This document shows, one piece after another, positions 1 to 64,000 of a DNA stretch of 64,000 bases (its first letter is position 1; each line of letters starts with the position of its first letter). This DNA is from a virus. Location: positions 67,810 through 131,809 of IMG/VR virus record IMGVR_UViG_3300044949_001773. The stretch is one strand, 5' to 3'. The position numbers and the translations under genes were made by a program. Below the pieces are notes generated by a model. The model had not been told where the DNA came from. It saw nothing but the letters and a program-made list of their open reading frames with translations, and did not search any database.

Positions 1-1
1 A

Positions 2-1063
2 ATGGGAGTCCCATCACAAGAAGCGGATAAAAATAAAGTGGTGGAAAATTTATCCGAAATACTAAAAAAAATTCCAAGCTTAAATGGGTTGTTTTTTGAT
101 ATTGAAAATGCTATAAAGAATTTAATACCTGGAGGTGGTGGAGCAACTGGAGGAGAAGCAGCTGGTCAATTAATTCCAGGAGATGCGCCTCCAGAAATTA
201 AAGCCTTAATGTCTACTATTTCTGGCGGTGAAGGGGGACCCAATTCTGTACAGGGAATTGGAGAGGTTCCGGGTCTTTCGGATATGACTATAGATCAGGC
301 AATAGCTAAAGCTAAATCTTATATTGGTAAAGGATCTGAAACTGGAGCATTGGGAGCATTTCAATTTCATTCCTCATATCTAAGGGAAAGGGCGGTTTCT
401 GCAGGATTAAATCCGGCAATTGAAAAGTTTAGTATGGAAAATCAAATTAAAATAATGCGTAATTTTATGGCAGTTGTTTATGGAGAAGGTGGTGAAGTAA
501 AACTATTAGAGTCATTAAAGTCTGGTGGATTACAAACTGATGTATTTCCAAAACTTTCTAGAAATCTTGGTTGGCCATCTTTACCTGGAGGTAGTCAACC
601 TAATGTACACACGCCTCAAGCAGCTTCTAGATATCAAAAATATCTTCAAAAATACTCTCAAGGTGGGGGAACTATGCCTTCGCCATCAACCCCATCCCCA
701 GCCCCAACACAATCTCCAGCACCAGCCCCAGCAGCTACTTTAATACCATCTGGCACGCCATCGCAAATATCTTCAGATAGCCCTAGTGATTCAATTACTG
801 CAGCTGAAAAAATCGATACTGTTCAAATTCAATCATCCCAATCTCAAGCAAGATCTCCGGAACCTATTCAACAATATGCCAATTATGAAAAACCATCACA
901 AGGGCAAGGAGCAATTGTTTTATTACCCGGAAAATCTCAATCACCAATGCCGATGAACAGTGGTGGGGAGGGTGCCATGCCTTCCGTTACAATTTCTCAA
1001 ACTGACATATTAAATAGTTACTACAGAGCTCAATTAATGGGATTCTTATATAAACAAGGATAA
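2..1063 (+). CDS. Tail-associated lysozyme/lytic transglycosylase-like protein (probably 5'-truncated by the window)
   Basis: Motifs ISGGEG, MTIDQAI, ALGAFQF, KFSMENQ and WPSLPG resemble lambda R-like muramidases; Pro/Ser-rich linker; directly upstream of the baseplate hub gene. Confidence 0.6.
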   Translation: MGVPSQEADKNKVVENLSEILKKIPSLNGLFFDIENAIKNLIPGGGGATGGEAAGQLIPGDAPPEIKALMSTISGGEGGPNSVQGIGEVPGLSDMTIDQAIAKAKSYIGKGSETGALGAFQFHSSYLRERAVSAGLNPAIEKFSMENQIKIMRNFMAVVYGEGGEVKLLESLKSGGLQTDVFPKLSRNLGWPSLPGGSQPNVHTPQAASRYQKYLQKYSQGGGTMPSPSTPSPAPTQSPAPAPAATLIPSGTPSQISSDSPSDSITAAEKIDTVQIQSSQSQARSPEPIQQYANYEKPSQGQGAIVLLPGKSQSPMPMNSGGEGAMPSVTISQTDILNSYYRAQLMGFLYKQG

Positions 1064-2406
1064 TGGCAAATAATTCAGCAACTAGAACTGGCAGTATTAA
1101 TCAGTTTCAACTTTTCCAGGCAAAAGATAATGGAGAATCAGTAGATCTTTCTGCCGCAGCTCCTGATATAAGATATTATGAAAGCGTCTTATCAAATTCA
1201 GTTACTTTGACGGCAACAGTCATTGAGACTGGATTTAGAGATAAAAAATTTAATAACGAGGTAAATTCATCTGGTATTATAGATTCTTTACCTATTAGGG
1301 GAGGAGAACAAGGTTTTATTGAATTGGAGGATAATCAACCAGAAAAAAATAAATTAAAATTTAAAAATGACAATGCGTTTTATGTAAATAGAGTTCGTAA
1401 TATCAATCCAGGCACTCAAAAAGATTTATTTTTCTTAGATTTTTCAACTAGAGAATTTATTTCAAATGAGCAAAGTAGAGTTTTGAAAAGGTTTGATGGA
1501 TCAATATCCGATAATGTAAGAAGGATACTTTCTGACTCAAATGGATTGAAAACTAAAAAAAATATTGAGGTAGATGAGACTCAAAATAATTATAACTTTA
1601 TAGGAAATACAAGAAAACCGTTTTATGTTTGCACTTGGTTAGCATCAAAGTCGGCTCCAAAAATTGGTGGAAAAGTAGGAGGAACTGCTGGTTATCTTTT
1701 CTATGAAACTTATGATGGATTTAAATTCAAATCTATTGATAAACTATTTGAACAAAAACCAGTAAGAAAATATCTATACACAAATACCGCAGATATTCTT
1801 CCTGGATATGATGATAAGGTATTGTCATATAATATAGAAAGAGATATTGATCTTCAACAAAATTTAACTCTAGGAACATACTCAAATACAAGTATATTTT
1901 TTGATTTTTATAGATTTCAGTATCAAGAAAGAAAATTTAATGTTGATGATAATCAGAAAGACGTAATAAAAAATGCCGGTTCTAATGACATCCGTTATGT
2001 TGCCGATCAATTTAGAACTCCGGTTTCAAGGTTAATGAATCATGTATTAGATATCGGAACTTTGCCAGATGGAACCAATGTTGAGGAACAATTGAAAAAT
2101 TGGAAAAATAGTCCAGAAACATCAACTTATGACGCAACAAATATTATGGTTCAGAGTATTATGAGATATAATCAGATGTTTACCATAAAAGTAAATATTG
2201 TTGTGCCTGGAGATTTTAGTTTAAGAGCCGGTGATCTCATACATTGTGATTTTCCAGAATTGTCAACAGATAAGAACTCGGGCATGAATAAGCAAAGTAG
2301 TGGCATATATATGATAGCTAGTCTATGTCATAGAATAACAACATCAGACACTTTTACGAGTTTGACTCTTGTGAGAGACACATTTGGAAGAAAACCAATT
2401 AAATGA
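1063..2406 (+). CDS. Baseplate hub protein (T4 gp27 / late control D-like)
   Basis: 447 aa; IRYYES..., GYLFYETYDGFKFKSIDKL and VPGDFSLRAGDLI...SGIYMIASLCH motifs typical of T4-like hub proteins; upstream of the gp5-like gene. Confidence 0.65.
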   Translation: MANNSATRTGSINQFQLFQAKDNGESVDLSAAAPDIRYYESVLSNSVTLTATVIETGFRDKKFNNEVNSSGIIDSLPIRGGEQGFIELEDNQPEKNKLKFKNDNAFYVNRVRNINPGTQKDLFFLDFSTREFISNEQSRVLKRFDGSISDNVRRILSDSNGLKTKKNIEVDETQNNYNFIGNTRKPFYVCTWLASKSAPKIGGKVGGTAGYLFYETYDGFKFKSIDKLFEQKPVRKYLYTNTADILPGYDDKVLSYNIERDIDLQQNLTLGTYSNTSIFFDFYRFQYQERKFNVDDNQKDVIKNAGSNDIRYVADQFRTPVSRLMNHVLDIGTLPDGTNVEEQLKNWKNSPETSTYDATNIMVQSIMRYNQMFTIKVNIVVPGDFSLRAGDLIHCDFPELSTDKNSGMNKQSSGIYMIASLCHRITTSDTFTSLTLVRDTFGRKPIK

Positions 2407-2627
2407 ATATGGAAAAGAAAACTTTACAGCAACATATGGAAGAAGATAGAGAGAAACTATCTGACCCAAATATCAATCCTCAAAGCAGAAGACATTATGA
2501 GGATGAATTGACTCAATTAGAGGCATATCAAGAGAAGCATCCAAAAGAAACTAAAGATCCAACATCATTGGAACTTTATTGTGATTCAAATCCAGATGCA
2601 CCAGAATGTAAAGTATATGAAGTATAA
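2403..2627 (+). CDS. cp12: CP12 Calvin-cycle inhibitor (phage auxiliary metabolic gene)
   Basis: C-terminal PTSLELYCDSNPDAPECKVYE is the CP12 C-terminal Cys-pair motif; N-terminal Cys pair absent, as in cyanophage CP12s; real start may be 2409. Confidence 0.9.
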   Translation: MNMEKKTLQQHMEEDREKLSDPNINPQSRRHYEDELTQLEAYQEKHPKETKDPTSLELYCDSNPDAPECKVYEV

Positions 2628-4885
2628 TGATTGAACAGGGTTTTTTAAAGAAACATTTTGTAGGTCGTGATGGGTTTATTTGGTGGATAGGTCAGGTTGT
2701 AAAAGAATCCGAATGGGTTGTTAATCATCCAGGAAATAGAACTCCGACTACAAATGATCATAAGGGATTTGATTATCGTTATAAAGTTCGCATCATGGGA
2801 TACCACCCAGAGGAGGTTACTGATGCGGATCTTCCTTGGGCTTCAATTATGCTTCCTGTCACTGCTGGTTCTGGAGCAAGGGGTTCTTCATGCTCTCCAG
2901 CATTAAGTCAGGGCGATTTTGTTTATGGATTTTTTCTTGATGGAGAAGATGCCCAGACTCCTATTATTATGGGAATTATTGGCAATAATCAATATGTTTC
3001 TATATTAAAGTCACCATCCCAATCAATCTTTCTACCATTTTCTGGATTTACAAACAGAGATACTGTTCCTAGATATGCTCTTCCTCTAGAAAATGAAGAT
3101 GGAAAAGCAAAGCAACAGACTAATCCGGAATCATCAAAATCTACAACAAACAAAACGGCAATTGAATCTAATGTCGGTCTTGAAGGTAGAACTGATGGCG
3201 CATCCAAACAGCAAATGGATGAAGGAAAAAGAAAAATACCATTACAAAGAACTTCTGATTGCGAACCGGTTCCTTTAAGCAAAATACAAACTTCTATAAA
3301 AAACTTGATTGCCGATATTCAAAAAATAAGAAAATCTGCGTCTGATTGGAAAACAAAAGTATCTACTAAAATTGACAATATTGAAACGCAAATTAAAAAG
3401 AAAATTGATGATGCTGCTGGATATATTACTGGGGGTATTAAATGGCTGATTTCAGAGGTTAAAAAATATATAACAAAAAAAGTAAATGATACTTTAAAAG
3501 ATACTTACTATGCGATTTTTCCAAATCAGCGTCCGAAGTTAAAGGAAGCCGTTGAAAAATGCAATAATCTTATTGCTTGCTTGTTTAGAAAGATAATTAG
3601 CAACCTACTAAAAATGGTAGGTAAATTTTTATTGGAAGCAGCAGATAAATTTATCACCACTCCTCTTTGTGCTGTTGAGAATTTTGTTGGAGCATTGGTT
3701 GGAAAATTAACAAATCTTATAACATCGGCATTAGACGCAATCTTAGCCCCAATCAAAGCAATACTTGGAGTATTTGATTTAGCAGATGGAATCTTAAGTT
3801 TTGTAATTGATCTATTGAGTTTCTTATCTTGCGACGAAAAGCCAAACTGCGCAGAAATTAAAGAGTGGAGTATTTGGGATGGTCCATCAAATCTCCCTTC
3901 TATAGACTTAAGCTCTTTAGTTGGAAAAGTTAAATCGTTTGCTAATTCAGTTAAACAAAGCATCAATCCAGATAATTTTGATTTTGATTTAGATTTTAGT
4001 GATGTTTTTCAAGATACATGTAACGTTGGAGCATTGTTCTGCGGACCTCCAAACGTTGAATTTTTTGGAGGTGGTGGATCTGGAGCTGCTGGAAATGCAA
4101 TTATCGGAGCTGCTGGAAATATTTTAGGAGTGGATATTATTACTCCAGGTTCTGGATACACTGAAAGTCCATTTGTAAATTTTGTAGACCCATGCGGAAA
4201 GGGAAGGGGTGCTGTAGGAAGAGTTAGAATTAATTCTAGAGGTGAAGTTGATGATGTTGTTATGGAAGAATCTGGATATGGATACTTAACAGGTCCTGAT
4301 GGAAGTCGTGGAGGAGATGGAAGAGTTTTTGCTGAACCTGGAGATACCATTGTAAAAAGATCCGATGGAAAATATGACTTACCATATTCCGCAGGAGACC
4401 TTATAAATTTACTTCCCGGAGATGAAGTACAATCTTGTTCAAAAGCACCGTATACTGTATCAGAAGCTGGAACTATTGTAGCTCCTTATTGTTCTGATAC
4501 TATTCCAGTAGTTCCAGATACGAATCTCCCATTGAATGATGAAGGAAAATATCCAGTTGTACTTGAAATAAAAGACATATATATTTCTGATCCTGGATTT
4601 AATTATGATGAAAAAGACAATGTTGTTGTTTCTGAAGGGGATGTTGATTTGACAATAAATGTTGATGATGTTGGATCTGTAACAAAGGTAAATGTAAATA
4701 AATCAGGAGTTGGATTTAGAAATATTCCAACAATCTTCATTGAGTCTGATACTGGATATAATGCCAAGTTAATACCAGTATTTAATGTTAAAAGAATCGG
4801 CCCTCCAACAGAAGAGGAAATTCAAAGCTCTATATTCTTAGATCATATTACAGTAATAGATTGTGTAGGAAAGTTTAATGTCTAA
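2627..4885 (+). CDS. Baseplate central spike protein, gp5-like (N-terminal OB-fold)
   Basis: FIWWIGQV...RYKVRIMGYH...LPWA...GDFVYGFFLDGEDAQTPIIMG is the gp5 OB-domain signature; long helical middle and Ig-like GSGY repeats; no evident lysozyme domain. Confidence 0.85.
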   Translation: MIEQGFLKKHFVGRDGFIWWIGQVVKESEWVVNHPGNRTPTTNDHKGFDYRYKVRIMGYHPEEVTDADLPWASIMLPVTAGSGARGSSCSPALSQGDFVYGFFLDGEDAQTPIIMGIIGNNQYVSILKSPSQSIFLPFSGFTNRDTVPRYALPLENEDGKAKQQTNPESSKSTTNKTAIESNVGLEGRTDGASKQQMDEGKRKIPLQRTSDCEPVPLSKIQTSIKNLIADIQKIRKSASDWKTKVSTKIDNIETQIKKKIDDAAGYITGGIKWLISEVKKYITKKVNDTLKDTYYAIFPNQRPKLKEAVEKCNNLIACLFRKIISNLLKMVGKFLLEAADKFITTPLCAVENFVGALVGKLTNLITSALDAILAPIKAILGVFDLADGILSFVIDLLSFLSCDEKPNCAEIKEWSIWDGPSNLPSIDLSSLVGKVKSFANSVKQSINPDNFDFDLDFSDVFQDTCNVGALFCGPPNVEFFGGGGSGAAGNAIIGAAGNILGVDIITPGSGYTESPFVNFVDPCGKGRGAVGRVRINSRGEVDDVVMEESGYGYLTGPDGSRGGDGRVFAEPGDTIVKRSDGKYDLPYSAGDLINLLPGDEVQSCSKAPYTVSEAGTIVAPYCSDTIPVVPDTNLPLNDEGKYPVVLEIKDIYISDPGFNYDEKDNVVVSEGDVDLTINVDDVGSVTKVNVNKSGVGFRNIPTIFIESDTGYNAKLIPVFNVKRIGPPTEEEIQSSIFLDHITVIDCVGKFNV

Positions 4886-5465
4886 TAAAATAAATTACCA
4901 CTCATATAGACTTGGTAATGATCATGGAGAAATTCGCTTCGGTCATATTCATGACGATGATGTCCTTGCCGGTTTTATGGTCAGGACAGGTGAAGATGGT
5001 GGGAGACATTATATCCAAATGGAGAGTAGTGGAAGTTCTGAGAAGGGAAGAAAAGGCGGAACTATTTTTTCATCTCCAGGATCTCATGAAATAGTTTGCG
5101 GAAAAGATGTAAACAAAGGGATCCCAGCATTCATCACTGTTGCCGAGAATGGAGATATAGTACTTAATGCCGAAAAAGGCAGAATTAGAATAATTGCGGA
5201 AAATATTGATCTTATTGCTACTGGAAATGATGGCAAGAATGGGGTCATTACTCTTGACGGAAATGAAAAAGTAATTGTTAAAGCTCCAATTATTGACGTA
5301 AGGTCAACGACTTCTACAAAAATTTTTTCAGAACAAACTGTAGATGTTATTGGTAAAGCCATATTAAATATATACGGCGGACTCATTGATGCTGCTGATG
5401 GAGCAACTAAAGTAAATGGTTCTAAAGGTGGAAAATATTCAAATGAACAGAGGTTTAAAAAATGA
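4878..5465 (+). CDS. Baseplate spike-associated protein (possible gp5 beta-helix-like part)
   Basis: Overlaps the gp5 stop; beta-strand-rich repeats (AENGDIVLNAEKGRIRIIAENIDL). Confidence 0.5.
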   Translation: MSNKINYHSYRLGNDHGEIRFGHIHDDDVLAGFMVRTGEDGGRHYIQMESSGSSEKGRKGGTIFSSPGSHEIVCGKDVNKGIPAFITVAENGDIVLNAEKGRIRIIAENIDLIATGNDGKNGVITLDGNEKVIVKAPIIDVRSTTSTKIFSEQTVDVIGKAILNIYGGLIDAADGATKVNGSKGGKYSNEQRFKK

Positions 5466-5722
5466 AATTACCAAAATCCAATTCTTATGACTTATTTTTG
5501 AGAGGTAAATTAATTGCTTCTAATGAGATTGATCTTCCACAAGAATGGGAGTCTGTTATTGATGTCAAGTCAATTACAGTTTGTATCACTCCTATTGGAG
5601 CCACTCAAAATATTATAATTAAACGAGTAGACACTAAGAAAGTATATTTACAAAGCAGCGGAATCCCTATAGAATGTTATTATCATATTTACGCAGATAA
5701 AAAGAAAAATGAAAGTACCTGA
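5462..5722 (+). CDS. Hypothetical protein, paralog of the C-terminal domain of the next two genes
   Basis: RGKL...IDLP..W....D..SITV..T.IG..Q motif shared with 5709..6479 and 6484..7110. Confidence 0.6.
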   Translation: MKLPKSNSYDLFLRGKLIASNEIDLPQEWESVIDVKSITVCITPIGATQNIIIKRVDTKKVYLQSSGIPIECYYHIYADKKKNEST

Positions 5723-6479
5723 TTTATTTGTTGGAAAAAGATTATTTGTTGGAGAAGGTAATCCAATTGCTTTAGGACTTGGCCCAAAAGAAGCAAGAGG
5801 ATCTGCTTACCTTGAAGGTCCAGTTATTATGGGAGATCCTGGTAGCTTTCCAATCGTAAATGCTACAGTGATGATTGGACCGAATATTAACAGCGAATCT
5901 AGTGTTCCAGTCGTTCTTGGTGGATTATGCACTCCATTACACAATCCGTATTCTCTTTGTGTTACTGGAGACGCAGCAATATTTGACAATTTAGATGTCC
6001 AATTAAACATTGCTGCTGGTAATAATATTATTGCTCAGGGAGAAGTAATGTCCCGTTGTGGTGGACATATTCTTTCTGCTAAAAAGAACTTTGACATTCC
6101 GCACCCAACAAAAGATGGATGGAGATTGCGGCATACTTGTCCAGAAGGACCATCTAATGATGTTTATGTAAGAGGTAAAATTAAGGGATCCGATACAATA
6201 GAACTTCCGGATTATTGGATTGGATTTGTGGATCCAGAAAGTATTACAGTATCTTTAACTGCAATTGGCTCTTATCAGAATGTGATTGTAGAAAAAATAG
6301 AAAATAATAAAGTATATTTAAAATCAGAGACATCAATCAATTGTCATTATCATATTTTTGCCGAAAGGATTGATGGTGAAAAATTAATTACCGAATATGA
6401 GGGAAATACTCCAGCCGATTATCCGGGTAATAATCAAGAATATTCTGTATCAGGATTCCACTACGATATTAAGGAGTGA
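5709..6479 (+). CDS. Conserved cyanophage-type baseplate-region protein (FDIPHP...LRH.C.EGP domain)
   Basis: 256-aa ORF, translationally coupled; C-terminal domain paralogous to 6484..7110. Confidence 0.7.
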   Translation: MKVPDLFVGKRLFVGEGNPIALGLGPKEARGSAYLEGPVIMGDPGSFPIVNATVMIGPNINSESSVPVVLGGLCTPLHNPYSLCVTGDAAIFDNLDVQLNIAAGNNIIAQGEVMSRCGGHILSAKKNFDIPHPTKDGWRLRHTCPEGPSNDVYVRGKIKGSDTIELPDYWIGFVDPESITVSLTAIGSYQNVIVEKIENNKVYLKSETSINCHYHIFAERIDGEKLITEYEGNTPADYPGNNQEYSVSGFHYDIKE

Positions 6480-6483
6480 TTAA

Positions 6484-7110
6484 ATGTCTAACAAATTTAA
6501 GCCAAAATCCACTAAAAATAATAATTGTGACGATCCAATAACAGGCATTGCCCATCCAAGTTTTGATTATATTCATAGAACCACTACAGGAGATGATGAC
6601 TATCCGATAGAAGCGTGTCCAAGATACCTTCAAGTTAATGCTAAATTTGATAATTTAAATGTATCAGGAACTGTACAAGCAACTACTTTTCAGGGAACAA
6701 TTAATGTCCAATCTTGGAAAGGATTTGATATTAAACATCCAAACAAAAAAAATTATCGCTTAAGGCATATTTGCTTAGAGGGACCAGAAGCAGGAGTTTA
6801 TTATAGGGGAAGACTTACTAATTCAAATATCATCAATATCCCCGAATATTGGTATGGTCTTATTGATCCAGAAACTATAACCGTAACGCTAACACAAATT
6901 GGATATTCTCAAGATTTAATTATTGATAAAATTGAATGGGGACGTATTATTCGTATTAGATCAGGAAATGGTGCCAATATAGATTGTTATTATACTATTC
7001 ATGCAGCTCGTGTTGATGGAGATCCTCTTATTATAGAATATGAGGGAGAAACGCCTAATGATTATCCAGGAAATTCTTCTCAATTTTCTATTTCTGGACA
7101 CGACTATTGA
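6484..7110 (+). CDS. Conserved cyanophage-type baseplate-region protein (FDIKHP...LRHICLEGPE domain)
   Basis: 208-aa ORF; ends EYEGETPNDYPGN like the preceding gene (EYEGNTPADYPGN). Confidence 0.7.
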   Translation: MSNKFKPKSTKNNNCDDPITGIAHPSFDYIHRTTTGDDDYPIEACPRYLQVNAKFDNLNVSGTVQATTFQGTINVQSWKGFDIKHPNKKNYRLRHICLEGPEAGVYYRGRLTNSNIINIPEYWYGLIDPETITVTLTQIGYSQDLIIDKIEWGRIIRIRSGNGANIDCYYTIHAARVDGDPLIIEYEGETPNDYPGNSSQFSISGHDY

Positions 7111-7113
7111 TAT

Positions 7114-7121
7114 TATAAATA
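7114..7121 (+). promoter_or_regulatory. T4-type late promoter TATAAATA
   Basis: Exact TATAAATA in intergenic DNA just upstream of ATG 7140. Confidence 0.75.
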
Positions 7122-7139
7122 TCTAAAAAATGACTTAAA

Positions 7140-7697
7140 ATGGCATTTGTAGGATTAAATACGGGATCTAGTCCAAACTCGGGAGATGGAGATAGTTTAC
7201 TTCAAGGTGCTATTAAAATTAACTCTGCCTTTAATGAGCTTTATACCGCACTTGGAGACGGTTCAAATTTACAGATTACAAGTGATAAAGTATCTGAAGG
7301 AAATAATAATTTATATTTCACAAATGAAAGGGCGCAAGATACCATTGGGGAAGCAATCAATAATGGAACAAAAACTGGCATATCAGTAACTTATGATGAT
7401 GCTACCAATAAAATAAATTTCTCCAATTATACTATTACAACCACATCAACTGGAAAAACTTTATCAAATCTTGAGTATTGTACAACAACTGCTAATAATA
7501 TTTCACTGGTTCTTCCCGCAAGTCCTTCTGTTGGAAATAGAGTAATGGTTGGAGTTGGTGGAAATTTTGCTAATATAAAGATTGAAAGAAATGGAAGTAA
7601 TATTATGGGAATTGCTGAGGATATGACTATTGATTTTCCTTATATTACTCTAGATTTAATATATATTAATAGCGCACTAGGATGGAGAATAAGCTAA
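7140..7697 (+). CDS. Baseplate/short-fibre adaptor with gp9/gp10-like N-terminus
   Basis: N-terminal GSSPNSGDGDSL..GAIKINSAFNELY resembles the T4 gp9/gp10 N-terminal motif; C-terminal domain paralogous to 18886..19359. Confidence 0.6.
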   Translation: MAFVGLNTGSSPNSGDGDSLLQGAIKINSAFNELYTALGDGSNLQITSDKVSEGNNNLYFTNERAQDTIGEAINNGTKTGISVTYDDATNKINFSNYTITTTSTGKTLSNLEYCTTTANNISLVLPASPSVGNRVMVGVGGNFANIKIERNGSNIMGIAEDMTIDFPYITLDLIYINSALGWRIS

Positions 7698-7698
7698 T

Positions 7699-8625
7699 AT
7701 GAGTACCTTAAGTCAATTTTTTGGTAATAGGGGTAGTAGTGAAATTGTACCTATTGAAGTGTGTCTTATTGGAGGCGGAGGAGGTGGCGGTTGCGATACC
7801 ACTAATTCTCCCGGAGGAGGTGCTGGCCAAGTTAGATATCTTTTATTAAATGTAAATAAAGGTATCCAATACGATATTATCATAGGCGCAGGTGGAAGAG
7901 GTGGTAGTGTAAATCATGAACCAAATACGCCATTAAATGGTGAGCCAACTTATTTCGGATCTTACTTTGCCGATGGAGGAAATGGATACGGTCAACCTAC
8001 AACATTTGGATCAACCGCAGGAGCTTTGCCTGGTGTAACTCCACCCTCTGTAGTTTTTAATTCAAGCCAATCTGCAGATGGATTTTCTTTACAGAGAAGT
8101 GGAAATGTTGGGTTTTTTGGAACTGAATACGAAGTATCTACTTCTGATCCGGATGGACCAATTGGTGGCGGTGGAGGTGGAGCAGGCGGCCCATCCCCAA
8201 TCAAAAAGCTATTGGATTTTAATGAATTTCAGGGAACATCTGGCGATGGTCATCTTGGAATTAATTTATCATTTATAGGATATCCAACACTTAGGGTTGC
8301 TGGTGGAGGCGGTGGAGCAGGATCTTCTACTAATAATAGTTCTAGGGGGTCCGGTGTTGATGGAGGTGGCAGTGGCGGTAGTCGAAATAATCCTGCCGGA
8401 AACGGAACAGCAAACACTGGCGGTGGAGGCGGTGGAGGTAATAGAAGTACTACTTATCCTGTGCCAAGTCTTCTTGGAGGTGGCAAAGGCGGATCGGGAC
8501 TTGTTATTATAAGATATCCGGACGATTATCCAGCTGCAACTGTAAATAATAACGCGACTACGCCAGCGCAGTCTGGGTTTAGAGTTTATCGATGGAATGC
8601 TTCTGGGTCAATAATTTTTAATTAA
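7699..8625 (+). CDS. Glycine-rich virion/receptor-binding protein
   Basis: Multiple GGGGG runs, ANTGGGGGG and GGSGLVIIRYP motif of phage glycine-rich (polyglycine II) domains. Confidence 0.7.
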   Translation: MSTLSQFFGNRGSSEIVPIEVCLIGGGGGGGCDTTNSPGGGAGQVRYLLLNVNKGIQYDIIIGAGGRGGSVNHEPNTPLNGEPTYFGSYFADGGNGYGQPTTFGSTAGALPGVTPPSVVFNSSQSADGFSLQRSGNVGFFGTEYEVSTSDPDGPIGGGGGGAGGPSPIKKLLDFNEFQGTSGDGHLGINLSFIGYPTLRVAGGGGGAGSSTNNSSRGSGVDGGGSGGSRNNPAGNGTANTGGGGGGGNRSTTYPVPSLLGGGKGGSGLVIIRYPDDYPAATVNNNATTPAQSGFRVYRWNASGSIIFN

Positions 8626-8630
8626 AGGCA

Positions 8631-8659
8631 TTGACATCCTTCCAAGAGTGTCCTATACT
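8631..8659 (+). promoter_or_regulatory. Sigma70-type (early) promoter
   Basis: TTGACA (8631-8636) - 17 nt - TATACT (8654-8659) upstream of ATG 8685. Confidence 0.8.
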
Positions 8660-8684
8660 ACGTTCGTAAACACGAAATCATTCA

Positions 8685-8867
8685 ATGCGAGACGAGTACC
8701 TGACACGCTGTGTTGTAGATCCCATTAAGCGCACTGTATATCTTTATTCTAATGAAGGATCTACAAAAGAAGTGGTCTGTGAAACGGTGGATGAATTTAT
8801 GAATGTATTAGAGTTTGTTCGTTCTACAGTAGATGAAGAAACTCTTTCATATGCATCTCCACTATAA
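8685..8867 (+). CDS. Small hypothetical protein
   Basis: 60-aa ORF directly downstream of the sigma70 promoter. Confidence 0.7.
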   Translation: MRDEYLTRCVVDPIKRTVYLYSNEGSTKEVVCETVDEFMNVLEFVRSTVDEETLSYASPL

Positions 8868-8906
8868 TATCTTAGCATAAATATTGAATGTACGAGGAAC
8901 TTCCAT

Positions 8907-9176
8907 ATGAAGTACAGAATAGATACTACATATGCTTGGTACAATAATAAGTCTATTATAGTCTTTATGTATTTTATCAATGGTGTTCCTTTTACATTTG
9001 ATGACATTCCTGACAGTTACATGTATGATTGCGAAGTATTAGAAATCGCAGACAATAATAGAACTTTTGAGCCTGAAGATTTGTACAAAGCATCATTTTA
9101 TTTAATTGATGAAGAATGTCATCCTATGTTATTTGAAGTTGAACTTGAAAATCCAGAAATGTTACCGGTAGATTAA
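8907..9176 (+). CDS. Small acidic hypothetical protein
   Basis: 89-aa ORF; ATAAATA at 8877-8883 and GAGGA RBS upstream. Confidence 0.7.
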   Translation: MKYRIDTTYAWYNNKSIIVFMYFINGVPFTFDDIPDSYMYDCEVLEIADNNRTFEPEDLYKASFYLIDEECHPMLFEVELENPEMLPVD

Positions 9177-9184
9177 GAGGTATT

Positions 9185-9355
9185 ATGTCATTAATATCAC
9201 AGCAAGATCGCAAAAATGTTGTTGAAGCTTTGGACTTTTATCTCTTCAGCAAAGGACCAGATTTTGCGGAAGAGAAAAGAGCGGAGTTTAATGCTCTTCT
9301 CAATTGGATTAAACTAGAACATTTCAAACATGAAGATTCAAATCTGGTACTGTAA
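9185..9355 (+). CDS. Small hypothetical protein (56 aa, MSLISQQDRKNVVEALDFYL...), not in the ORF track
   Basis: Translated by hand; GAGG RBS upstream; fills the gap after 9176. Confidence 0.6.
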   Translation: MSLISQQDRKNVVEALDFYLFSKGPDFAEEKRAEFNALLNWIKLEHFKHEDSNLVL

Positions 9356-9500
9356 GGAAATGACTCTGTGGAGATGGGTAGTTACGGATTCTTCCAGACC
9401 AATATGTAAACAAGAATCTGGTCAGAACCAAGATTTTCATAAAGCTTTAACAGAAGTTGAATCTATTATAAATTATTTTATAGATATAAAGAATAAATAA
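9330..9500 (+). CDS. Small hypothetical protein (56 aa, MKIQIWYCKEMTLWRWVVTD...), not in the ORF track
   Basis: Translated by hand; stop TAA at 9498-9500 abuts ATG 9501. Confidence 0.6.
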   Translation: MKIQIWYCKEMTLWRWVVTDSSRPICKQESGQNQDFHKALTEVESIINYFIDIKNK

Positions 9501-9746
9501 ATGCTTACTTATAGAGAATTTTACGAGATTTGCGAGGGAAAAAAATCAACAGATCCCCCTCACGCAGTTCCGGGATCTGTTAAAGATTTGGGAGATGGTG
9601 CTAGAACTTATACTCTTCAATCTTATACCGGCCCTTCAGGACCACCATCTAAAAAAGAAATAGAAAAAACAGTAATTAGTAAAAGCGGTGGTAAAGAAGT
9701 GAAGAAATATGTTAAAGCAAGAGATAAGAAGAAGAAAAATCCTTGA
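9501..9746 (+). CDS. Small basic protein, possible internal head protein
   Basis: N-terminus MLTYREFYE resembles the MKT[FY]xEF capsid-targeting leader of T4-like internal proteins; Lys-rich tail. Confidence 0.55.
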   Translation: MLTYREFYEICEGKKSTDPPHAVPGSVKDLGDGARTYTLQSYTGPSGPPSKKEIEKTVISKSGGKEVKKYVKARDKKKKNP

Positions 9747-9771
9747 CACATATTTAAATTTGACTTATAAT
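9743..9771 (+). promoter_or_regulatory. Perfect-consensus sigma70 promoter
   Basis: TTGACA (9743-9748) - 17 nt - TATAAT (9766-9771). Confidence 0.85.
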
Positions 9772-9777
9772 TATAGT

Positions 9778-9841
9778 GCGATACGTAAGTATCAGTGACC
9801 CAAAATGTGTGACTTCAAAACCTCCTTCTGGAGGTTTTGTT
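9778..9841 (+). ncRNA. Candidate ~62-nt small RNA
   Basis: Lies between a consensus promoter and a terminator; 5' hairpin GATAC-GTAA-GTATC (GNRA loop, 9780-9793), 22-nt unpaired linker, 3' terminator hairpin; no plausible ORF inside. Confidence 0.55.
9816..9841 (+). terminator. Intrinsic terminator
   Basis: CAAAACCTCC-TTCT-GGAGGTTTTG inverted repeat followed by TTGT. Confidence 0.75.
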
Positions 9842-9846
9842 GTATG

Positions 9847-9853
9847 ATAAATA
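9847..9853 (+). promoter_or_regulatory. Late promoter ATAAATA
   Basis: Immediately after the terminator, upstream of ATG 9884. The same motif recurs upstream of genes at 18864, 20413, 29044, 32397, 38407, 54944, 56106, 58004, 58351, 58700, 59932 and 63015. Confidence 0.7.
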
Positions 9854-9883
9854 AATTATAAGAAACCGTATAAGTGCAATAAA

Positions 9884-12800
9884 ATGGGTCTCAGTCGTCT
9901 AGAGAATTTTTTGCGTTCCGTAAGAGGAAATATAATCTATGTTGATCCAAATTCATTAGATTCAACAGATTCAATAGAAAATACTGGAACAGCATTAACA
10001 AGACCTTTTAAATCTATCCAAAGAGCTCTTATTGAAGCAGCTAGATTTTCATACTTACCAGGTCCAAACAATGATAGATTTGGGGAAACCACAATTCTTG
10101 TCTATCCAGGAGATCATTTAATTGATAATAGACCTGGTTGGATTCCAGATGGTGAAGGAACCTTTAGATTAAGAAATGGTCAAATTTCTTCAGACTTTAC
10201 TGCCTTTGACCTAAGAACTAATTTTAATGTAACGACTGACAATAACGCACTTTACAAAATGAACTCCATTCATGGTGGAGTAATTGTTCCCAGAGGAACA
10301 TCTATTGTTGGTATAGATCTCCGTAAGACAAAAATTAGACCGAAGTACGTACCAAATCCAAAAAATTCAAATATTGAAAGATCGGCAATATTTAGATTAA
10401 CTGGCGGATGTTATCTATCTCAATTTTCAATATTTGATAGTGATATTAATGGACAATCATTTATAGATTATACTGGCAATAAGTATACTCCAAACTTTTC
10501 ACATCATAAACTGACATGTTTTGAATATGCTGATGGTTACAATAAGATTGATATTAACGATGATTTCCAAATATATTCTACTGATAGAACAGATTTAGAT
10601 GTATATTATGAAAAATTGAGTCTTGCTTATGGACCAAGCGCAAGAGAAATACTTCCAGATTATCCAGATGATGTGGATATTGAAACAAAAATTGATGAAT
10701 ATAGAATTGTAGGCTCTAGAGGAGAAGAAGTAGGAATAAGTAGTATCTTCTCTGGAGATGGAGTTACGGCAAATAAAACCATTACGGTATTCCTTGAAAG
10801 TGAAGTAGAAGGATTGGCTGTAGATACTCCAATAAGAATTGATGGAGCTGTAGTGGAAGGTTATGATGGTCAATATATTGTTAAAAATGTAGTAAGTCCA
10901 ACACAAATTCAATTTGAAACTACTGTCATCCCAACAGGTCCTGATGGAGGAACGGGTGGTACATTAAGTATTGTTTCTGATACTGTAACTTCAGCATCTC
11001 CATATATCTTTAATTGTTCCTTGAGATCTGTATATGGAATGTGCGGATTACATGCTGATGGAGATTCTGTTGAAGGTTTTAGAAGTATTGTAGTAGCTCA
11101 GTTTACTGGAATCTCACTACAGAAAGATAATGATGCTTTTGTAAAATATGATCCTCAGTCTGGTAAATATTTGGATTCTGAAGATGTTCCGAATATTTAC
11201 TCAGATTCTCTTGGAAGATATAAACCAGAATACGAGAACTATCATATTAAAGCAAGTAATAATGCATTTATTCAGTGCGTATCTATCTTTGCGATTGGGT
11301 TTGCTCAGCAGTTTGAAGCAGCAAGTGGTGGAGATCAATCAATAACAAACTCAAATTCAAACTTTGGTGCAAAGGCATTATTATCTCGTGGATTTAGAAA
11401 AGATAAATTTATTAGAGATGATCTTGGTTACATTACTCATATAATTCCAGCAAAACAAAATATTTCCGATACTATTAATATTGAATATTTGGGATATGAT
11501 GCCGCAAAAACTGTTTCTGTTGGGTCAACAACAAGATTATATTTATACAATCAGACTGATGAATCATCTCCCCCAGAACATATAATCAACGGTTTCAGAA
11601 TAGGGGCAAAAAAAGATGATGTTTTATATTTGCCATTTTCTTCAGGCATATATAGTGCTCCTATTATTATGGGAGAAAATTATCAATTCGCTTATGAAAA
11701 ATCTTATAAGGTTGCAAAGCAAATTGACGGGATAACTAATTCAATTTCATCAAATATTATATCATTACAAACATCTCACCAGCTCCAAGATGGAGAGTCT
11801 GTAAGATTGATAAGTGACACTGGAGAACTTCCAGATAAGGTAGAATCTAATAGAGTTTACTATGCGATTACTTCTGGATTATCCGCAAATCAACTCAAAA
11901 TAGCAAGCTCATTTAATGATGCTATTAGTAATAATAGTGTTGATATTTACAGTAATGAGGCATCAAATATTAAAGTAGTAAGCAGAGTTTCTGATAAAAA
12001 ATCAGGTGATGTCGGACATCCTGTACAATATGATGATGTAGAGGGTCAGTGGTATATAACTGCCAAACTCCCAAGTGCTTTCTTAACAGCACTTGGACTT
12101 TTGAATCTTGATCCAGAATCAACTACTTTATCTACTGGTCAAAGAACATACATTCAAAGACTCGTTGACAGTAGAGCATTAGAAGATAAACTTTATAAAA
12201 TTAGATATGTAATACCAAAAAATACGGATGTAAAGTCTAGAACCCCTCTTGACGGTTATATCATACAATCATCCACTTCAATTCCAGAAAGTGATGCTGA
12301 GGTAAGCTATCAGTATGGATTATCTACAGTAAAAACTTTAGATGCAGAAAATCAACTTAGAAGCACACGATTTATATCAAATGCTTCTTGGGATGGAACT
12401 TCAGCAACTATAACGACTGAACTTCCTCATAGATTAAGTATTGGTTCTCAAGTTGATATTTTAAATATTTTAAGCACATCCAATGTTTCCGGAACTTACA
12501 ATTCCGGATATAATGGTCTGTATACAGTTACTCAAATTACAAGTTCTAGATCATTTAAATACACTTTATCTTCAGATCCAGGAACCTTCTTAGATAACAC
12601 TTCAACAAGAACCAGAGCATTACCTCGCTTTGATCGCAAACAATATGATGGAACATATTTCATCTATAAGTCTCAAGAACTTCAAGAATATGTTCATCAA
12701 AAACAAGATGGCATTTATTATTTGACCGTATTGAGTTCTTCAACAACTCCAAATGTAGATCCATTTACTAATTTCAAATTATCTCAACCGATTAAAAATT

Positions 12801-15346
12801 TATATCCAGAAATTGATAGAGATAATTTAAATTCGGATCCAGATCCAACTGAATGTTTTGCCCTCCCGGATCCAATTGGGCAAGTAGTTGTAAATAATCC
12901 AGAGAAAAGTATTACAAAAGAATCAATAAATGATATACTAATTGAGAATTCGGTAGGATTTGGAGTTACTTATATTAGTACTACTAGCGGATTTACGCAC
13001 ATGATTTTTACAAATATAGATCATGGACTGAATCCAATCACTAGTCTAACAATTTCAAATTCCGGAAATGCTTATGGCACAATTTCTGGATCAATACAAA
13101 CATTATATAATGCCGATCTAACTGGTGGTTCTGGAGAAGGTGCTTCTGCTGTAGTAAAGACTAATACTTCTGGATCAATTACAGAAATTGAAATTATGAG
13201 CGGTGGTAGCGGTTATGTTGTGGGAGATGTTTTAACAGTTACTGGGGTGGCCACAACAACCGGACATTCTCCAGCAACGGTAACAGTAAATTCAATCTAC
13301 AATCATGTAGGTGAAATTTTACAAATATCCGGCGTAGGTGAAGATTATGAACAATATAATACTCTTTATAGAATACTTAGTGTAGATGGAAGTAAAAAAG
13401 TAACAGCAGAAAGTGCTACAAATATTTCTCATTCATCAGTATCTCAGGAAAAACTTACAAATTCAAATTGCCATTTAACTGGAGGTCTCCATATTAATGG
13501 AGGTGGTGTAAATGGAGGATTTCAAGTATATTATAATGCTTTAGTGGAAACTGATGGCATTCAAACGTTCCTTAAAGTTGTTCTTTATAATACACAAAGA
13601 CCTAAACAACTAAAAGTTGGTCAGAAAATAATTTTAAAGACATTAGCAAACGCCTCAAGGGAATTTGTTATTACTGGATTGGCGAGATATGCTAATAAAG
13701 ATGGTTTTACAATAGAAGCGGTTGATAATACTCCAAATCTAGCTTTTCTTGGTTCAAATCCAAGAACATTCCCATATGGCCATTACTCATCATCCTACGG
13801 AAACAATACAGAGGACAATGAAAATAGAGTAGTTACAAAGTATGGTGGAGTCATGTCTACATTGACATCTACAATTACTAACACAACTACAACTATAGGA
13901 ATTAGCAATCTAAGTTCATTAGGGCTTAAGATCGGAGATTATCTTGAAATAAACAATGAAATTGTAAGAATATCAAGATCTGTTTCTGGTTCTTCTATTC
14001 AAGCATTCCGAGGATTATTGGGAACCCAAAGTAGGTCTCATGGAACTGGCTCTTATGTTAAAAAGATAATTATTACTCCAATAGAATTTAGAAGAAATTC
14101 TATTCTAAGAGCTTCTGGACATACGTTTGAATATGTTGGATTTGGACCAGGAAACTATTCAAATTCATTACCGGAAAGACAAGATAGACAAATAAGCGAA
14201 GAAGAAGAAATTATTTCACAGTCATTAAAAATTGATGGGGGAGTTACTGTTTATACTGGAATGAATAATGATGGTGATTTTTATATTGGAAATAAAATTA
14301 TAAATTCCTCTACTGGTAATGAAAGCGTATTTGATTCTCCGATTCCATCATTAAGAGGTGATAAGACGGATAATAAATTTAATAATATTATAAACACAGA
14401 AAAAGCCAATATTACAGATTCTATTAAAGTTGAGGGCGGTCCAGATGGAACTTCAATTTCCGAATTTAATAGTCCAGTAATATTCAATAACAGATTAACT
14501 TCAAATTCTGGATTTGGAATTGAAAGTAATTCAATTTATATTCAAGGTAATGAAACCGTCTCTAGAAAATATACAGTTACTAGTTCAGAACCTACAATAA
14601 TAGGAAACGTAGGTGATGTTGAGTATTATTCAAGACCAGAAGATGGGGAATTCAGTGGGTGGATTTACACTAGAAATAATGCTTGGAGAAAATATGGACC
14701 AGTCCAAAATGCGGATGGAGCGTATGAAGGAACTTGGAATGGAACATTTGAAGGTACATTTTATGGAGATGCTTCCGGATTAACTGGACTAGATTCTGCA
14801 TGGAAGAGAACAAGTGCTGGCATACATACATCAGTGAATGTCGGTATTGGTACAGAACAGGCAAGTAGTATTCATAAACTTGAAGTTAATGGATCCACTA
14901 ACATTAAAGGAGTATTAAATGTTGGAGAAATTATAGAACGAGTTACAATTGATTCTTCAACCGAACTTGGAAATCCATTATCACCAACAACAAATATTAA
15001 TCTTGGAGATAATAATGTATATTATTTTACTCGTTCCGCAACGCAAAATTGGGGTATAAATTTTAGATCAAGCGCTTCTCAATCTTTAGATCAATTTATG
15101 AGTGTTGGTCAAACATTGACAGTTGCAATAATGACAACGCAAGGAGCAAATGCTTATTATAATAATACTACTTCAATTGATGGAGCAGCAATCACAGTAT
15201 TTGAGTATGGCGATTTGGAAATTATAGAAGGAAACCCTGATGGTATTGATATGTACACTTATGTCATTATTAAAAAATCTAATACTGGTTCAATACCTAA
15301 CAAATTCACAGTATTAAGATCATTATCCCAATATAAACAGCAGTAG
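9884..15346 (+). CDS. Large virion structural protein with pectin-lyase-like beta-helix (tailspike-like)
   Basis: 1820 aa; IYVDP...PFKSIQRA...PGDH start of beta-helix; ITNSNSNFG and SGHTFEYVG...VYTGMNNDGDFYIG motifs shared with three other fibres in the window. Confidence 0.7.
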   Translation: MGLSRLENFLRSVRGNIIYVDPNSLDSTDSIENTGTALTRPFKSIQRALIEAARFSYLPGPNNDRFGETTILVYPGDHLIDNRPGWIPDGEGTFRLRNGQISSDFTAFDLRTNFNVTTDNNALYKMNSIHGGVIVPRGTSIVGIDLRKTKIRPKYVPNPKNSNIERSAIFRLTGGCYLSQFSIFDSDINGQSFIDYTGNKYTPNFSHHKLTCFEYADGYNKIDINDDFQIYSTDRTDLDVYYEKLSLAYGPSAREILPDYPDDVDIETKIDEYRIVGSRGEEVGISSIFSGDGVTANKTITVFLESEVEGLAVDTPIRIDGAVVEGYDGQYIVKNVVSPTQIQFETTVIPTGPDGGTGGTLSIVSDTVTSASPYIFNCSLRSVYGMCGLHADGDSVEGFRSIVVAQFTGISLQKDNDAFVKYDPQSGKYLDSEDVPNIYSDSLGRYKPEYENYHIKASNNAFIQCVSIFAIGFAQQFEAASGGDQSITNSNSNFGAKALLSRGFRKDKFIRDDLGYITHIIPAKQNISDTINIEYLGYDAAKTVSVGSTTRLYLYNQTDESSPPEHIINGFRIGAKKDDVLYLPFSSGIYSAPIIMGENYQFAYEKSYKVAKQIDGITNSISSNIISLQTSHQLQDGESVRLISDTGELPDKVESNRVYYAITSGLSANQLKIASSFNDAISNNSVDIYSNEASNIKVVSRVSDKKSGDVGHPVQYDDVEGQWYITAKLPSAFLTALGLLNLDPESTTLSTGQRTYIQRLVDSRALEDKLYKIRYVIPKNTDVKSRTPLDGYIIQSSTSIPESDAEVSYQYGLSTVKTLDAENQLRSTRFISNASWDGTSATITTELPHRLSIGSQVDILNILSTSNVSGTYNSGYNGLYTVTQITSSRSFKYTLSSDPGTFLDNTSTRTRALPRFDRKQYDGTYFIYKSQELQEYVHQKQDGIYYLTVLSSSTTPNVDPFTNFKLSQPIKNLYPEIDRDNLNSDPDPTECFALPDPIGQVVVNNPEKSITKESINDILIENSVGFGVTYISTTSGFTHMIFTNIDHGLNPITSLTISNSGNAYGTISGSIQTLYNADLTGGSGEGASAVVKTNTSGSITEIEIMSGGSGYVVGDVLTVTGVATTTGHSPATVTVNSIYNHVGEILQISGVGEDYEQYNTLYRILSVDGSKKVTAESATNISHSSVSQEKLTNSNCHLTGGLHINGGGVNGGFQVYYNALVETDGIQTFLKVVLYNTQRPKQLKVGQKIILKTLANASREFVITGLARYANKDGFTIEAVDNTPNLAFLGSNPRTFPYGHYSSSYGNNTEDNENRVVTKYGGVMSTLTSTITNTTTTIGISNLSSLGLKIGDYLEINNEIVRISRSVSGSSIQAFRGLLGTQSRSHGTGSYVKKIIITPIEFRRNSILRASGHTFEYVGFGPGNYSNSLPERQDRQISEEEEIISQSLKIDGGVTVYTGMNNDGDFYIGNKIINSSTGNESVFDSPIPSLRGDKTDNKFNNIINTEKANITDSIKVEGGPDGTSISEFNSPVIFNNRLTSNSGFGIESNSIYIQGNETVSRKYTVTSSEPTIIGNVGDVEYYSRPEDGEFSGWIYTRNNAWRKYGPVQNADGAYEGTWNGTFEGTFYGDASGLTGLDSAWKRTSAGIHTSVNVGIGTEQASSIHKLEVNGSTNIKGVLNVGEIIERVTIDSSTELGNPLSPTTNINLGDNNVYYFTRSATQNWGINFRSSASQSLDQFMSVGQTLTVAIMTTQGANAYYNNTTSIDGAAITVFEYGDLEIIEGNPDGIDMYTYVIIKKSNTGSIPNKFTVLRSLSQYKQQ

Positions 15347-15355
15347 TAAAGAACC

Positions 15356-18300
15356 ATGCCATTACTCGGAGCTATTGGTAACGCCTCAAAACATTCTTTT
15401 AGGGGTAATTATGATAATTATCCATTTGATATAGATTTTGGCGATTTAGTTAATGTACAACCTGGAAAAATCTATAAAACTTCTTTTAAATTAATTGAAG
15501 ACATTAATTATAAAGTTCCATTAACTATAAGTGGTGATGGTGAATATTATATTGGAGATTCTAGTTTTAGTAAAACTTTTGATAACTCCATCACTTCATT
15601 TGACCAAACTCCAACAACATTTGATGCGGATTTTCCTGAACTTGACTATAGCACTCAACCAACATATGTTAGAAATGGTGACATAGTTTCTTTGAGAGTA
15701 ATTGGTATACCTCCGGTAAAGGTTGAAGAATCTACTTTTTTTGTTGATAGAAATTCTAATGAAATTGAAATTTCTTTATTAAATCCGATTAATTTTGTAT
15801 TAAGATCAGGAAATTATTCCTTTAATCCAAATGGCCAAGCTATAATTGAAGATAAGCAATCGCAACAAGAAAATTATATACCTCCAGAGTATTATGGGAA
15901 AACATATACTACAAATGTGACTATAGGAAAAAAAGAATTTGTTTGGAAAGTTACAACACAAAATGCGTCATTGGCTCAAAACTTTTCTTTCCCACCATTG
16001 ACAAATGTGTTTACTAATACAAGTGTTATTAGTGAACCTTACATTGTAACTGGGTTAAGTGAAAACTTTAACTATGAGGCAGATATAATTACGACAACTG
16101 GAAATGGAACATTAAGTGTAAATTATGGGCCGTTTCTGAAAAAAGTTTCAGTAAAAAATGGAGATAATCTAAGAGTAAGAGCCACATCTTCTACAGATAC
16201 GGATACAGAACTTAGTATTGGAGTTAGAATATCTTTAAATCAAACAACATCTCAGTCAATTACATATTGGTCAGTAAAAACATTAGATAATGTCCCTTCA
16301 AATTTAAATACTTTACAAAATGCTACAAATTGCGAGTTAGAAACTGGCATCTTTAGCAATAAAATAACAATTTCTGGCCTAAGTCCAAATATTGATTTTA
16401 ATATTTCTATTACAAATGGAGATGGTTTATTATCAGTAAATGATCGCCAATATACAAAATCTGATAAGATAAGAAACGGAAATACATTACAATTATTTAC
16501 AAGATCTTCATATATTTGGGAAGATGAAAAGGAAATCACTGTAACTATTGAAAATACATCTCATACTTGGAAAGTGACAAATAGAACGATTAGAGTAAAC
16601 AAAGATCTTTATGCTAGCTTTCTTTGTTTCGCTTTACCTTTAGAATATTATAGTGCTTTAGATTATGAATCTGGAAAAAATAGAATTCCTGATGATGTTA
16701 CTGAGGAGATTAAATTCCTTAGCACCGGTAGATCCGAAACAACAGAACCGCCATCTATAATAACAGGTTCAAACACCTATCAATCGTTTCAAAATGAAAT
16801 ACCTTTAGAATCTAGGATAAGTAAGTATTATACTCATTCATATCAACTTGAGAAAGAAGCTACACAAACCAAAAAAACAAATGAATTAAGTTACTTTAAT
16901 TTAAAAACAAAACCTTATTATGCTTTAAGAGCAAATGATTTTACTCTGCAGTTTTGGTTTAGAACGTCTGGTTTTGATTTTAATGGAACTCCTGGATTAT
17001 CAATTATACGTCCCCAATACTTTGAATCTAAAGATCAGGACAAATATGTTCCTATAGTATATTTAAAGGGCGATAATTGGCAAAATTCCAATGGATTTAA
17101 AAGGGGACTTTTATTTGGTTATGTAGATCAACAAACAGGTCAATCAAAAACAATAGTAGAAACTAATGAGCAAGTTTTCCGAGAAAATGTTTGGCATCAT
17201 GTTGCTGTTGTTAAGTCCTCCGGACTGTATATAATTTTAATTGATGGAGTTCGTAGAGCATCGGCCACACTTACAACTCAAATTGATTTTACTGGATATA
17301 TTTACGATTTCTTCAGAACTGATGGACTGGTAAAGCTTTATAATCAAAACACTTATTTTCAAGATTTTAGATTATATAATAATGCATATGTTCTTGGGTT
17401 AAATTCTATTAATGAATTTAAAAGATATGACCCAACATCTATTGTTCCAATATTAGAAAGATATAAAGACTCAGCAGAGGATATAAATCCACTTTCTGAT
17501 TTGTATTATGACAGTCAAGGAAGAGCCTTAATTTTCTCAACAAATACAGCATTAAAAGATCCGAGAACTTTATCAAAAACTACTAGTAAAGTCCTTCCCG
17601 GAACTGATAGTTGTATTGATGACGTAAGATGGAAACAAATTTTAGCACTTGTTGAAAATGATACAAGCACTACTGGTTATAGATTAGCAATTCAAAGTAA
17701 TAATCTAACATTTATTGCTAAAGCTACTGATAGAAATCTTTATAAGTTGATAAAATCTAATAGATTTACTTTAAGAGAAAGTCTCACTGAGTGGACCGAT
17801 TTTTATACTGCTTCTAATTCTTCATTTAAAATAGATGTAAAAGGTTCTGATGGATCATTCACAACTATAGATTTTAATAATCTATCATCGTATAGTAATT
17901 TTAAAACTGGAGTTGAATATACACTAACTTCTTATACCGATATTCCTACTAGATTATATGCTGTAGGTGGTGGAGGTGGATCTTCAACTACTAAAGGAGC
18001 TCGTGGAGGTTCTGGAGGATTTGCTCAAGGTGATTTCACATTTGTGGCCGGAAAGAGTTACAAATTAAAAGTAGGTGGAGGAGGGTTCAGAGTATTTCAG
18101 GGAAGCGGATCTTTCACTGCAAGTGGTGGATATAATGGTGGTGGCTTTGGCGGTAATAGATCTGGTTCTGGTGGTGGTTATACCGGTATCTTTGACGAAT
18201 CAATTACTCATGAAAATGCAATATTGATTGCTGGAGGAGGGGGAGGAGGCTCCGATGATCCAGCAACTGGAGGATCTGGTGGTGGCGAAAGCGGAGGAAA

Positions 18301-18853
18301 TGGGTCAAATTATTATAGTAGGAGAGGCGGTTCTGGAGGAACTCAAACAGCGGGAGGAGCTGGTTTCCAATCAGGTGAAAAATTAAATGGTGGTGATGGA
18401 AGTAGTCAAGGAGGTGCTGGAGGTGGAGGTGGGTATTATGGAGGAGGATCTGGACTTTCTTTCTTTAGCGTATTTGCGTATGGCGCTGGTGGCGGAGGAT
18501 CTGGATATCTACATCCGACATTAATTACAAATGGATCTTATAATAGCACTGGTGTAGTTTCTGGAGGATCTGCTGGAGAATATTCTAATGGAGGATCGGG
18601 AACATTTAAAATTGAATTAAAATCTTCTATAATCAGTTCATCATTCCTAATTTTATCATGGGACGAAAATGAAGGATTTAATGGAACTGGATTAGATTAT
18701 TCTGGATTAAGTTGGAGAAGTGATCTTGGAGGATTTGGATATTATTTAGATTCCACTAATAAACCATTTGAAAGTAGTAAGCTTACATATTCCATTACAT
18801 ATCCCACCGCAAAATGGTGGATTCTACCACCAGGAGTTCCAGACTTTTCATAA
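15356..18853 (+). CDS. Virion protein with Ig-like repeats, LamG/ConA-like lectin domain and glycine-rich domain
   Basis: Repeated V(R/K)NGD.L...W.VTT units; DFTLQFWF...WHHVAVVK LamG signature; C-terminal GGGGGYYGGG/GGGGSGY glycine-rich domain. Confidence 0.7.
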   Translation: MPLLGAIGNASKHSFRGNYDNYPFDIDFGDLVNVQPGKIYKTSFKLIEDINYKVPLTISGDGEYYIGDSSFSKTFDNSITSFDQTPTTFDADFPELDYSTQPTYVRNGDIVSLRVIGIPPVKVEESTFFVDRNSNEIEISLLNPINFVLRSGNYSFNPNGQAIIEDKQSQQENYIPPEYYGKTYTTNVTIGKKEFVWKVTTQNASLAQNFSFPPLTNVFTNTSVISEPYIVTGLSENFNYEADIITTTGNGTLSVNYGPFLKKVSVKNGDNLRVRATSSTDTDTELSIGVRISLNQTTSQSITYWSVKTLDNVPSNLNTLQNATNCELETGIFSNKITISGLSPNIDFNISITNGDGLLSVNDRQYTKSDKIRNGNTLQLFTRSSYIWEDEKEITVTIENTSHTWKVTNRTIRVNKDLYASFLCFALPLEYYSALDYESGKNRIPDDVTEEIKFLSTGRSETTEPPSIITGSNTYQSFQNEIPLESRISKYYTHSYQLEKEATQTKKTNELSYFNLKTKPYYALRANDFTLQFWFRTSGFDFNGTPGLSIIRPQYFESKDQDKYVPIVYLKGDNWQNSNGFKRGLLFGYVDQQTGQSKTIVETNEQVFRENVWHHVAVVKSSGLYIILIDGVRRASATLTTQIDFTGYIYDFFRTDGLVKLYNQNTYFQDFRLYNNAYVLGLNSINEFKRYDPTSIVPILERYKDSAEDINPLSDLYYDSQGRALIFSTNTALKDPRTLSKTTSKVLPGTDSCIDDVRWKQILALVENDTSTTGYRLAIQSNNLTFIAKATDRNLYKLIKSNRFTLRESLTEWTDFYTASNSSFKIDVKGSDGSFTTIDFNNLSSYSNFKTGVEYTLTSYTDIPTRLYAVGGGGGSSTTKGARGGSGGFAQGDFTFVAGKSYKLKVGGGGFRVFQGSGSFTASGGYNGGGFGGNRSGSGGGYTGIFDESITHENAILIAGGGGGGSDDPATGGSGGGESGGNGSNYYSRRGGSGGTQTAGGAGFQSGEKLNGGDGSSQGGAGGGGGYYGGGSGLSFFSVFAYGAGGGGSGYLHPTLITNGSYNSTGVVSGGSAGEYSNGGSGTFKIELKSSIISSSFLILSWDENEGFNGTGLDYSGLSWRSDLGGFGYYLDSTNKPFESSKLTYSITYPTAKWWILPPGVPDFS

Positions 18854-18885
18854 CAAACTATTCATAAATAAAATAAAACTCTAAA

Positions 18886-19359
18886 ATGGCAGATAGATAT
18901 CCTCTTATATTTGATCCAGGTGATAATAAATTTAAAGAACTTCCTACTGGAGATAATCTAAATCTTCAAGGAAATGGTATTATTAATGCGTCATCAATTA
19001 GTTCTACTGGATTTATTACTGGAAAGAGAAGATTCCCAGTTTATAATAATACAGTAACCGAAACTAATGTTACATTGACACTTTCTGATTTAAACATGGT
19101 ATTGTTACTTAGAACAAATGTTCCAAGAATTATTAACTTACCATCAACTACAGGATTACAAATTGGAGATTGGATTAAAATCGTTGATATAGGTTCTTCA
19201 GATACTAATAGAGGAAATTCATATAAACAAAATATAACCATTGTTCCTAACGGAGCAAGAGTTCAAGGAGATCCAGATTCTCTTATAGTTGATATTGACG
19301 GACACTCAATAACATTAATGTGGTGTGGTGAAACATATAATTGGCGTATAGTAGATTAA
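18886..19359 (+). CDS. Fibre adaptor protein (paralog of the 7140..7697 C-domain)
   Basis: INLP...IGDWIKIVD...NITIVPNG...D.LIVD...WRI motif. Confidence 0.6.
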   Translation: MADRYPLIFDPGDNKFKELPTGDNLNLQGNGIINASSISSTGFITGKRRFPVYNNTVTETNVTLTLSDLNMVLLLRTNVPRIINLPSTTGLQIGDWIKIVDIGSSDTNRGNSYKQNITIVPNGARVQGDPDSLIVDIDGHSITLMWCGETYNWRIVD

Positions 19360-19377
19360 TTTAAAAGGAAACATACA

Positions 19378-20406
19378 ATGACTTTAAGACTTTCTCAAAT
19401 AAAAGATAGTAGTGAAATAGTAGATTCAACTATCACTATAAAACTTTCTGATTATGGAACAATATCCGATTTAGGTACACATCAATCAGCCGTAAACAAT
19501 GCGGATATCTTTAAAATTGCTTATCAAGATATTTTAAGTAAAAGATTTGGAATGTTTAACGCAGCAGTATGCTACTTAGAATGTCCTCCAGGTGATTATT
19601 ATTTTGGAGACAATCCAAGTGGAGATTCAAATTATTATACTATGATGTTGAATCATCCGCAAGCCGCAAATATATCAATACGAGGAATCACTTCTGGAAC
19701 AAAACCATCAAATAGTGCTTTGTCTTCAGCATCAACGGTTAATGATAGATACAATTTATTAAAAGCATATTACAAAACAAGATTTCATTTTAAAAGAAAT
19801 GGAATTCTTGGGGGGTTGAGTAATACTACTGGGGCAAGGGCACCTGGTCTTCATAAAATAGGTGTATTTGGAAGTTATAAAGATGCTCCAGGATCTTTTG
19901 ATACGACATATACTGGATTTGCTAGAGGAATAACTGGAAGTATAAGACTTGAATATTGTTGCGTTCATGGTTTTGGTATTAATGGAAATGGTAATAGTTG
20001 GGGTCTCGGTACAGATGGTGGTGGAAAAATAGATACATATGATATTCAAGTTGTAGATTGTGCAAGAGGATTTTTTGCTCAACGTAATGGAACGATAAAT
20101 TCATTTGGAGATGCCTGTAGCATTCATAATATAGCAGGTACATCTGGTCAAGGATTACTAGCAATGGACAGTGCTTCAATATATTTTGCTGGAGGAGGAA
20201 CTGGATATGTGGCAAATTGTTCCAATACCGGAGTTATAGCATATTCTGGAGGAATAATTAGGTTTGGGAATGGGGGAACTCATACAGTTACTTCAACTGT
20301 TAAAGAAAATTTATATGCCGATACATTAGGGTTAATTGTTGGCGATGCAACTACAGTTTCCTACAGTACAAAATTCTCTCAACGCGGCGCAAGAATTGAA
20401 GTATAA
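19378..20406 (+). CDS. Putative receptor-binding protein with parallel beta-helix
   Basis: PPGDYYF motif followed by Gly/Asn/Cys ladder-type repeats; AAAGGA RBS. Confidence 0.55.
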   Translation: MTLRLSQIKDSSEIVDSTITIKLSDYGTISDLGTHQSAVNNADIFKIAYQDILSKRFGMFNAAVCYLECPPGDYYFGDNPSGDSNYYTMMLNHPQAANISIRGITSGTKPSNSALSSASTVNDRYNLLKAYYKTRFHFKRNGILGGLSNTTGARAPGLHKIGVFGSYKDAPGSFDTTYTGFARGITGSIRLEYCCVHGFGINGNGNSWGLGTDGGGKIDTYDIQVVDCARGFFAQRNGTINSFGDACSIHNIAGTSGQGLLAMDSASIYFAGGGTGYVANCSNTGVIAYSGGIIRFGNGGTHTVTSTVKENLYADTLGLIVGDATTVSYSTKFSQRGARIEV

Positions 20407-20458
20407 ACTATAATAAATAAAACTAAAGGGAGGGATAGTGAACTCCTAAGGAGAAGAA

Positions 20459-23400
20459 ATGAGTATTAACAAAAACTTCATAGTAAAAAATGGCATTGAA
20501 GTTGCTGAAGATCTTATTTTTGCCGAAAATGGTAAAGTTGGCATAGGAACAACTGTACCGTTAAGAACTATTGAAATTGATGGCGATATATCATTTACTG
20601 GAAAAATATATGCCCCTTCGGAGAATCCATTATATTCATCTAGCGGAACGGTAAATTCAACCTTTCCAAATGCTATAATCACAAATGAAAATACTGATGA
20701 TTTTAGAGTATATGATATCCTAAATGACACTTCTGGTTATTTAGAGACAAATACTATAGTTACAGGTATTGGAAATAACAGAATTTTCATTTCTCCAAAT
20801 CATACAAGAACTTCTGGTTCCGATGCGGTCAATATTTCCATTTATAGACCAGTATCAACTGGAAGTACAAATAATGTACTAGTTTCTCAAGGTGATGAAC
20901 CGCCCGTCTGGAAGCAAATGCCAGATGCGTTTAATGTTATTGGAGGAATTGCGTCTGTAACTTCATTGCAAGTTGATGGACCTTCAAACTTACAAACAGT
21001 AACTGCTCTAGAATATCTTGGGGATGGTACTAGACTATCCGGAATTGTAACTCAAATATTAGCTGGAACTGGAATTAATATTCAAGAAACTCAAGTTCCA
21101 GGAAAAGGTCTAGTAGAAATCACTTCATATTTTCCAATTGGGAAAACAATATTTGTAACTCAAAATGGAGATGATGATAATAGTGGATTGACTGAAAGTG
21201 ATGCTAAAAAAACTATAAGAGCGGCAGCAGCGATTGCTTTTCCTGGAGATACTATAAAAGTATATCCAGGTGTCTATGTTGAAGAAAATCCAATTTATCT
21301 ATCAAAGAGAGTTGCTGTAGAAGGTACTGAACTTAGAAACTGTGTAGTAACTCCAAAATATCCAGGAAAAGACTTATTTTACGTAAATAATAGTTGTCAT
21401 ATAACTGATTTAAGTTTTATCGGTCCAGAAATGTTTAATGGGGCATCAATTGTTAGTTTGCAACCATTAACTGGAGTTGCTACTGATAGATATTTTGATG
21501 CTGCCAGAATGATCCGTTATAATTTAGATTATATAGCAAGAGAATCTGTTGGTTTTCTTACAAGTGGATTTAGTGGATTTGCTGGAGGACATAGAGAACA
21601 AGATGCCGCAAGACTTATTGATTTAAATACTAATTTTATTGCAGCAGAAGCGATAGGATTTCTCACATCGACCAATTATAAGAATCCAGTATTTCAGATA
21701 GTAGATTCTTCAGGAAATCCTACAGATCCAGTAAATTGTTCAGACGATATCAAATCCATATTGGGAGCAATTTCCGACGATCTAAAAGCGGCAAGTAATA
21801 AAAAAAGTATAGGAGCAGCAAAATCATACTTTGACGGGGATGGAGTTTTACTTCATATTACTGGAAGCGATCCAACAGGATACTCTGTTAAAGAAGCCAC
21901 AATTGCTGCTATTAATCACGCAGTAGGCATTGTAACTCACGTAATTAATAATGTATCTTATGCGGGAACAACATATAGTAATTTAACGCAAGATACTACT
22001 AGCTATTCTCCAGTTATAGTAAGCGGTGGTTGTACTAGTACAATAGAAAAAATACAAGATCTTTCTGACATTATTACAGGTGGTCTTATAAATTCCTCAA
22101 CTTTTAATACTTATATTTCCGGAATTACTACAGTATATGGAGTAAATCTTGATATCAAAGATTGTGCCGATGATGTAAAAGATATTTGGAAGTGCGTAAT
22201 TCATGATATTACAAGAGGTGGAAATTCTCGTTGCGTTGCCGCTGGAAGATCTTATTACGATGAGAATTGGAATCTAATACCTCAAATTCTAAAAAACCCT
22301 CAAGAAGTAAATCAAACAATAAAAACCTTAGATTATTCGTTCAATGTTGCTCGTTCTATTATTAACAATGTAACTTGGGGAGGATATCCAGTAGGAGTAT
22401 CAACAAATGTTACAAATGCTAATTATAATAATGTAACTGGAATAGCAACAATTACTGCTACCAATCATGGTCTTTTACAAAATGACGCCGTAAAAGTAGT
22501 AGGACTTGGTTTTACTTGCCCATCAGATGGTGGTGTTCTAACACTAACATATCCAACAGGAAGTTATGGTTATGTTTTTAATGTACACAAAGTAGTAGAT
22601 AATAATAAATTTGAAGTAATTGTTGGAAAATCCACACTACCTCATACTTATGTTTCTGGAGGAACTATTCAAAAGTATGGTAATTTTCAAAATGAGTATA
22701 CTCAGGTAAAGGATTTGGGAATGCAGATTGATCCAGATACTGGGTTCAATAATGGCATTAATGGATGCGCTAATGTAGTTTCTGCCTTAAGATCTTGCGT
22801 AGGTGTTGTAACAACCATAATTGGTTATGGCCAAACTTCAGGAATAAATGTTACATATCCAGGTAATTCTGGAATTGGTTATAATACCCTCAAAAATGTA
22901 ACAGATGCTATATACGACAATGTAACTGGAATTACTACTTTAACTGTGCCTGGTTTAATAGTCAAAAAAGATAGCATAGTAGAAGTAAGAGATTTAGTAT
23001 TTGAGTGCGAATCCGGTGGGGTCACTGCATCTCAAAAATTCCCATCAGGTAAATATGGTTACGAATTTGATGTAACTAAAGTAAATCAAGACGGATCATT
23101 TGTAATTAATACTGGCGTTTCAACTATACCTCATACTTATGTAAGTGGAGGATTTATTGTAGATCGTTCAATTGAAGTTACAAATGCCATCTATGATCAT
23201 ACTACAGGAAATACCATTATTACTGCCCCAGGAGCATATGTTAGAAAAGATGATTTTGTAACATTGTATGATTTGGAATTTTCATGCTCAAGTGGAGCGG
23301 GAACGACAACTTTATATCCTACAGGAAATCTTGGTTATTCTTTTAAAGTAATAGACATCGTAACTCCTGGACAAACTTTTATAGTAAATACTGGAAAATC

Positions 23401-24565
23401 AACAATAGTTCATACTTATGAACAAGGAGGCGTTGTTCTTCCACCATATTCTCCAGGAGTTGGTCCAATTACGCAGGGTCCTTATGTTAGGAACTGTACC
23501 AATTTCGTACCAAATTCTATTGGGATGAAAATTGATGGGTTTGATGCAGAACCAGGAGATCAAGATGATATTGGCGTAACTGGTACAATGAGTGTTGACT
23601 CATACACCCAATATAATCAAGGTGGTATTGGAGTTTCAATTACTAATGGAGCTTATGCTCAGTTAGTATCTATCTTTACTATTTGCGATGATATTGCTAT
23701 ATTTACTGGTTCTGGAGGTCAATGTGACATAACAAACTCAAACTCATCATTTGGAAGATTGGGATTGGTTGCTGATGGAGTTGGTGACGCTGAAACTAAA
23801 TCAATTTATAGATATACAGGTGTTTGTGCTCAAGAAGCCGAGCAAGAACAAGATACTATTATTATTTCCGGATTAGGAAATTTGAGACCATATGATGGTC
23901 AATCAATTTATTTTGGTCAATTATACTATTTCGTCAATACAATTGAAGTCCTCGATGGAGGATCTGGATATGTGTCTCCGCCAACAGTGATAATAGATGA
24001 ACCGACAGGACAAAATGGAATTAGAGCAGAGGCTTCGGCAAATATCCAAAATGGAAAAGTCGTTTCTATAGATCTTATCAGTACGGGAACTCAATACGAA
24101 TCTCCACCATCAATACAATTATTGGGGGGTGGAGGAAATGGGGCTTCTGCTCAAGCCACTATGACAGCAATATATTATACAATTGAAACGGCAACTCTTC
24201 CTTCTGCGGGTATATCAACAGTAGTTTTAGCACAAAATCTAAATAATACAGTTGGTGCTGGGACTACAGTTTACTTTAGTCGTTTAAGTTTACAGATTAC
24301 ATCATCACATTCATTTGAATGGGTTGGATCTGGAAATGATATTAATAAAGCAAAACCAGCTTTAGGGGGTGTTGTAAATACAGATAATGAAGTTGTTAGT
24401 TTAAATGGTGGTCAAGTTGTATATACAAGTACTGACCAAGCAGGAAACTTTAGGATTGGTGATGGTATTGTGATTAACCAAATTACCGGTACTATTACTG
24501 GAAGAGCTTTCAGTCAAAGTATCTTAAATACAGTAAATCCACTCATTGTAGCATTAGGTAACTAA
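20459..24565 (+). CDS. Tailspike/fibre protein: beta-helix with inserted phycobiliprotein-like helical domains and repeated beta modules
   Basis: IFVTQNGDDDNSG...KTIRAA...PGVYVEENPI beta-helix start; paralog of 32449..34311; nested helical inserts at 21488-22825. Confidence 0.75.
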   Translation: MSINKNFIVKNGIEVAEDLIFAENGKVGIGTTVPLRTIEIDGDISFTGKIYAPSENPLYSSSGTVNSTFPNAIITNENTDDFRVYDILNDTSGYLETNTIVTGIGNNRIFISPNHTRTSGSDAVNISIYRPVSTGSTNNVLVSQGDEPPVWKQMPDAFNVIGGIASVTSLQVDGPSNLQTVTALEYLGDGTRLSGIVTQILAGTGINIQETQVPGKGLVEITSYFPIGKTIFVTQNGDDDNSGLTESDAKKTIRAAAAIAFPGDTIKVYPGVYVEENPIYLSKRVAVEGTELRNCVVTPKYPGKDLFYVNNSCHITDLSFIGPEMFNGASIVSLQPLTGVATDRYFDAARMIRYNLDYIARESVGFLTSGFSGFAGGHREQDAARLIDLNTNFIAAEAIGFLTSTNYKNPVFQIVDSSGNPTDPVNCSDDIKSILGAISDDLKAASNKKSIGAAKSYFDGDGVLLHITGSDPTGYSVKEATIAAINHAVGIVTHVINNVSYAGTTYSNLTQDTTSYSPVIVSGGCTSTIEKIQDLSDIITGGLINSSTFNTYISGITTVYGVNLDIKDCADDVKDIWKCVIHDITRGGNSRCVAAGRSYYDENWNLIPQILKNPQEVNQTIKTLDYSFNVARSIINNVTWGGYPVGVSTNVTNANYNNVTGIATITATNHGLLQNDAVKVVGLGFTCPSDGGVLTLTYPTGSYGYVFNVHKVVDNNKFEVIVGKSTLPHTYVSGGTIQKYGNFQNEYTQVKDLGMQIDPDTGFNNGINGCANVVSALRSCVGVVTTIIGYGQTSGINVTYPGNSGIGYNTLKNVTDAIYDNVTGITTLTVPGLIVKKDSIVEVRDLVFECESGGVTASQKFPSGKYGYEFDVTKVNQDGSFVINTGVSTIPHTYVSGGFIVDRSIEVTNAIYDHTTGNTIITAPGAYVRKDDFVTLYDLEFSCSSGAGTTTLYPTGNLGYSFKVIDIVTPGQTFIVNTGKSTIVHTYEQGGVVLPPYSPGVGPITQGPYVRNCTNFVPNSIGMKIDGFDAEPGDQDDIGVTGTMSVDSYTQYNQGGIGVSITNGAYAQLVSIFTICDDIAIFTGSGGQCDITNSNSSFGRLGLVADGVGDAETKSIYRYTGVCAQEAEQEQDTIIISGLGNLRPYDGQSIYFGQLYYFVNTIEVLDGGSGYVSPPTVIIDEPTGQNGIRAEASANIQNGKVVSIDLISTGTQYESPPSIQLLGGGGNGASAQATMTAIYYTIETATLPSAGISTVVLAQNLNNTVGAGTTVYFSRLSLQITSSHSFEWVGSGNDINKAKPALGGVVNTDNEVVSLNGGQVVYTSTDQAGNFRIGDGIVINQITGTITGRAFSQSILNTVNPLIVALGN

Positions 24566-24567
24566 AA

Positions 24568-24927
24568 ATGGCACAAGTTGCACTTAATAAATTTAGAACA
24601 ATCCGTGTAGGAATTACCACTCAAATGGTAGGAATCTATACATGCCCAGTAGGTGTAGCATCTATTGTAATTCTTTCACAAGTTACTAATGTTTCTACTG
24701 GTTCTTCACTTGGCAATTATAAAGTTACTGCTGTTCATTCTAGAACATCAGAATCTCAGATTGATTTTACATTTGCCAATGATATCACTATACCGCCGAA
24801 CGATGCCTTTAATCTAATTTCCGATGGAAGATTGGCATTAGAAACTAATGATGTAATTAAAATAAAATCAAATAGTGAAGGAAAATTAGAATTGCTTTTA
24901 AGTGTCCTGGAAACCGCAAAACAGTAA
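24568..24927 (+). CDS. Small structural adaptor (paralog of 34316..34657)
   Basis: ALN.F.T...IYT.PVG...V.L.QVTN...G.L.LE..D...S.LET shared motif. Confidence 0.7.
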   Translation: MAQVALNKFRTIRVGITTQMVGIYTCPVGVASIVILSQVTNVSTGSSLGNYKVTAVHSRTSESQIDFTFANDITIPPNDAFNLISDGRLALETNDVIKIKSNSEGKLELLLSVLETAKQ

Positions 24928-24931
24928 GTAA

Positions 24932-27900
24932 ATGACTAAAAGATATAACTCAGGAAGAGTACAAAAGCTTCCTCAATCTGGAATTACTACAGACAGATAC
25001 GAATTTTTAGGGTTAGAACAGGCAGAACCCGATTTGGGCGATCCTATAGTAGGAGTATCATCTGTACAGGCTCGCCCATTTAATGGTAATATATATGAAT
25101 GGTATATTTTAGCATCTGATAATAGTGGAGCGGGAAAAAGATATTGGTTACCAAAGGACATTGTTATAGCAGAGAATGTAAGGCAAGCAGGTGCTATAAC
25201 AATTAGAAGTAATGATAATTTAATCGGAATACCTAATGGAGTATATGATTTAAATTTTAAAGGTGGTATTACTATTACTGCTCCAGGAACTGTTGCTGGA
25301 ATAGGCAATTCTGGAGTAGATATAGAAATCACTAATGTTCCAGAAGCAGAAAGATCTGAGCAAGCTGGAAATTTGGAAGGAGGAAATCCAGGATCATTGC
25401 CATATCAAGAAGCGACAAATTCTACGGTATTTTTGCCAGGTCCTGGACTGGAGAGACAAGTTTTATCATATAATCCGACAACAATTGCTCCTACTTGGAG
25501 AAACATTTTAGATTTAAAACCTATAGAAGTTGAACAAAAATTACAAGATCAAAATTATTACTTATCATACCTAGTATCTACAGGGTCAACATCAACAATT
25601 GGAATTGGACAATCTGTATTATCATTTAATCCATCAAAAATAAGATTAGGTATAGGAACAGATAATCCATCATCAACTTTAGATGTACGTGGAGATGTTA
25701 TCATCTCAGGAATATCCACTTTTGAATCAAACTCAACATTTAAAAAATCAATAATTGTCCAAGAAAATTTTAATGTAACTGGATTATCAACTTTCAATAA
25801 TAGAGTAAGCATTGGAGCCACTTTAAGTGTAACTGGCGTATCAACTTTTAGTAATAATGTAAGCATTGGAGCCACTTTAAATGTAACTGGTGTATCAACT
25901 TTTAGCAATAATGTAAGTATTAGTAAAACTGATGGTCTGTTAAATGTAAAGTCACCTGCGATTTTTACTGGAATTACAACAGTCAATACACTTACTGCTC
26001 AATCTCTTTCACCAGATGGCATTGATTATGGTACAAATTTGTACGTACCTGTGGCAAACGCAGTGGGATCTTGGACATGGCAGCCAGTATTTGATGCTGG
26101 AGCAGGAAGTATTGATGGAATTACTATATTTGAAAATGGTGCTCAAGTAGGAACAGATATAATAGCACTAGATTTCTTAAATCAAAATTATTCAATTACA
26201 CTATCGGGGTCAGTTGCAAACATAGCATTTAGCGAAACACCAAATTTTACTTCAATTACCGCAGGTTTTAGTTCAGAAGTTACACTCAATTCTACTGGAG
26301 TTAAGGTCTCTGGAATCGTAACATCAACAAAACTTGATGTTGGTTCTCTTAATGCGGATTCTTCTGGAATTAGGGTTTCTGGATTTGTTACTACTACTAA
26401 TCTAAAAGTTACAAATAATGCTACAATAGATAATAATTTAACAGTAACAGGTGATTTAACTGTTAATGGTCAAACTACCACTATTAATAGCGTTACACTT
26501 ACGGTAGATGATAAATTAATATCATTAGCATCAACCGCAACTCCTTCGGACATTGGAGCAGATGGTGGTGGTATTGAGTTAAAAGGAAATACTGATCACA
26601 CTATTTTATGGAGCAATGCTAATGATTCTTGGGACTTTAGTGAAAATTTAAATATAATTACTGGTAAAGTTTACAGAATTAATAATGCCTCTGTATTGAG
26701 CGCAACTTCTCTTGGAGCTGGAGTAACAAATTCTTCATTAACCTCCTTAGGAACAATTACTACAGGTATTTGGCAGGGTAGTCAAATCGATGACAATTAT
26801 ATTGGCACTATAAACGACAGTAATAAGGTTTCTCTAAGTGCTCTTGATATTGATGGTGCAGCAGAAACTACTTCAGTAGTTGATGCGGATTTGCTCATCA
26901 TTGACGATGGTGCTAATGGGACAAATCGTAAAGTTACTGCTTCAAATTTAAAAACTTATGTTGGTAGTAACTTATCACTTAGCGGTTCTCTTAGTGGAAA
27001 TCTCAATTTAAATGGAAATGATATAATTGGAACCTCTGGTAATATTAATATTAGTGGAAATATTAAAGCTGGCATTATAACTGCAACGACTTTTAATGGA
27101 AGTCTTAGTGGAACTGCTACGACAGCAACCGATTTGTCTAGAAGTGTCAATACTCCAGTAACAGGAGGATTGACAGGGGGTGGGCAATTAAATCAAGATT
27201 TAAGCCTTTCATTAAAAAATGCAGCATCATTATCCAATAATACTATTTTAAAATGGAATTCCACTAATGGAGAGTTAACTAATGCTTCTATAACAGACAC
27301 TGGATCCTTAGTAACTGTATCCAGTACTATAAAATTAGCAGGAATTCAAGATAGTAGTAATTCTGCAGGATCAGCAAATAATGTTCCAATTGCTAATGGT
27401 AGTGGAGGATGGTCTTGGGGAACGGTAGCCAGCTCTGGAGCTCTTACTGATATTGTTAATGATACAACACCTCAATTAGGTGGTAATCTAGATCTAAACA
27501 GTAAAAATATTAATGGAACCGGAAACATTAATATTAATGGAAACATTACCGCTGGCATTATAACAGCAACGACTTTTAATGGAAGTCTTAGTGGAACTGG
27601 AAACATTAATATTAATGGAAACATTACCGCTGGCATTATAACAGCAACTACTTTTAGTGGGAGTTTTAGTGGAACCGCAACTGGTATTGATAAGAGTGTC
27701 ATTGCCGGTAATGGATTAACCGGTGGAGGAGCATTAACTTCTGATGTTACATTAAATGTTGGTGCAGGAACTGGAATTACAGTCAATGCTGATGACATAG
27801 CTCTTAAAAATTCTTCTTCTTTAACTTCAAATCGAGCTCTTAAATGGGACGGAACTCAACTATCAAATACTAATATAACAGATAATGGTACTCAAGTATC

Positions 27901-29056
27901 AATAGCATCATCTATTAAAATTGAATATGGAATCATTGATAAAAATAACTCAGCGGGAAATAATACCTACATACCGGTTGCTGATGGTACAGGTAGTTGG
28001 CAATGGAGTCAATTATCATCCGCCGGAGGAATTTCTGGCATTTCCGTTAGAGAAGAATCCAATTCCGCATTTACAGGAATTACAGAATTAAAATTCACTG
28101 GTATTAATGTAACGGCTACTTCTTCCGGAAGTGTTGCTACTATAACAATTCCAGATACGGTTGCTTTTGCTACAACATCAACAAATTTGTCTAGAAGTGT
28201 TAATACTCCATCTGATGGTGGATTGACTGGTGGTGGACAATTGAATGCTGACTTAAATTTAAAATTAAAAAATTCGGCATCATTATCCAACAATACTATT
28301 TTAAAATGGAATTCCACTAATGGAGAGTTAACTAATGCTTCTATAACAGACACTGGATCCTTAGTAACTGTATCCAGTACTATTAAATTAGCTGGCATTC
28401 AAGATAGTGGAAACTCTACAGGATCAGCAAATAATATACCAATTGCTAATGGTAGTGGAGGATGGTCTTGGGGAGCATTAAGCTCAGCCGGAGGTATTAC
28501 TGGAATAACTGTATCTGAAGAAGGATCTGCTATTAGTGCTACTTCATTTAAAACTATTAACTTTGTGAGTGGCAATTTAACTGCTTCGGATGCTGGAAGT
28601 TTCCAAGCTAACATTACACTAACTGATAATCCAAACTTTGTAAATATAAATGCTACTGGTATAGTAACGACAACAACATTAAGATCAACTAATATAAATG
28701 CTACCGGTATAGTAACAACAACAACATTAATATCAACTAATATAAATGCTACTGGGATTATAACTGCTGGAACATATGATGTAAGTTCTGATATTAATTT
28801 AAAAGATAGTGTAGAAATTATTAAAGATCCTTTAGATAAAATTGTAAAAATTGATGGTGTTACTTTTAATTGGAAAGAAAATAACAAACCATCAATGGGT
28901 GTTATAGCTCAAAATATAGAAGAAGTATTACCCGAATTAGTAAGTTCTGGAGAAACAAAGCATGTCAATTATAATGGATTGATAGGTTTATTAATTGAAT
29001 CTATTAAAGAACTAAAATATGAGATTGAAGAATTAAAGAAGAATATAAATAATTAA
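24932..29056 (+). CDS. Tail fibre protein with C-terminal peptidase S74 intramolecular chaperone
   Basis: Ser/Thr/Gly-rich shaft with internal repeats; C-terminal SSDINLK...GVTFNWK...GVIAQNIEEVLPELV...VNYNGLIGLLIESIKEL. Confidence 0.85.
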   Translation: MTKRYNSGRVQKLPQSGITTDRYEFLGLEQAEPDLGDPIVGVSSVQARPFNGNIYEWYILASDNSGAGKRYWLPKDIVIAENVRQAGAITIRSNDNLIGIPNGVYDLNFKGGITITAPGTVAGIGNSGVDIEITNVPEAERSEQAGNLEGGNPGSLPYQEATNSTVFLPGPGLERQVLSYNPTTIAPTWRNILDLKPIEVEQKLQDQNYYLSYLVSTGSTSTIGIGQSVLSFNPSKIRLGIGTDNPSSTLDVRGDVIISGISTFESNSTFKKSIIVQENFNVTGLSTFNNRVSIGATLSVTGVSTFSNNVSIGATLNVTGVSTFSNNVSISKTDGLLNVKSPAIFTGITTVNTLTAQSLSPDGIDYGTNLYVPVANAVGSWTWQPVFDAGAGSIDGITIFENGAQVGTDIIALDFLNQNYSITLSGSVANIAFSETPNFTSITAGFSSEVTLNSTGVKVSGIVTSTKLDVGSLNADSSGIRVSGFVTTTNLKVTNNATIDNNLTVTGDLTVNGQTTTINSVTLTVDDKLISLASTATPSDIGADGGGIELKGNTDHTILWSNANDSWDFSENLNIITGKVYRINNASVLSATSLGAGVTNSSLTSLGTITTGIWQGSQIDDNYIGTINDSNKVSLSALDIDGAAETTSVVDADLLIIDDGANGTNRKVTASNLKTYVGSNLSLSGSLSGNLNLNGNDIIGTSGNINISGNIKAGIITATTFNGSLSGTATTATDLSRSVNTPVTGGLTGGGQLNQDLSLSLKNAASLSNNTILKWNSTNGELTNASITDTGSLVTVSSTIKLAGIQDSSNSAGSANNVPIANGSGGWSWGTVASSGALTDIVNDTTPQLGGNLDLNSKNINGTGNININGNITAGIITATTFNGSLSGTGNININGNITAGIITATTFSGSFSGTATGIDKSVIAGNGLTGGGALTSDVTLNVGAGTGITVNADDIALKNSSSLTSNRALKWDGTQLSNTNITDNGTQVSIASSIKIEYGIIDKNNSAGNNTYIPVADGTGSWQWSQLSSAGGISGISVREESNSAFTGITELKFTGINVTATSSGSVATITIPDTVAFATTSTNLSRSVNTPSDGGLTGGGQLNADLNLKLKNSASLSNNTILKWNSTNGELTNASITDTGSLVTVSSTIKLAGIQDSGNSTGSANNIPIANGSGGWSWGALSSAGGITGITVSEEGSAISATSFKTINFVSGNLTASDAGSFQANITLTDNPNFVNINATGIVTTTTLRSTNINATGIVTTTTLISTNINATGIITAGTYDVSSDINLKDSVEIIKDPLDKIVKIDGVTFNWKENNKPSMGVIAQNIEEVLPELVSSGETKHVNYNGLIGLLIESIKELKYEIEELKKNINN
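27133..28470 (+). repeat. Internal direct repeat (~290 nt) in the fibre gene, offset 1053 nt
   Basis: 27224-27339 is nearly identical to 28277-28392 (ASLSNNTILKWNSTNGELTNASITDTGSLVTVSSTIKLAG). Other tandem units in this gene: 60 nt at ~25790-25920, 78 nt at ~27515-27670, 48 nt at ~28640-28770. Confidence 0.85.
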
Positions 29057-29064
29057 AAACCACA

Positions 29065-29403
29065 ATGGCAGTTCCGGCAATTAACATTACTATTGAAAAG
29101 GGGACTTATTTTGAAAATACTTTTTATATCAATACTGAAGATGAAACATCTTATGATTTATTAGATTATTCTGCAATTGCTAAGATCAGAAAGCACCCTG
29201 GCTCTTCTGTATTTCATTCATTTAATGTTCATATGGAGCCAGAAATAGGTCTAATTAGATTAATTATGCTACCATCAGTCTCTTCATTATTAAGTGAAGG
29301 TAGAAATTACTATGATATAGTTTTGACATATACTCCAGATCCGGTCTACAAAATAAAAGTGATTGAAGGAACTGCTATGGTTATTCCATCAATTTCAGTA
29401 TAA
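29065..29403 (+). CDS. Small virion structural protein (Ig-like fibre connector)
   Basis: NITIEKGT.F...KIRKHP...GRNYYDIVLT...KVIEG motif common in phage fibre connectors; late promoter at 29044. Confidence 0.6.
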   Translation: MAVPAINITIEKGTYFENTFYINTEDETSYDLLDYSAIAKIRKHPGSSVFHSFNVHMEPEIGLIRLIMLPSVSSLLSEGRNYYDIVLTYTPDPVYKIKVIEGTAMVIPSISV

Positions 29404-29744
29404 TGTCAGATTTAAAAAAAGGACTAGAATACAAAGTAAAATTGGGGAAACCAAAGACATTTAAAGTTGTTTCGGAAAGAACCATGCCATCAAATTACTT
29501 TCACGAATTATATGATATTGATATCAATAATATAACAAGAGAAAGTAATGATGTAAATCAGAATCAATTTGTCATCATGTATGACAGTTCAAATAATAAA
29601 TTCAAATTAGTTGATCCAGATAATGTTTTAGTAGCAGCAGCTTCTACTACAGGAGCTTCTGCAAATGGCACTGAAAGTGGATTACCTGATCAATTCGTAA
29701 CATCAGTTGAAGATAGTATTGATATTGATGGTGGATATTTTTGA
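29403..29744 (+). CDS. Small structural protein ending in DGGYF
   Basis: 113 aa, coupled (TAATG) to the previous gene. Confidence 0.6.
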   Translation: MSDLKKGLEYKVKLGKPKTFKVVSERTMPSNYFHELYDIDINNITRESNDVNQNQFVIMYDSSNNKFKLVDPDNVLVAAASTTGASANGTESGLPDQFVTSVEDSIDIDGGYF

Positions 29745-29769
29745 GTAATAAAAATTAACGAGTAGAAAA

Positions 29770-32394
29770 ATGGCATCACCAACGATTCAATTTAAAAGAG
29801 GTAATGCTGGTATTGCTGGTACTTTGCCTGTAGGGTTAAAGGAAGGAGAGCCCGGCTTTACTCTAAACTACTCGGATTTTTTTATTGGTATTGATGAAAC
29901 TGTAGAAAATAATAAATTTTTTGGATCAAGTAGATATTGGATTAGAGAAGATAATGAAACTTCCTTGAGGCTTTCTTTAGTAGATAGGAATGGAATAAAC
30001 AATATACAACTAAAATCTCCAAATACATTATCTGGAATTACTACATATACATTACCAGAAACACCTATTGATACATATTTTCTGAAGACTGATGAATTAG
30101 GAAATTTAAGTTGGTCATCAGAATTTTCAGATATTATTATTAACTCTGCTATTATAGGAATAGCAACAATCACTAATTATCTAAATATAACTTCTCAAAT
30201 TGAATCCTTCAGTAAAGACACTGGGGCATTAGTAATTGATGGAGGGGTTGGGATTGAAAAGAATTTAAATGTTGGAGGCAATTTAAAGGTTCAAGGAATT
30301 TCCGAATTTGTTGGAATTGTAACATTTAGAGGTGGTACAATTAATATCGGAGATTCTGATGAGGACGATATTAATGTTGTTGGGGAATTTATATCTAATT
30401 TAGTTCCAAATTCGGACAATACATTTAGTATTGGAGTTGGTACAAATAAAAGATGGAAAAATGCAAATTTTTCAGGTATAGGTACATTTTCTTCAGGATT
30501 ATCGGCCAATAACATCAGTATTGGATTGTCAAATTCCAATACAATTGATACGTATATTGGAAATTTAATTTTAAATTCAAATGGCGGCACCATTATAATC
30601 AATGATAATCTAGAGGTATCTGGTGTATCTACATTTGCTTCTGACCTTGATATCAATTCTTCCATAGATGTTCAGAATCAAACTCAACTTAATACATTAA
30701 ATGTATCTGGAGTATCGACTTTTGCATCCAATCTTGATATCAATTCTTCTGTCGATATACAAAATCAAACTCAACTTAATACATTAAATGTATCTGGAGT
30801 ATCTACATTTGTTTCTAATGTTGATATTAATTCTTCGATAGATGTCCAGAATCAAACTCAACTTAATACATTAAATGTATCTGGAGTATCTACATTCAAT
30901 AATTTAGTTAGTTTTGCCTCATCAGTTATTTTTGGTGATAATGACATTTTAAGCTTTGGTGATGGAACTGACTTAAAATTATTCCATAATGGTTCCAATT
31001 CATATATTCAGGATTTTGGAATTGGGGCATTGCTTATACAGTCTGATGAATTAGCAATTCAGAATGAAACAGGAACTGAAAATTTTGCTAGATTTTTGAC
31101 AAATAGTTCAGTTCAGCTTTATTATGACAATATTAAAAAATTTGAAACAACTGGATATGGTGCTACTGTATTAGGAACCATACAATCTCAAGGTGTAAAA
31201 ATATCAGGAGTATCTACATTTAGCTCTGATGTTGATGTCAATGCATCTATTGATGTCCAGAACCAAACTCAACTCAATACTCTTAATGTAACTGGAATAT
31301 CAACTTTTATTTCAGAATCAAACTTTGGTTCTAATATAAGTGTAGCTAATAATGGACAATTTGGATCAATAACTGTAATTGGTGTAACAACATCAACTGG
31401 TGGATTTGACGGAGATTTGACTGGAAATGCCGGTACAGCAACATCTCTAGCAAATTCAAGAACTTTTCAAATTACTGGAGATATTGTAGCATCTCCGATC
31501 AATTTTGACGGAACTGGAAACGTATCTTTAGCAGCGACAATTCAACCAAATTCCGTTGGACTTGGAACAGATACCTTTGGCGATTATATAAAATCAATCT
31601 CAGGAACTTCTAATCAGATTACTGTAACTGGAGGAACTGGAGAAGGTTCAACACCAGTTATTTCTATTCCTGATAGTCCTACACTTCCGGGAAACGTAAC
31701 CGTAGCAAATGATTTATTAGTTAATAATAACTTGAATATCTACGGCAACATTATGATTGGAGGAACGATAGCGGTAGTTGCTGTCGAAGAATTATTAGTA
31801 AAGGACAAAGAACTTGTATTAGGATTTACTACCGACTCATCGGGCAATGAGGTATCAAATGATTCTACAGCAAATGGAGGAGGAATCTCGATTGCGTCAA
31901 CTGAGGGGTCACCTTTAGTCGATTTTAATATTTCTGGAATACATACCCATCCAAATACATATAAAGATATAATCTGGATTAAATCCGGAACATTAGGTGC
32001 TGGAACAACGGATGCTTGGCACTTTAATTATGCTGTCGGTATTGGTTCAACTCAAGTTCCAAATAATGTAGTGTTTGCCGCTGGAGCTGTACAATTTACA
32101 AATGATGATTTGGTTGCTGTAAGAAATATAAATGTATCTGGATTATCTACCTTTGCCTCTAATGTTGATATTAATAATAACTTAACAGTTACTGGAACAA
32201 CACAACTAAATTCTGTAAATATTACGGGACAAACTTCATTCAATACAATAAGTGTAGCAACGACATCTACACTCAATAAAGTGATACTTCAGTCATTATG
32301 GGTAGACGATTGTGCTGGTAATTCGCAAGTTATTAACTGTATTGGAGCGGAAAGAATTCTTCAGAATGTAACAATAGACTGTGGTACATATTGA
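29770..32394 (+). CDS. Tail fibre shaft protein with Mtd_N-like N-terminus
   Basis: Starts IQFKRG...LKEGEPGF; internal 30-aa repeats; ends DCGTY. Confidence 0.75.
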   Translation: MASPTIQFKRGNAGIAGTLPVGLKEGEPGFTLNYSDFFIGIDETVENNKFFGSSRYWIREDNETSLRLSLVDRNGINNIQLKSPNTLSGITTYTLPETPIDTYFLKTDELGNLSWSSEFSDIIINSAIIGIATITNYLNITSQIESFSKDTGALVIDGGVGIEKNLNVGGNLKVQGISEFVGIVTFRGGTINIGDSDEDDINVVGEFISNLVPNSDNTFSIGVGTNKRWKNANFSGIGTFSSGLSANNISIGLSNSNTIDTYIGNLILNSNGGTIIINDNLEVSGVSTFASDLDINSSIDVQNQTQLNTLNVSGVSTFASNLDINSSVDIQNQTQLNTLNVSGVSTFVSNVDINSSIDVQNQTQLNTLNVSGVSTFNNLVSFASSVIFGDNDILSFGDGTDLKLFHNGSNSYIQDFGIGALLIQSDELAIQNETGTENFARFLTNSSVQLYYDNIKKFETTGYGATVLGTIQSQGVKISGVSTFSSDVDVNASIDVQNQTQLNTLNVTGISTFISESNFGSNISVANNGQFGSITVIGVTTSTGGFDGDLTGNAGTATSLANSRTFQITGDIVASPINFDGTGNVSLAATIQPNSVGLGTDTFGDYIKSISGTSNQITVTGGTGEGSTPVISIPDSPTLPGNVTVANDLLVNNNLNIYGNIMIGGTIAVVAVEELLVKDKELVLGFTTDSSGNEVSNDSTANGGGISIASTEGSPLVDFNISGIHTHPNTYKDIIWIKSGTLGAGTTDAWHFNYAVGIGSTQVPNNVVFAAGAVQFTNDDLVAVRNINVSGLSTFASNVDINNNLTVTGTTQLNSVNITGQTSFNTISVATTSTLNKVILQSLWVDDCAGNSQVINCIGAERILQNVTIDCGTY
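30616..30900 (+). repeat. 90-nt tandem repeat (about 3 units) encoding VSGVSTF.S..DINSS.D.QNQTQLNTLN
   Basis: Visible at both DNA and protein level; a fourth dispersed copy at ~31200-31305. Confidence 0.85.
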
Positions 32395-32448
32395 TGATAA
32401 ATATTATTAAATAAAAGAATCTGTATATCTTCTAAAATGGAGTGATGA

Positions 32449-34311
32449 ATGCCAGATCCTATAATCCGATTTAAACGATCTTCAATACCTGGAAAAAAAC
32501 CAGCCATAGAGCAACTTCCTTCAGGGGAAATAGCTTTAAATACTCATGATGGTGAAATTTATATTCGTAGAGAAAGATCTGGCGTAGGTACTGATATTGT
32601 ATCAGTTAGTGCTGGTGCTACTGTTACAAACATTATCTACGTAACGAAAGATGGAAATGATAATAATACTGGTAAAAAATTAGGTGATGCTAAAGCAACT
32701 ATTAAAAATGCTGTAGAGAATGCAGAAGAAGGATCAATAATTAAAATAAGTGCTGGAGTATATGAAGAAGATAACCCAATAACAGTTCCAAAACAAGTCA
32801 GTATATTTGGAGATAGTTTAAGAGAAGTATCTGTTAAACCTTTAAATGATAATGATTTATTCAGAGTAGGAAATGGAAATTATATCACTAATATTTCATT
32901 TATTAGTGATGGGCCAATGCCAAATACATCTATAGTTGCTTTTGATCCCACAAAACCGCAATTTATCAATCAATCTCCATATGTTCAGAACTGTACTAAT
33001 TTTATTGATAGTAGTATTGGTTTGAAAATAGATGGCCGTCATGCAATAGGACCAACAAAATCAATGGTTCTTGATAGTTTTACGCAATATAATCCAAACG
33101 GAATAGGAGCTTCAATCACAAATAGTGCTTATGCCCAATTAGTGTCAATGTTCACTATTTGTACTGATATGGCAGTTTATTGCGGAAGCGGTGGAGCATG
33201 TGATTTAACAAACTCAAATTCATCATTTGGAAATTATGGGTTAGTTGCTGAAGGTGTAGGAGCACTTCAATATACTGGATTATCAATTAATAATAATGAT
33301 CCTGGTTTTGATACGATTACTTTAGATTTGAGTGCTCCAGTATTAGGAGTTTCTACGGCATCGTATGATAATTTATCTGGAGAATTAATAATACAAACTA
33401 CTTCAGACCATAATTATAATGTAGGAATGGCGGTTAATATTTCTGGATTGGGATTTACATGTTCTTCTGGACCAGGAATTGTTACATATCCAAGTGGAAG
33501 TAGTGGGTATGTATTCAATATATCCCAAATAAATTCTTCAGATACATTTAAAACTTATGTCGGAATTTCAACTTTAGAGCATTTTTATGTATCTGGAGGA
33601 TCTGTAAGACCAGATGTTGTTAGACCTTTTGATGGACAAGTTGTTTATTTTGATAAGTTATATTATGAAATCGATAGAGTTAATGTTTCTTATGGAGGAA
33701 CTGGATATACAAACAATACAACAATAAATTTTCAATCTCCTTCAACAAGTTGGGGAGTTCCTGCTCAGGCGACATTAGAAGTTGTAAATGGATCAATTAC
33801 AAATGTAAATATAGTTTCTAGCGGAAGAGGTTATCAATCAGTTCCAGCAATATTAATAAGCCCTCCAGAAGGAAGTACAGATCTTGCTTCATTAGAAGTT
33901 GTAATAAGACCAAAGTATTATTTAATATTAAGTTCTACTCAAATAACTAATGATTTCTGCACAATTCAGTTAAATGATAATGTCCCATACTCTGTGGGCA
34001 TTGGAACTACAGCATACTTCTTCAAACAAAGTAGATTATTGGCATCAAGTCACTCATTTGAATATATTGGAAGTGGAACTGATATAGATACTGCGTTACC
34101 AGTTTATGGCGGAGTTCCGGTTCAAGAAAATGAAACAAGATCTATAGATGGGGGTCTTGTAGTTTATACGAGCACAGACCATTCAGGAAACTTCAGAGTT
34201 GGTGATGGAGTTGTTATTAACCAAGCAACGGGAACAATCTCTGGAACATTTTATTCCAAGAGTTTATTTTCAACAATGACTCCATTTATCTTAGCACTAG
34301 GAGGGGATTAA
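32449..34311 (+). CDS. Tailspike/fibre protein with beta-helix (paralog of 20459..24565 lacking the helical inserts)
   Basis: Starts IRFKRSSIPGKKP...GEIALNT.DG; IYVTKDGND...ATIKNA...AGVYEEDNPI; ends SHSFEYIGSG...VVYTSTDHSGNFRVGDG...ALG. Confidence 0.75.
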   Translation: MPDPIIRFKRSSIPGKKPAIEQLPSGEIALNTHDGEIYIRRERSGVGTDIVSVSAGATVTNIIYVTKDGNDNNTGKKLGDAKATIKNAVENAEEGSIIKISAGVYEEDNPITVPKQVSIFGDSLREVSVKPLNDNDLFRVGNGNYITNISFISDGPMPNTSIVAFDPTKPQFINQSPYVQNCTNFIDSSIGLKIDGRHAIGPTKSMVLDSFTQYNPNGIGASITNSAYAQLVSMFTICTDMAVYCGSGGACDLTNSNSSFGNYGLVAEGVGALQYTGLSINNNDPGFDTITLDLSAPVLGVSTASYDNLSGELIIQTTSDHNYNVGMAVNISGLGFTCSSGPGIVTYPSGSSGYVFNISQINSSDTFKTYVGISTLEHFYVSGGSVRPDVVRPFDGQVVYFDKLYYEIDRVNVSYGGTGYTNNTTINFQSPSTSWGVPAQATLEVVNGSITNVNIVSSGRGYQSVPAILISPPEGSTDLASLEVVIRPKYYLILSSTQITNDFCTIQLNDNVPYSVGIGTTAYFFKQSRLLASSHSFEYIGSGTDIDTALPVYGGVPVQENETRSIDGGLVVYTSTDHSGNFRVGDGVVINQATGTISGTFYSKSLFSTMTPFILALGGD

Positions 34312-34315
34312 TTAA

Positions 34316-34657
34316 ATGGCACTCGCACTTAATGTTTTTAAAACGGTAACAAATACAGTACAACAATCTGAGCAAGAAATATACACAGCTCCCGTTGGAT
34401 ATACTGGAGTAGTATTATTGGCACAGGTCACTAATACTCATCCAAGTTCACAGACAATCAATTTAACTCATAGAAGAAGAATTTCGGGACTAGATTATGA
34501 TACAGAAATGCTTCTTGATTACCCAATTCCATCAAGTGATACTTTAAATTTACTTTCTGGAAAATTAGTATTGGAATCTGGTGACAAATTAGTTGTAAAT
34601 TGTAGTATTAATAATTACCTCAAACTTGTAATAAGTATTTTAGAGACTCTAAACTAA
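34316..34657 (+). CDS. Small structural adaptor (paralog of 24568..24927)
   Basis: Sequence similarity and identical position after the beta-helix gene. Confidence 0.7.
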   Translation: MALALNVFKTVTNTVQQSEQEIYTAPVGYTGVVLLAQVTNTHPSSQTINLTHRRRISGLDYDTEMLLDYPIPSSDTLNLLSGKLVLESGDKLVVNCSINNYLKLVISILETLN

Positions 34658-34663
34658 CCTAAA

Positions 34664-36487
34664 ATGGCAAAGTTCTTAAGCGGAAGACAAAAAAATCTAA
34701 AACTTGGCGTAGAATCTTTTTCAGAAGATAAAGTCTCGCTTGAGATTATTGGAAAGGTTGGTATTAATAGTTCTAGTCCAGTAGGGACTTTGGATGTTGT
34801 TGGAGATGTTAATGTTTTAGGTTCTCTTGGAATATCTACCTTAACAGTAGATAATATTGCTCTTGGAGTTGGTGCTAGTATTACTATCGCAGGAATCGCC
34901 GGAAGTGATGGGCAATATCTTGGTTCTACAGGAACAGGAATTACCTGGGCAAACTTTCCAAACTTAAGAACTGGATTTAGTACAGTAGGAATATTAAGTC
35001 AAACTAATATACAAACACTTTATAACACTAATTTTCTTGATATTTTCGTAAATGGCGTTTTATTAGATAGCTCTGAATATACAGCATTAAATGGAATTGA
35101 TATTATATTTGATGAGCCATTTCTTGGTGGAGAAAATATAGATATATTCTCTTACAATACAGTATCAACTTATAGCGGAGGCGGTGGAGGTACTACAGTT
35201 GTAGTTGGAGGAGGTGGAGAAAGTCTATGGACATCAAATGTATCTGGAATTTACACAAATGCAAATGTTGGAATATTCACAAATTCTCCACAATCTACAC
35301 TTGACGTAAGAGGAAACGTAAAAATTTCTGGAGTGGTAACCGCATCAAATTTCGTTGGAGATGGTTCTGGCCTTTCAAATATTATTGGAACGGGATCTGG
35401 TATAGTAGTACTAGATTCTGGAAATTTAGTAGGAACTGCTTCAACTATAGACTTTGGAAATAATATATCAGTAACCCCAATATCTGCAGGAATTCTTACC
35501 GTATCTTCCCCAGATATTCCTCCATCATATTGGAGTTCTGGATCCTCTGGCATTTCTACAGCATCAAATGTTGGAATTGGAACAACAATATTATCATCAA
35601 CATTAACTGTTAATGGAACAGCATTCGTATCTGGTGTTTCTACTTTCCAAAACAATATCAATGTTAAAGGAACTTCAACATTTGAAAACAATATTTATTT
35701 AAAAGATGATGATATAATTTACTTTGGAGATGGTAATGATTTTTCACTACTTCATAATGTAACTCTTGGTGGTTTATTCCAAGCAAATTCTAATTATATT
35801 TACTCTCAGAATTCTAGAGATTTATATATTTCTGGAAATTTAAATTCCTCTGTAAGAATTCAAGAATCTGGAACATCGGCGAACTCGGCAAGATTTCAAT
35901 ATGGCGGTCCAGTAGAACTTTATTATAATGGAGTGAAAAAAATAGAAACGACTAACAGTGGAATCGTAGTTTCTGGAGCAACAACATCTACAAGTTTTTC
36001 TGGTAGTGGAACTAATTTAACTGGAATTGTAACATCTATAATTGCTGGAACAAATGTAACTATATCTGGTTCTACTGGACAAGTTACAATTAATGCCTCT
36101 GGGGCTGGCGGTGGTGGGGAATCATATTGGACACAATATAGCACTGGAATATCCACAACTTCTAATGTTGGAATAGGGACAACGAATGCCACTTCAAAAT
36201 TAACTGTAGCTGGCGATGGTTATTTCACTGGAATTATAACCGCAAATCAATTCACAACGCAAACTGGCGGAACTCCTACTATTGACAGTCCCAACAACTT
36301 AAATATAAATGCAAATACAGTAGCAATAAGCACAAATGTAACGATTGGTAATAATTTAACTGTAAGTGGAGATGCGATTGTTGGAGTAAATACCTCTAAA
36401 GGTTTAATTTTGACATCTCCAAATGGAACACAATATAGATTAATAGTAAGTAATTCTGGCGTTTTAAGTACAACTGCTGTAGTATGA
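34664..36487 (+). CDS. Tail fibre protein
   Basis: Repeated W...GI.T..NVGIGT units; ends GLILTSPNGTQYRLIVSNSGVL. Confidence 0.75.
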   Translation: MAKFLSGRQKNLKLGVESFSEDKVSLEIIGKVGINSSSPVGTLDVVGDVNVLGSLGISTLTVDNIALGVGASITIAGIAGSDGQYLGSTGTGITWANFPNLRTGFSTVGILSQTNIQTLYNTNFLDIFVNGVLLDSSEYTALNGIDIIFDEPFLGGENIDIFSYNTVSTYSGGGGGTTVVVGGGGESLWTSNVSGIYTNANVGIFTNSPQSTLDVRGNVKISGVVTASNFVGDGSGLSNIIGTGSGIVVLDSGNLVGTASTIDFGNNISVTPISAGILTVSSPDIPPSYWSSGSSGISTASNVGIGTTILSSTLTVNGTAFVSGVSTFQNNINVKGTSTFENNIYLKDDDIIYFGDGNDFSLLHNVTLGGLFQANSNYIYSQNSRDLYISGNLNSSVRIQESGTSANSARFQYGGPVELYYNGVKKIETTNSGIVVSGATTSTSFSGSGTNLTGIVTSIIAGTNVTISGSTGQVTINASGAGGGGESYWTQYSTGISTTSNVGIGTTNATSKLTVAGDGYFTGIITANQFTTQTGGTPTIDSPNNLNINANTVAISTNVTIGNNLTVSGDAIVGVNTSKGLILTSPNGTQYRLIVSNSGVLSTTAVV

Positions 36488-38391
36488 CATTAAAAAAATA
36501 TACATTAAAAGTTAAAGATCCAACTCAATGGGAAGAAATACATGATCTCTTGTGCCATGAATCTCACGAACCAACAATACCAGATAGAAAAATAGAGTGT
36601 TGGGACGACAAACTTCATAGTCCAACAAGAGGAACTTTTATTCTTCATGGAACAGAAGTTGAGTTATTAAAAAATGATCCAAGAATTGATTGGATTGAAT
36701 TGTCTCCACAAGATAATCCAGACAGCTATCCTAAACCAGAACCAGCAACAAATAGGTGGAATAAACAGGTAAAGATATATAGGGATTTGGATGTCAGCGG
36801 AATACCAGCAACAAATCCCACAAGTGCCGAATTAGATAGAACGACATGGGCAACAAAAAGAGTTGCTATTCAAGCAAATTCTGATTTTTGGAGTGGAGTA
36901 ACTGGAAATCCTCCAGCAAAAAATACAGATTTGACTTATGATATGGATGGAAAGCATGTTGATATTGTAATTCATGATAGTGGAGTTCTTCAATACCATC
37001 CAGAATTTATAGATGAAAATGGCCAATCTAGAGTGAGAGATATTGTACTCGATGGGCCATTTTACATTGATCCGGTTTATTTTATTAGTAATGGGTTTAC
37101 ATATACTAAACCAGATGGAAGAATAGGAATTACAACCACATCCGCCAAAAATTGGTGGTCTAATGGTTCCAATCGTTCTTCCACTTTTCTAAACATAGGT
37201 ACAGTTTTCATCCCAAGCGCATATACTGAATACAATGCTATGGGAAATTCATTAGATGGTTCTAATGGCATGATCAGTGGTCATGGAACAGCTTGTGCCG
37301 GTCTTGCTGCTGGTAAAAATTTTGGAGCTGCATTTAGAGCAAATATTTGGAATATGCCAGGAATTTCTGATAATGTAGGCATGGATATTGAAACAAATTA
37401 TGATCTAATAAAGTTATTTCATAAGTATAAACCAATAAATCAAATCACAAAGAAAAAAAATCCAACAATTGTGAATGGAAGTTGGGGATATCAGGCAGCA
37501 TTCTCTTCTTCAAATACAGTAAGTTATAAATTTAGAGGATCTACTGGTTCATTTATTGGCAATGCCTCTGTAACAAATCAAGTTACAGCAATGAAAGAAG
37601 GACTTAGTAACCAAGTATCTGGGGCATATAAATCTTGGTCCTCATCTTCTCGCTCAAATTCTACAGATACAGCAGGAGCTGAAATGATGGCAGAGGGGGT
37701 AATTTATGTTGCAGCCGCAGGAAATAATAATCAAAGACTTGGAGTTGGATCAGCAGATCCAGATAGATTGAATTATATGAGTGATAATTATTTTGGATCT
37801 ACTGATCCAAGAGCACAATTTCCAACAAATACGGTACCTTGTAATCATAGAGATTGGATGAATCCTCAAGGTATTGGATTTGATTCGGTAAATGACTTTC
37901 ATCCAGTAATTTGTGTTGGTGCAATGGATGAATTTATAAATGTCAATTCAACAGAACGAAAGGCGTCTTATTCAAATAATGGACCAGGTATTGATGTATG
38001 GGCACCTGCTGATGAAACATTATCAGCAGGAACTAATAATGTGGCAGGATATACTGATTATCAAAGATATGATGATTCTAGATTTTATGATTGTTATTTC
38101 AATGGAACCAGTGCTGCTGCCCCAGTAACAACAGGCGTGATTGCTTTATATTTACAGTCAAATAGATTAGCATCTTCACAAAATGTAAAAAAATGGCTAA
38201 AAGATTATGGTTCAATAGTTATTAGTTTATATCAAGATACTCAAACTAATGACACTCAAACAACTTATTGGACAGATCTTTACAACATGAGGGGTGCTGA
38301 AAAAAGAATACTTTATAATCCATTTACAAGTAATACTCAGACAAAAATTCAAGGACTTTCTGTTTCTGGAATTACATTTTCCCAGTATTAA
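36484..38391 (+). CDS. Subtilisin-family (S8) serine protease with N-terminal prodomain
   Basis: Catalytic motifs in order: DIVIHDSGV (Asp), HGTACAGLAAG (His), AAAGNN (oxyanion Asn), YSNNGPGIDVWAP, FNGTSAAAP (Ser). Confidence 0.9.
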   Translation: MTLKKYTLKVKDPTQWEEIHDLLCHESHEPTIPDRKIECWDDKLHSPTRGTFILHGTEVELLKNDPRIDWIELSPQDNPDSYPKPEPATNRWNKQVKIYRDLDVSGIPATNPTSAELDRTTWATKRVAIQANSDFWSGVTGNPPAKNTDLTYDMDGKHVDIVIHDSGVLQYHPEFIDENGQSRVRDIVLDGPFYIDPVYFISNGFTYTKPDGRIGITTTSAKNWWSNGSNRSSTFLNIGTVFIPSAYTEYNAMGNSLDGSNGMISGHGTACAGLAAGKNFGAAFRANIWNMPGISDNVGMDIETNYDLIKLFHKYKPINQITKKKNPTIVNGSWGYQAAFSSSNTVSYKFRGSTGSFIGNASVTNQVTAMKEGLSNQVSGAYKSWSSSSRSNSTDTAGAEMMAEGVIYVAAAGNNNQRLGVGSADPDRLNYMSDNYFGSTDPRAQFPTNTVPCNHRDWMNPQGIGFDSVNDFHPVICVGAMDEFINVNSTERKASYSNNGPGIDVWAPADETLSAGTNNVAGYTDYQRYDDSRFYDCYFNGTSAAAPVTTGVIALYLQSNRLASSQNVKKWLKDYGSIVISLYQDTQTNDTQTTYWTDLYNMRGAEKRILYNPFTSNTQTKIQGLSVSGITFSQY

Positions 38392-38436
38392 AAACTTCAC
38401 ATACTAATAAATAAATTATAAGGATACGTAGTAGAA

Positions 38437-41400
38437 ATGGCAGGAAATCGAGATCTATCAAAGTTTGCGAATCAACTTTTTGTAGATTCTAATGGAAATA
38501 TTGGACTCGCTACAAATGTAAATATAGCAATAGGACATACAAATCCATCAGTTAAATTTGACCTATTAGGACCAGCAAATATAAACGGAAATCTTACCGT
38601 ATCTGGAATAGCAACATTTAATTCCACATTAGGGGTGTCTAGTTTAACAGCCTCTATATTAAATTCTTCTACAATTAGGGCCACTTCTATTGCGGCCACT
38701 TCTATTACGGCCACTTCCATTGCGACAACTTCTATTACGGCCACTTCCATTGCGACAACTTCTATTACGGCCACTTCTATTGCGGCAACTTCTATTACAT
38801 CCGGTATTCTTTCTACTACTAATTTAAATGCTTCTGGAATTTCTTCATTTGCAGGAAGCGTTTATGTAGGCGGAGCATCAACATTTTCCGATAATGTTTA
38901 TATCCAATCTTTATCATCTCCTTTAATTTCTTCTACTAATTTATCATCCCAATCTATACAATCCTCTTCATTAAATATAACTGGAATTGCTACTTTTGGC
39001 AGCAATGTAAAATTTAACGGGAATGTTGTATACACTGGATTAACAACTTTTATTGGTGCTTCAACTATTAATGATTTGAATGCAGTATCGGCCAATATAT
39101 CTGGAATATTAACAGCAAATAATCTAAACGTATTAAATTCAACAGTTACTGGATCTATTGGGGCAACAACCGCACAAATAGAATCGGCTTCTATAGATAA
39201 TTTAAATGTATTAGGAATTACGACCTTTACAAATGATGTGAATTTTGATTCTGGAATTATAGTCAGTGGAGTATCTACATTTTCTTCAGATATCAATACT
39301 TTAAATATCAACGCATCAGGTACATTAACATCTGGTATTATTAATTCTGATGAAATAACTACAAATTCTTTAGATGTAGAGAGATTTAGTGTTTCTTATA
39401 CTGGAACTTTAATAGGCGTATCCACAAATATAATATCAAATACCGACACTACAGGTATTTTAATTAATTACTTAGTCTCTGGTACAAATATACCTCAGGA
39501 AACTGTAGTATCATCAATAGGTTCAAGTTCAATAATATTATCTAAAAATACCACAAATAATTTTATACCAATTCAAAGAACTGGATCTTTTGAATCTGCG
39601 AGTGGTAATGTTATTACTGGAATTTCAACGTCAAATATTCAAGTTGGTTTTGGAGTTACTGGAAATTCTTATGTGTCTGCAGGAACTACTATAGCCAATA
39701 TAGGAATCAGTTCAGTAATATTGTCCCAAAATGCTTCTAATCCATACGGAAAAGAACTTAAAGAAGGGACTTTATCTGGAGTATCTACAAACATTATTTC
39801 TGGAATTGATACGTCTGGTATTTTCATAGGACAGATTGTTTCAGGAAATTTTATCTCTATTGGATCTACAGTTTTAGAAATTGGAATAGGAAATTTAACT
39901 TTAAGCCAATCTGCTACAAATATATCATCTAATACTTCAAATTATGAATTCTATTTTGTAGATATATTCTCATTTATTCCATTAGAAGCCATATCATCAA
40001 GTATTTACACTTATACCGATATCAATAGCGGAAACTTAGTTTCATATTCGATAGATAGTACTTTATTAGAATCCAATGAAGGCTCTATTGGAATATTAAC
40101 AGGAACAACATTATCTTATGATACCGCAGTATTTGGCGAGTATCAAGCAACTACTGGAATTGTAACAAGTTTAATCGCAGAGGATTTAACATCTAATGTT
40201 GGAATTGTTTCAAATATAAGTGGAAATAATTTAAATTATACCGGAATTGGTACAATATCAACACTAAATGTAAGTACTCTTAATTCTAATACGGTATCTT
40301 TAGATTTTGTTGATGTTATAAATCTTTCAGGACAGAATTTAAATATATCTGGAGTTGGGTCAATAACAACTCTTAATTCTACAACATTATACTCACCATC
40401 TGGAGAAATTGATAATTTAGTTGCTGGTATAGGAACTGTAACTACGTTAAATGTATCTAATCTATTTGCGGATTCTGTTGGAATATCTACAATAGTAAGT
40501 ACTGGTTACATTTCTGGAGATGATTTCGTTTTCTCCGGAATAGGAACAGTCGATACTTTATATTCCTCCGATGGAAATATAACAACGCTAAATTCTACAG
40601 ATATTTTTGCTGATAACGTATCAATAGCGAATTCATTATCATCTCAAGAAATAACCTCAGATTTACTTACAACGGTAGATTTAATAGCAGATACTTCTAC
40701 TATTGGAATATCTGGAATTACAACCGCAAATATTTCAAATCTCACAGTTACAGAATCCTTTGTAGTTTCTATTGGAAGCTCAAATGTATTATTTGGGCAA
40801 GGTACTATTGTTGCTGCTGGGGGAACAATTAATGATATTTCAGGAAACTCTATAACATATCTATCAGGAAATATTTCCAATTTAGATTCTCAATTTATAG
40901 ATGTAACTAATAAATTAACTTCTGCTGAAGGAAGTATTGGATTTTTAACTGGAACTAATTTAGACTATTCAGGAATTTCTACATTAGCAGTTATAGATTC
41001 TAATAAAGCGACAATAGATTATCTGAATGGTATTAATTTAAATTATTCGGGAATTTCTACATTAACAAACTTAGAGACTAATGAAGTAACAGTTAATACC
41101 TCATTAAGTTCCCCTTTAATTGATATCGTTAATGGAACAGTTGATGGACTGAGTGGAATTAATCTATATTATCAAACTGGAATTGTAACTTCACTATCAG
41201 GTTCTAATATTTCTTATAGTGGATTAGGAACTATTACTAATCTATTAGGAACAAATATCAACTATAGTGGAATAGGAACAATAGATTCCTTATACGGAAC
41301 TACTATTTCATATAGTGGAGATTCGTCTTTTGGAAATATAACCGTTACTGACGGAATAAATGCTGGAGGAAATTTAACTGCATTTGCTGCTACATTTACT

Positions 41401-44400
41401 AATGAAGTAGATGCGTTTTCAATCGCAACAGAAGAAGGTATTATTAATACTTTAAGTGGTAATAACTTATCATATAATTCTGGTATCATTACATCTTTAT
41501 CTGGTACTAATATTTCATACAGTGGAGTTGGAACAATTTTAACTCTACAAGGTACTAATATATCTTATACGGGCGTTGGAACTTTTGGGCAAGTAGGAAT
41601 TACTACAGCTACAATAGGGACAATAAGTGCTACAAATGTTTCTATTTTTGGAAACTTAAGTGTTTCCGATTTAACAGTAGGTATTGTTACAGCTAACGAT
41701 GTAATTACAGATAATATTACATCTACAGAAGGTACTATCACAAATCTTGATGGTCTGAATTTAAGTTACAGTGGAATTGGAACAATTTCAAAAATTGAAT
41801 CCACAACTATCACAACAACTAATTTAGGAACACAGAATTTAAACGCAAGTGGCATTGGAACTATTGCCACATTAAAAACGACTAATTTAGATAATTTAGA
41901 ATCTATTACTACTGATGAATTTTATGCCAGAATTGGCATTATAACCGAACTATCTGGAAATACTATTGATTATAATACTGGTTCAGTTGATAATCTTTCT
42001 GGAGTTAATTTAAATTATAGTGGAATTGGAACTATTAACCAAATTGATGTCAATATTGGTTCAGTTGATTATTTGAATGGTGTAAATGCGAATTATACTG
42101 GTATTTCTACATTCAACGTAGCTGGCATCACAAGTTTAACATCACAGTCTATTTTTGGTTCTGCTGGCATTATTACATCATTAACTGGAGAAACTTTAAA
42201 CTTCTCAACAAGCGCAGAAATTTCTAATGTAACTATAGGTATTGGAAATACGGATTTAATTGTATCTGGAGATGCAAGAATAACAGATACGCTAACTATA
42301 GGTCCAGATTCTATCATAATTAATGGGATATCAAATAGTATAACTGGAGTATCAACATTAACTTCTAATTATGCTTCTATTGGCACAATCACAGGATCAG
42401 ATTCCACATATACAAATGTAAATACGGACAGTTTAACATTTGCAGGAATCAATACCAGTAATAACTTTAACACTCAAGTCAATATTGTAGCCTCAAATTC
42501 TGGCGTATCAACTTCATATAATTTAATACTTCCGGCTCAATTGGGCATTCCGGGAACAGTATTGACATTAGAATCCGATGGCAATCTTGGATTTACAACT
42601 GCTGGCTTGTATGAAAATAGAATCTATGTCTCACCTGTCAATGGTGATGATTCCAATGATGGTAAAGCAAGGCCAGTAAAAACTATTAAGAAAGCGGCTC
42701 AGTTAGCATCTTTTGAATCATTTGTTCTTCCAGGTGGTAGATTCCTTGATGCGGCAAGTGTATTAAGCTCAAATAAAGATTTTATTGCTGCGGAAGTTGT
42801 CGGATTTGTAACAACAACATATCCTTCAATTCTTTCAAATCCAGATTATAATGAAGCAATTTGTAAGAGAGATGTTGGTTATATTGTTGATGCAATAAGT
42901 TACGATTTAAGTTATGGAGGAAACTCAAAGACTGTAGAAGCCGGTTTAGCATATTGGAATGCAGGAACATCATATGTTGATGGCGAATCTATTGAAACTA
43001 TTGCCGGTTATAATCATATTATAACCATTTCAAAATATATTATTAATAATATTGATATTCCTCAGTCATATCAAGGAATTCAAACAGTATTCCAAACAAA
43101 AGATTTGACATTGGCATATGATGCTAATTGTAGTCCATCTTCTTATAGTGAAAATTGTTGCTCTGATGTCTGGTCTGCAATTGGTTCTTTTGTAGGAATT
43201 GTAACAAGTATCATTGGTATTGGAACAACAGCTGCTCCATCAGTAACTCTACCGACTTCAAAATCAACTCCAGTTGCTGTTATTGTAGAGGCTGGAGAAT
43301 ATGTAGAAGATAATCCGATTATTTTATACGAAGATGTAGCTATTATCGGAGATAACTTAAGAAATACGATTATCAGACCACAAAATGCAGGTAAAGACTT
43401 ATTCCGCGTTAGAAATGGATGTTATTTGACTGGATTTGCTCTTAAAGATTATGTAGATCCTGCTGGTGTTCCTCAATTTACATTTAATTATGCGGTTGCT
43501 TTTGACGATCCTTCAGATCCGACAACATCAAGAGTAGGATACGCGATTAAAGAAACAAAACCAATCATCACAAGATCACCTTACATTCAAAACTGCTCTA
43601 TTCTTTCATTCTTAGGAGCAAATGGTATTCTTGTTGATGGTTCTAAAGTAGATACTTTAAATACGGCAATTATTCCGGAAGAATCAGAGAATCCTGTAGA
43701 GGGAGAGCAACCAGAATTTGGTAAATCTATGGTTGCCGCCGCATTTACTATGGTTTCTTTCGGAGGTATTGGATGGCGTGTTATTAACGATGGATATTCT
43801 CAGGTCGTTTCTTGCTTCCAAATTTTCTGTAGATATGGTTCTCTAGCTCAGTCTGGTGGTTATTTATCAATTACAAACTCTGCTACAAACTTTGGATTAT
43901 ATGCTTTAAGATCTACTGGTTACAATGGAAGATCTTATATCTTTGATAGGGGATTAGTATCATCAACCGGAACAAGTGGAGGTCTTCAAACTCTTAAAGT
44001 TATTGGTCTTGGAAGAGCTGATCAAGAGCTTTATGTTTTAAGATTTATTAATCGTTCTACAGGAATTGATGAAACTTCAAACTTTAAATTAGCTCCAATA
44101 ACTAGAGAAGTTGATATTTCTGTAGGCGTCAATACAGTAACTAATATAATTGGTATTCAAACACATGGATTTACAAATGGGGATAGTGTAATTTATTTGG
44201 GAAATGAATCCACAATTCCTCCCCAAGTTATTGGTGGTCTTGTAAACTTAAATGAATATTATGTTGAATATGTAAATGATGATGAATTCAAGCTTTATGA
44301 AGATGATAGCTTAACTCGTATTGTAGATCTAACTTCTGTAACAAGTGGTATTAATACATTCGTTAAGGGTAATCAAGAATTCTTCAATTCAGAAATGTTG

Positions 44401-47400
44401 AATTCTCATACATCATATCAAAGAGTAAGTTTAGCATCAACAACATCAATCCTCAATTTTGTACCAGGAAGACAGATTACTCAAACAGTAAACGGCGGAA
44501 CAGCAGTTGGTATTGCTTATACTTATAATTCAACGACAAGAGAATTAATCGTTTCCGTTGAAGCTCCGGGAGGAGTTAGAAATAATTTTGGAGTTAGTGG
44601 AGTTGGTGTAAATGGTCTTATTCAAGATCACAATGGATCTCCAATATCCATTGGAGTTACCGCAGTAGCAGGGATTTCTACTTTACATACTGTTGAATTT
44701 AAAGTAGATTCAACTCAAACTGGAAGTCAAATTTTAGGTATTGGTGGTCTCCCTGAAAATTATAAAGTCCATTTCCATAGACCATCTATTGTTAACTCTT
44801 CATCTCACACTTGGGAATTCTCCGGTTCTGGTACTGACTATAATGCTCTACCACAAAACGGAGGAAAAACCAGAGTAGAAACTGAACAAGTATTTTCTCA
44901 GGGCGGACGAGTTTATTCATCAGGTACAAATGAACTTGGCGATTTCAAGATTGGAAACTTTATTACTGCATATAATAGAACTGGTAACATTATCTTCAAT
45001 AATAAAGTAAGTATTGGTCAGTTAGATAGCTTAAGACTCAGCCTATCTGGTGGAGTTGCGATTGAAGAATTTTCGACTGATATTGGACTTGGCGATAATG
45101 AAGTAGGCGGAGCATTAAATAGCAGGGTTTCTACTCAAAAGGCAGTAAGAACATTCTTAAATAATAGACTAGGAAACTTCATTGATAAAGATCTCTCAAC
45201 AAATGCAGTACCTAGTGCTGTAGTTCAGCTGAATGCTTTTGGTCAAATTAACGCAGATTTAATTCCACCAAAAGTTGTTAATTATTATACAGCTGATGTT
45301 GGAGGAGGAAGAACAACACTTGTTGATAGAATTCCTGCTGTAGATTTGAGACAAGGAGATACTGTCGTTGAACCAGATTTCTCTTATGTTCTTATTTCCG
45401 ATGTTTATAGTCAATATTTAATTCTTAGCGATTCAAACAGAAATTATGATTTTAATAATGGAGATGAAGTCGTAAGTGCCGTTTCAAATGGAGGAGCGAT
45501 TGGTATTGTCACCGCACCAACTTCCGTTGGATACGGAACAACTGGTCTCGTTAAAGGTGTACTTTTAAATGGATCATTAACTTCAGGAGGTTCTGGATAT
45601 ACAAGCGCTGGTATCTACACAGGCGTAACTTTAACTTCAACAAGCGGAATTGGTACTGGAGCCAAGGCTAATATTACTGTTGGAGCATCTGGAAGCGTAA
45701 CAGATGTCGATGTTGTATATGGCGGAAGATATTATGATGAAAATAATACATTAACAGTAACTAATCCAAATGATATTGGCGGAAGATCAGGAGGATCTGA
45801 TTTTGTATTTACTGTAAGTAATATTGAAACAAGACTTTATATCGAGTTGACAAATAATCAAAAGTTCACTGGTTCAACATTATTAAATGATTATATCGAA
45901 GACGGAACATCTGTTGGAATTTCCACAACACTCACAAATACATATACACTTACATTCAATCCAACTTCAATAGAAACTGGTGGTGATATTGACTTTACTA
46001 ATGATAGAATCGTTATTGGGACAAATAATTTCTCAGATGGTGATAATGTAGTATATTCTGCAGGAGGAGGAAATACCTTAGAAGAATTAATTAGTGGGGA
46101 TACCTACTATATTAAGAGAGTTGGAATTTCTTCAGTCGAATTATATACAACTTATGCGCTATCTACAAAGAAAAATTTCCTATCAAGCGGAACTGGAACT
46201 CACAGTATCACGAGAAAAGTAGTCAATACAACCGAAAATAAATTAACTTTCGTCAATCATGGATACTCAACCGGAGATGCTGTTAGAGTAAGTGGAAATG
46301 TTCCTGCTGGAATTTCTACTGGAGATTATTATTTTGTTGGCTCCGTTACTACAAATGCTTTTAGTTTACATGATACCCAACAAACTTCTTTAGCATCTGT
46401 TAATGGATTAATTTTTAATGCGGTAGACATCACTTCTGTTGGTTCCGGAACATTAACTTTAACAAAGCAAAACGTTCAGTACACAAGTACCGTCAATACA
46501 TCATCAAATATCCTTGATAATTGGACAGTTCTTTCTTCAGGAACCGTTGATGCTGCTAATATTACAACTGGAACCATTTCTCCTTCCAGATTAGGTTCAG
46601 GAAATGCTAATTCCGATACATTCTTGGGAGGCGATTCTGTTTATAGAAAGGCAGTTAAATCTGTTGGTATTGGTACAACAACACCAATGACTATCACTTC
46701 ATCTTCTTTTGAAGTTGAAAACGGAATAACTAAGCATTTCGGCGATTTACAAGTTTCTCTAAACAGAGTTGAAGAAACATTAGAAACATATTCAACAACT
46801 GGTATTGCTAAATTCAAAACATCTACATTCGACATTGGAGATGACGGAGCAGTATCTATTAAATCCTCACAGTTTGGTGATGTTGATGCGGCAACACTTG
46901 GAGGATTTACTGGGGCATATTACTTAGATCTTAATAATTCTACTGGTACAGTTCCTATTCCTCGCGGAGGTACTGGATTATCTGCACTCCCATCAGAAGG
47001 TTATTTACTAGTTGGCAATGGTAGTGCTTATACCCTAACAGGTAATCCAACAATTGCGGGAACATTAACTGGAGAAATTACAATTAAGTCTGGAGGTGAT
47101 ATTGAATTACCAACTGGTACTTGGACCGGAGAAAAGGCAGCAAAAATTCAAAATAGTTCAAATAATCTATATCTACAATACACTACAAACCTGATTGGAA
47201 GAAACTCCTCAGGAACAGATAGACTCACTCTAACTTCTGGTGGCAATTTAACAGTAGGTGGAACAGTAGAAGGAACAAGACTAATTTCCAATATTGCTAA
47301 TGGAACTGCTCCATTAACAGTTACTTCATCAACTGTCGTAACAAACTTAAATGCCGATGCTGTCGATGGAATTCAGGGAGCATCACTACTCAGATCTGAT

Positions 47401-50400
47401 GATAATGATGAATTTAGTGGAACATTAACTTATACTGGTTCTGGAACTGCTCTGAACTTCACAAGTACTGGAGAAGTTATTCTTGCCGATCACTCATCAA
47501 ATTCAACACCAGTTCCATTTGATATTCGCAAATCTGGTTCTACTTTATCCGATTCTGAGAGTTATGGCATTCTACATCTAAGCAGACTAAATCATAATAA
47601 CTCAGCAACTACTGCTGGAGCATCTCTATACTTCCAGTTAAGAGATAGTGGTGGAACACTTAGAGAGTATGCTGGCATTTCTGGACAGAAGACTGAAGCA
47701 GGTGCTGCTGGTGGAAGACTCCAATTCTACCGATATGGAAGAACTTCACTTGGATATTGGGATGCAAACAATTTATATATTGGAACAAATGGTGTTTGGC
47801 ACGCTGGTAATGACGGAGCAGGTTCCGGTCTTGATGCAGATCTTTTTGATGGAGTAGATTCCAGCAGTTTCTTAAGATCTGATGCTACTGACACAGTAAC
47901 TGGCGGAAGTGTTCTTCAATTTGCCACATCGTCGGGAAATATCAGAGGTTATCTACAATCTACGGACACTGATGATGCCCACTTTATCATTGCTACAAGT
48001 GGAGGAGAAGACATCGCATTTAAGGATGGTGGTGTAGGTGGAACCACAAATATGATTATTAGAGGTGATGGAACTCTCTTACAAGGGACTTCTAATACTA
48101 TCTGGCACGCTGGTAATGATGGACCATCTTCTGGACTAAATGCGGATCTACTTGATGATTTACAAGCAACAAGTTTCTTAAGATCAGACACAAATACTTC
48201 AACTACTGGATTCTTAGGTGCTGAAGGATTTGTCGGAACTGGAGGAGGAGCACTCCGATTAGTCTTACCACATGGAGCATCTTATGCCACAACAGCATCA
48301 TCAGTAACTGGAGCAATTAAAGTCAATCTCCCACAATCATGGTCAGATACCATGATGAGAATGACTATTAAGATTTATGAGTATGCTACTGGAGAGTCAT
48401 TTGAGGTTATATGTGGTGGCTATAATTACACAGGAAACTCTTCATGGATTAATACCTTTGCTTACATTCTAGGAGATCCACAGATTAATAGAAACTTTAA
48501 TGTAAGATTTGGTCATGATGGAACCAGATGCTGTATTTACATTGGAGAAACAAATTCAACATGGTCTTATCCTCAAGTAGCAGTTACTGAGTTTGAAGCT
48601 GGATATTCCAGTTATGGAGAAGAAGCTTGGAATGATAATTGGTCTATTGAATTTGCCACTTCCTTAGGAACAATTACTTCTATTCTTTCAAATAGAGAAA
48701 TTGGAAGATGGGTTGATGGAAATACGGTATGGCACGCAGGTAATGATGGAGCAGGTTCTGGATTAGATGCCGATACTCTTGATGGAATTCAAGGTGCAAG
48801 TTTTATAAGATCTGATGAAAATGATAGTGTTTCGGGGGTTATTGATTTCTTAGGAGGTTCTAGCACTACTCCGGCAATCAGAATTCGTTCTGGTGGAAAT
48901 AACTGGTCAGAAGGTCTCGCTATTCATCCATCATCAAATAATAGTTATGCTCTTGCATTCTTCAGAACATCTTCTGATCTTGGAACCAGTACAAATACTT
49001 GGGCAATTGGCAATCTTGGAGAAAATGGTACAAATAATTTTGGATTAATTCGCAATGGTTTAACAGGAAGTGCGGGAATACGAGCAGATTCTATCTTTGA
49101 TGCTACTCAAGCAGGAATATTAAGATTTGGATTTACTCCAACTGTTGGTTCTAATACAATGTGGCACGCCGGAAATGATGGATCCGGATCAGGTCTTGAT
49201 GCTGACCTACTTGATGGACAACAGGGTACTTATTATAGACAAGCATGGCAAAATGTTGATTCTGGTGTCAGAACAGATTATACATTAGGGTTCCAACCAC
49301 CAGCAAGTGGATATGCAGGATTCTACTTTAGTAAGAGCACTTCTGGTTCCACTGCTCAAGATGCTGGATATCTGTTAGTTCGCGGAACATCTGATAATGA
49401 CATATATACCGCCGAAGGAATTACTCTTGTTGCTGATGCTGGATGGTTAACTCTTGCTCAGAGAACAACCTCAAGCAGAGGTGTTCGTATTATGTCTGGT
49501 ACAACTTCTGCTGAAAGATTAAGAGTCAATACTGATGGAACTATTCAATTCGTCAATGGCGCTGGATTTACCTATAATGGAAATACTATTTGGCACGCTG
49601 GCAATGATGGTTCAGGAACAGGTCTTGATGCCGACACTGTAGATGGATACCACTTCTTACAAACTCAGGGAATCTCTGCGGTCGGTAACTTTGGACAATG
49701 GCAACCACATTCAACTTATACAAACTTCAATGCTAGTGTTTCTTATTGGGGTTGGAATTATGTTCAAGGAAATACAAATGCTCCAAATAATACTTCAAGC
49801 CAATGGTATAGAAACCGAGTTTCTCTTGGAAGTGATTATGGACTAAACTATGCTAGCGGCCACTATTGGCTAGAAATGGCATATCCGAGAAGTGATAGAA
49901 ATTCTGCCGGACATATGTGGGTACGAGTTTGTGAAAATGGGTCTGTAGGAAGTTGGGAACAAGTTGGTAGCTATATTAACGGAAATACAACATGGCACGC
50001 CGGAAATGATGGACCTGGTTCTGGATTGGATGCTGATACTCTTGACACTTTCACTTGGGATTCTTCAGGTAAGAATCTTCGCGGTACAGAAATCTATGCT
50101 GATAATTGGTTCCGTAATTATAATTCCGGTGAAGGTCTTTATAATGAAGAAACTGCGATGCATTGGTATTCTGATGCTAACTGGAGATGGAGATTATATA
50201 GTACTACTGGTAGCGCTGCTATTTTATTCACAACTAGTGGCAATAATGTAAGAGGATATCTTTATGCTGATACGGCATCCTCTATTGGATTCTTAAATAC
50301 TGCGAGTGATTGGGGACTTCGTTATCTGTCAAATGATGGAAATTCTCCAAACCTGTATTTCTTAGAATCCGGAAATGAAAATTGGTCAGGAAATCCCGGA

Positions 50401-53400
50401 AATGATGAAGGGAAAATTGAATACCATTCAAATCGTTTCTACATCGCTTCTGGCGCAAACTCAACTGAAATCGCAAGATTCCGTCAATCCGGAACAGATA
50501 GAGTTGTTATTCAAAATGATGGTAACATCACAATTAATAGCAATACTGTTTGGCACGCTGGTAATGACGGAGCAGGTTCAACTCTTGATGCTGATACTGT
50601 TGATGGATATCAAGGAAGTGAGTTAGCAAATAATACTCATATACCAACATCAGAAGTATCAAATATTGCTGTAGGATGGTATACAATCGCAGTTAATGCC
50701 GGAGATAGAGCAGTAGCAAGATTTGGTATTCGTGACACTCAAAGTGGTAGACATCAAAGCGTTATATTCTATGCTTCTCACAAATTTGGAAATTTCTCAG
50801 AACTTACTGTTCTTCACAGTAGTAGATATTCTGGAAATCCACTCAGATATATTAGAATCAAAGAGGGGGGCACTTATGATGGAGCACTTTTACAAGTATA
50901 TGTAGACGACTCTGGTAATAGCTTACAAGCATATTTACTTGGAGACAACTTCCAATCTGGTGGATGGGTAATTAAAAATTGGATTCCAGATGCGACTAAT
51001 CCCGGTGGGCTTAATAATTTTGGAGCACTAACCAATGTTGCTGCCCAAATTGATTTAGATAATATTCTAGATGGTGGTATGGCAACCACTGGCGAAATAT
51101 TTGCTGGTGGCGATACAACTCAATATAAAGTTTGGCACGCTGGAAATCATGGATCTGGTTCTAACCTTGATGCGGATAAACTTGATGGATTAGATCTTCA
51201 TACCGGAAGAAACAATGAGGCCAACAAGGTCGTAAGAACTGATGGTAATGGTTACATCCAAGCAGGATGGATTAATAGTGTATCCGGTAATATGGGAGAT
51301 TGGGGTAATGGAGTTAATAAGTATTATCTTTCAAATGATGACTATATCCGTTATATTGATAGAAACTCTATAAAAGTCCAACTAGGACTTACTGCTAAGT
51401 GGGATGCTGATAGAAGGGATTATACTACAGATTCCAATTATTTTGTTGGTTCAATGGGATGGGGAACCACTGATATGAACTCAGTCTTTGACTGGGGAAG
51501 TGGATTCATTGATTCTTGGAGTAATCCTGGAAATCAACCATCAGGAACATCTCACTGGGTTGGTGTTCAGGCACTTCACTATACTAATGGTTCTGCTCGT
51601 TATGGTTGGCAGATGGTTGGTGGTCCAATTGGAAACTTAAGATTTAGGAATACATGGCCGTCATTCTCATCTTGGAGAACCATTCCAGTTCTTGATGTAA
51701 ATGATATTAATGGTGGTACAATGTATGCTGGTTCTTATTCTGATGCAAATAATACAGCTTACTATGTGGATCCAGATAGCACCTCAAGAATTGGAGCAAT
51801 TCAAATAGGTGCCGCAAGTGACTCCAGCAATGAAATTAGATTCCGCGGAGTAAGTGGAGATGGTCCCGGTGCATATGATCATGCGGCTATTATTGAAAGA
51901 TTATGGGGAGCTGGTGATCAATCAGAACTATTAATTTTTAAAGGAAATGATCCAGATACTGGAGGAATTCATGACAGAATTCGTATTGCTGCAACCGGAA
52001 GAATTGTCTTTGATAGTTATAATGGATATGGAAATGTTTCCGATTACATAGGCGCTAGAGGAACCGGAAATGTTGACGGATCAATGTATATTAATGGTAA
52101 TAGTGTATTTGTCTCTGGAGATATAAGATCACCAATCTTCTATGATTTTAATAATACAAATTTTTACATAGACCCAGCATCCACATCTGTTGTTAATGGG
52201 ATAGTAAGTAGTGATTATATAAGGATCCGTGGAAACAAGGGTATTATGGGAGACTATGATACTGACGGCACGGCCTCTAAGGTTATTTGGACTATAGGAG
52301 CTTCGTGGCCTCTAGGTAATATGTACGGATTGGGCTACGAGTATGGTTCCGGATATGACCACCATCTCGCGCTTAGAAATAACGGAACTACGTACAGTAG
52401 GTTTGGTTTTGCTGGAGGAATGTACCTAACAGGTACCGGTACGGCTAGTTCCGACTGGAGAGCACCAATTTTTTATGATTCTAATGATACCGCGTACTAC
52501 TTAGACCCAACATCAACTTCAGACCAAGCATTAAGAATTCGCGGTGGAGTACTTCATGGCGGGAATCCAACTTGGGGCGCTTATCTTCTTGTTGGTGGAG
52601 ATGGAAGACAAAATAGAACTAATGATGCTAATGTAGCATCAGTATGTACAACAAATGGAAATCTTCACATTGATGCTGCCAGTGGTTATGACACATATAT
52701 CAATTTTTATGATGGAAATAATGTTTATTTTGGAAATGGAGCAAATGGCACGGTAGCGCAAATTGCTTCTGACGGAACCTTTAGATCCCCGGTATTTTAT
52801 GATTATAATGACACTGGTTATTATATAAATCCAGCAAGCGATGGAACCAGAGCGGGATACTTAAATGGCAACTTATGGATAAATCCAAAATCAGAATCTT
52901 ATGGTGAAGGAATAACATTTTATATGCCATCACAAAATACTTGGGGGGGTATTAGATGGTATAGAAACGGTTCACCTTTCACCGGAAACTGGGCATTTGG
53001 GTATTTTGGCAATGAAGCGAGTAATGATATCGGATTTCATAACGGAACTAATGGGTGGAGATTGGATCATTCATTTAATATGACATCAAATGGATCTGTA
53101 AGATCTCCAATATTCTATGATTCAAATAACACCGGATATTATGTGGATCCGGCTAGCAATACTACCTTATATGGACAATTCCAAGTAAGTGGTGGACATG
53201 GAGACTCTCAAATAGGAGTTAGATTATTATCAGGTAATAATGGCGCTGGTACGGGAGAAGTTAATCTGAGAATGTGGTGTTCTGAACCCGGAATAACATG
53301 GGATTGGGCAGGATTTGGATATAATGTTACCAACAATAATGGATCTCCTAGTGGATTTGGTAGATTAAATACCGGTCTTGGGCAAGCATATTTTAGATTC

Positions 53401-54501
53401 AGTACCGCCGGTAACATGTATGTATATAATACAAATACCAGTGGCACTCGTTATAGCACCATGGAATGGTACTCTGACGGAACATGTTATGCCAATAACT
53501 ACTTAACTGGAGGAAGTTCATTAAGAGCCCCAATCTTCTATGATTCCAATGACACTGGTTATTATGCCGATCCAAATTCCACTTCAAGATTCAATGGAAT
53601 AACTCCAAATGTAATAAACAGCCCATATAATGGAGGAAATAGTGGTCTTTCCAGATCATCATATCCATATTCATTTGGTTTCCAAGAAACTGGAGGATGG
53701 TCCTATCCTTATCCAGATTTAGTACTTCACTACCATACTGGCGTTACCTTTGCGGCAAACGCAAGCTATGATGGAATGACATTCAAGGCAGATTATAATG
53801 ATGACACTGTAATCTTCCGTGTGAATGGCGGATCCAATTACTTGTACAAGTATTATTGGATGTATACCAATACAACCGGATTCTATTCAGATACAAATGG
53901 AGCACACCTTTACCCAAACACCGGTTCAAGTTATGGAACTTGGAGAATTGACGGTTCTAGAAATGGATATGCCGGATTCTGGTTTAATAATGGTGGTGGT
54001 GTTGCTGAGATGTTTGATTCAAGCGGAAACGGAGGATGGTATAGAGAGGCGAGTGGACTTTGGTATGTATATTATAACATAGGTAATACTTGTTTAGGTG
54101 TTGATAGTTCAACAACATCATCTTCTTATGCATTATATGTAAGCGGAGCAATTTATTCTACTTCAAATATTGTCTCAGCATCTGATGCAAGGTTGAAGGA
54201 TAATGTAAATACTATAGAAAATGCTCTTGACAAAGTATTAAACCTTCGTGGTGTAACATTTACTTGGAATAATCGTAAAGAAGATGATCCAGATTATCAA
54301 AAAACTCAAATTGGTTTTATTGCCCAAGAAGTTGAAGAAGTAGTTCCTGAAGTTGTAACTTATGCCGAAGATATTGATGAGTACTCGCTGAATTATGGCC
54401 AAATGACAGCATTATTGACAGAAGCAATGAAACAACAGCAGGAAATGATAAATAATATGAAGAAAGAAATTGAAGAACTAAAGAAAAAATTAGGAGAGTG
54501 A
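38437..54501 (+). CDS. Giant modular tail fibre (5354 aa) with C-terminal S74 chaperone
   Basis: ~1390-aa Ser/Thr-rich shaft; beta-helix with helical insert; 8 WHAGNDG and 5 R(S/A)P(I/V)FYD linker motifs separating unique modules; ASDARLK...GVTFTW...GFIAQEVEEVVPEVV S74 domain. Confidence 0.9.
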   Translation: MAGNRDLSKFANQLFVDSNGNIGLATNVNIAIGHTNPSVKFDLLGPANINGNLTVSGIATFNSTLGVSSLTASILNSSTIRATSIAATSITATSIATTSITATSIATTSITATSIAATSITSGILSTTNLNASGISSFAGSVYVGGASTFSDNVYIQSLSSPLISSTNLSSQSIQSSSLNITGIATFGSNVKFNGNVVYTGLTTFIGASTINDLNAVSANISGILTANNLNVLNSTVTGSIGATTAQIESASIDNLNVLGITTFTNDVNFDSGIIVSGVSTFSSDINTLNINASGTLTSGIINSDEITTNSLDVERFSVSYTGTLIGVSTNIISNTDTTGILINYLVSGTNIPQETVVSSIGSSSIILSKNTTNNFIPIQRTGSFESASGNVITGISTSNIQVGFGVTGNSYVSAGTTIANIGISSVILSQNASNPYGKELKEGTLSGVSTNIISGIDTSGIFIGQIVSGNFISIGSTVLEIGIGNLTLSQSATNISSNTSNYEFYFVDIFSFIPLEAISSSIYTYTDINSGNLVSYSIDSTLLESNEGSIGILTGTTLSYDTAVFGEYQATTGIVTSLIAEDLTSNVGIVSNISGNNLNYTGIGTISTLNVSTLNSNTVSLDFVDVINLSGQNLNISGVGSITTLNSTTLYSPSGEIDNLVAGIGTVTTLNVSNLFADSVGISTIVSTGYISGDDFVFSGIGTVDTLYSSDGNITTLNSTDIFADNVSIANSLSSQEITSDLLTTVDLIADTSTIGISGITTANISNLTVTESFVVSIGSSNVLFGQGTIVAAGGTINDISGNSITYLSGNISNLDSQFIDVTNKLTSAEGSIGFLTGTNLDYSGISTLAVIDSNKATIDYLNGINLNYSGISTLTNLETNEVTVNTSLSSPLIDIVNGTVDGLSGINLYYQTGIVTSLSGSNISYSGLGTITNLLGTNINYSGIGTIDSLYGTTISYSGDSSFGNITVTDGINAGGNLTAFAATFTNEVDAFSIATEEGIINTLSGNNLSYNSGIITSLSGTNISYSGVGTILTLQGTNISYTGVGTFGQVGITTATIGTISATNVSIFGNLSVSDLTVGIVTANDVITDNITSTEGTITNLDGLNLSYSGIGTISKIESTTITTTNLGTQNLNASGIGTIATLKTTNLDNLESITTDEFYARIGIITELSGNTIDYNTGSVDNLSGVNLNYSGIGTINQIDVNIGSVDYLNGVNANYTGISTFNVAGITSLTSQSIFGSAGIITSLTGETLNFSTSAEISNVTIGIGNTDLIVSGDARITDTLTIGPDSIIINGISNSITGVSTLTSNYASIGTITGSDSTYTNVNTDSLTFAGINTSNNFNTQVNIVASNSGVSTSYNLILPAQLGIPGTVLTLESDGNLGFTTAGLYENRIYVSPVNGDDSNDGKARPVKTIKKAAQLASFESFVLPGGRFLDAASVLSSNKDFIAAEVVGFVTTTYPSILSNPDYNEAICKRDVGYIVDAISYDLSYGGNSKTVEAGLAYWNAGTSYVDGESIETIAGYNHIITISKYIINNIDIPQSYQGIQTVFQTKDLTLAYDANCSPSSYSENCCSDVWSAIGSFVGIVTSIIGIGTTAAPSVTLPTSKSTPVAVIVEAGEYVEDNPIILYEDVAIIGDNLRNTIIRPQNAGKDLFRVRNGCYLTGFALKDYVDPAGVPQFTFNYAVAFDDPSDPTTSRVGYAIKETKPIITRSPYIQNCSILSFLGANGILVDGSKVDTLNTAIIPEESENPVEGEQPEFGKSMVAAAFTMVSFGGIGWRVINDGYSQVVSCFQIFCRYGSLAQSGGYLSITNSATNFGLYALRSTGYNGRSYIFDRGLVSSTGTSGGLQTLKVIGLGRADQELYVLRFINRSTGIDETSNFKLAPITREVDISVGVNTVTNIIGIQTHGFTNGDSVIYLGNESTIPPQVIGGLVNLNEYYVEYVNDDEFKLYEDDSLTRIVDLTSVTSGINTFVKGNQEFFNSEMLNSHTSYQRVSLASTTSILNFVPGRQITQTVNGGTAVGIAYTYNSTTRELIVSVEAPGGVRNNFGVSGVGVNGLIQDHNGSPISIGVTAVAGISTLHTVEFKVDSTQTGSQILGIGGLPENYKVHFHRPSIVNSSSHTWEFSGSGTDYNALPQNGGKTRVETEQVFSQGGRVYSSGTNELGDFKIGNFITAYNRTGNIIFNNKVSIGQLDSLRLSLSGGVAIEEFSTDIGLGDNEVGGALNSRVSTQKAVRTFLNNRLGNFIDKDLSTNAVPSAVVQLNAFGQINADLIPPKVVNYYTADVGGGRTTLVDRIPAVDLRQGDTVVEPDFSYVLISDVYSQYLILSDSNRNYDFNNGDEVVSAVSNGGAIGIVTAPTSVGYGTTGLVKGVLLNGSLTSGGSGYTSAGIYTGVTLTSTSGIGTGAKANITVGASGSVTDVDVVYGGRYYDENNTLTVTNPNDIGGRSGGSDFVFTVSNIETRLYIELTNNQKFTGSTLLNDYIEDGTSVGISTTLTNTYTLTFNPTSIETGGDIDFTNDRIVIGTNNFSDGDNVVYSAGGGNTLEELISGDTYYIKRVGISSVELYTTYALSTKKNFLSSGTGTHSITRKVVNTTENKLTFVNHGYSTGDAVRVSGNVPAGISTGDYYFVGSVTTNAFSLHDTQQTSLASVNGLIFNAVDITSVGSGTLTLTKQNVQYTSTVNTSSNILDNWTVLSSGTVDAANITTGTISPSRLGSGNANSDTFLGGDSVYRKAVKSVGIGTTTPMTITSSSFEVENGITKHFGDLQVSLNRVEETLETYSTTGIAKFKTSTFDIGDDGAVSIKSSQFGDVDAATLGGFTGAYYLDLNNSTGTVPIPRGGTGLSALPSEGYLLVGNGSAYTLTGNPTIAGTLTGEITIKSGGDIELPTGTWTGEKAAKIQNSSNNLYLQYTTNLIGRNSSGTDRLTLTSGGNLTVGGTVEGTRLISNIANGTAPLTVTSSTVVTNLNADAVDGIQGASLLRSDDNDEFSGTLTYTGSGTALNFTSTGEVILADHSSNSTPVPFDIRKSGSTLSDSESYGILHLSRLNHNNSATTAGASLYFQLRDSGGTLREYAGISGQKTEAGAAGGRLQFYRYGRTSLGYWDANNLYIGTNGVWHAGNDGAGSGLDADLFDGVDSSSFLRSDATDTVTGGSVLQFATSSGNIRGYLQSTDTDDAHFIIATSGGEDIAFKDGGVGGTTNMIIRGDGTLLQGTSNTIWHAGNDGPSSGLNADLLDDLQATSFLRSDTNTSTTGFLGAEGFVGTGGGALRLVLPHGASYATTASSVTGAIKVNLPQSWSDTMMRMTIKIYEYATGESFEVICGGYNYTGNSSWINTFAYILGDPQINRNFNVRFGHDGTRCCIYIGETNSTWSYPQVAVTEFEAGYSSYGEEAWNDNWSIEFATSLGTITSILSNREIGRWVDGNTVWHAGNDGAGSGLDADTLDGIQGASFIRSDENDSVSGVIDFLGGSSTTPAIRIRSGGNNWSEGLAIHPSSNNSYALAFFRTSSDLGTSTNTWAIGNLGENGTNNFGLIRNGLTGSAGIRADSIFDATQAGILRFGFTPTVGSNTMWHAGNDGSGSGLDADLLDGQQGTYYRQAWQNVDSGVRTDYTLGFQPPASGYAGFYFSKSTSGSTAQDAGYLLVRGTSDNDIYTAEGITLVADAGWLTLAQRTTSSRGVRIMSGTTSAERLRVNTDGTIQFVNGAGFTYNGNTIWHAGNDGSGTGLDADTVDGYHFLQTQGISAVGNFGQWQPHSTYTNFNASVSYWGWNYVQGNTNAPNNTSSQWYRNRVSLGSDYGLNYASGHYWLEMAYPRSDRNSAGHMWVRVCENGSVGSWEQVGSYINGNTTWHAGNDGPGSGLDADTLDTFTWDSSGKNLRGTEIYADNWFRNYNSGEGLYNEETAMHWYSDANWRWRLYSTTGSAAILFTTSGNNVRGYLYADTASSIGFLNTASDWGLRYLSNDGNSPNLYFLESGNENWSGNPGNDEGKIEYHSNRFYIASGANSTEIARFRQSGTDRVVIQNDGNITINSNTVWHAGNDGAGSTLDADTVDGYQGSELANNTHIPTSEVSNIAVGWYTIAVNAGDRAVARFGIRDTQSGRHQSVIFYASHKFGNFSELTVLHSSRYSGNPLRYIRIKEGGTYDGALLQVYVDDSGNSLQAYLLGDNFQSGGWVIKNWIPDATNPGGLNNFGALTNVAAQIDLDNILDGGMATTGEIFAGGDTTQYKVWHAGNHGSGSNLDADKLDGLDLHTGRNNEANKVVRTDGNGYIQAGWINSVSGNMGDWGNGVNKYYLSNDDYIRYIDRNSIKVQLGLTAKWDADRRDYTTDSNYFVGSMGWGTTDMNSVFDWGSGFIDSWSNPGNQPSGTSHWVGVQALHYTNGSARYGWQMVGGPIGNLRFRNTWPSFSSWRTIPVLDVNDINGGTMYAGSYSDANNTAYYVDPDSTSRIGAIQIGAASDSSNEIRFRGVSGDGPGAYDHAAIIERLWGAGDQSELLIFKGNDPDTGGIHDRIRIAATGRIVFDSYNGYGNVSDYIGARGTGNVDGSMYINGNSVFVSGDIRSPIFYDFNNTNFYIDPASTSVVNGIVSSDYIRIRGNKGIMGDYDTDGTASKVIWTIGASWPLGNMYGLGYEYGSGYDHHLALRNNGTTYSRFGFAGGMYLTGTGTASSDWRAPIFYDSNDTAYYLDPTSTSDQALRIRGGVLHGGNPTWGAYLLVGGDGRQNRTNDANVASVCTTNGNLHIDAASGYDTYINFYDGNNVYFGNGANGTVAQIASDGTFRSPVFYDYNDTGYYINPASDGTRAGYLNGNLWINPKSESYGEGITFYMPSQNTWGGIRWYRNGSPFTGNWAFGYFGNEASNDIGFHNGTNGWRLDHSFNMTSNGSVRSPIFYDSNNTGYYVDPASNTTLYGQFQVSGGHGDSQIGVRLLSGNNGAGTGEVNLRMWCSEPGITWDWAGFGYNVTNNNGSPSGFGRLNTGLGQAYFRFSTAGNMYVYNTNTSGTRYSTMEWYSDGTCYANNYLTGGSSLRAPIFYDSNDTGYYADPNSTSRFNGITPNVINSPYNGGNSGLSRSSYPYSFGFQETGGWSYPYPDLVLHYHTGVTFAANASYDGMTFKADYNDDTVIFRVNGGSNYLYKYYWMYTNTTGFYSDTNGAHLYPNTGSSYGTWRIDGSRNGYAGFWFNNGGGVAEMFDSSGNGGWYREASGLWYVYYNIGNTCLGVDSSTTSSSYALYVSGAIYSTSNIVSASDARLKDNVNTIENALDKVLNLRGVTFTWNNRKEDDPDYQKTQIGFIAQEVEEVVPEVVTYAEDIDEYSLNYGQMTALLTEAMKQQQEMINNMKKEIEELKKKLGE
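38680..38799 (+). repeat. 15-nt minisatellite, 8 units, encoding (A/T)TSI(A/T) pentapeptides
   Basis: GCCACTTCTATTGCG / GCCACTTCTATTACG / GCCACTTCCATTGCG / ACAACTTCTATTACG variants in tandem. Confidence 0.9.
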
Positions 54502-54502
54502 A

Positions 54503-54931
54503 ATGGCATTAATTAGAGATTTTGAAATTCCTGGCACGGGGTTAAATGTTCCCGATGCTTATCATGTAATTGTTAAAGTAAATACAGAAAAAAGACTTAA
54601 TGATATTCCTCCACCTCCCGATTCATCAAGACCAGATGGATTAACTGTAAGAAGTGGAGATGATCATGAAGTTTACTGGAAAGCCGGATATGTTGGAAAA
54701 ATTGCTCTTGAAATTTATTCATCAAAGCAAGCAAGAGATGAGGGAAAATCTCCAATCGGAGGTATCGCAATCAATCCAACAGATGTTCAAGTAAATGGTG
54801 TTCTTTCTACAAATATTGAGCAATTTGATTTGAATTTCTTTATTGACCCAACAAGTCAGTTGAGTATTATTGACCAGGCATATCAGCATTTAAAATTACT
54901 TGAATATTATAAGGATGCCACAGAAGCATAA
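54503..54931 (+). CDS. Putative tail fibre assembly protein
   Basis: 142 aa directly after the giant fibre; G..VPDAYH and IIDQAYQHLK....Y.DA motifs typical of proteins downstream of S74 fibres. Confidence 0.5.
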   Translation: MALIRDFEIPGTGLNVPDAYHVIVKVNTEKRLNDIPPPPDSSRPDGLTVRSGDDHEVYWKAGYVGKIALEIYSSKQARDEGKSPIGGIAINPTDVQVNGVLSTNIEQFDLNFFIDPTSQLSIIDQAYQHLKLLEYYKDATEA

Positions 54932-54973
54932 TAAATAATAGAGTATAAATAACCATTAGTTGTTGATTAAACC

Positions 54974-55168
54974 ATGATTGATCACGAAAAACATCTTAGA
55001 GATCTTTTACAAAACCAAAGATCACTATCTACTGAAATTCAAGAATTAACAAATCTTCTAGGAGTAAGAAGAGAACAATTCAGTAAACAGCAAGGTATTA
55101 TTGAATATCTAACTGCAAATGGAATTAAACCAGAAGAAAATGAAAGAGTAGAGGAACCGCAGAAATGA
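54974..55168 (+). CDS. Small coiled-coil protein (paralog of 55580..55807)
   Basis: HL....QR.L..EIQELTN.L...QGI(I/V)EYLT..G shared. Confidence 0.65.
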   Translation: MIDHEKHLRDLLQNQRSLSTEIQELTNLLGVRREQFSKQQGIIEYLTANGIKPEENERVEEPQK

Positions 55169-55548
55169 ACTATACTTGGAAACTGACTTCTTTAAAAAGA
55201 AAAGATACTTCCGATTTAAATAACATCATTGTCCAAACTTATTGGAAAAAGATTGGAACTGATGAGAATGGAAACACTGGAGAATTTTCAGGAGCAACTC
55301 CTTTTGATTTATCAACAGTAGATCCAACTAACTTTGTTGCTTATGAGGATTTGACCGAAGAAATGATTCTTGGATGGATTCAATCAGTAGTCGTTGGAGA
55401 TTATGAGCGTCATGTCAATGAAAAAATCGCAAAACAAATTGAAGAGCAAGCATCTCCACTCACAGAAGTTACCGCAGGAAACTTCCCATGGAGCACTCCA
55501 GAAGAATCCACAACCCCAACCCCACCAGCAGACGAACCTGCTTCTTAA
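55165..55548 (+). CDS. Putative fibre assembly/chaperone protein (family with 58029, 58379, 63043)
   Basis: NF(V/I).YE.LTEE...W and terminal (F/L)PW motif. Confidence 0.6.
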   Translation: MNYTWKLTSLKRKDTSDLNNIIVQTYWKKIGTDENGNTGEFSGATPFDLSTVDPTNFVAYEDLTEEMILGWIQSVVVGDYERHVNEKIAKQIEEQASPLTEVTAGNFPWSTPEESTTPTPPADEPAS

Positions 55549-55579
55549 TTTTTTAATTGACAACATATAGGAGAAAACA

Positions 55580-55807
55580 ATGACTGAACAACAAAATCAC
55601 CTGAAGTCTGTTGTAGAACAGCAAAGAGTTCTACTTAATGAAATTCAAGAACTCACAAATAGACTCAATAATAAGAAAGAAGTTGCTCTGAAACTTCAAG
55701 GTATTGTTGAGTATCTGACTGAAATTGGCGTTACTCTTCCTCAAGAAGTACCACAACCTGAAGCAGATCAACCACAAGAAGAACAAGCAGCTGAAGAAGG
55801 ACAATGA
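55580..55807 (+). CDS. Small coiled-coil protein (paralog of 54974..55168)
   Basis: AGGAG RBS; shared motif. Confidence 0.65.
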   Translation: MTEQQNHLKSVVEQQRVLLNEIQELTNRLNNKKEVALKLQGIVEYLTEIGVTLPQEVPQPEADQPQEEQAAEEGQ

Positions 55808-56055
55808 TCACATATAAAGTATCAGAATTTAATGAAGAGGATGTATCAGTAGAAGTTACTTATACTAATTCTTCAGCAGAAACACATATAAGAACTTTGT
55901 TTATTCCAAAAAATCCTGATGGCACAGTGAATCAAACAGAATGGGATAATATTTTGGAAAGTCAACTTAAAAATGTTGAACATAAAGCATCTATTGGAGT
56001 AATTAGTTTTACAAATCCAACTGTAGAAACTGCTACACTTTTACCAGAAGAGTGA
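55804..56055 (+). CDS. Hypothetical protein
   Basis: 83-aa ORF, ATGA-coupled to the previous gene. Confidence 0.6.
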   Translation: MITYKVSEFNEEDVSVEVTYTNSSAETHIRTLFIPKNPDGTVNQTEWDNILESQLKNVEHKASIGVISFTNPTVETATLLPEE

Positions 56056-56078
56056 TTTATAATTAATAAAATAACTTC

Positions 56079-56106
56079 AAAAGACCGCTAAAAACGGTCT
56101 TTTTTT
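56079..56106 (+). terminator. Intrinsic terminator (potentially bidirectional)
   Basis: AAAAGACCG-CTAAAAA-CGGTCTTTTTTT; followed directly by late promoter TATAAATA at 56106-56113. Confidence 0.8.
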
Positions 56107-56141
56107 ATAAATAAAAATAACGGTTTAGTAAAATATTATAA

Positions 56142-57173
56142 ATGGCGTTTTTAATTGGTTCAAATACGACAATTGATGATAGTAGAAGATTTATTGGAAA
56201 TGGAACTAATTTTTTTGCAGGATCTCTTGCCGGATGTTCTATTAGTACTGGAGGCTATAATATTGCGATCGGAGATGCGGCTGGATGTAGAATTAGTACA
56301 CCATTTTACAATACTATTATAGGAAGAAATGCAGGAAATGCGTTAACTACTTGCGGTTTCAACGTTATTATTGGAGCATTCTCCGCGCAATCTGGAAATG
56401 CTGGAATTCAAAACGTTTTTATTGGTAATGATACTGCGAATTGTTCTAATAGTCTTAATGTTGAGTCTAACGTACATATAGGAGCAAGGGCTGGATTCAG
56501 AACATGTGGTCGTAATAATGTTTTTATTGGTTATTATTCAGGATCAAGGTCTGATACAGCAACTTCTTGTTTTAATGTTGCTGTTGGAGATGGTGCTTCA
56601 GGAAATATAACTACTGGAATATGTAATGTAACTTTAGGAGCTAATTCTGCAACTTTTCTAAATACAGGTTGTTTTAATACACTTATTGGGGTATCTTCTG
56701 GGTCTCGATTGTGTGGAGGAAATAATAATGTTCATATAGGATGCGCCGCAGGGTCATGTAGTTGTGGCGGATCTAATAATATTTACATAAACAATTTAGG
56801 AAGCATTGGAACAACTTCAAATGAAACATGTATTGGAAATTCCTCAACAGCATCAACATTTACTTTTGGTAATTTCACTTCACAACTAAATGTAACTGCG
56901 TATTCTGATGAATCACTAAAAGAAAATATTGAAAGAATACAAAATGCATTAGAAAAAGTTAGAAGCCTTGAAGGTGTGACTTATAATCGTAATGATTCTC
57001 CAGATCGTCCAAGACATATGGGATTAATCGCACAGTGTGTTGAAAAAGTTATTCCAGAAGTTATTGGAAAAGTAGATGGAAAACTAACAATTGCTTATGG
57101 AAACTTAATTGCTCTTGTCGTTGAAGCAATTAAAGAAATTGATGAAAGATTAGAAGTATTGGAAAGCAAATAA
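56142..57173 (+). CDS. Short fibre with Cys-rich YadA-head-like repeats and S74 chaperone
   Basis: 14-aa N..(I/V)G..(A/S)G repeats with frequent Cys; YSDESLKENI...GLIAQCVEKVIPEV S74 domain. Confidence 0.75.
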   Translation: MAFLIGSNTTIDDSRRFIGNGTNFFAGSLAGCSISTGGYNIAIGDAAGCRISTPFYNTIIGRNAGNALTTCGFNVIIGAFSAQSGNAGIQNVFIGNDTANCSNSLNVESNVHIGARAGFRTCGRNNVFIGYYSGSRSDTATSCFNVAVGDGASGNITTGICNVTLGANSATFLNTGCFNTLIGVSSGSRLCGGNNNVHIGCAAGSCSCGGSNNIYINNLGSIGTTSNETCIGNSSTASTFTFGNFTSQLNVTAYSDESLKENIERIQNALEKVRSLEGVTYNRNDSPDRPRHMGLIAQCVEKVIPEVIGKVDGKLTIAYGNLIALVVEAIKEIDERLEVLESK

Positions 57174-58004
57174 ATGACTCTTCAAAGTTCTGGAGCAATA
57201 AGTATTCAAAATCTAGCAACTGAATACGGAGGAAATGTTCCTCATTCAATGAGTGAATATTATAGAAACATAAGCCCTAATGCAGATGGAGCATGGGTCC
57301 CTCTTTCTATTGAAGGATTTTTTGAATATGGGTGGACTTCTACAGGTCAAAATTTAAGCAGTGGAGCAGCACCTATCAATGTATATTTTAGAAGAATTAT
57401 ATACCAAACAATATATACAGCAGCAGAGTTAACTGCGGCTGGAGTTCCTTCTGGAGCGTTTTTTAACCAAATAATCTGGAATATAACTGAAGCTGTTCCA
57501 TCTAATAATTCAATTCTTGGTATGAATATTAGATTATTTCATACTCCAGCTGCTAATGGAAGTACTACTGCTGTTCCAGTTACTGGAACTTCTAAAGTTA
57601 CAGTTTATTCTGATTTATCAACAACAGAGTTTACGTTAGTAGAAACTACTGGAGACAAAGCAATTAATTTTGGAGGTGGTTCTAGTGGAACATCATCGTC
57701 ATCATTTCAATGGGATGGGGTTAATAATGTATGTGTAGAATCTTGTACATCACAAAATCAAACTAACTACGCTGCTTCTGGTAGACAAAGGGTTGTTAGC
57801 GGTGTAGCAAGTGGAGGAAGAAATTCTAGAACTGATAGCGCAGGAAATTCTTGTAATGAAGCTCCATCTACTTCACTTTCATACAAAGTATCTACAAGAA
57901 TGAGATGGTCTTTACCAGTAAATCAAAATGTCCCAGTATATTTTGGCACTGGTGCTGCCCCTTCATTAAGTTTATCAATGTTTTACAATGGTAGACGTTC
58001 ATAA
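57174..58004 (+). CDS. Putative fibre-tip adhesin
   Basis: N-terminal MTLQSSGAISI.N...EYGG..P.SMSEYY and C-terminal LSLSMFYN motifs typical of small genes following S74 fibres. Confidence 0.6.
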   Translation: MTLQSSGAISIQNLATEYGGNVPHSMSEYYRNISPNADGAWVPLSIEGFFEYGWTSTGQNLSSGAAPINVYFRRIIYQTIYTAAELTAAGVPSGAFFNQIIWNITEAVPSNNSILGMNIRLFHTPAANGSTTAVPVTGTSKVTVYSDLSTTEFTLVETTGDKAINFGGGSSGTSSSSFQWDGVNNVCVESCTSQNQTNYAASGRQRVVSGVASGGRNSRTDSAGNSCNEAPSTSLSYKVSTRMRWSLPVNQNVPVYFGTGAAPSLSLSMFYNGRRS

Positions 58005-58028
58005 TAAATATTTTTTTAATAAATTAAT

Positions 58029-58346
58029 ATGGATATTTCACACTCTTATGATAAATTACAATTAGAACAAATAAATGATGGTTCTGGGATAGTTTGTTCT
58101 ATCATTGTTAGAATTTCTTCAACTGATGGAATTTATGATATAGAATCTAGCGAATGCATTCATTTAGATATTAATACTATTACAAACTTTATTGAATATA
58201 AAAATTTGACAGAAGAAATTGTTTTTGGTTGGTTAGATAATCATGAGGATGTTAATAAAGCAAAAGAAGAACATATTAAATGGATTAATTTACAAAAAAA
58301 TCCACCTAAACCAGAAACAATAATTGAAAAACTACCCTGGTTATAA
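58029..58346 (+). CDS. Putative fibre assembly protein (paralog family)
   Basis: LEQIND.SG.VCS...SSTDG...NFI.Y..LTEE...W...KPET....LPW. Confidence 0.65.
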   Translation: MDISHSYDKLQLEQINDGSGIVCSIIVRISSTDGIYDIESSECIHLDINTITNFIEYKNLTEEIVFGWLDNHEDVNKAKEEHIKWINLQKNPPKPETIIEKLPWL

Positions 58347-58378
58347 TTTAATAAATAAATCAGATCTTTGAAATTCTT

Positions 58379-58696
58379 ATGGAAATAATTCACTTTTATA
58401 AAATCGAAAGTCTAGAGCAAGTGAATGATAATAGCGGAACGGTCTGTTCGGTTTCTTATAAAGTTACTTCAACTGATAAAGAAGACTTTGTGGATTCTCA
58501 CGAAAGATTAGAACTGAATACAAAAAATATTCAAAATTTTATTAGCTATGAAGAATTGACAAAAGAAACTGTTATGGAGTGGATAAAAAAAGATCAAAAA
58601 TCTATAGAAATAGAAAAGTTTCATGTAGATTTGCTGAATCATAGAAAATATTCACAAAAACCAGAAACAATCACAACAGAACTCCCTTGGTCATAA
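58379..58696 (+). CDS. Putative fibre assembly protein (paralog family)
   Basis: Same motif set as 58029..58346 and 63043..63363. Confidence 0.65.
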   Translation: MEIIHFYKIESLEQVNDNSGTVCSVSYKVTSTDKEDFVDSHERLELNTKNIQNFISYEELTKETVMEWIKKDQKSIEIEKFHVDLLNHRKYSQKPETITTELPWS

Positions 58697-58728
58697 ATTT
58701 ATAAATAACGAAGATCGGAAAAACTATA

Positions 58729-59943
58729 ATGACTTATCATATTGGATCAACTAAAGTCATAAATTTAGATTCCGCTTATATTCATGAAAGTTTTCCTCAA
58801 AATGTAACTGGGGTCAGTGTAAAGATAACTGCTTCTGATGGCGCTTCTAGTGATAATTTTGGATACTCAGTAGCAGTAGAATGCGGTAGAATTGTTGTTG
58901 GTGCTTCTGGAAGAACCACATCATCGGGAGCTGCATATATTTTCAACCTTGATGGAAATGAATTAGCTGAAATGACTCCTTCTGATGGATCTGCTAATGA
59001 TTATTTTGGAACTTCAGTTTCAGTAGGATCCGGTAGAATTGTTGTTGGTGCTTGGGGAGATGATGACAAAGGATCACTATCTGGATCCGCATACATCTTT
59101 GACCTTGATGGAAACCAATTAATCAAAATAACTGCTTCCGATGGTGCTGCTGATGATCGTTTTGGATACTCAGCAGCAGTAGGATGCGGTAGAATTGTTG
59201 TCGGTGCTTATGGTGATGATATAGGAGCAAATGCAGATCAAGGATCATCATATATTTTTGACCTTGATGGAAACCAATTAGCCAAAATAACAGCATCTGA
59301 TGGGGCAGCTAGTGATTTCTTTGGATACTCGGTAGCAGTAGGGTGTGGTAGAATTGTTGTTGGTGCTTATGGAGATAATACCCAATCAGGATCCGCATAT
59401 ATTTTCGACCTTGATGGAAACCAATTAACCAAAATAACTGCTTCTGATGGTGCTAGTGGTGATTTTTTTGGATACTCAGTAGCAGTAGGATCGGGTAGAA
59501 TTGTTGTTGGTGCTTATGGTGATGATATAGGAGCAAATTCAAATCAAGGATCATCATATATTTTTGACCTTGATGGAAACCAATTAGCCAAAATAACGGC
59601 ATCTGATGGTGCTGCTAATGATCATTTTGGGCGATCTGTCGCAGTAGGATGTAGTAGAATTGTTGTTGGTGCTTCTGTAGATGATATAGGAGCAAATTCA
59701 GATCAAGGATCAGCATATATTTTCGATTTGAATCAAAATCAATTATCCAAACTAACAGCCTATGATGGTGCTACTAATGATTTTTTTGGATACTCAGTCG
59801 CAGTAGGGTGCGGTAGAATTGTTGTTGGTGCTTGGGGAGATGATATAGGAGCAAGTTCAGATCGAGGATCATCATATATGTACAATACTCCAGAAGATAG
59901 TAATACTTATTGGGAAAGAGTATTAGAAACATATAAATATTAA
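58729..59943 (+). CDS. FG-GAP (integrin-alpha-like) 7-bladed beta-propeller protein 1
   Basis: 7 repeats of KITASDGA..D.FG.SVAVG.GRIVVGA...GSAYIFDLDGNQL. Confidence 0.85.
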   Translation: MTYHIGSTKVINLDSAYIHESFPQNVTGVSVKITASDGASSDNFGYSVAVECGRIVVGASGRTTSSGAAYIFNLDGNELAEMTPSDGSANDYFGTSVSVGSGRIVVGAWGDDDKGSLSGSAYIFDLDGNQLIKITASDGAADDRFGYSAAVGCGRIVVGAYGDDIGANADQGSSYIFDLDGNQLAKITASDGAASDFFGYSVAVGCGRIVVGAYGDNTQSGSAYIFDLDGNQLTKITASDGASGDFFGYSVAVGSGRIVVGAYGDDIGANSNQGSSYIFDLDGNQLAKITASDGAANDHFGRSVAVGCSRIVVGASVDDIGANSDQGSAYIFDLNQNQLSKLTAYDGATNDFFGYSVAVGCGRIVVGAWGDDIGASSDRGSSYMYNTPEDSNTYWERVLETYKY

Positions 59944-59959
59944 TAAAATATTTAATTAT

Positions 59960-60559
59960 ATGTACGCAAGAATTAATGAAAATGGAGATATAGTAGAATT
60001 TCCTATAGTTAATTTAGATATTTTAAGGTTTGGAGAATCTATTCCAGATGATGTAATTGAAGTAGATACGGAAACAAATAAGCCAACGTTAACTTGGGAT
60101 AAAATATTATTACATGATTCCATTGAAAATATTAATGGAAGTTATATTTTAAATTATACTATTTCCGAAAGATTCTCAAAGTTTGAAGATAAAAAAAAAT
60201 GTGTTGAGAATTTAATTATTCAATATAATAAACAGAACGAAGCAAAGTTTAACTCATTAGTAAAAGAAATTAATTTTCCTTATAAGCAAGAAGAAATTAA
60301 TAGTTGGAATCTTCAAGTACAAGAATCTAAAAATTATTTAAATGGAATAAATGATTGTGCATTTATTGAATTATTAGCTAATCAAAGAGGTATAGAAATA
60401 TCAGAATTGGTTACTAAAATAATGGAAAAGCATATGAATTATGTCAATAGTTATGGAGATGTTCTTGGAATGTATCAGAAAAATAGAGAACTACTTTCTT
60501 CTATAAATTTGGACGATGAAACTACTTTTGATTTGATTGATCAATATGGGTGGCAATAA
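59960..60559 (+). CDS. Putative tail fibre assembly-type protein
   Basis: Y..EEI.SW..Q..E...LA..RGI...LV.KI..K motif seen in phage tail-assembly genes; late promoter at 59932. Confidence 0.55.
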   Translation: MYARINENGDIVEFPIVNLDILRFGESIPDDVIEVDTETNKPTLTWDKILLHDSIENINGSYILNYTISERFSKFEDKKKCVENLIIQYNKQNEAKFNSLVKEINFPYKQEEINSWNLQVQESKNYLNGINDCAFIELLANQRGIEISELVTKIMEKHMNYVNSYGDVLGMYQKNRELLSSINLDDETTFDLIDQYGWQ

Positions 60560-61779
60560 AAATGGCAGGATCATTTTTTACGCCAAAAGCTATTATTGTT
60601 GATTCAAATTCCTTTTTCATAGGGACAACTTTTTATAATACAACAACAATTCCATCAAATGAAAACAAAATAACAGCATCTGATGGGGCAGCTAGTGATT
60701 TCTTTGGATACTCAGTAGCAGTAGGATCCGGTAGAATTGTTGTTGGTGCTTATGGTGATGATATAGGAGCAAATTCAAATCAAGGATCATCATATATTTT
60801 TGACCTTGATGGAAACCAATTAGCCAAAATAACAGCATCTGATGGGGCAGCTAGTGATTTCTTTGGATACTCGGTAGCAGTAGGATCCAATAGGATTATT
60901 GTTGGTGCTTATGGTGATGATATAGGAGCAAATGCAGATCAAGGATCATCATATATTTTTGACCTTGATGGAAACCAAATAGCCAAAATAACGGCATCTG
61001 ATGGGGCAGCTAATGATTATTTTGGATACACGGTAGCAGTAGGATGTGGTAGAATTGTTGTTGGTGCTTATGGAGATAATACCCAATCAGGATCCGCATA
61101 TATTTTCGACCTTGATGGAAACCAATTAGCCAAAATAACAGCATCTGATGGTGCTTCTTCTGATAATTTTGGATACTCGGTAGCGGTAGGATCCGGTAGA
61201 ATTGTTGTTGGTGCTTATAGAGATGATGACGATGGATCATCATCGGGATCAGCATACATTTTCGACCTTGATGGAAACCAAATAGCCAAAATAACAGCAT
61301 CTGATGGGGCAGCTAGTGATTTCTTTGGATACTCAGTATCAGTAGGATCCGGTAGAATTGTTGTTGGTGCTTATTTAGATGATGATGATGGGTTAGACTC
61401 GGGATCCGCATACATTTTTGACCTTGATGGAAACCAATTAACCAAAATAACTGCTTCTGATGGTGCTACTAATGATTATTTTGGGCAATCAGTAGCTGTA
61501 GGATCCGGTAGAATTGTTGTCGGGTCCTATTTTGATGATGATGATGGATCAGGATCAGGATCAGCATATATCTTTGACCTTGATGGGAATCAATTGACCA
61601 AAATAACAGCTTCTGATGGTGCTAGTGGTGATTTTTTTGGAATTTCAGTGGCAGTGGGATCCGGTAGAATTGTTATTGGAGCTTATGGCGATGATGATAA
61701 TGGATCAATATCAGGATCAGCATACATTTACAACACTCCATATCAAATACATTACTTAGATCAGTTAGATAAGAGGTAA
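60550..61779 (+). CDS. FG-GAP 7-bladed beta-propeller protein 2
   Basis: 7 FG-GAP repeats; start likely ATG 60562. Confidence 0.85.
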   Translation: MAIKMAGSFFTPKAIIVDSNSFFIGTTFYNTTTIPSNENKITASDGAASDFFGYSVAVGSGRIVVGAYGDDIGANSNQGSSYIFDLDGNQLAKITASDGAASDFFGYSVAVGSNRIIVGAYGDDIGANADQGSSYIFDLDGNQIAKITASDGAANDYFGYTVAVGCGRIVVGAYGDNTQSGSAYIFDLDGNQLAKITASDGASSDNFGYSVAVGSGRIVVGAYRDDDDGSSSGSAYIFDLDGNQIAKITASDGAASDFFGYSVSVGSGRIVVGAYLDDDDGLDSGSAYIFDLDGNQLTKITASDGATNDYFGQSVAVGSGRIVVGSYFDDDDGSGSGSAYIFDLDGNQLTKITASDGASGDFFGISVAVGSGRIVIGAYGDDDNGSISGSAYIYNTPYQIHYLDQLDKR

Positions 61780-61783
61780 ATAA

Positions 61784-63007
61784 ATGACTTTAGGAGTTAA
61801 ATCATCTAATATAAGAATTGCTTCATACACAAATGATGGAATTCCATACTTATGGAAGTATGGAGATACATTGACTTTACCATCAAATGAAAACAAAATA
61901 ACTGCTTCTGATGGGGCAGCTAGTGATTTCTTTGGATACTCAGTAGCAGTAGGATCTGGTAGAATTGTTGTTGGTGCTTATGGAGATAATACCCAATCAG
62001 GATCCGCATATATTTTTGACCTTGATGGAAACCAATTAGCCAAAATAACGGCATCTGATGGTGCTATTAATGATTATTTTGGATACTCAGTAGCAGTAGG
62101 ATGCGGTAGAATTGTTGTTGGATCCTATTTTGATGATATAGTAGCAAATTCAAATCAAGGATCATCATATATTTTTGACCTTGATGGAAACCAATTAGCC
62201 AAAATAACAGCATCTGATGGTGCTATTAATGATTATTTTGGATACTCAGTCGCAGTAGGATGCGGTAGAATTGTTGTTGGAGCTTATGGCGATGATGATA
62301 ATGGATTAACATCAGGATCAGCATACATTTTTGATCTTGATGGAAACCAATTAGCCAAAATAACAGCATCTGATGGGGCAGCTAGTGATTTCTTTGGATA
62401 CTCAGTAGCAGTAGGATCTGGTAGAATTGTTGTTGGTGCTTATGGAGATAATACCCAATCAGGATCAGCATACATTTTTGATCTTGATGGAAACCAATTA
62501 GCCAAAATAACGGCATCTGATGGTGCTGTTGATGATTTTTTTGGAATTTCAGTGGCAGTGGGATCCGGTAGAATTGTTATTGGGGCAGGTAGAGATCATA
62601 TTGGATCAAATTCGGATCAAGGATCATCATATATTTTTGACCTTGATGGAAACCAATTAGCCAAAATAACGGCATCTGATGGTGCTGCTAATGATCATTT
62701 TGGAGACTCGGTAGCAGTAGGATCAGGTAGAATTGTTATTGGAGCTGAAGATGCTAATATAGGAGCAAATTCAGGTCAAGGATCAGCATATATCTTTGAC
62801 CTTGATGGAAACCAATTAGCCAAAATAACTGCTTCTGATGGGGCATCTAGTGATCGTTTTGGAATCTCGGTAGCAGTAGGATCAGGTAGAATTGTTGTTG
62901 GTGCTTGGGCAGACGATGATAATGGATCAGCATCAGGATCAGCATACATTTACAATACTCCACAGGTATATACGCTTTATGATGCTATTGATATGCAGAG
63001 TTATTAA
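61784..63007 (+). CDS. FG-GAP 7-bladed beta-propeller protein 3
   Basis: 7 FG-GAP repeats. Confidence 0.85.
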   Translation: MTLGVKSSNIRIASYTNDGIPYLWKYGDTLTLPSNENKITASDGAASDFFGYSVAVGSGRIVVGAYGDNTQSGSAYIFDLDGNQLAKITASDGAINDYFGYSVAVGCGRIVVGSYFDDIVANSNQGSSYIFDLDGNQLAKITASDGAINDYFGYSVAVGCGRIVVGAYGDDDNGLTSGSAYIFDLDGNQLAKITASDGAASDFFGYSVAVGSGRIVVGAYGDNTQSGSAYIFDLDGNQLAKITASDGAVDDFFGISVAVGSGRIVIGAGRDHIGSNSDQGSSYIFDLDGNQLAKITASDGAANDHFGDSVAVGSGRIVIGAEDANIGANSGQGSAYIFDLDGNQLAKITASDGASSDRFGISVAVGSGRIVVGAWADDDNGSASGSAYIYNTPQVYTLYDAIDMQSY

Positions 63008-63042
63008 TATCATAATAAATAAGATAGATCTTTGAAATTCTT

Positions 63043-63363
63043 ATGGAAGTCACACATACTTATAAAGTCCACGGATTAGAACAAATTAATGACGAAACTG
63101 GAACAGTATGTTCTGTTTGGTATTCAGTCAGTTCAACTGATGGAGAAAATAGTATTGATTCTGCAGAAAGAGCCGAATTAAGTACAGAAAATATTCAAAA
63201 TTTTATCGATTTCGAAAACTTAACAGAAGAAGTTGTTACAGAATGGGCCAAGAATCATGAGCATTCTTCAAGAGTAGAGCAATCTCATATTCGTTACTTA
63301 GAGTATAAGAGAAACCCACCAAAACCAGCTACAATTCAAGTAGATCTTCCTTGGTTAGTTTAA
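63043..63363 (+). CDS. Putative fibre assembly protein (paralog family)
   Basis: Close paralog of 58379..58696, including an identical upstream leader. Confidence 0.65.
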   Translation: MEVTHTYKVHGLEQINDETGTVCSVWYSVSSTDGENSIDSAERAELSTENIQNFIDFENLTEEVVTEWAKNHEHSSRVEQSHIRYLEYKRNPPKPATIQVDLPWLV

Positions 63364-63377
63364 TTTTTTAATTTATT

Positions 63378-64000
63378 ATGAATACTGAAAAATATTCAAT
63401 TTTCCATGTTCAAGGTGGACTCGGAAAGCATGTTGCTGCGACTGCCGTTGCGAGATGTATTAAAAATAATCACCCAGATAGAAAACTTATTGTAGTTTGT
63501 GCCTGGCCAGAAATCTTTATCAATATTCCTTTTGTTGATAGAGTATACCAAATTGGAAATACACAATACTTCTACCAAAATTATATTAAAGATGTAGATT
63601 CTTTAATATTTCACCAAGAACCATATCTTACAACTGACCACATTCATAAGAGACTTCCATTGATTCAAACGTGGTGTAAGATGTATGGTATTGAGTATAA
63701 TAATGAAAAACCAGTTTTAAAGTTTAATAATTTACAAAAGAAATTAGCAAAAGATACATGGTGCGTTGGGGATAAGCCAATTATGGTAATTCATACCAAT
63801 GGTGGTATGATGACAATAAACGCCAAACCATATGCTTGGGCACGAGATATGCCAGAAGATATTGCTCAAGAAATCGTAGATTATTATAAAAAAGACTATA
63901 CAATTTACCAAATAACAAAGGTAAATTCACCAAAACTTAAAGGAGCAACTCATATCCTTTCAACTCAAGAAAAACAAATCACAACAATGGAGTTGAAAGG
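63378..64000 (+). CDS. Glycosyltransferase, GT9/ADP-heptose transferase-like (3'-truncated; not in the ORF track)
   Basis: Translated by hand and open to the window end: MNTEKYSIFHVQGGLGKHVAATAVARCIKNNHPDRKLIVVCAWPEIFINIPFVDRVY..., matching the GT9 N-terminal G.(L/I)G.......IK...P....V.....F...P.VD pattern. Confidence 0.7.
   Translation, partial: MNTEKYSIFHVQGGLGKHVAATAVARCIKNNHPDRKLIVVCAWPEIFINIPFVDRVYQIGNTQYFYQNYIKDVDSLIFHQEPYLTTDHIHKRLPLIQTWCKMYGIEYNNEKPVLKFNNLQKKLAKDTWCVGDKPIMVIHTNGGMMTINAKPYAWARDMPEDIAQEIVDYYKKDYTIYQITKVNSPKLKGATHILSTQEKQITTMELK

What the first reader, a model, noticed from the sequence alone, without database searches (positions are those of the whole stretch)
21488..22825. 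Two more, nested copies of the phycobiliprotein-like domain in a second fibre, at a different insertion site
Seen: copy A starts RYFDAARMIRYNLDYIARESVGF. It is interrupted by a complete copy B (REQDAARLIDLNTNFIAAEAIGF...NCSDDIKSILGAISDDL...TIAAINHAVGIVTHVINN...GCTSTIEKI). Copy A resumes at DCADDVKDIWKCVIHDITRGGNS...TIKTLDYSFNVARSIINN, is interrupted again by a beta module, and ends at GCANVVSALRSCVGVVTTIIG. Both copies keep the two Cys (21737/22031 and 22163/22766), but CxRD has become CxDD. The whole block sits between SIVSLQP and ITQGPYVRNC, a different loop from the giant fibre, and paralog 32449..34311 lacks it. Inference: this is a mobile domain inserted independently into fibres, and the R-to-D change might alter or abolish chromophore binding.
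Basis: partly seen in the sequence, partly recalled or inferred. Interest (0 to 1): 0.75.

Follow-up and report, generated by a model that had tools for sequence, protein, structure and literature searches.

The report
Nested phycobiliprotein-like domains in phage fibre
A tail-fibre protein of a marine cyanobacterial virus carries two domains related to its host's light-harvesting pigment proteins, one inserted inside the other, but both have swapped the positively charged pigment-anchoring residues for negative ones, so they are probably unpigmented structural relatives of the possibly pigment-binding copies found in other fibres of these viruses.

Summary
The 1368-aa fibre ORF (20459..24565) has a 667-aa block (aa 337-1003) in a loop of its beta-helix. 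The paralog 32449..34311 has 5 residues there. In the block, a globin-fold copy A is split three ways by a complete copy B and by a beta-barrel module.

An AlphaFold2 model (pLDDT 87.6) places copy B closest to phycobiliproteins: the top 8 of 8 structural hits, Z 11.8-14.7. The four cysteines are invariant in 109-110 of 110 rows. The nested block occurs in over 1000 metagenomic fibres and in the cultured phage S-SCSM1. S-SKS1, Sf-CH8 and S-T4 show simpler forms.

A tree places B as a duplicate of A, not an import from the giant fibre's copy.

A and B keep the family's co-conserved Cys/Asp/Tyr/Thr site. Both basic residues flanking the Cys are acidic or Asn instead. The three isolates whose only copy is this CxDD type lack the lyase gene cpeT, which 16 of 20 domain-bearing isolates carry.

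Best reading: insertion-tolerant scaffold domains that do not bind bilin in the canonical way. Pigment binding is untested.

The scan found phycobiliprotein-like fibre domains before on other genomes. My literature searches found no paper on them.

The parts
20459..24565 (+). Fibre ORF, 1368 aa (P0001)
   Evidence: ORF list and translation. PHROG tail fiber phrog_17885, E 2.9e-272. tblastn finds only cyanophage relatives.
21134..21466 (+). Host beta-helix domain, N-terminal rungs (aa 226-336), ending SIVSLQP
   Evidence: Aligns to paralog aa 47-167. Beta strands in the 905-aa model.
21467..23467 (+). 667-aa inserted block (aa 337-1003), absent from paralog 32449..34311
   Evidence: BLASTP of P0001 against P0002.
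21482..21568 (+). Copy A, first helix pair (aa 342-370)
   Evidence: Profile positions 12-40, i-E 1.3e-5. Helices at model residues 7-20 and 22-33.
21584..22096 (+). Copy B, a complete phycobiliprotein-like domain (aa 376-546). Motif NCSDD. Cys427 at 21737, Cys525 at 22031.
   Evidence: BLASTP E 5e-13 to the giant-fibre copy. VIA Z 14.7, 13.8 and 13.4 to phycoerythrin beta, ApcE and allophycocyanin over model 43-211. Cys invariant in 110 of 110 rows.
22157..22387 (+). Copy A, middle helices E-G (aa 567-643). Motif DCADD. Cys569 at 22163.
   Evidence: Profile positions 60-150, i-E 6.3e-6. BLASTP E 2e-6. Cys in 109 of 110 rows.
22391..22678 (+). Beta-barrel module 1 (aa 645-740), inserted in the G-H loop of copy A
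   Evidence: Strands at model residues 309-407. VIA Z 9.7 to the E1 FCCH domain (4p22_B) and Z 9.5 to the phi92 endosialidase barrel (4hiz_A).
22763..22843 (+). Copy A, last helix H (aa 769-795). Cys770 at 22766.
   Evidence: Profile positions 154-209, i-E 4.4e-4. BLASTP E 6e-6. Helix at model residues 437-460. Cys in 110 of 110 rows.
22883..23443 (+). Beta-barrel modules 2 and 3 (aa 809-995)
   Evidence: 43-44% identical to module 1 and to one module in the paralog at 33334-33612.
23468..23866 (+). Host beta-helix resumes (aa 1004-1136, ITQGPYVRNC...)
   Evidence: 56% identity to paralog aa 173-292.
42739..43218 (+). Reference copy in the giant fibre (CKRD motif), at another loop of the homologous beta-helix
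   Evidence: Pfam PF00502, 24.4 bits against a cut-off of 22.2 and 23.9 bits. It sits in a different tree clade.
32449..34311 (+). Paralog fibre without the block (P0002)
   Evidence: No hit of the domain profile among the window's ORFs other than P0001 and the giant fibre.

Best explanation
The block is a product of recursive domain insertion into a surface loop of the beta-helix of a cyanomyovirus tail fibre.

Architecture:
- A phycobiliprotein-fold (globin-like) domain, copy A, sits in the loop.
- A duplicate of it, copy B, is inserted in A's loop between the first helix pair and the Cys-bearing helix.
- A roughly 95-aa beta-barrel module is inserted in A's G-H loop, and two more barrels follow.

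Site chemistry:
- Both copies belong to a family of phycobiliprotein-like domains seen, among phage records, only in cyanophage structural proteins.
- They keep the family's co-conserved Cys/Asp/Tyr/Thr site.
- They belong to a CxDD lineage in which the two basic residues that anchor the bilin propionates in phycobiliproteins (the residue before the Cys and the one two after it) are Asp, Asn or Glu. Their role as anchors is recalled knowledge.

Inferred function:
- They most likely act as rigid, insertion-tolerant scaffold domains on the fibre surface that display the beta-barrel modules. Those modules may bind glycan.
- They most likely do not hold a bilin in the canonical pose, unlike what I propose, untested, for the CxRD copies such as the one in the giant fibre.

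Shown: the architecture, the homology, the conservation and the distribution. Inferred: the scaffold role and the lack of pigment.
For: Architecture
- BLASTP pieces and profile pieces are collinear.
- The AlphaFold2 model of aa 335-800 has pLDDT 87.6 and pTM 0.84, with the expected helix and strand order. The 905-aa model shows the same order flanked by beta strands.

Fold
- The top 8 of 8 VIA hits are phycobiliproteins (Z 11.8-14.7; 4xxi_A rmsd 2.0 over 117 residues). They rank above globin sensors at Z 9-11.
- Copy A as a discontinuous unit matches globins over model residues 7..460 (Z 7.3 and 6.5).

Homology
- HMMER aligns the Cys with the CxRD Cys of phycoerythrin and phycocyanin chains.
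- The giant-fibre copy passes the Pfam PF00502 cut-off.

Conservation
- C427 110/110, C525 110/110, C569 109/110, C770 110/110, D430 110/110, D572 109/110.

One functional site
- 1641 copies with the Cys keep D45 in 100%, Y72 in 99.9% and T89 in 87%.
- The 40 copies without the Cys keep them in 25, 28 and 19 of 40, while D56 stays 40/40.
- A and B keep all of these residues.

Charge swap (1393 CxRD copies against 291 Cx[DE]D copies)
- K before the Cys becomes D or N.
- R becomes D or E.
- G47 becomes K.
- D51 becomes K or R.

Evolutionary series in isolates
- S-SKS1: an uninterrupted A-type copy.
- Sf-CH8 and S-T4: A plus a barrel.
- S-SCSM1: nested A[B] with further barrels.

B as a duplicate of A
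- One clade, SH-aLRT 95.

cpeT
- Over the family cut-off in 16 of 20 domain-bearing isolates and 0 of 3 without the domain.
- The three clear exceptions (Sf-CH8, S-SKS1, S-T4) have only the lone A-type CxDD copy.
Against: - The first Cys and the Asp three residues on stay invariant in A and B although the Arg is gone. So does the rest of the site. This argues that the site still does something and is not decaying.
- Syn9 has cpeT, yet the copies I read there are CEDD, CKDD and CKTD. CxRD against CxDD is therefore not a clean predictor of the lyase.
- S-SCSM1's copy A has CRRD and P0089's has CARD within the same clade, so the position flips back and forth.
- Host lyases and bilins are present in the infected cell, so the absence of a phage cpeT does not exclude attachment.
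- The Cx[DE]D group is dominated by two lineages (A and B of the block family), so the charge swap may reflect few independent events.
- The 3-of-3 grouping was made after seeing the data.
- The scaffold or display role of the domain, and glycan binding by the barrels, rest only on architecture and on fold resemblance at Z about 9.5.
- I had no model coordinates, so I could inspect neither the pocket nor the Cys distances.
Confidence: 0.55

Rival explanations
1. Copies A and B are chromophorylated like true phycobiliproteins. A bilin is thioether-linked to the first Cys, and perhaps to the second Cys at the start of the last helix. The fibre is then pigmented and could gate adsorption by light. 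The acidic substitutions only tune the spectrum or the binding pose.
For: - The Cys/Asp/Tyr/Thr site behaves as one functional unit across the family and is intact in A and B.
- The Cys are invariant.
- The first Cys aligns with Cys84 of phycobiliproteins.
- The second Cys lies at the start of helix H, as does the Cys in VEDRCASLV of phycoerythrin beta. That piece of the alignment is non-significant, -3.8 bits.
- cpeT co-occurs with the domain family, 16 of 20 against 0 of 3.
- cpeT sits 0.7-1.5 kb upstream of the giant domain-bearing fibre gene in S-PM2, Syn1 and S-RSM4.
- All 314 phage records with a match are cyanophages or one marine virus, that is, hosts that make bilins.
Against: - Both basic residues next to the Cys are replaced by acids. 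These residues hold the propionates in phycobiliproteins (recalled knowledge).
- Phages carrying only this copy type lack cpeT, 3 of 3. Two of them were also searched for a bilin reductase and lack it.
- No cpeT, bilin reductase or heme oxygenase is found in this 131.8-kb record. The record is only 61% complete, so this is weak.
- No copy of this family has any experimental evidence of pigment.
Confidence: 0.2
2. The two invariant Cys of each copy form an intradomain disulfide that stabilises an extracellular domain. The CxDD motif is purely structural.
For: - There are two invariant Cys per copy.
- The protein works outside the cell.
- Among the best-scoring representative proteins, the second Cys accompanies 10 of 11 CxDD copies but only 78 of 766 CxRD copies.
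Against: - The first Cys is kept in 688 of 766 CxRD copies that have no second Cys, so its conservation does not depend on a partner.
- Direct-coupling analysis of 982 copies recovers the helix G/H pairing. It puts the first Cys next to the start of helix G (pair 42-89 ranks first) and the second Cys next to the far end of helix G (best partner column 100). Pair 42-133 ranks 436 of 11,935. The two would then lie at opposite ends of helix G, some 25 to 30 Å apart by my estimate from its length of about 19 residues.
Confidence: 0.1
3. The helical units are generic globin-like or helical-bundle domains unrelated to phycobiliproteins, and the CxxD resemblance is convergent.
For: - P0001 itself has no Pfam PF00502 hit at E <= 1.
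- Profiles of copy B reach phycobiliprotein chains only at E 0.07-0.8.
- Foldseek against PDB gives no hit at E <= 0.001.
- Helical models often reach Z near 13-14 by chance (note).
Against: - All of the top 8 VIA hits are phycobiliproteins, at lower rmsd than the globins below them.
- 5 of the 6 PDB sequence hits, and 2 of the 3, are phycobiliprotein chains. Each printed alignment puts Cys on Cys.
- Copy B is homologous to the giant-fibre copy (E 5e-13), and that copy passes Pfam's own cut-off.
- The family consensus K-C-x-R-D-x-G matches KCARDIGY of phycocyanin alpha as printed.
Confidence: 0.05
4. The arrangement is not nested but segment-swapped. The first helix pair packs with the body of copy B, and the second helix pair with the body of copy A.
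For: - The two N-terminal helix pairs are alike (both end in GFLTS).
- The STNYKNP loop after B's pair resembles the loop of the uninterrupted S-SKS1 copy.
- Two VIA alignments extend from copy A's second helix into copy B (model 18..210 and 16..210), though at rmsd 6.8-7.5.
Against: - The better alignments (rmsd 2.0-2.8) start at model residue 39-43, that is, at B's own helix pair.
- Globin hits spanning model 7..460 join A's first pair to A's body.
- The model is confident, with pTM 0.84.
Confidence: 0.05

Closest known systems
Phycobiliprotein subunits, above all beta chains (CpeB, CpcB, cryptophyte beta) and the ApcE bilin domain; Pfam PF00502
   Same: - The globin-like fold, with the best structural matches (Z 11.8-14.7).
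- The Cys at the start of the E helix aligns with the bilin-binding Cys of CxRD, and the Asp three residues later is kept.
- A sister copy in the same genome passes the Pfam cut-off.
   Different: - The copies sit inside a virion fibre rather than forming free 160-180-aa subunits.
- The best alignments begin near residue 34-50 of the phycobiliprotein, so there is no clear X-Y helix pair for alpha-beta pairing.
- The Arg of CxRD and the preceding Lys are acidic or Asn.
- The family has invariant residues of its own (D56, Y72, T89).
- P0001 itself gives no Pfam hit.
- Bilin binding is unknown.
CxRD-type phycobiliprotein-like domains of cyanophage giant fibre and baseplate proteins. The family has no name. 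It includes tandem arrays of up to 35 matched stretches in metagenomic proteins, and the copies in S-PM2, Syn1 and S-RSM4 'short tail fiber' genes.
   Same: - The same profile family.
- The same Cys/Asp/Asp/Tyr/Thr invariants.
- The same kind of host protein.
   Different: - A and B form their own clade.
- The basic residues are swapped for acids.
- Each nearly always has a second Cys.
- They are nested rather than tandem.
- They carry beta-barrel insertions.
S-SCSM1 ORF26, 'long tail fiber protein (virion protein)', 1478 aa
   Same: - The nested A[B] architecture at the same beta-helix loop.
- The best BFVD match, E 4.8e-29 and TMq 0.65.
   Different: - Its copy A reads CRRD and its copy B CQDD.
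- Its copy B is also split by a barrel.
- More barrels lie in its copy A.
- That phage has cpeT and a bilin reductase.
Beta-barrel domain of phage endosialidases (phi92, K1F) and the FCCH domain of ubiquitin E1
   Same: The fold of the roughly 95-aa inserted modules (Z 9.5-9.7, rmsd 2.1-2.2 over 79-82 residues).
   Different: Identity is only 15-21%, and no shared motif was tested. The function of the fibre modules is unknown.

Membership tests
Phycobiliprotein (Pfam PF00502) | Score at or above the Pfam gathering cut-off (22.2 bits) | tested here: not met
   P0001 has no PF00502 hit at E <= 1. The giant-fibre copy of the same genome does pass: 24.4 and 23.9 bits.
Phycobiliprotein (Pfam PF00502) | Globin-like phycobiliprotein fold | tested here: met
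   Copy B: the top 8 of 8 VIA hits are phycobiliproteins, Z 11.8-14.7, e.g. 4xxi_A at rmsd 2.0 over 117 residues. Copy A is seen only as a discontinuous globin match (Z 7.3 and 6.5), which I rate weaker. Foldseek gave no E <= 0.001.
Phycobiliprotein (Pfam PF00502) | Cys at the position of Cys84 followed by Arg86-Asp87 (CxRD) | tested here: not met
   The Cys and the Asp are aligned and invariant. The Arg position is D in 75 and E in 34 of 110 rows in copy B, and D in 99 of 110 in copy A.
Phycobiliprotein (Pfam PF00502) | Second attachment Cys in the G-H loop (beta-155 type) | tested here: inconclusive
   A Cys stands at the start of the last helix in both copies. HMMER pairs it with the Cys of VEDRCASLV in phycoerythrin beta only in a non-significant piece, -3.8 bits.
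Phycobiliprotein (Pfam PF00502) | N-terminal X-Y helices that make the alpha-beta heterodimer | tested here: inconclusive
   6 of the 8 phycobiliprotein alignments start at chain residue 34-50. The two that start at residue 13 borrow copy A's helices, at rmsd 6.8-7.5.
Phycobiliprotein (Pfam PF00502) | Covalently bound bilin | not testable with these tools
   This needs spectroscopy or mass spectrometry of virions or recombinant protein.
Cyanophage fibre phycobiliprotein-like domain family (unnamed) | Match to the family profile | tested here: met
   With the iterated profile, P0001 aa 376-551 scores E 1.4e-34 and aa 545-676 E 1.3e-17. Copy A's three pieces match the first profile.
Cyanophage fibre phycobiliprotein-like domain family (unnamed) | Co-conserved site C42, D45, D56, Y72, T89 | tested here: met
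   All five are present in A and B (the alignment rows printed). Their family frequencies are 98%, 99%, 99%, 99% and 86%.
Cyanophage fibre phycobiliprotein-like domain family (unnamed) | Basic residues K41 and R44 flanking the Cys | tested here: not met
   Copy B reads N-C-S-D and copy A reads D-C-A-D. For group frequencies.
Endosialidase beta-barrel / E1 FCCH fold (beta modules) | Fold similarity | tested here: inconclusive
   Z 9.5-9.7 over 79-82 residues. No functional residues were tested.
Right-handed beta-helix (pectate-lyase-like) host domain | Profile or fold match | tested here: inconclusive
   PF12708 at E 0.042 on the giant-fibre piece only. Foldseek on the 905-aa model gives the Klebsiella phage depolymerase 7vul_A at probability 0.87, TM 0.09-0.12.

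The most novel reading that the evidence does not exclude
The whole cyanophage family of phycobiliprotein-like fibre domains binds a ligand at the Cys/Asp/Tyr/Thr site. CxRD copies carry a bilin attached with the help of the phage's CpeT, which would make the virion pigmented and its adsorption light-gated. The acidic CxDD nested pair is a re-tuned member that binds a different partner at the same site, such as a cation or a bilin in another pose, or serves as the unpigmented counterpart. This window would then hold both states in one phage, a natural control pair.
Probability: 0.2. Interest if true: 0.9.

Novelty: new variant of a known kind. Interest (0 to 1): 0.62.

Why it matters
Phycobiliproteins are known as soluble antenna subunits of cyanobacteria, red algae and cryptophytes. 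Relatives built into virus tail fibres appear in no paper that my searches found.

If the CxRD copies carry bilin, three things would follow:
- Virions would be pigmented.
- The phage gene cpeT would have a substrate of the phage's own.
- The unexplained light-dependent adsorption of some cyanophages would gain a candidate sensor. In the passages I read of preprint 10.1101/167650, P-HM1 and P-HM2 did not adsorb in the dark while P-SSM2 did. In my survey P-HM1 has the domain and cpeT, and P-SSM2 has neither.

This finding adds three things:
- A domain nested inside its own duplicate, with intermediate architectures preserved in cultured phages.
- A conserved acidic variant of the site that can serve as a natural negative control.
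- Evidence that the domain tolerates large insertions in two loops.

Tried and rejected
- A megablast of the gene against phage records found nothing.
- Pfam on P0001 and on six representative proteins gave no significant family apart from a sub-threshold PF00502 hit on P0129.
- PF22842, listed for some homologues, did not reappear when I scanned P0008, so I drop it.
- Foldseek against PDB was weak for the 466-aa model (best E 0.024).
- Foldseek on the 905-aa model was uninformative. The top rows were large multi-domain proteins at probability 0.1-0.2 and TM about 0.07. I give them no meaning.
- A profile of copy-B relatives reached phycocyanin alpha only at E 0.8.
- I tested whether cpeT goes with CxRD copies specifically. 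It does not do so cleanly. Syn9 has cpeT with CEDD, CKDD and CKTD copies. S-SSM4 has CxRD copies and only a divergent CpeT-like ORF.
- I tested whether cpeT goes with the second Cys. There was no pattern.
- cpeT, bilin reductase and heme oxygenase were not found in the window's 131.8-kb record. It is 61% complete, so this says little.
- The script translated only the forward frames of the loci. S-RSM4, S-SKS1 and S-T4 were therefore missed there. I read the last two. S-RSM4's motifs were not read, and S-SKS1 and S-T4 are not in the tree.
- Only the loci of the best matches were read (30 at most), so motif lists per phage are incomplete.
- I considered an intradomain disulfide and rate it unlikely.
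- I could not obtain model coordinates. No Cys-Cys distance, pocket inspection or direct superposition of A, B and the giant-fibre copy was possible.
- Papers: Gasper et al. 2017 was not held, and Jia et al. 2010 was not read. What I say of them is recalled or comes from citing passages. Supplements are closed, so I did not see the virion proteome table of S-SCSM1. I rely on the record's note 'virion protein' and on passages of PMC9602691.
- The Fisher figures in the report are hand-computed hypergeometric values with no correction for relatedness.
Full report
**What the window is.** The window comes from a T4-like cyanomyovirus. tblastn of the 1368-aa ORF 20459..24565 (P0001) finds 400 phage records, nearly all Synechococcus or Prochlorococcus phages. 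The best is S-SKS1 at 49.5% identity. PHROG profiles call the protein a tail fiber (phrog_17885, E 2.9e-272). The record that holds the window is a 131.8-kb virus contig rated 61% complete.

**Observation.**
The four Cys codons are at 21737, 22031, 22163 and 22766.
- BLASTP of aa 344-789 against the giant-fibre domain gives three collinear pieces: copy B at E 5e-13, the middle of copy A at E 2e-6, and the last helix of copy A at E 6e-6.
- A profile of the giant-fibre copy plus copy B hits P0001 at aa 342-370, 376-546, 567-643 and 748-802. These match profile positions 12-40, 11-199, 60-150 and 154-209.
- The three pieces of A are independent of the profile. They tile one domain, with B in the gap.
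- P0001 aa 215-336 and aa 1004-1136 align to paralog aa 47-167 and aa 173-292. Aa 337-1003 is therefore a 667-aa insertion where the paralog has 5 residues.
- The giant fibre carries its copy at another loop of the homologous beta-helix.
- Among the window's 26 large ORFs, only P0001 and the giant fibre match the iterated domain profile.

**Structure.**
- An AlphaFold2 model of aa 335-800, built with 59 homologues, has pLDDT 87.6 and pTM 0.84.
- Its order of elements is: two helices (A), a full helical domain (B), three helices (A), a beta module, and one long helix (A).
- VIA-align against 48,161 PDB representatives puts eight phycobiliprotein entries on top:
  - 5aqd_M, phycoerythrin beta: Z 14.7
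  - 4xxi_A, ApcE bilin domain: Z 13.8, rmsd 2.0 over 117 residues
  - 8or7_A, allophycocyanin: Z 13.4
  - 7eyd, 7sc7, 9wg7, 1b8d and 8imk: Z 11.8-12.7
- Globin sensors and RsbR-type domains follow at Z 9-11.
- Two hemoglobins align over model residues 7..460 and 7..458 (Z 7.3 and 6.5). That is copy A read as one discontinuous globin fold.
- The beta module (model residues 311-407) resembles the FCCH domain of E1 enzymes (Z 9.7) and the beta-barrel of the phi92 endosialidase (Z 9.5).
- Foldseek against PDB was weak. The best E was 0.024. Phycoerythrin 5aqd_M scored E 0.29 with target-normalised TM 0.62.
- A 905-aa model of aa 226-1130 (pLDDT 76.5) shows the same order, flanked by beta strands and followed by two more barrels.
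- The three barrels of P0001 and one in the paralog are about 43% identical.

**Relation to phycobiliproteins.**
- P0001 has no Pfam hit to PF00502. The giant-fibre copy has one above the cut-off: 24.4 bits against 22.2, and 23.9 bits.
- Profile searches of PDB sequences are weak (E 0.07-0.8). Five of 6 hits and 2 of 3 hits are phycobiliprotein chains.
- Each printed alignment places the phage Cys on the Cys of ACLRD or KCARD.
- Membership for A and B therefore rests on the fold, on the motif alignment and on homology to the giant-fibre copy. It does not rest on a direct profile score.

**The family.**
- An exhaustive profile search found 850 clusters at E <= 0.001. They include giant proteins with up to 35 matched stretches.
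- In 1312 stretches from the best 147 proteins plus this window's two own pieces (P0001, P0003), the motif is C 98%, R 95% and D 99%.
- With an iterated profile over 1837 stretches, D56 and Y72 are 99%, T89 86% and N62 83%.
- The second Cys is rare family-wide, 16% at its column.
- Among the representatives, 688 of 766 CxRD copies lack the second Cys, while 10 of 11 CxDD copies have it.
- Copies that lack the first Cys (40) also relax D45 (25/40), Y72 (28/40) and T89 (19/40), but keep D56 (40/40). Copies with the Cys (1641) keep these at 100%, 99.9%, 87% and 98.6%.
- Cys, Asp45, Tyr72 and Thr89 thus behave as one site that is kept or lost together. A and B keep all of it.
- A direct-coupling analysis of 982 copies ranks pair 42-89 first and recovers the G/H helix pairing.
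- The second Cys couples best with column 100. Its pair with column 42 ranks 436 of 11,935.
- I infer that the two Cys lie at opposite ends of helix G and do not form a disulfide.

**What is special in A and B.**
- The nested block is conserved. There are 1068 hits, and 109 of the 120 listed cover it at 58-89% identity, at offsets of 55 to 828 in proteins of 1109-1951 aa.
- The counts below cover 110 rows: the window's own sequence plus those 109 homologues. The other 11 had partial coverage and were dropped.
  - C427 110/110, C525 110/110, C569 109/110, C770 110/110.
  - The Arg position is D in 75 and E in 34 rows in B, and D in 99 rows in A.
- Comparing 1393 CxRD copies with 291 Cx[DE]D copies, one face of the helix changes charge:
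  - K before the Cys (57%) becomes D (56%) or N (34%).
  - R becomes D or E.
  - G47 becomes K (68%).
  - Y/L48 becomes D (70%).
  - D51 (79%) becomes K or R (63%).
- The acidic group is dominated by the two lineages A and B, so few independent events may underlie this.
- From recalled knowledge of phycocyanin structures, Lys83 and Arg86 hold the bilin propionates and Asp87 the pyrrole nitrogens. On that basis A and B have lost both anchors and kept the Asp.

**History.** Cultured phages preserve simpler states at the same loop:

| Phage (gene) | Motif | State of the copy |
|---|---|---|
| S-SKS1 (SWZG_00012) | CADD | one uninterrupted A-type copy |
| Sf-CH8 and S-T4 | CRDD | an A-type copy split by one barrel |
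| S-SCSM1 (ORF26) | CRRD in A, CQDD in B | nested pair, with barrels in both |

- A maximum-likelihood tree was built on 69 core columns and 81 rows. S-SKS1, S-T4 and S-RSM4 are absent for a technical reason.
- The tree puts the window's A and B in one clade of 20 rows (SH-aLRT 95). The clade also holds both S-SCSM1 copies, Sf-CH8, the S-CAM7 CADD copy and 14 block-family copies.
- The giant-fibre copy sits elsewhere.
- B is therefore best read as a duplicate of A inserted into A.
- C-x-D-D copies occur in 15 of the 19 domain-bearing isolates whose copies I read.

**Link to bilin genes.** I surveyed 23 complete isolate genomes.
- The domain profile matches 20 of them.
- CpeT passes its cut-off in 16: 13 at E <= 0.001, and 3 more when fragments in one frame are summed.
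- CpeT passes in none of the 3 genomes without the domain. The hypergeometric p is 35/1771, or 0.02, computed by hand and uncorrected for relatedness.
- Four domain-bearing genomes fall below the cut-off. ACG-2014f has a weak candidate of 11.1 bits. Sf-CH8, S-SKS1 and S-T4 have none, and each carries only the lone A-type CxDD copy.
- I made that grouping after seeing the data.
- S-SCSM1, whose copy A reads CRRD, has cpeT and a bilin reductase. Sf-CH8 and S-SKS1 have neither.
- Syn9 has cpeT although the copies I read there are CEDD, CKDD and CKTD. The motif alone does not predict the lyase.
- In S-PM2, Syn1 and S-RSM4, cpeT lies 0.7-1.5 kb upstream of, and co-oriented with, the giant 'short tail fiber' gene that holds the domain copies.
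- A review counts cpeT in 31 of 153 cyanophage genomes, all myoviruses. It states that T-type lyases serve the Cys-153 position of the beta subunit (passages of PMC10452541).
- In the window's own record I found no cpeT, bilin reductase or heme oxygenase. The record is incomplete.

**Reading.**
- The architecture is settled.
- The copies keep a site that the family treats as functional, but with the pigment anchors reversed in charge.
- The only phages that manage without cpeT while having the domain are those with this copy type alone.
- I therefore hold that A and B are scaffold domains that do not bind bilin in the canonical way, and that they serve to carry the barrel modules on the fibre surface.
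- Pigment binding by A and B (confidence 0.2) and a disulfide role (0.1) remain open.
- Whether any copy of the family binds bilin is untested.

**What is known.**
- Four full-text searches found no paper on such a domain in phage fibres: cyanophage + tail fiber + phycobilisome; phycobiliprotein-like + phage; cyanophage + globin + fiber; PF00502 + phage.
- BFVD entries that match the model carry only generic names.
- This scan has reported phycobiliprotein-like fibre domains on at least eight other genomes, and the giant-fibre copy of this one.
- New here are the self-nested pair, the series of intermediate architectures, the acidic site variant with its cpeT pattern, and the co-loss analysis of the site.

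Noticed in passing
L101 (S-PM2 161500-177500), L102 (Syn1 17500-33500), L103 (S-RSM4 163000-179500): cpeT lies just upstream of, and co-oriented with, the giant 'short tail fiber' gene (T4-like GC 734) that carries the phycobiliprotein-like copies. In S-PM2 and Syn1 a 2OG-Fe(II) oxygenase gene sits between them. In S-RSM4 an HNH endonuclease gene and tRNAs do.
   Followed up: partly
P0124 (5984 aa) and P0125 (6382 aa): Metagenomic giant proteins with 34-35 matched stretches of the domain, at a period of roughly 130-150 aa. Nearly all are CxRD and lack the second Cys.
   Followed up: partly
window 24568-24927: A 119-aa ORF directly follows the fibre gene. ORFs of similar size follow the homologous genes in Sf-CH8 (342 nt), S-SKS1 (345 nt) and S-SCSM1 (339 nt, noted 'virion protein'). 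It may be a fibre assembly factor or a small virion protein. I did not test homology.
   Followed up: no
window 33334-33612 (paralog P0002) and 22391-23443 (P0001): The roughly 95-aa beta-barrel module is a second shuffled unit. It occurs three times in P0001 and once in the paralog at a different place, with an invariant Cys and the motifs FxC and HxY.
   Followed up: partly
P0253 (935 aa): Another split copy of the domain. Profile positions 10-95 lie at aa 82-162 and positions 85-208 at aa 271-393, so an insertion of about 108 aa sits at a third site, after the Cys-bearing helix.
   Followed up: no
L101 (S-PM2 RefSeq record): Sixteen tRNA features are annotated inside the 11.3-kb CDS S-PM2t009 and share its locus tag. 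This looks like an annotation artefact of the record.
   Followed up: no
S-SKS1 record, 32782-33021, minus strand: A weak second match of the domain profile (E 0.001) with two TGA codons inside, in a 225-aa open frame. It could be chance or a decayed copy.
   Followed up: no
P0076 (1736 aa): One homologue of the nested-block fibre has a bactofilin-like stretch (PF04519, 33.6 bits) in its variable N-terminal part.
   Followed up: no
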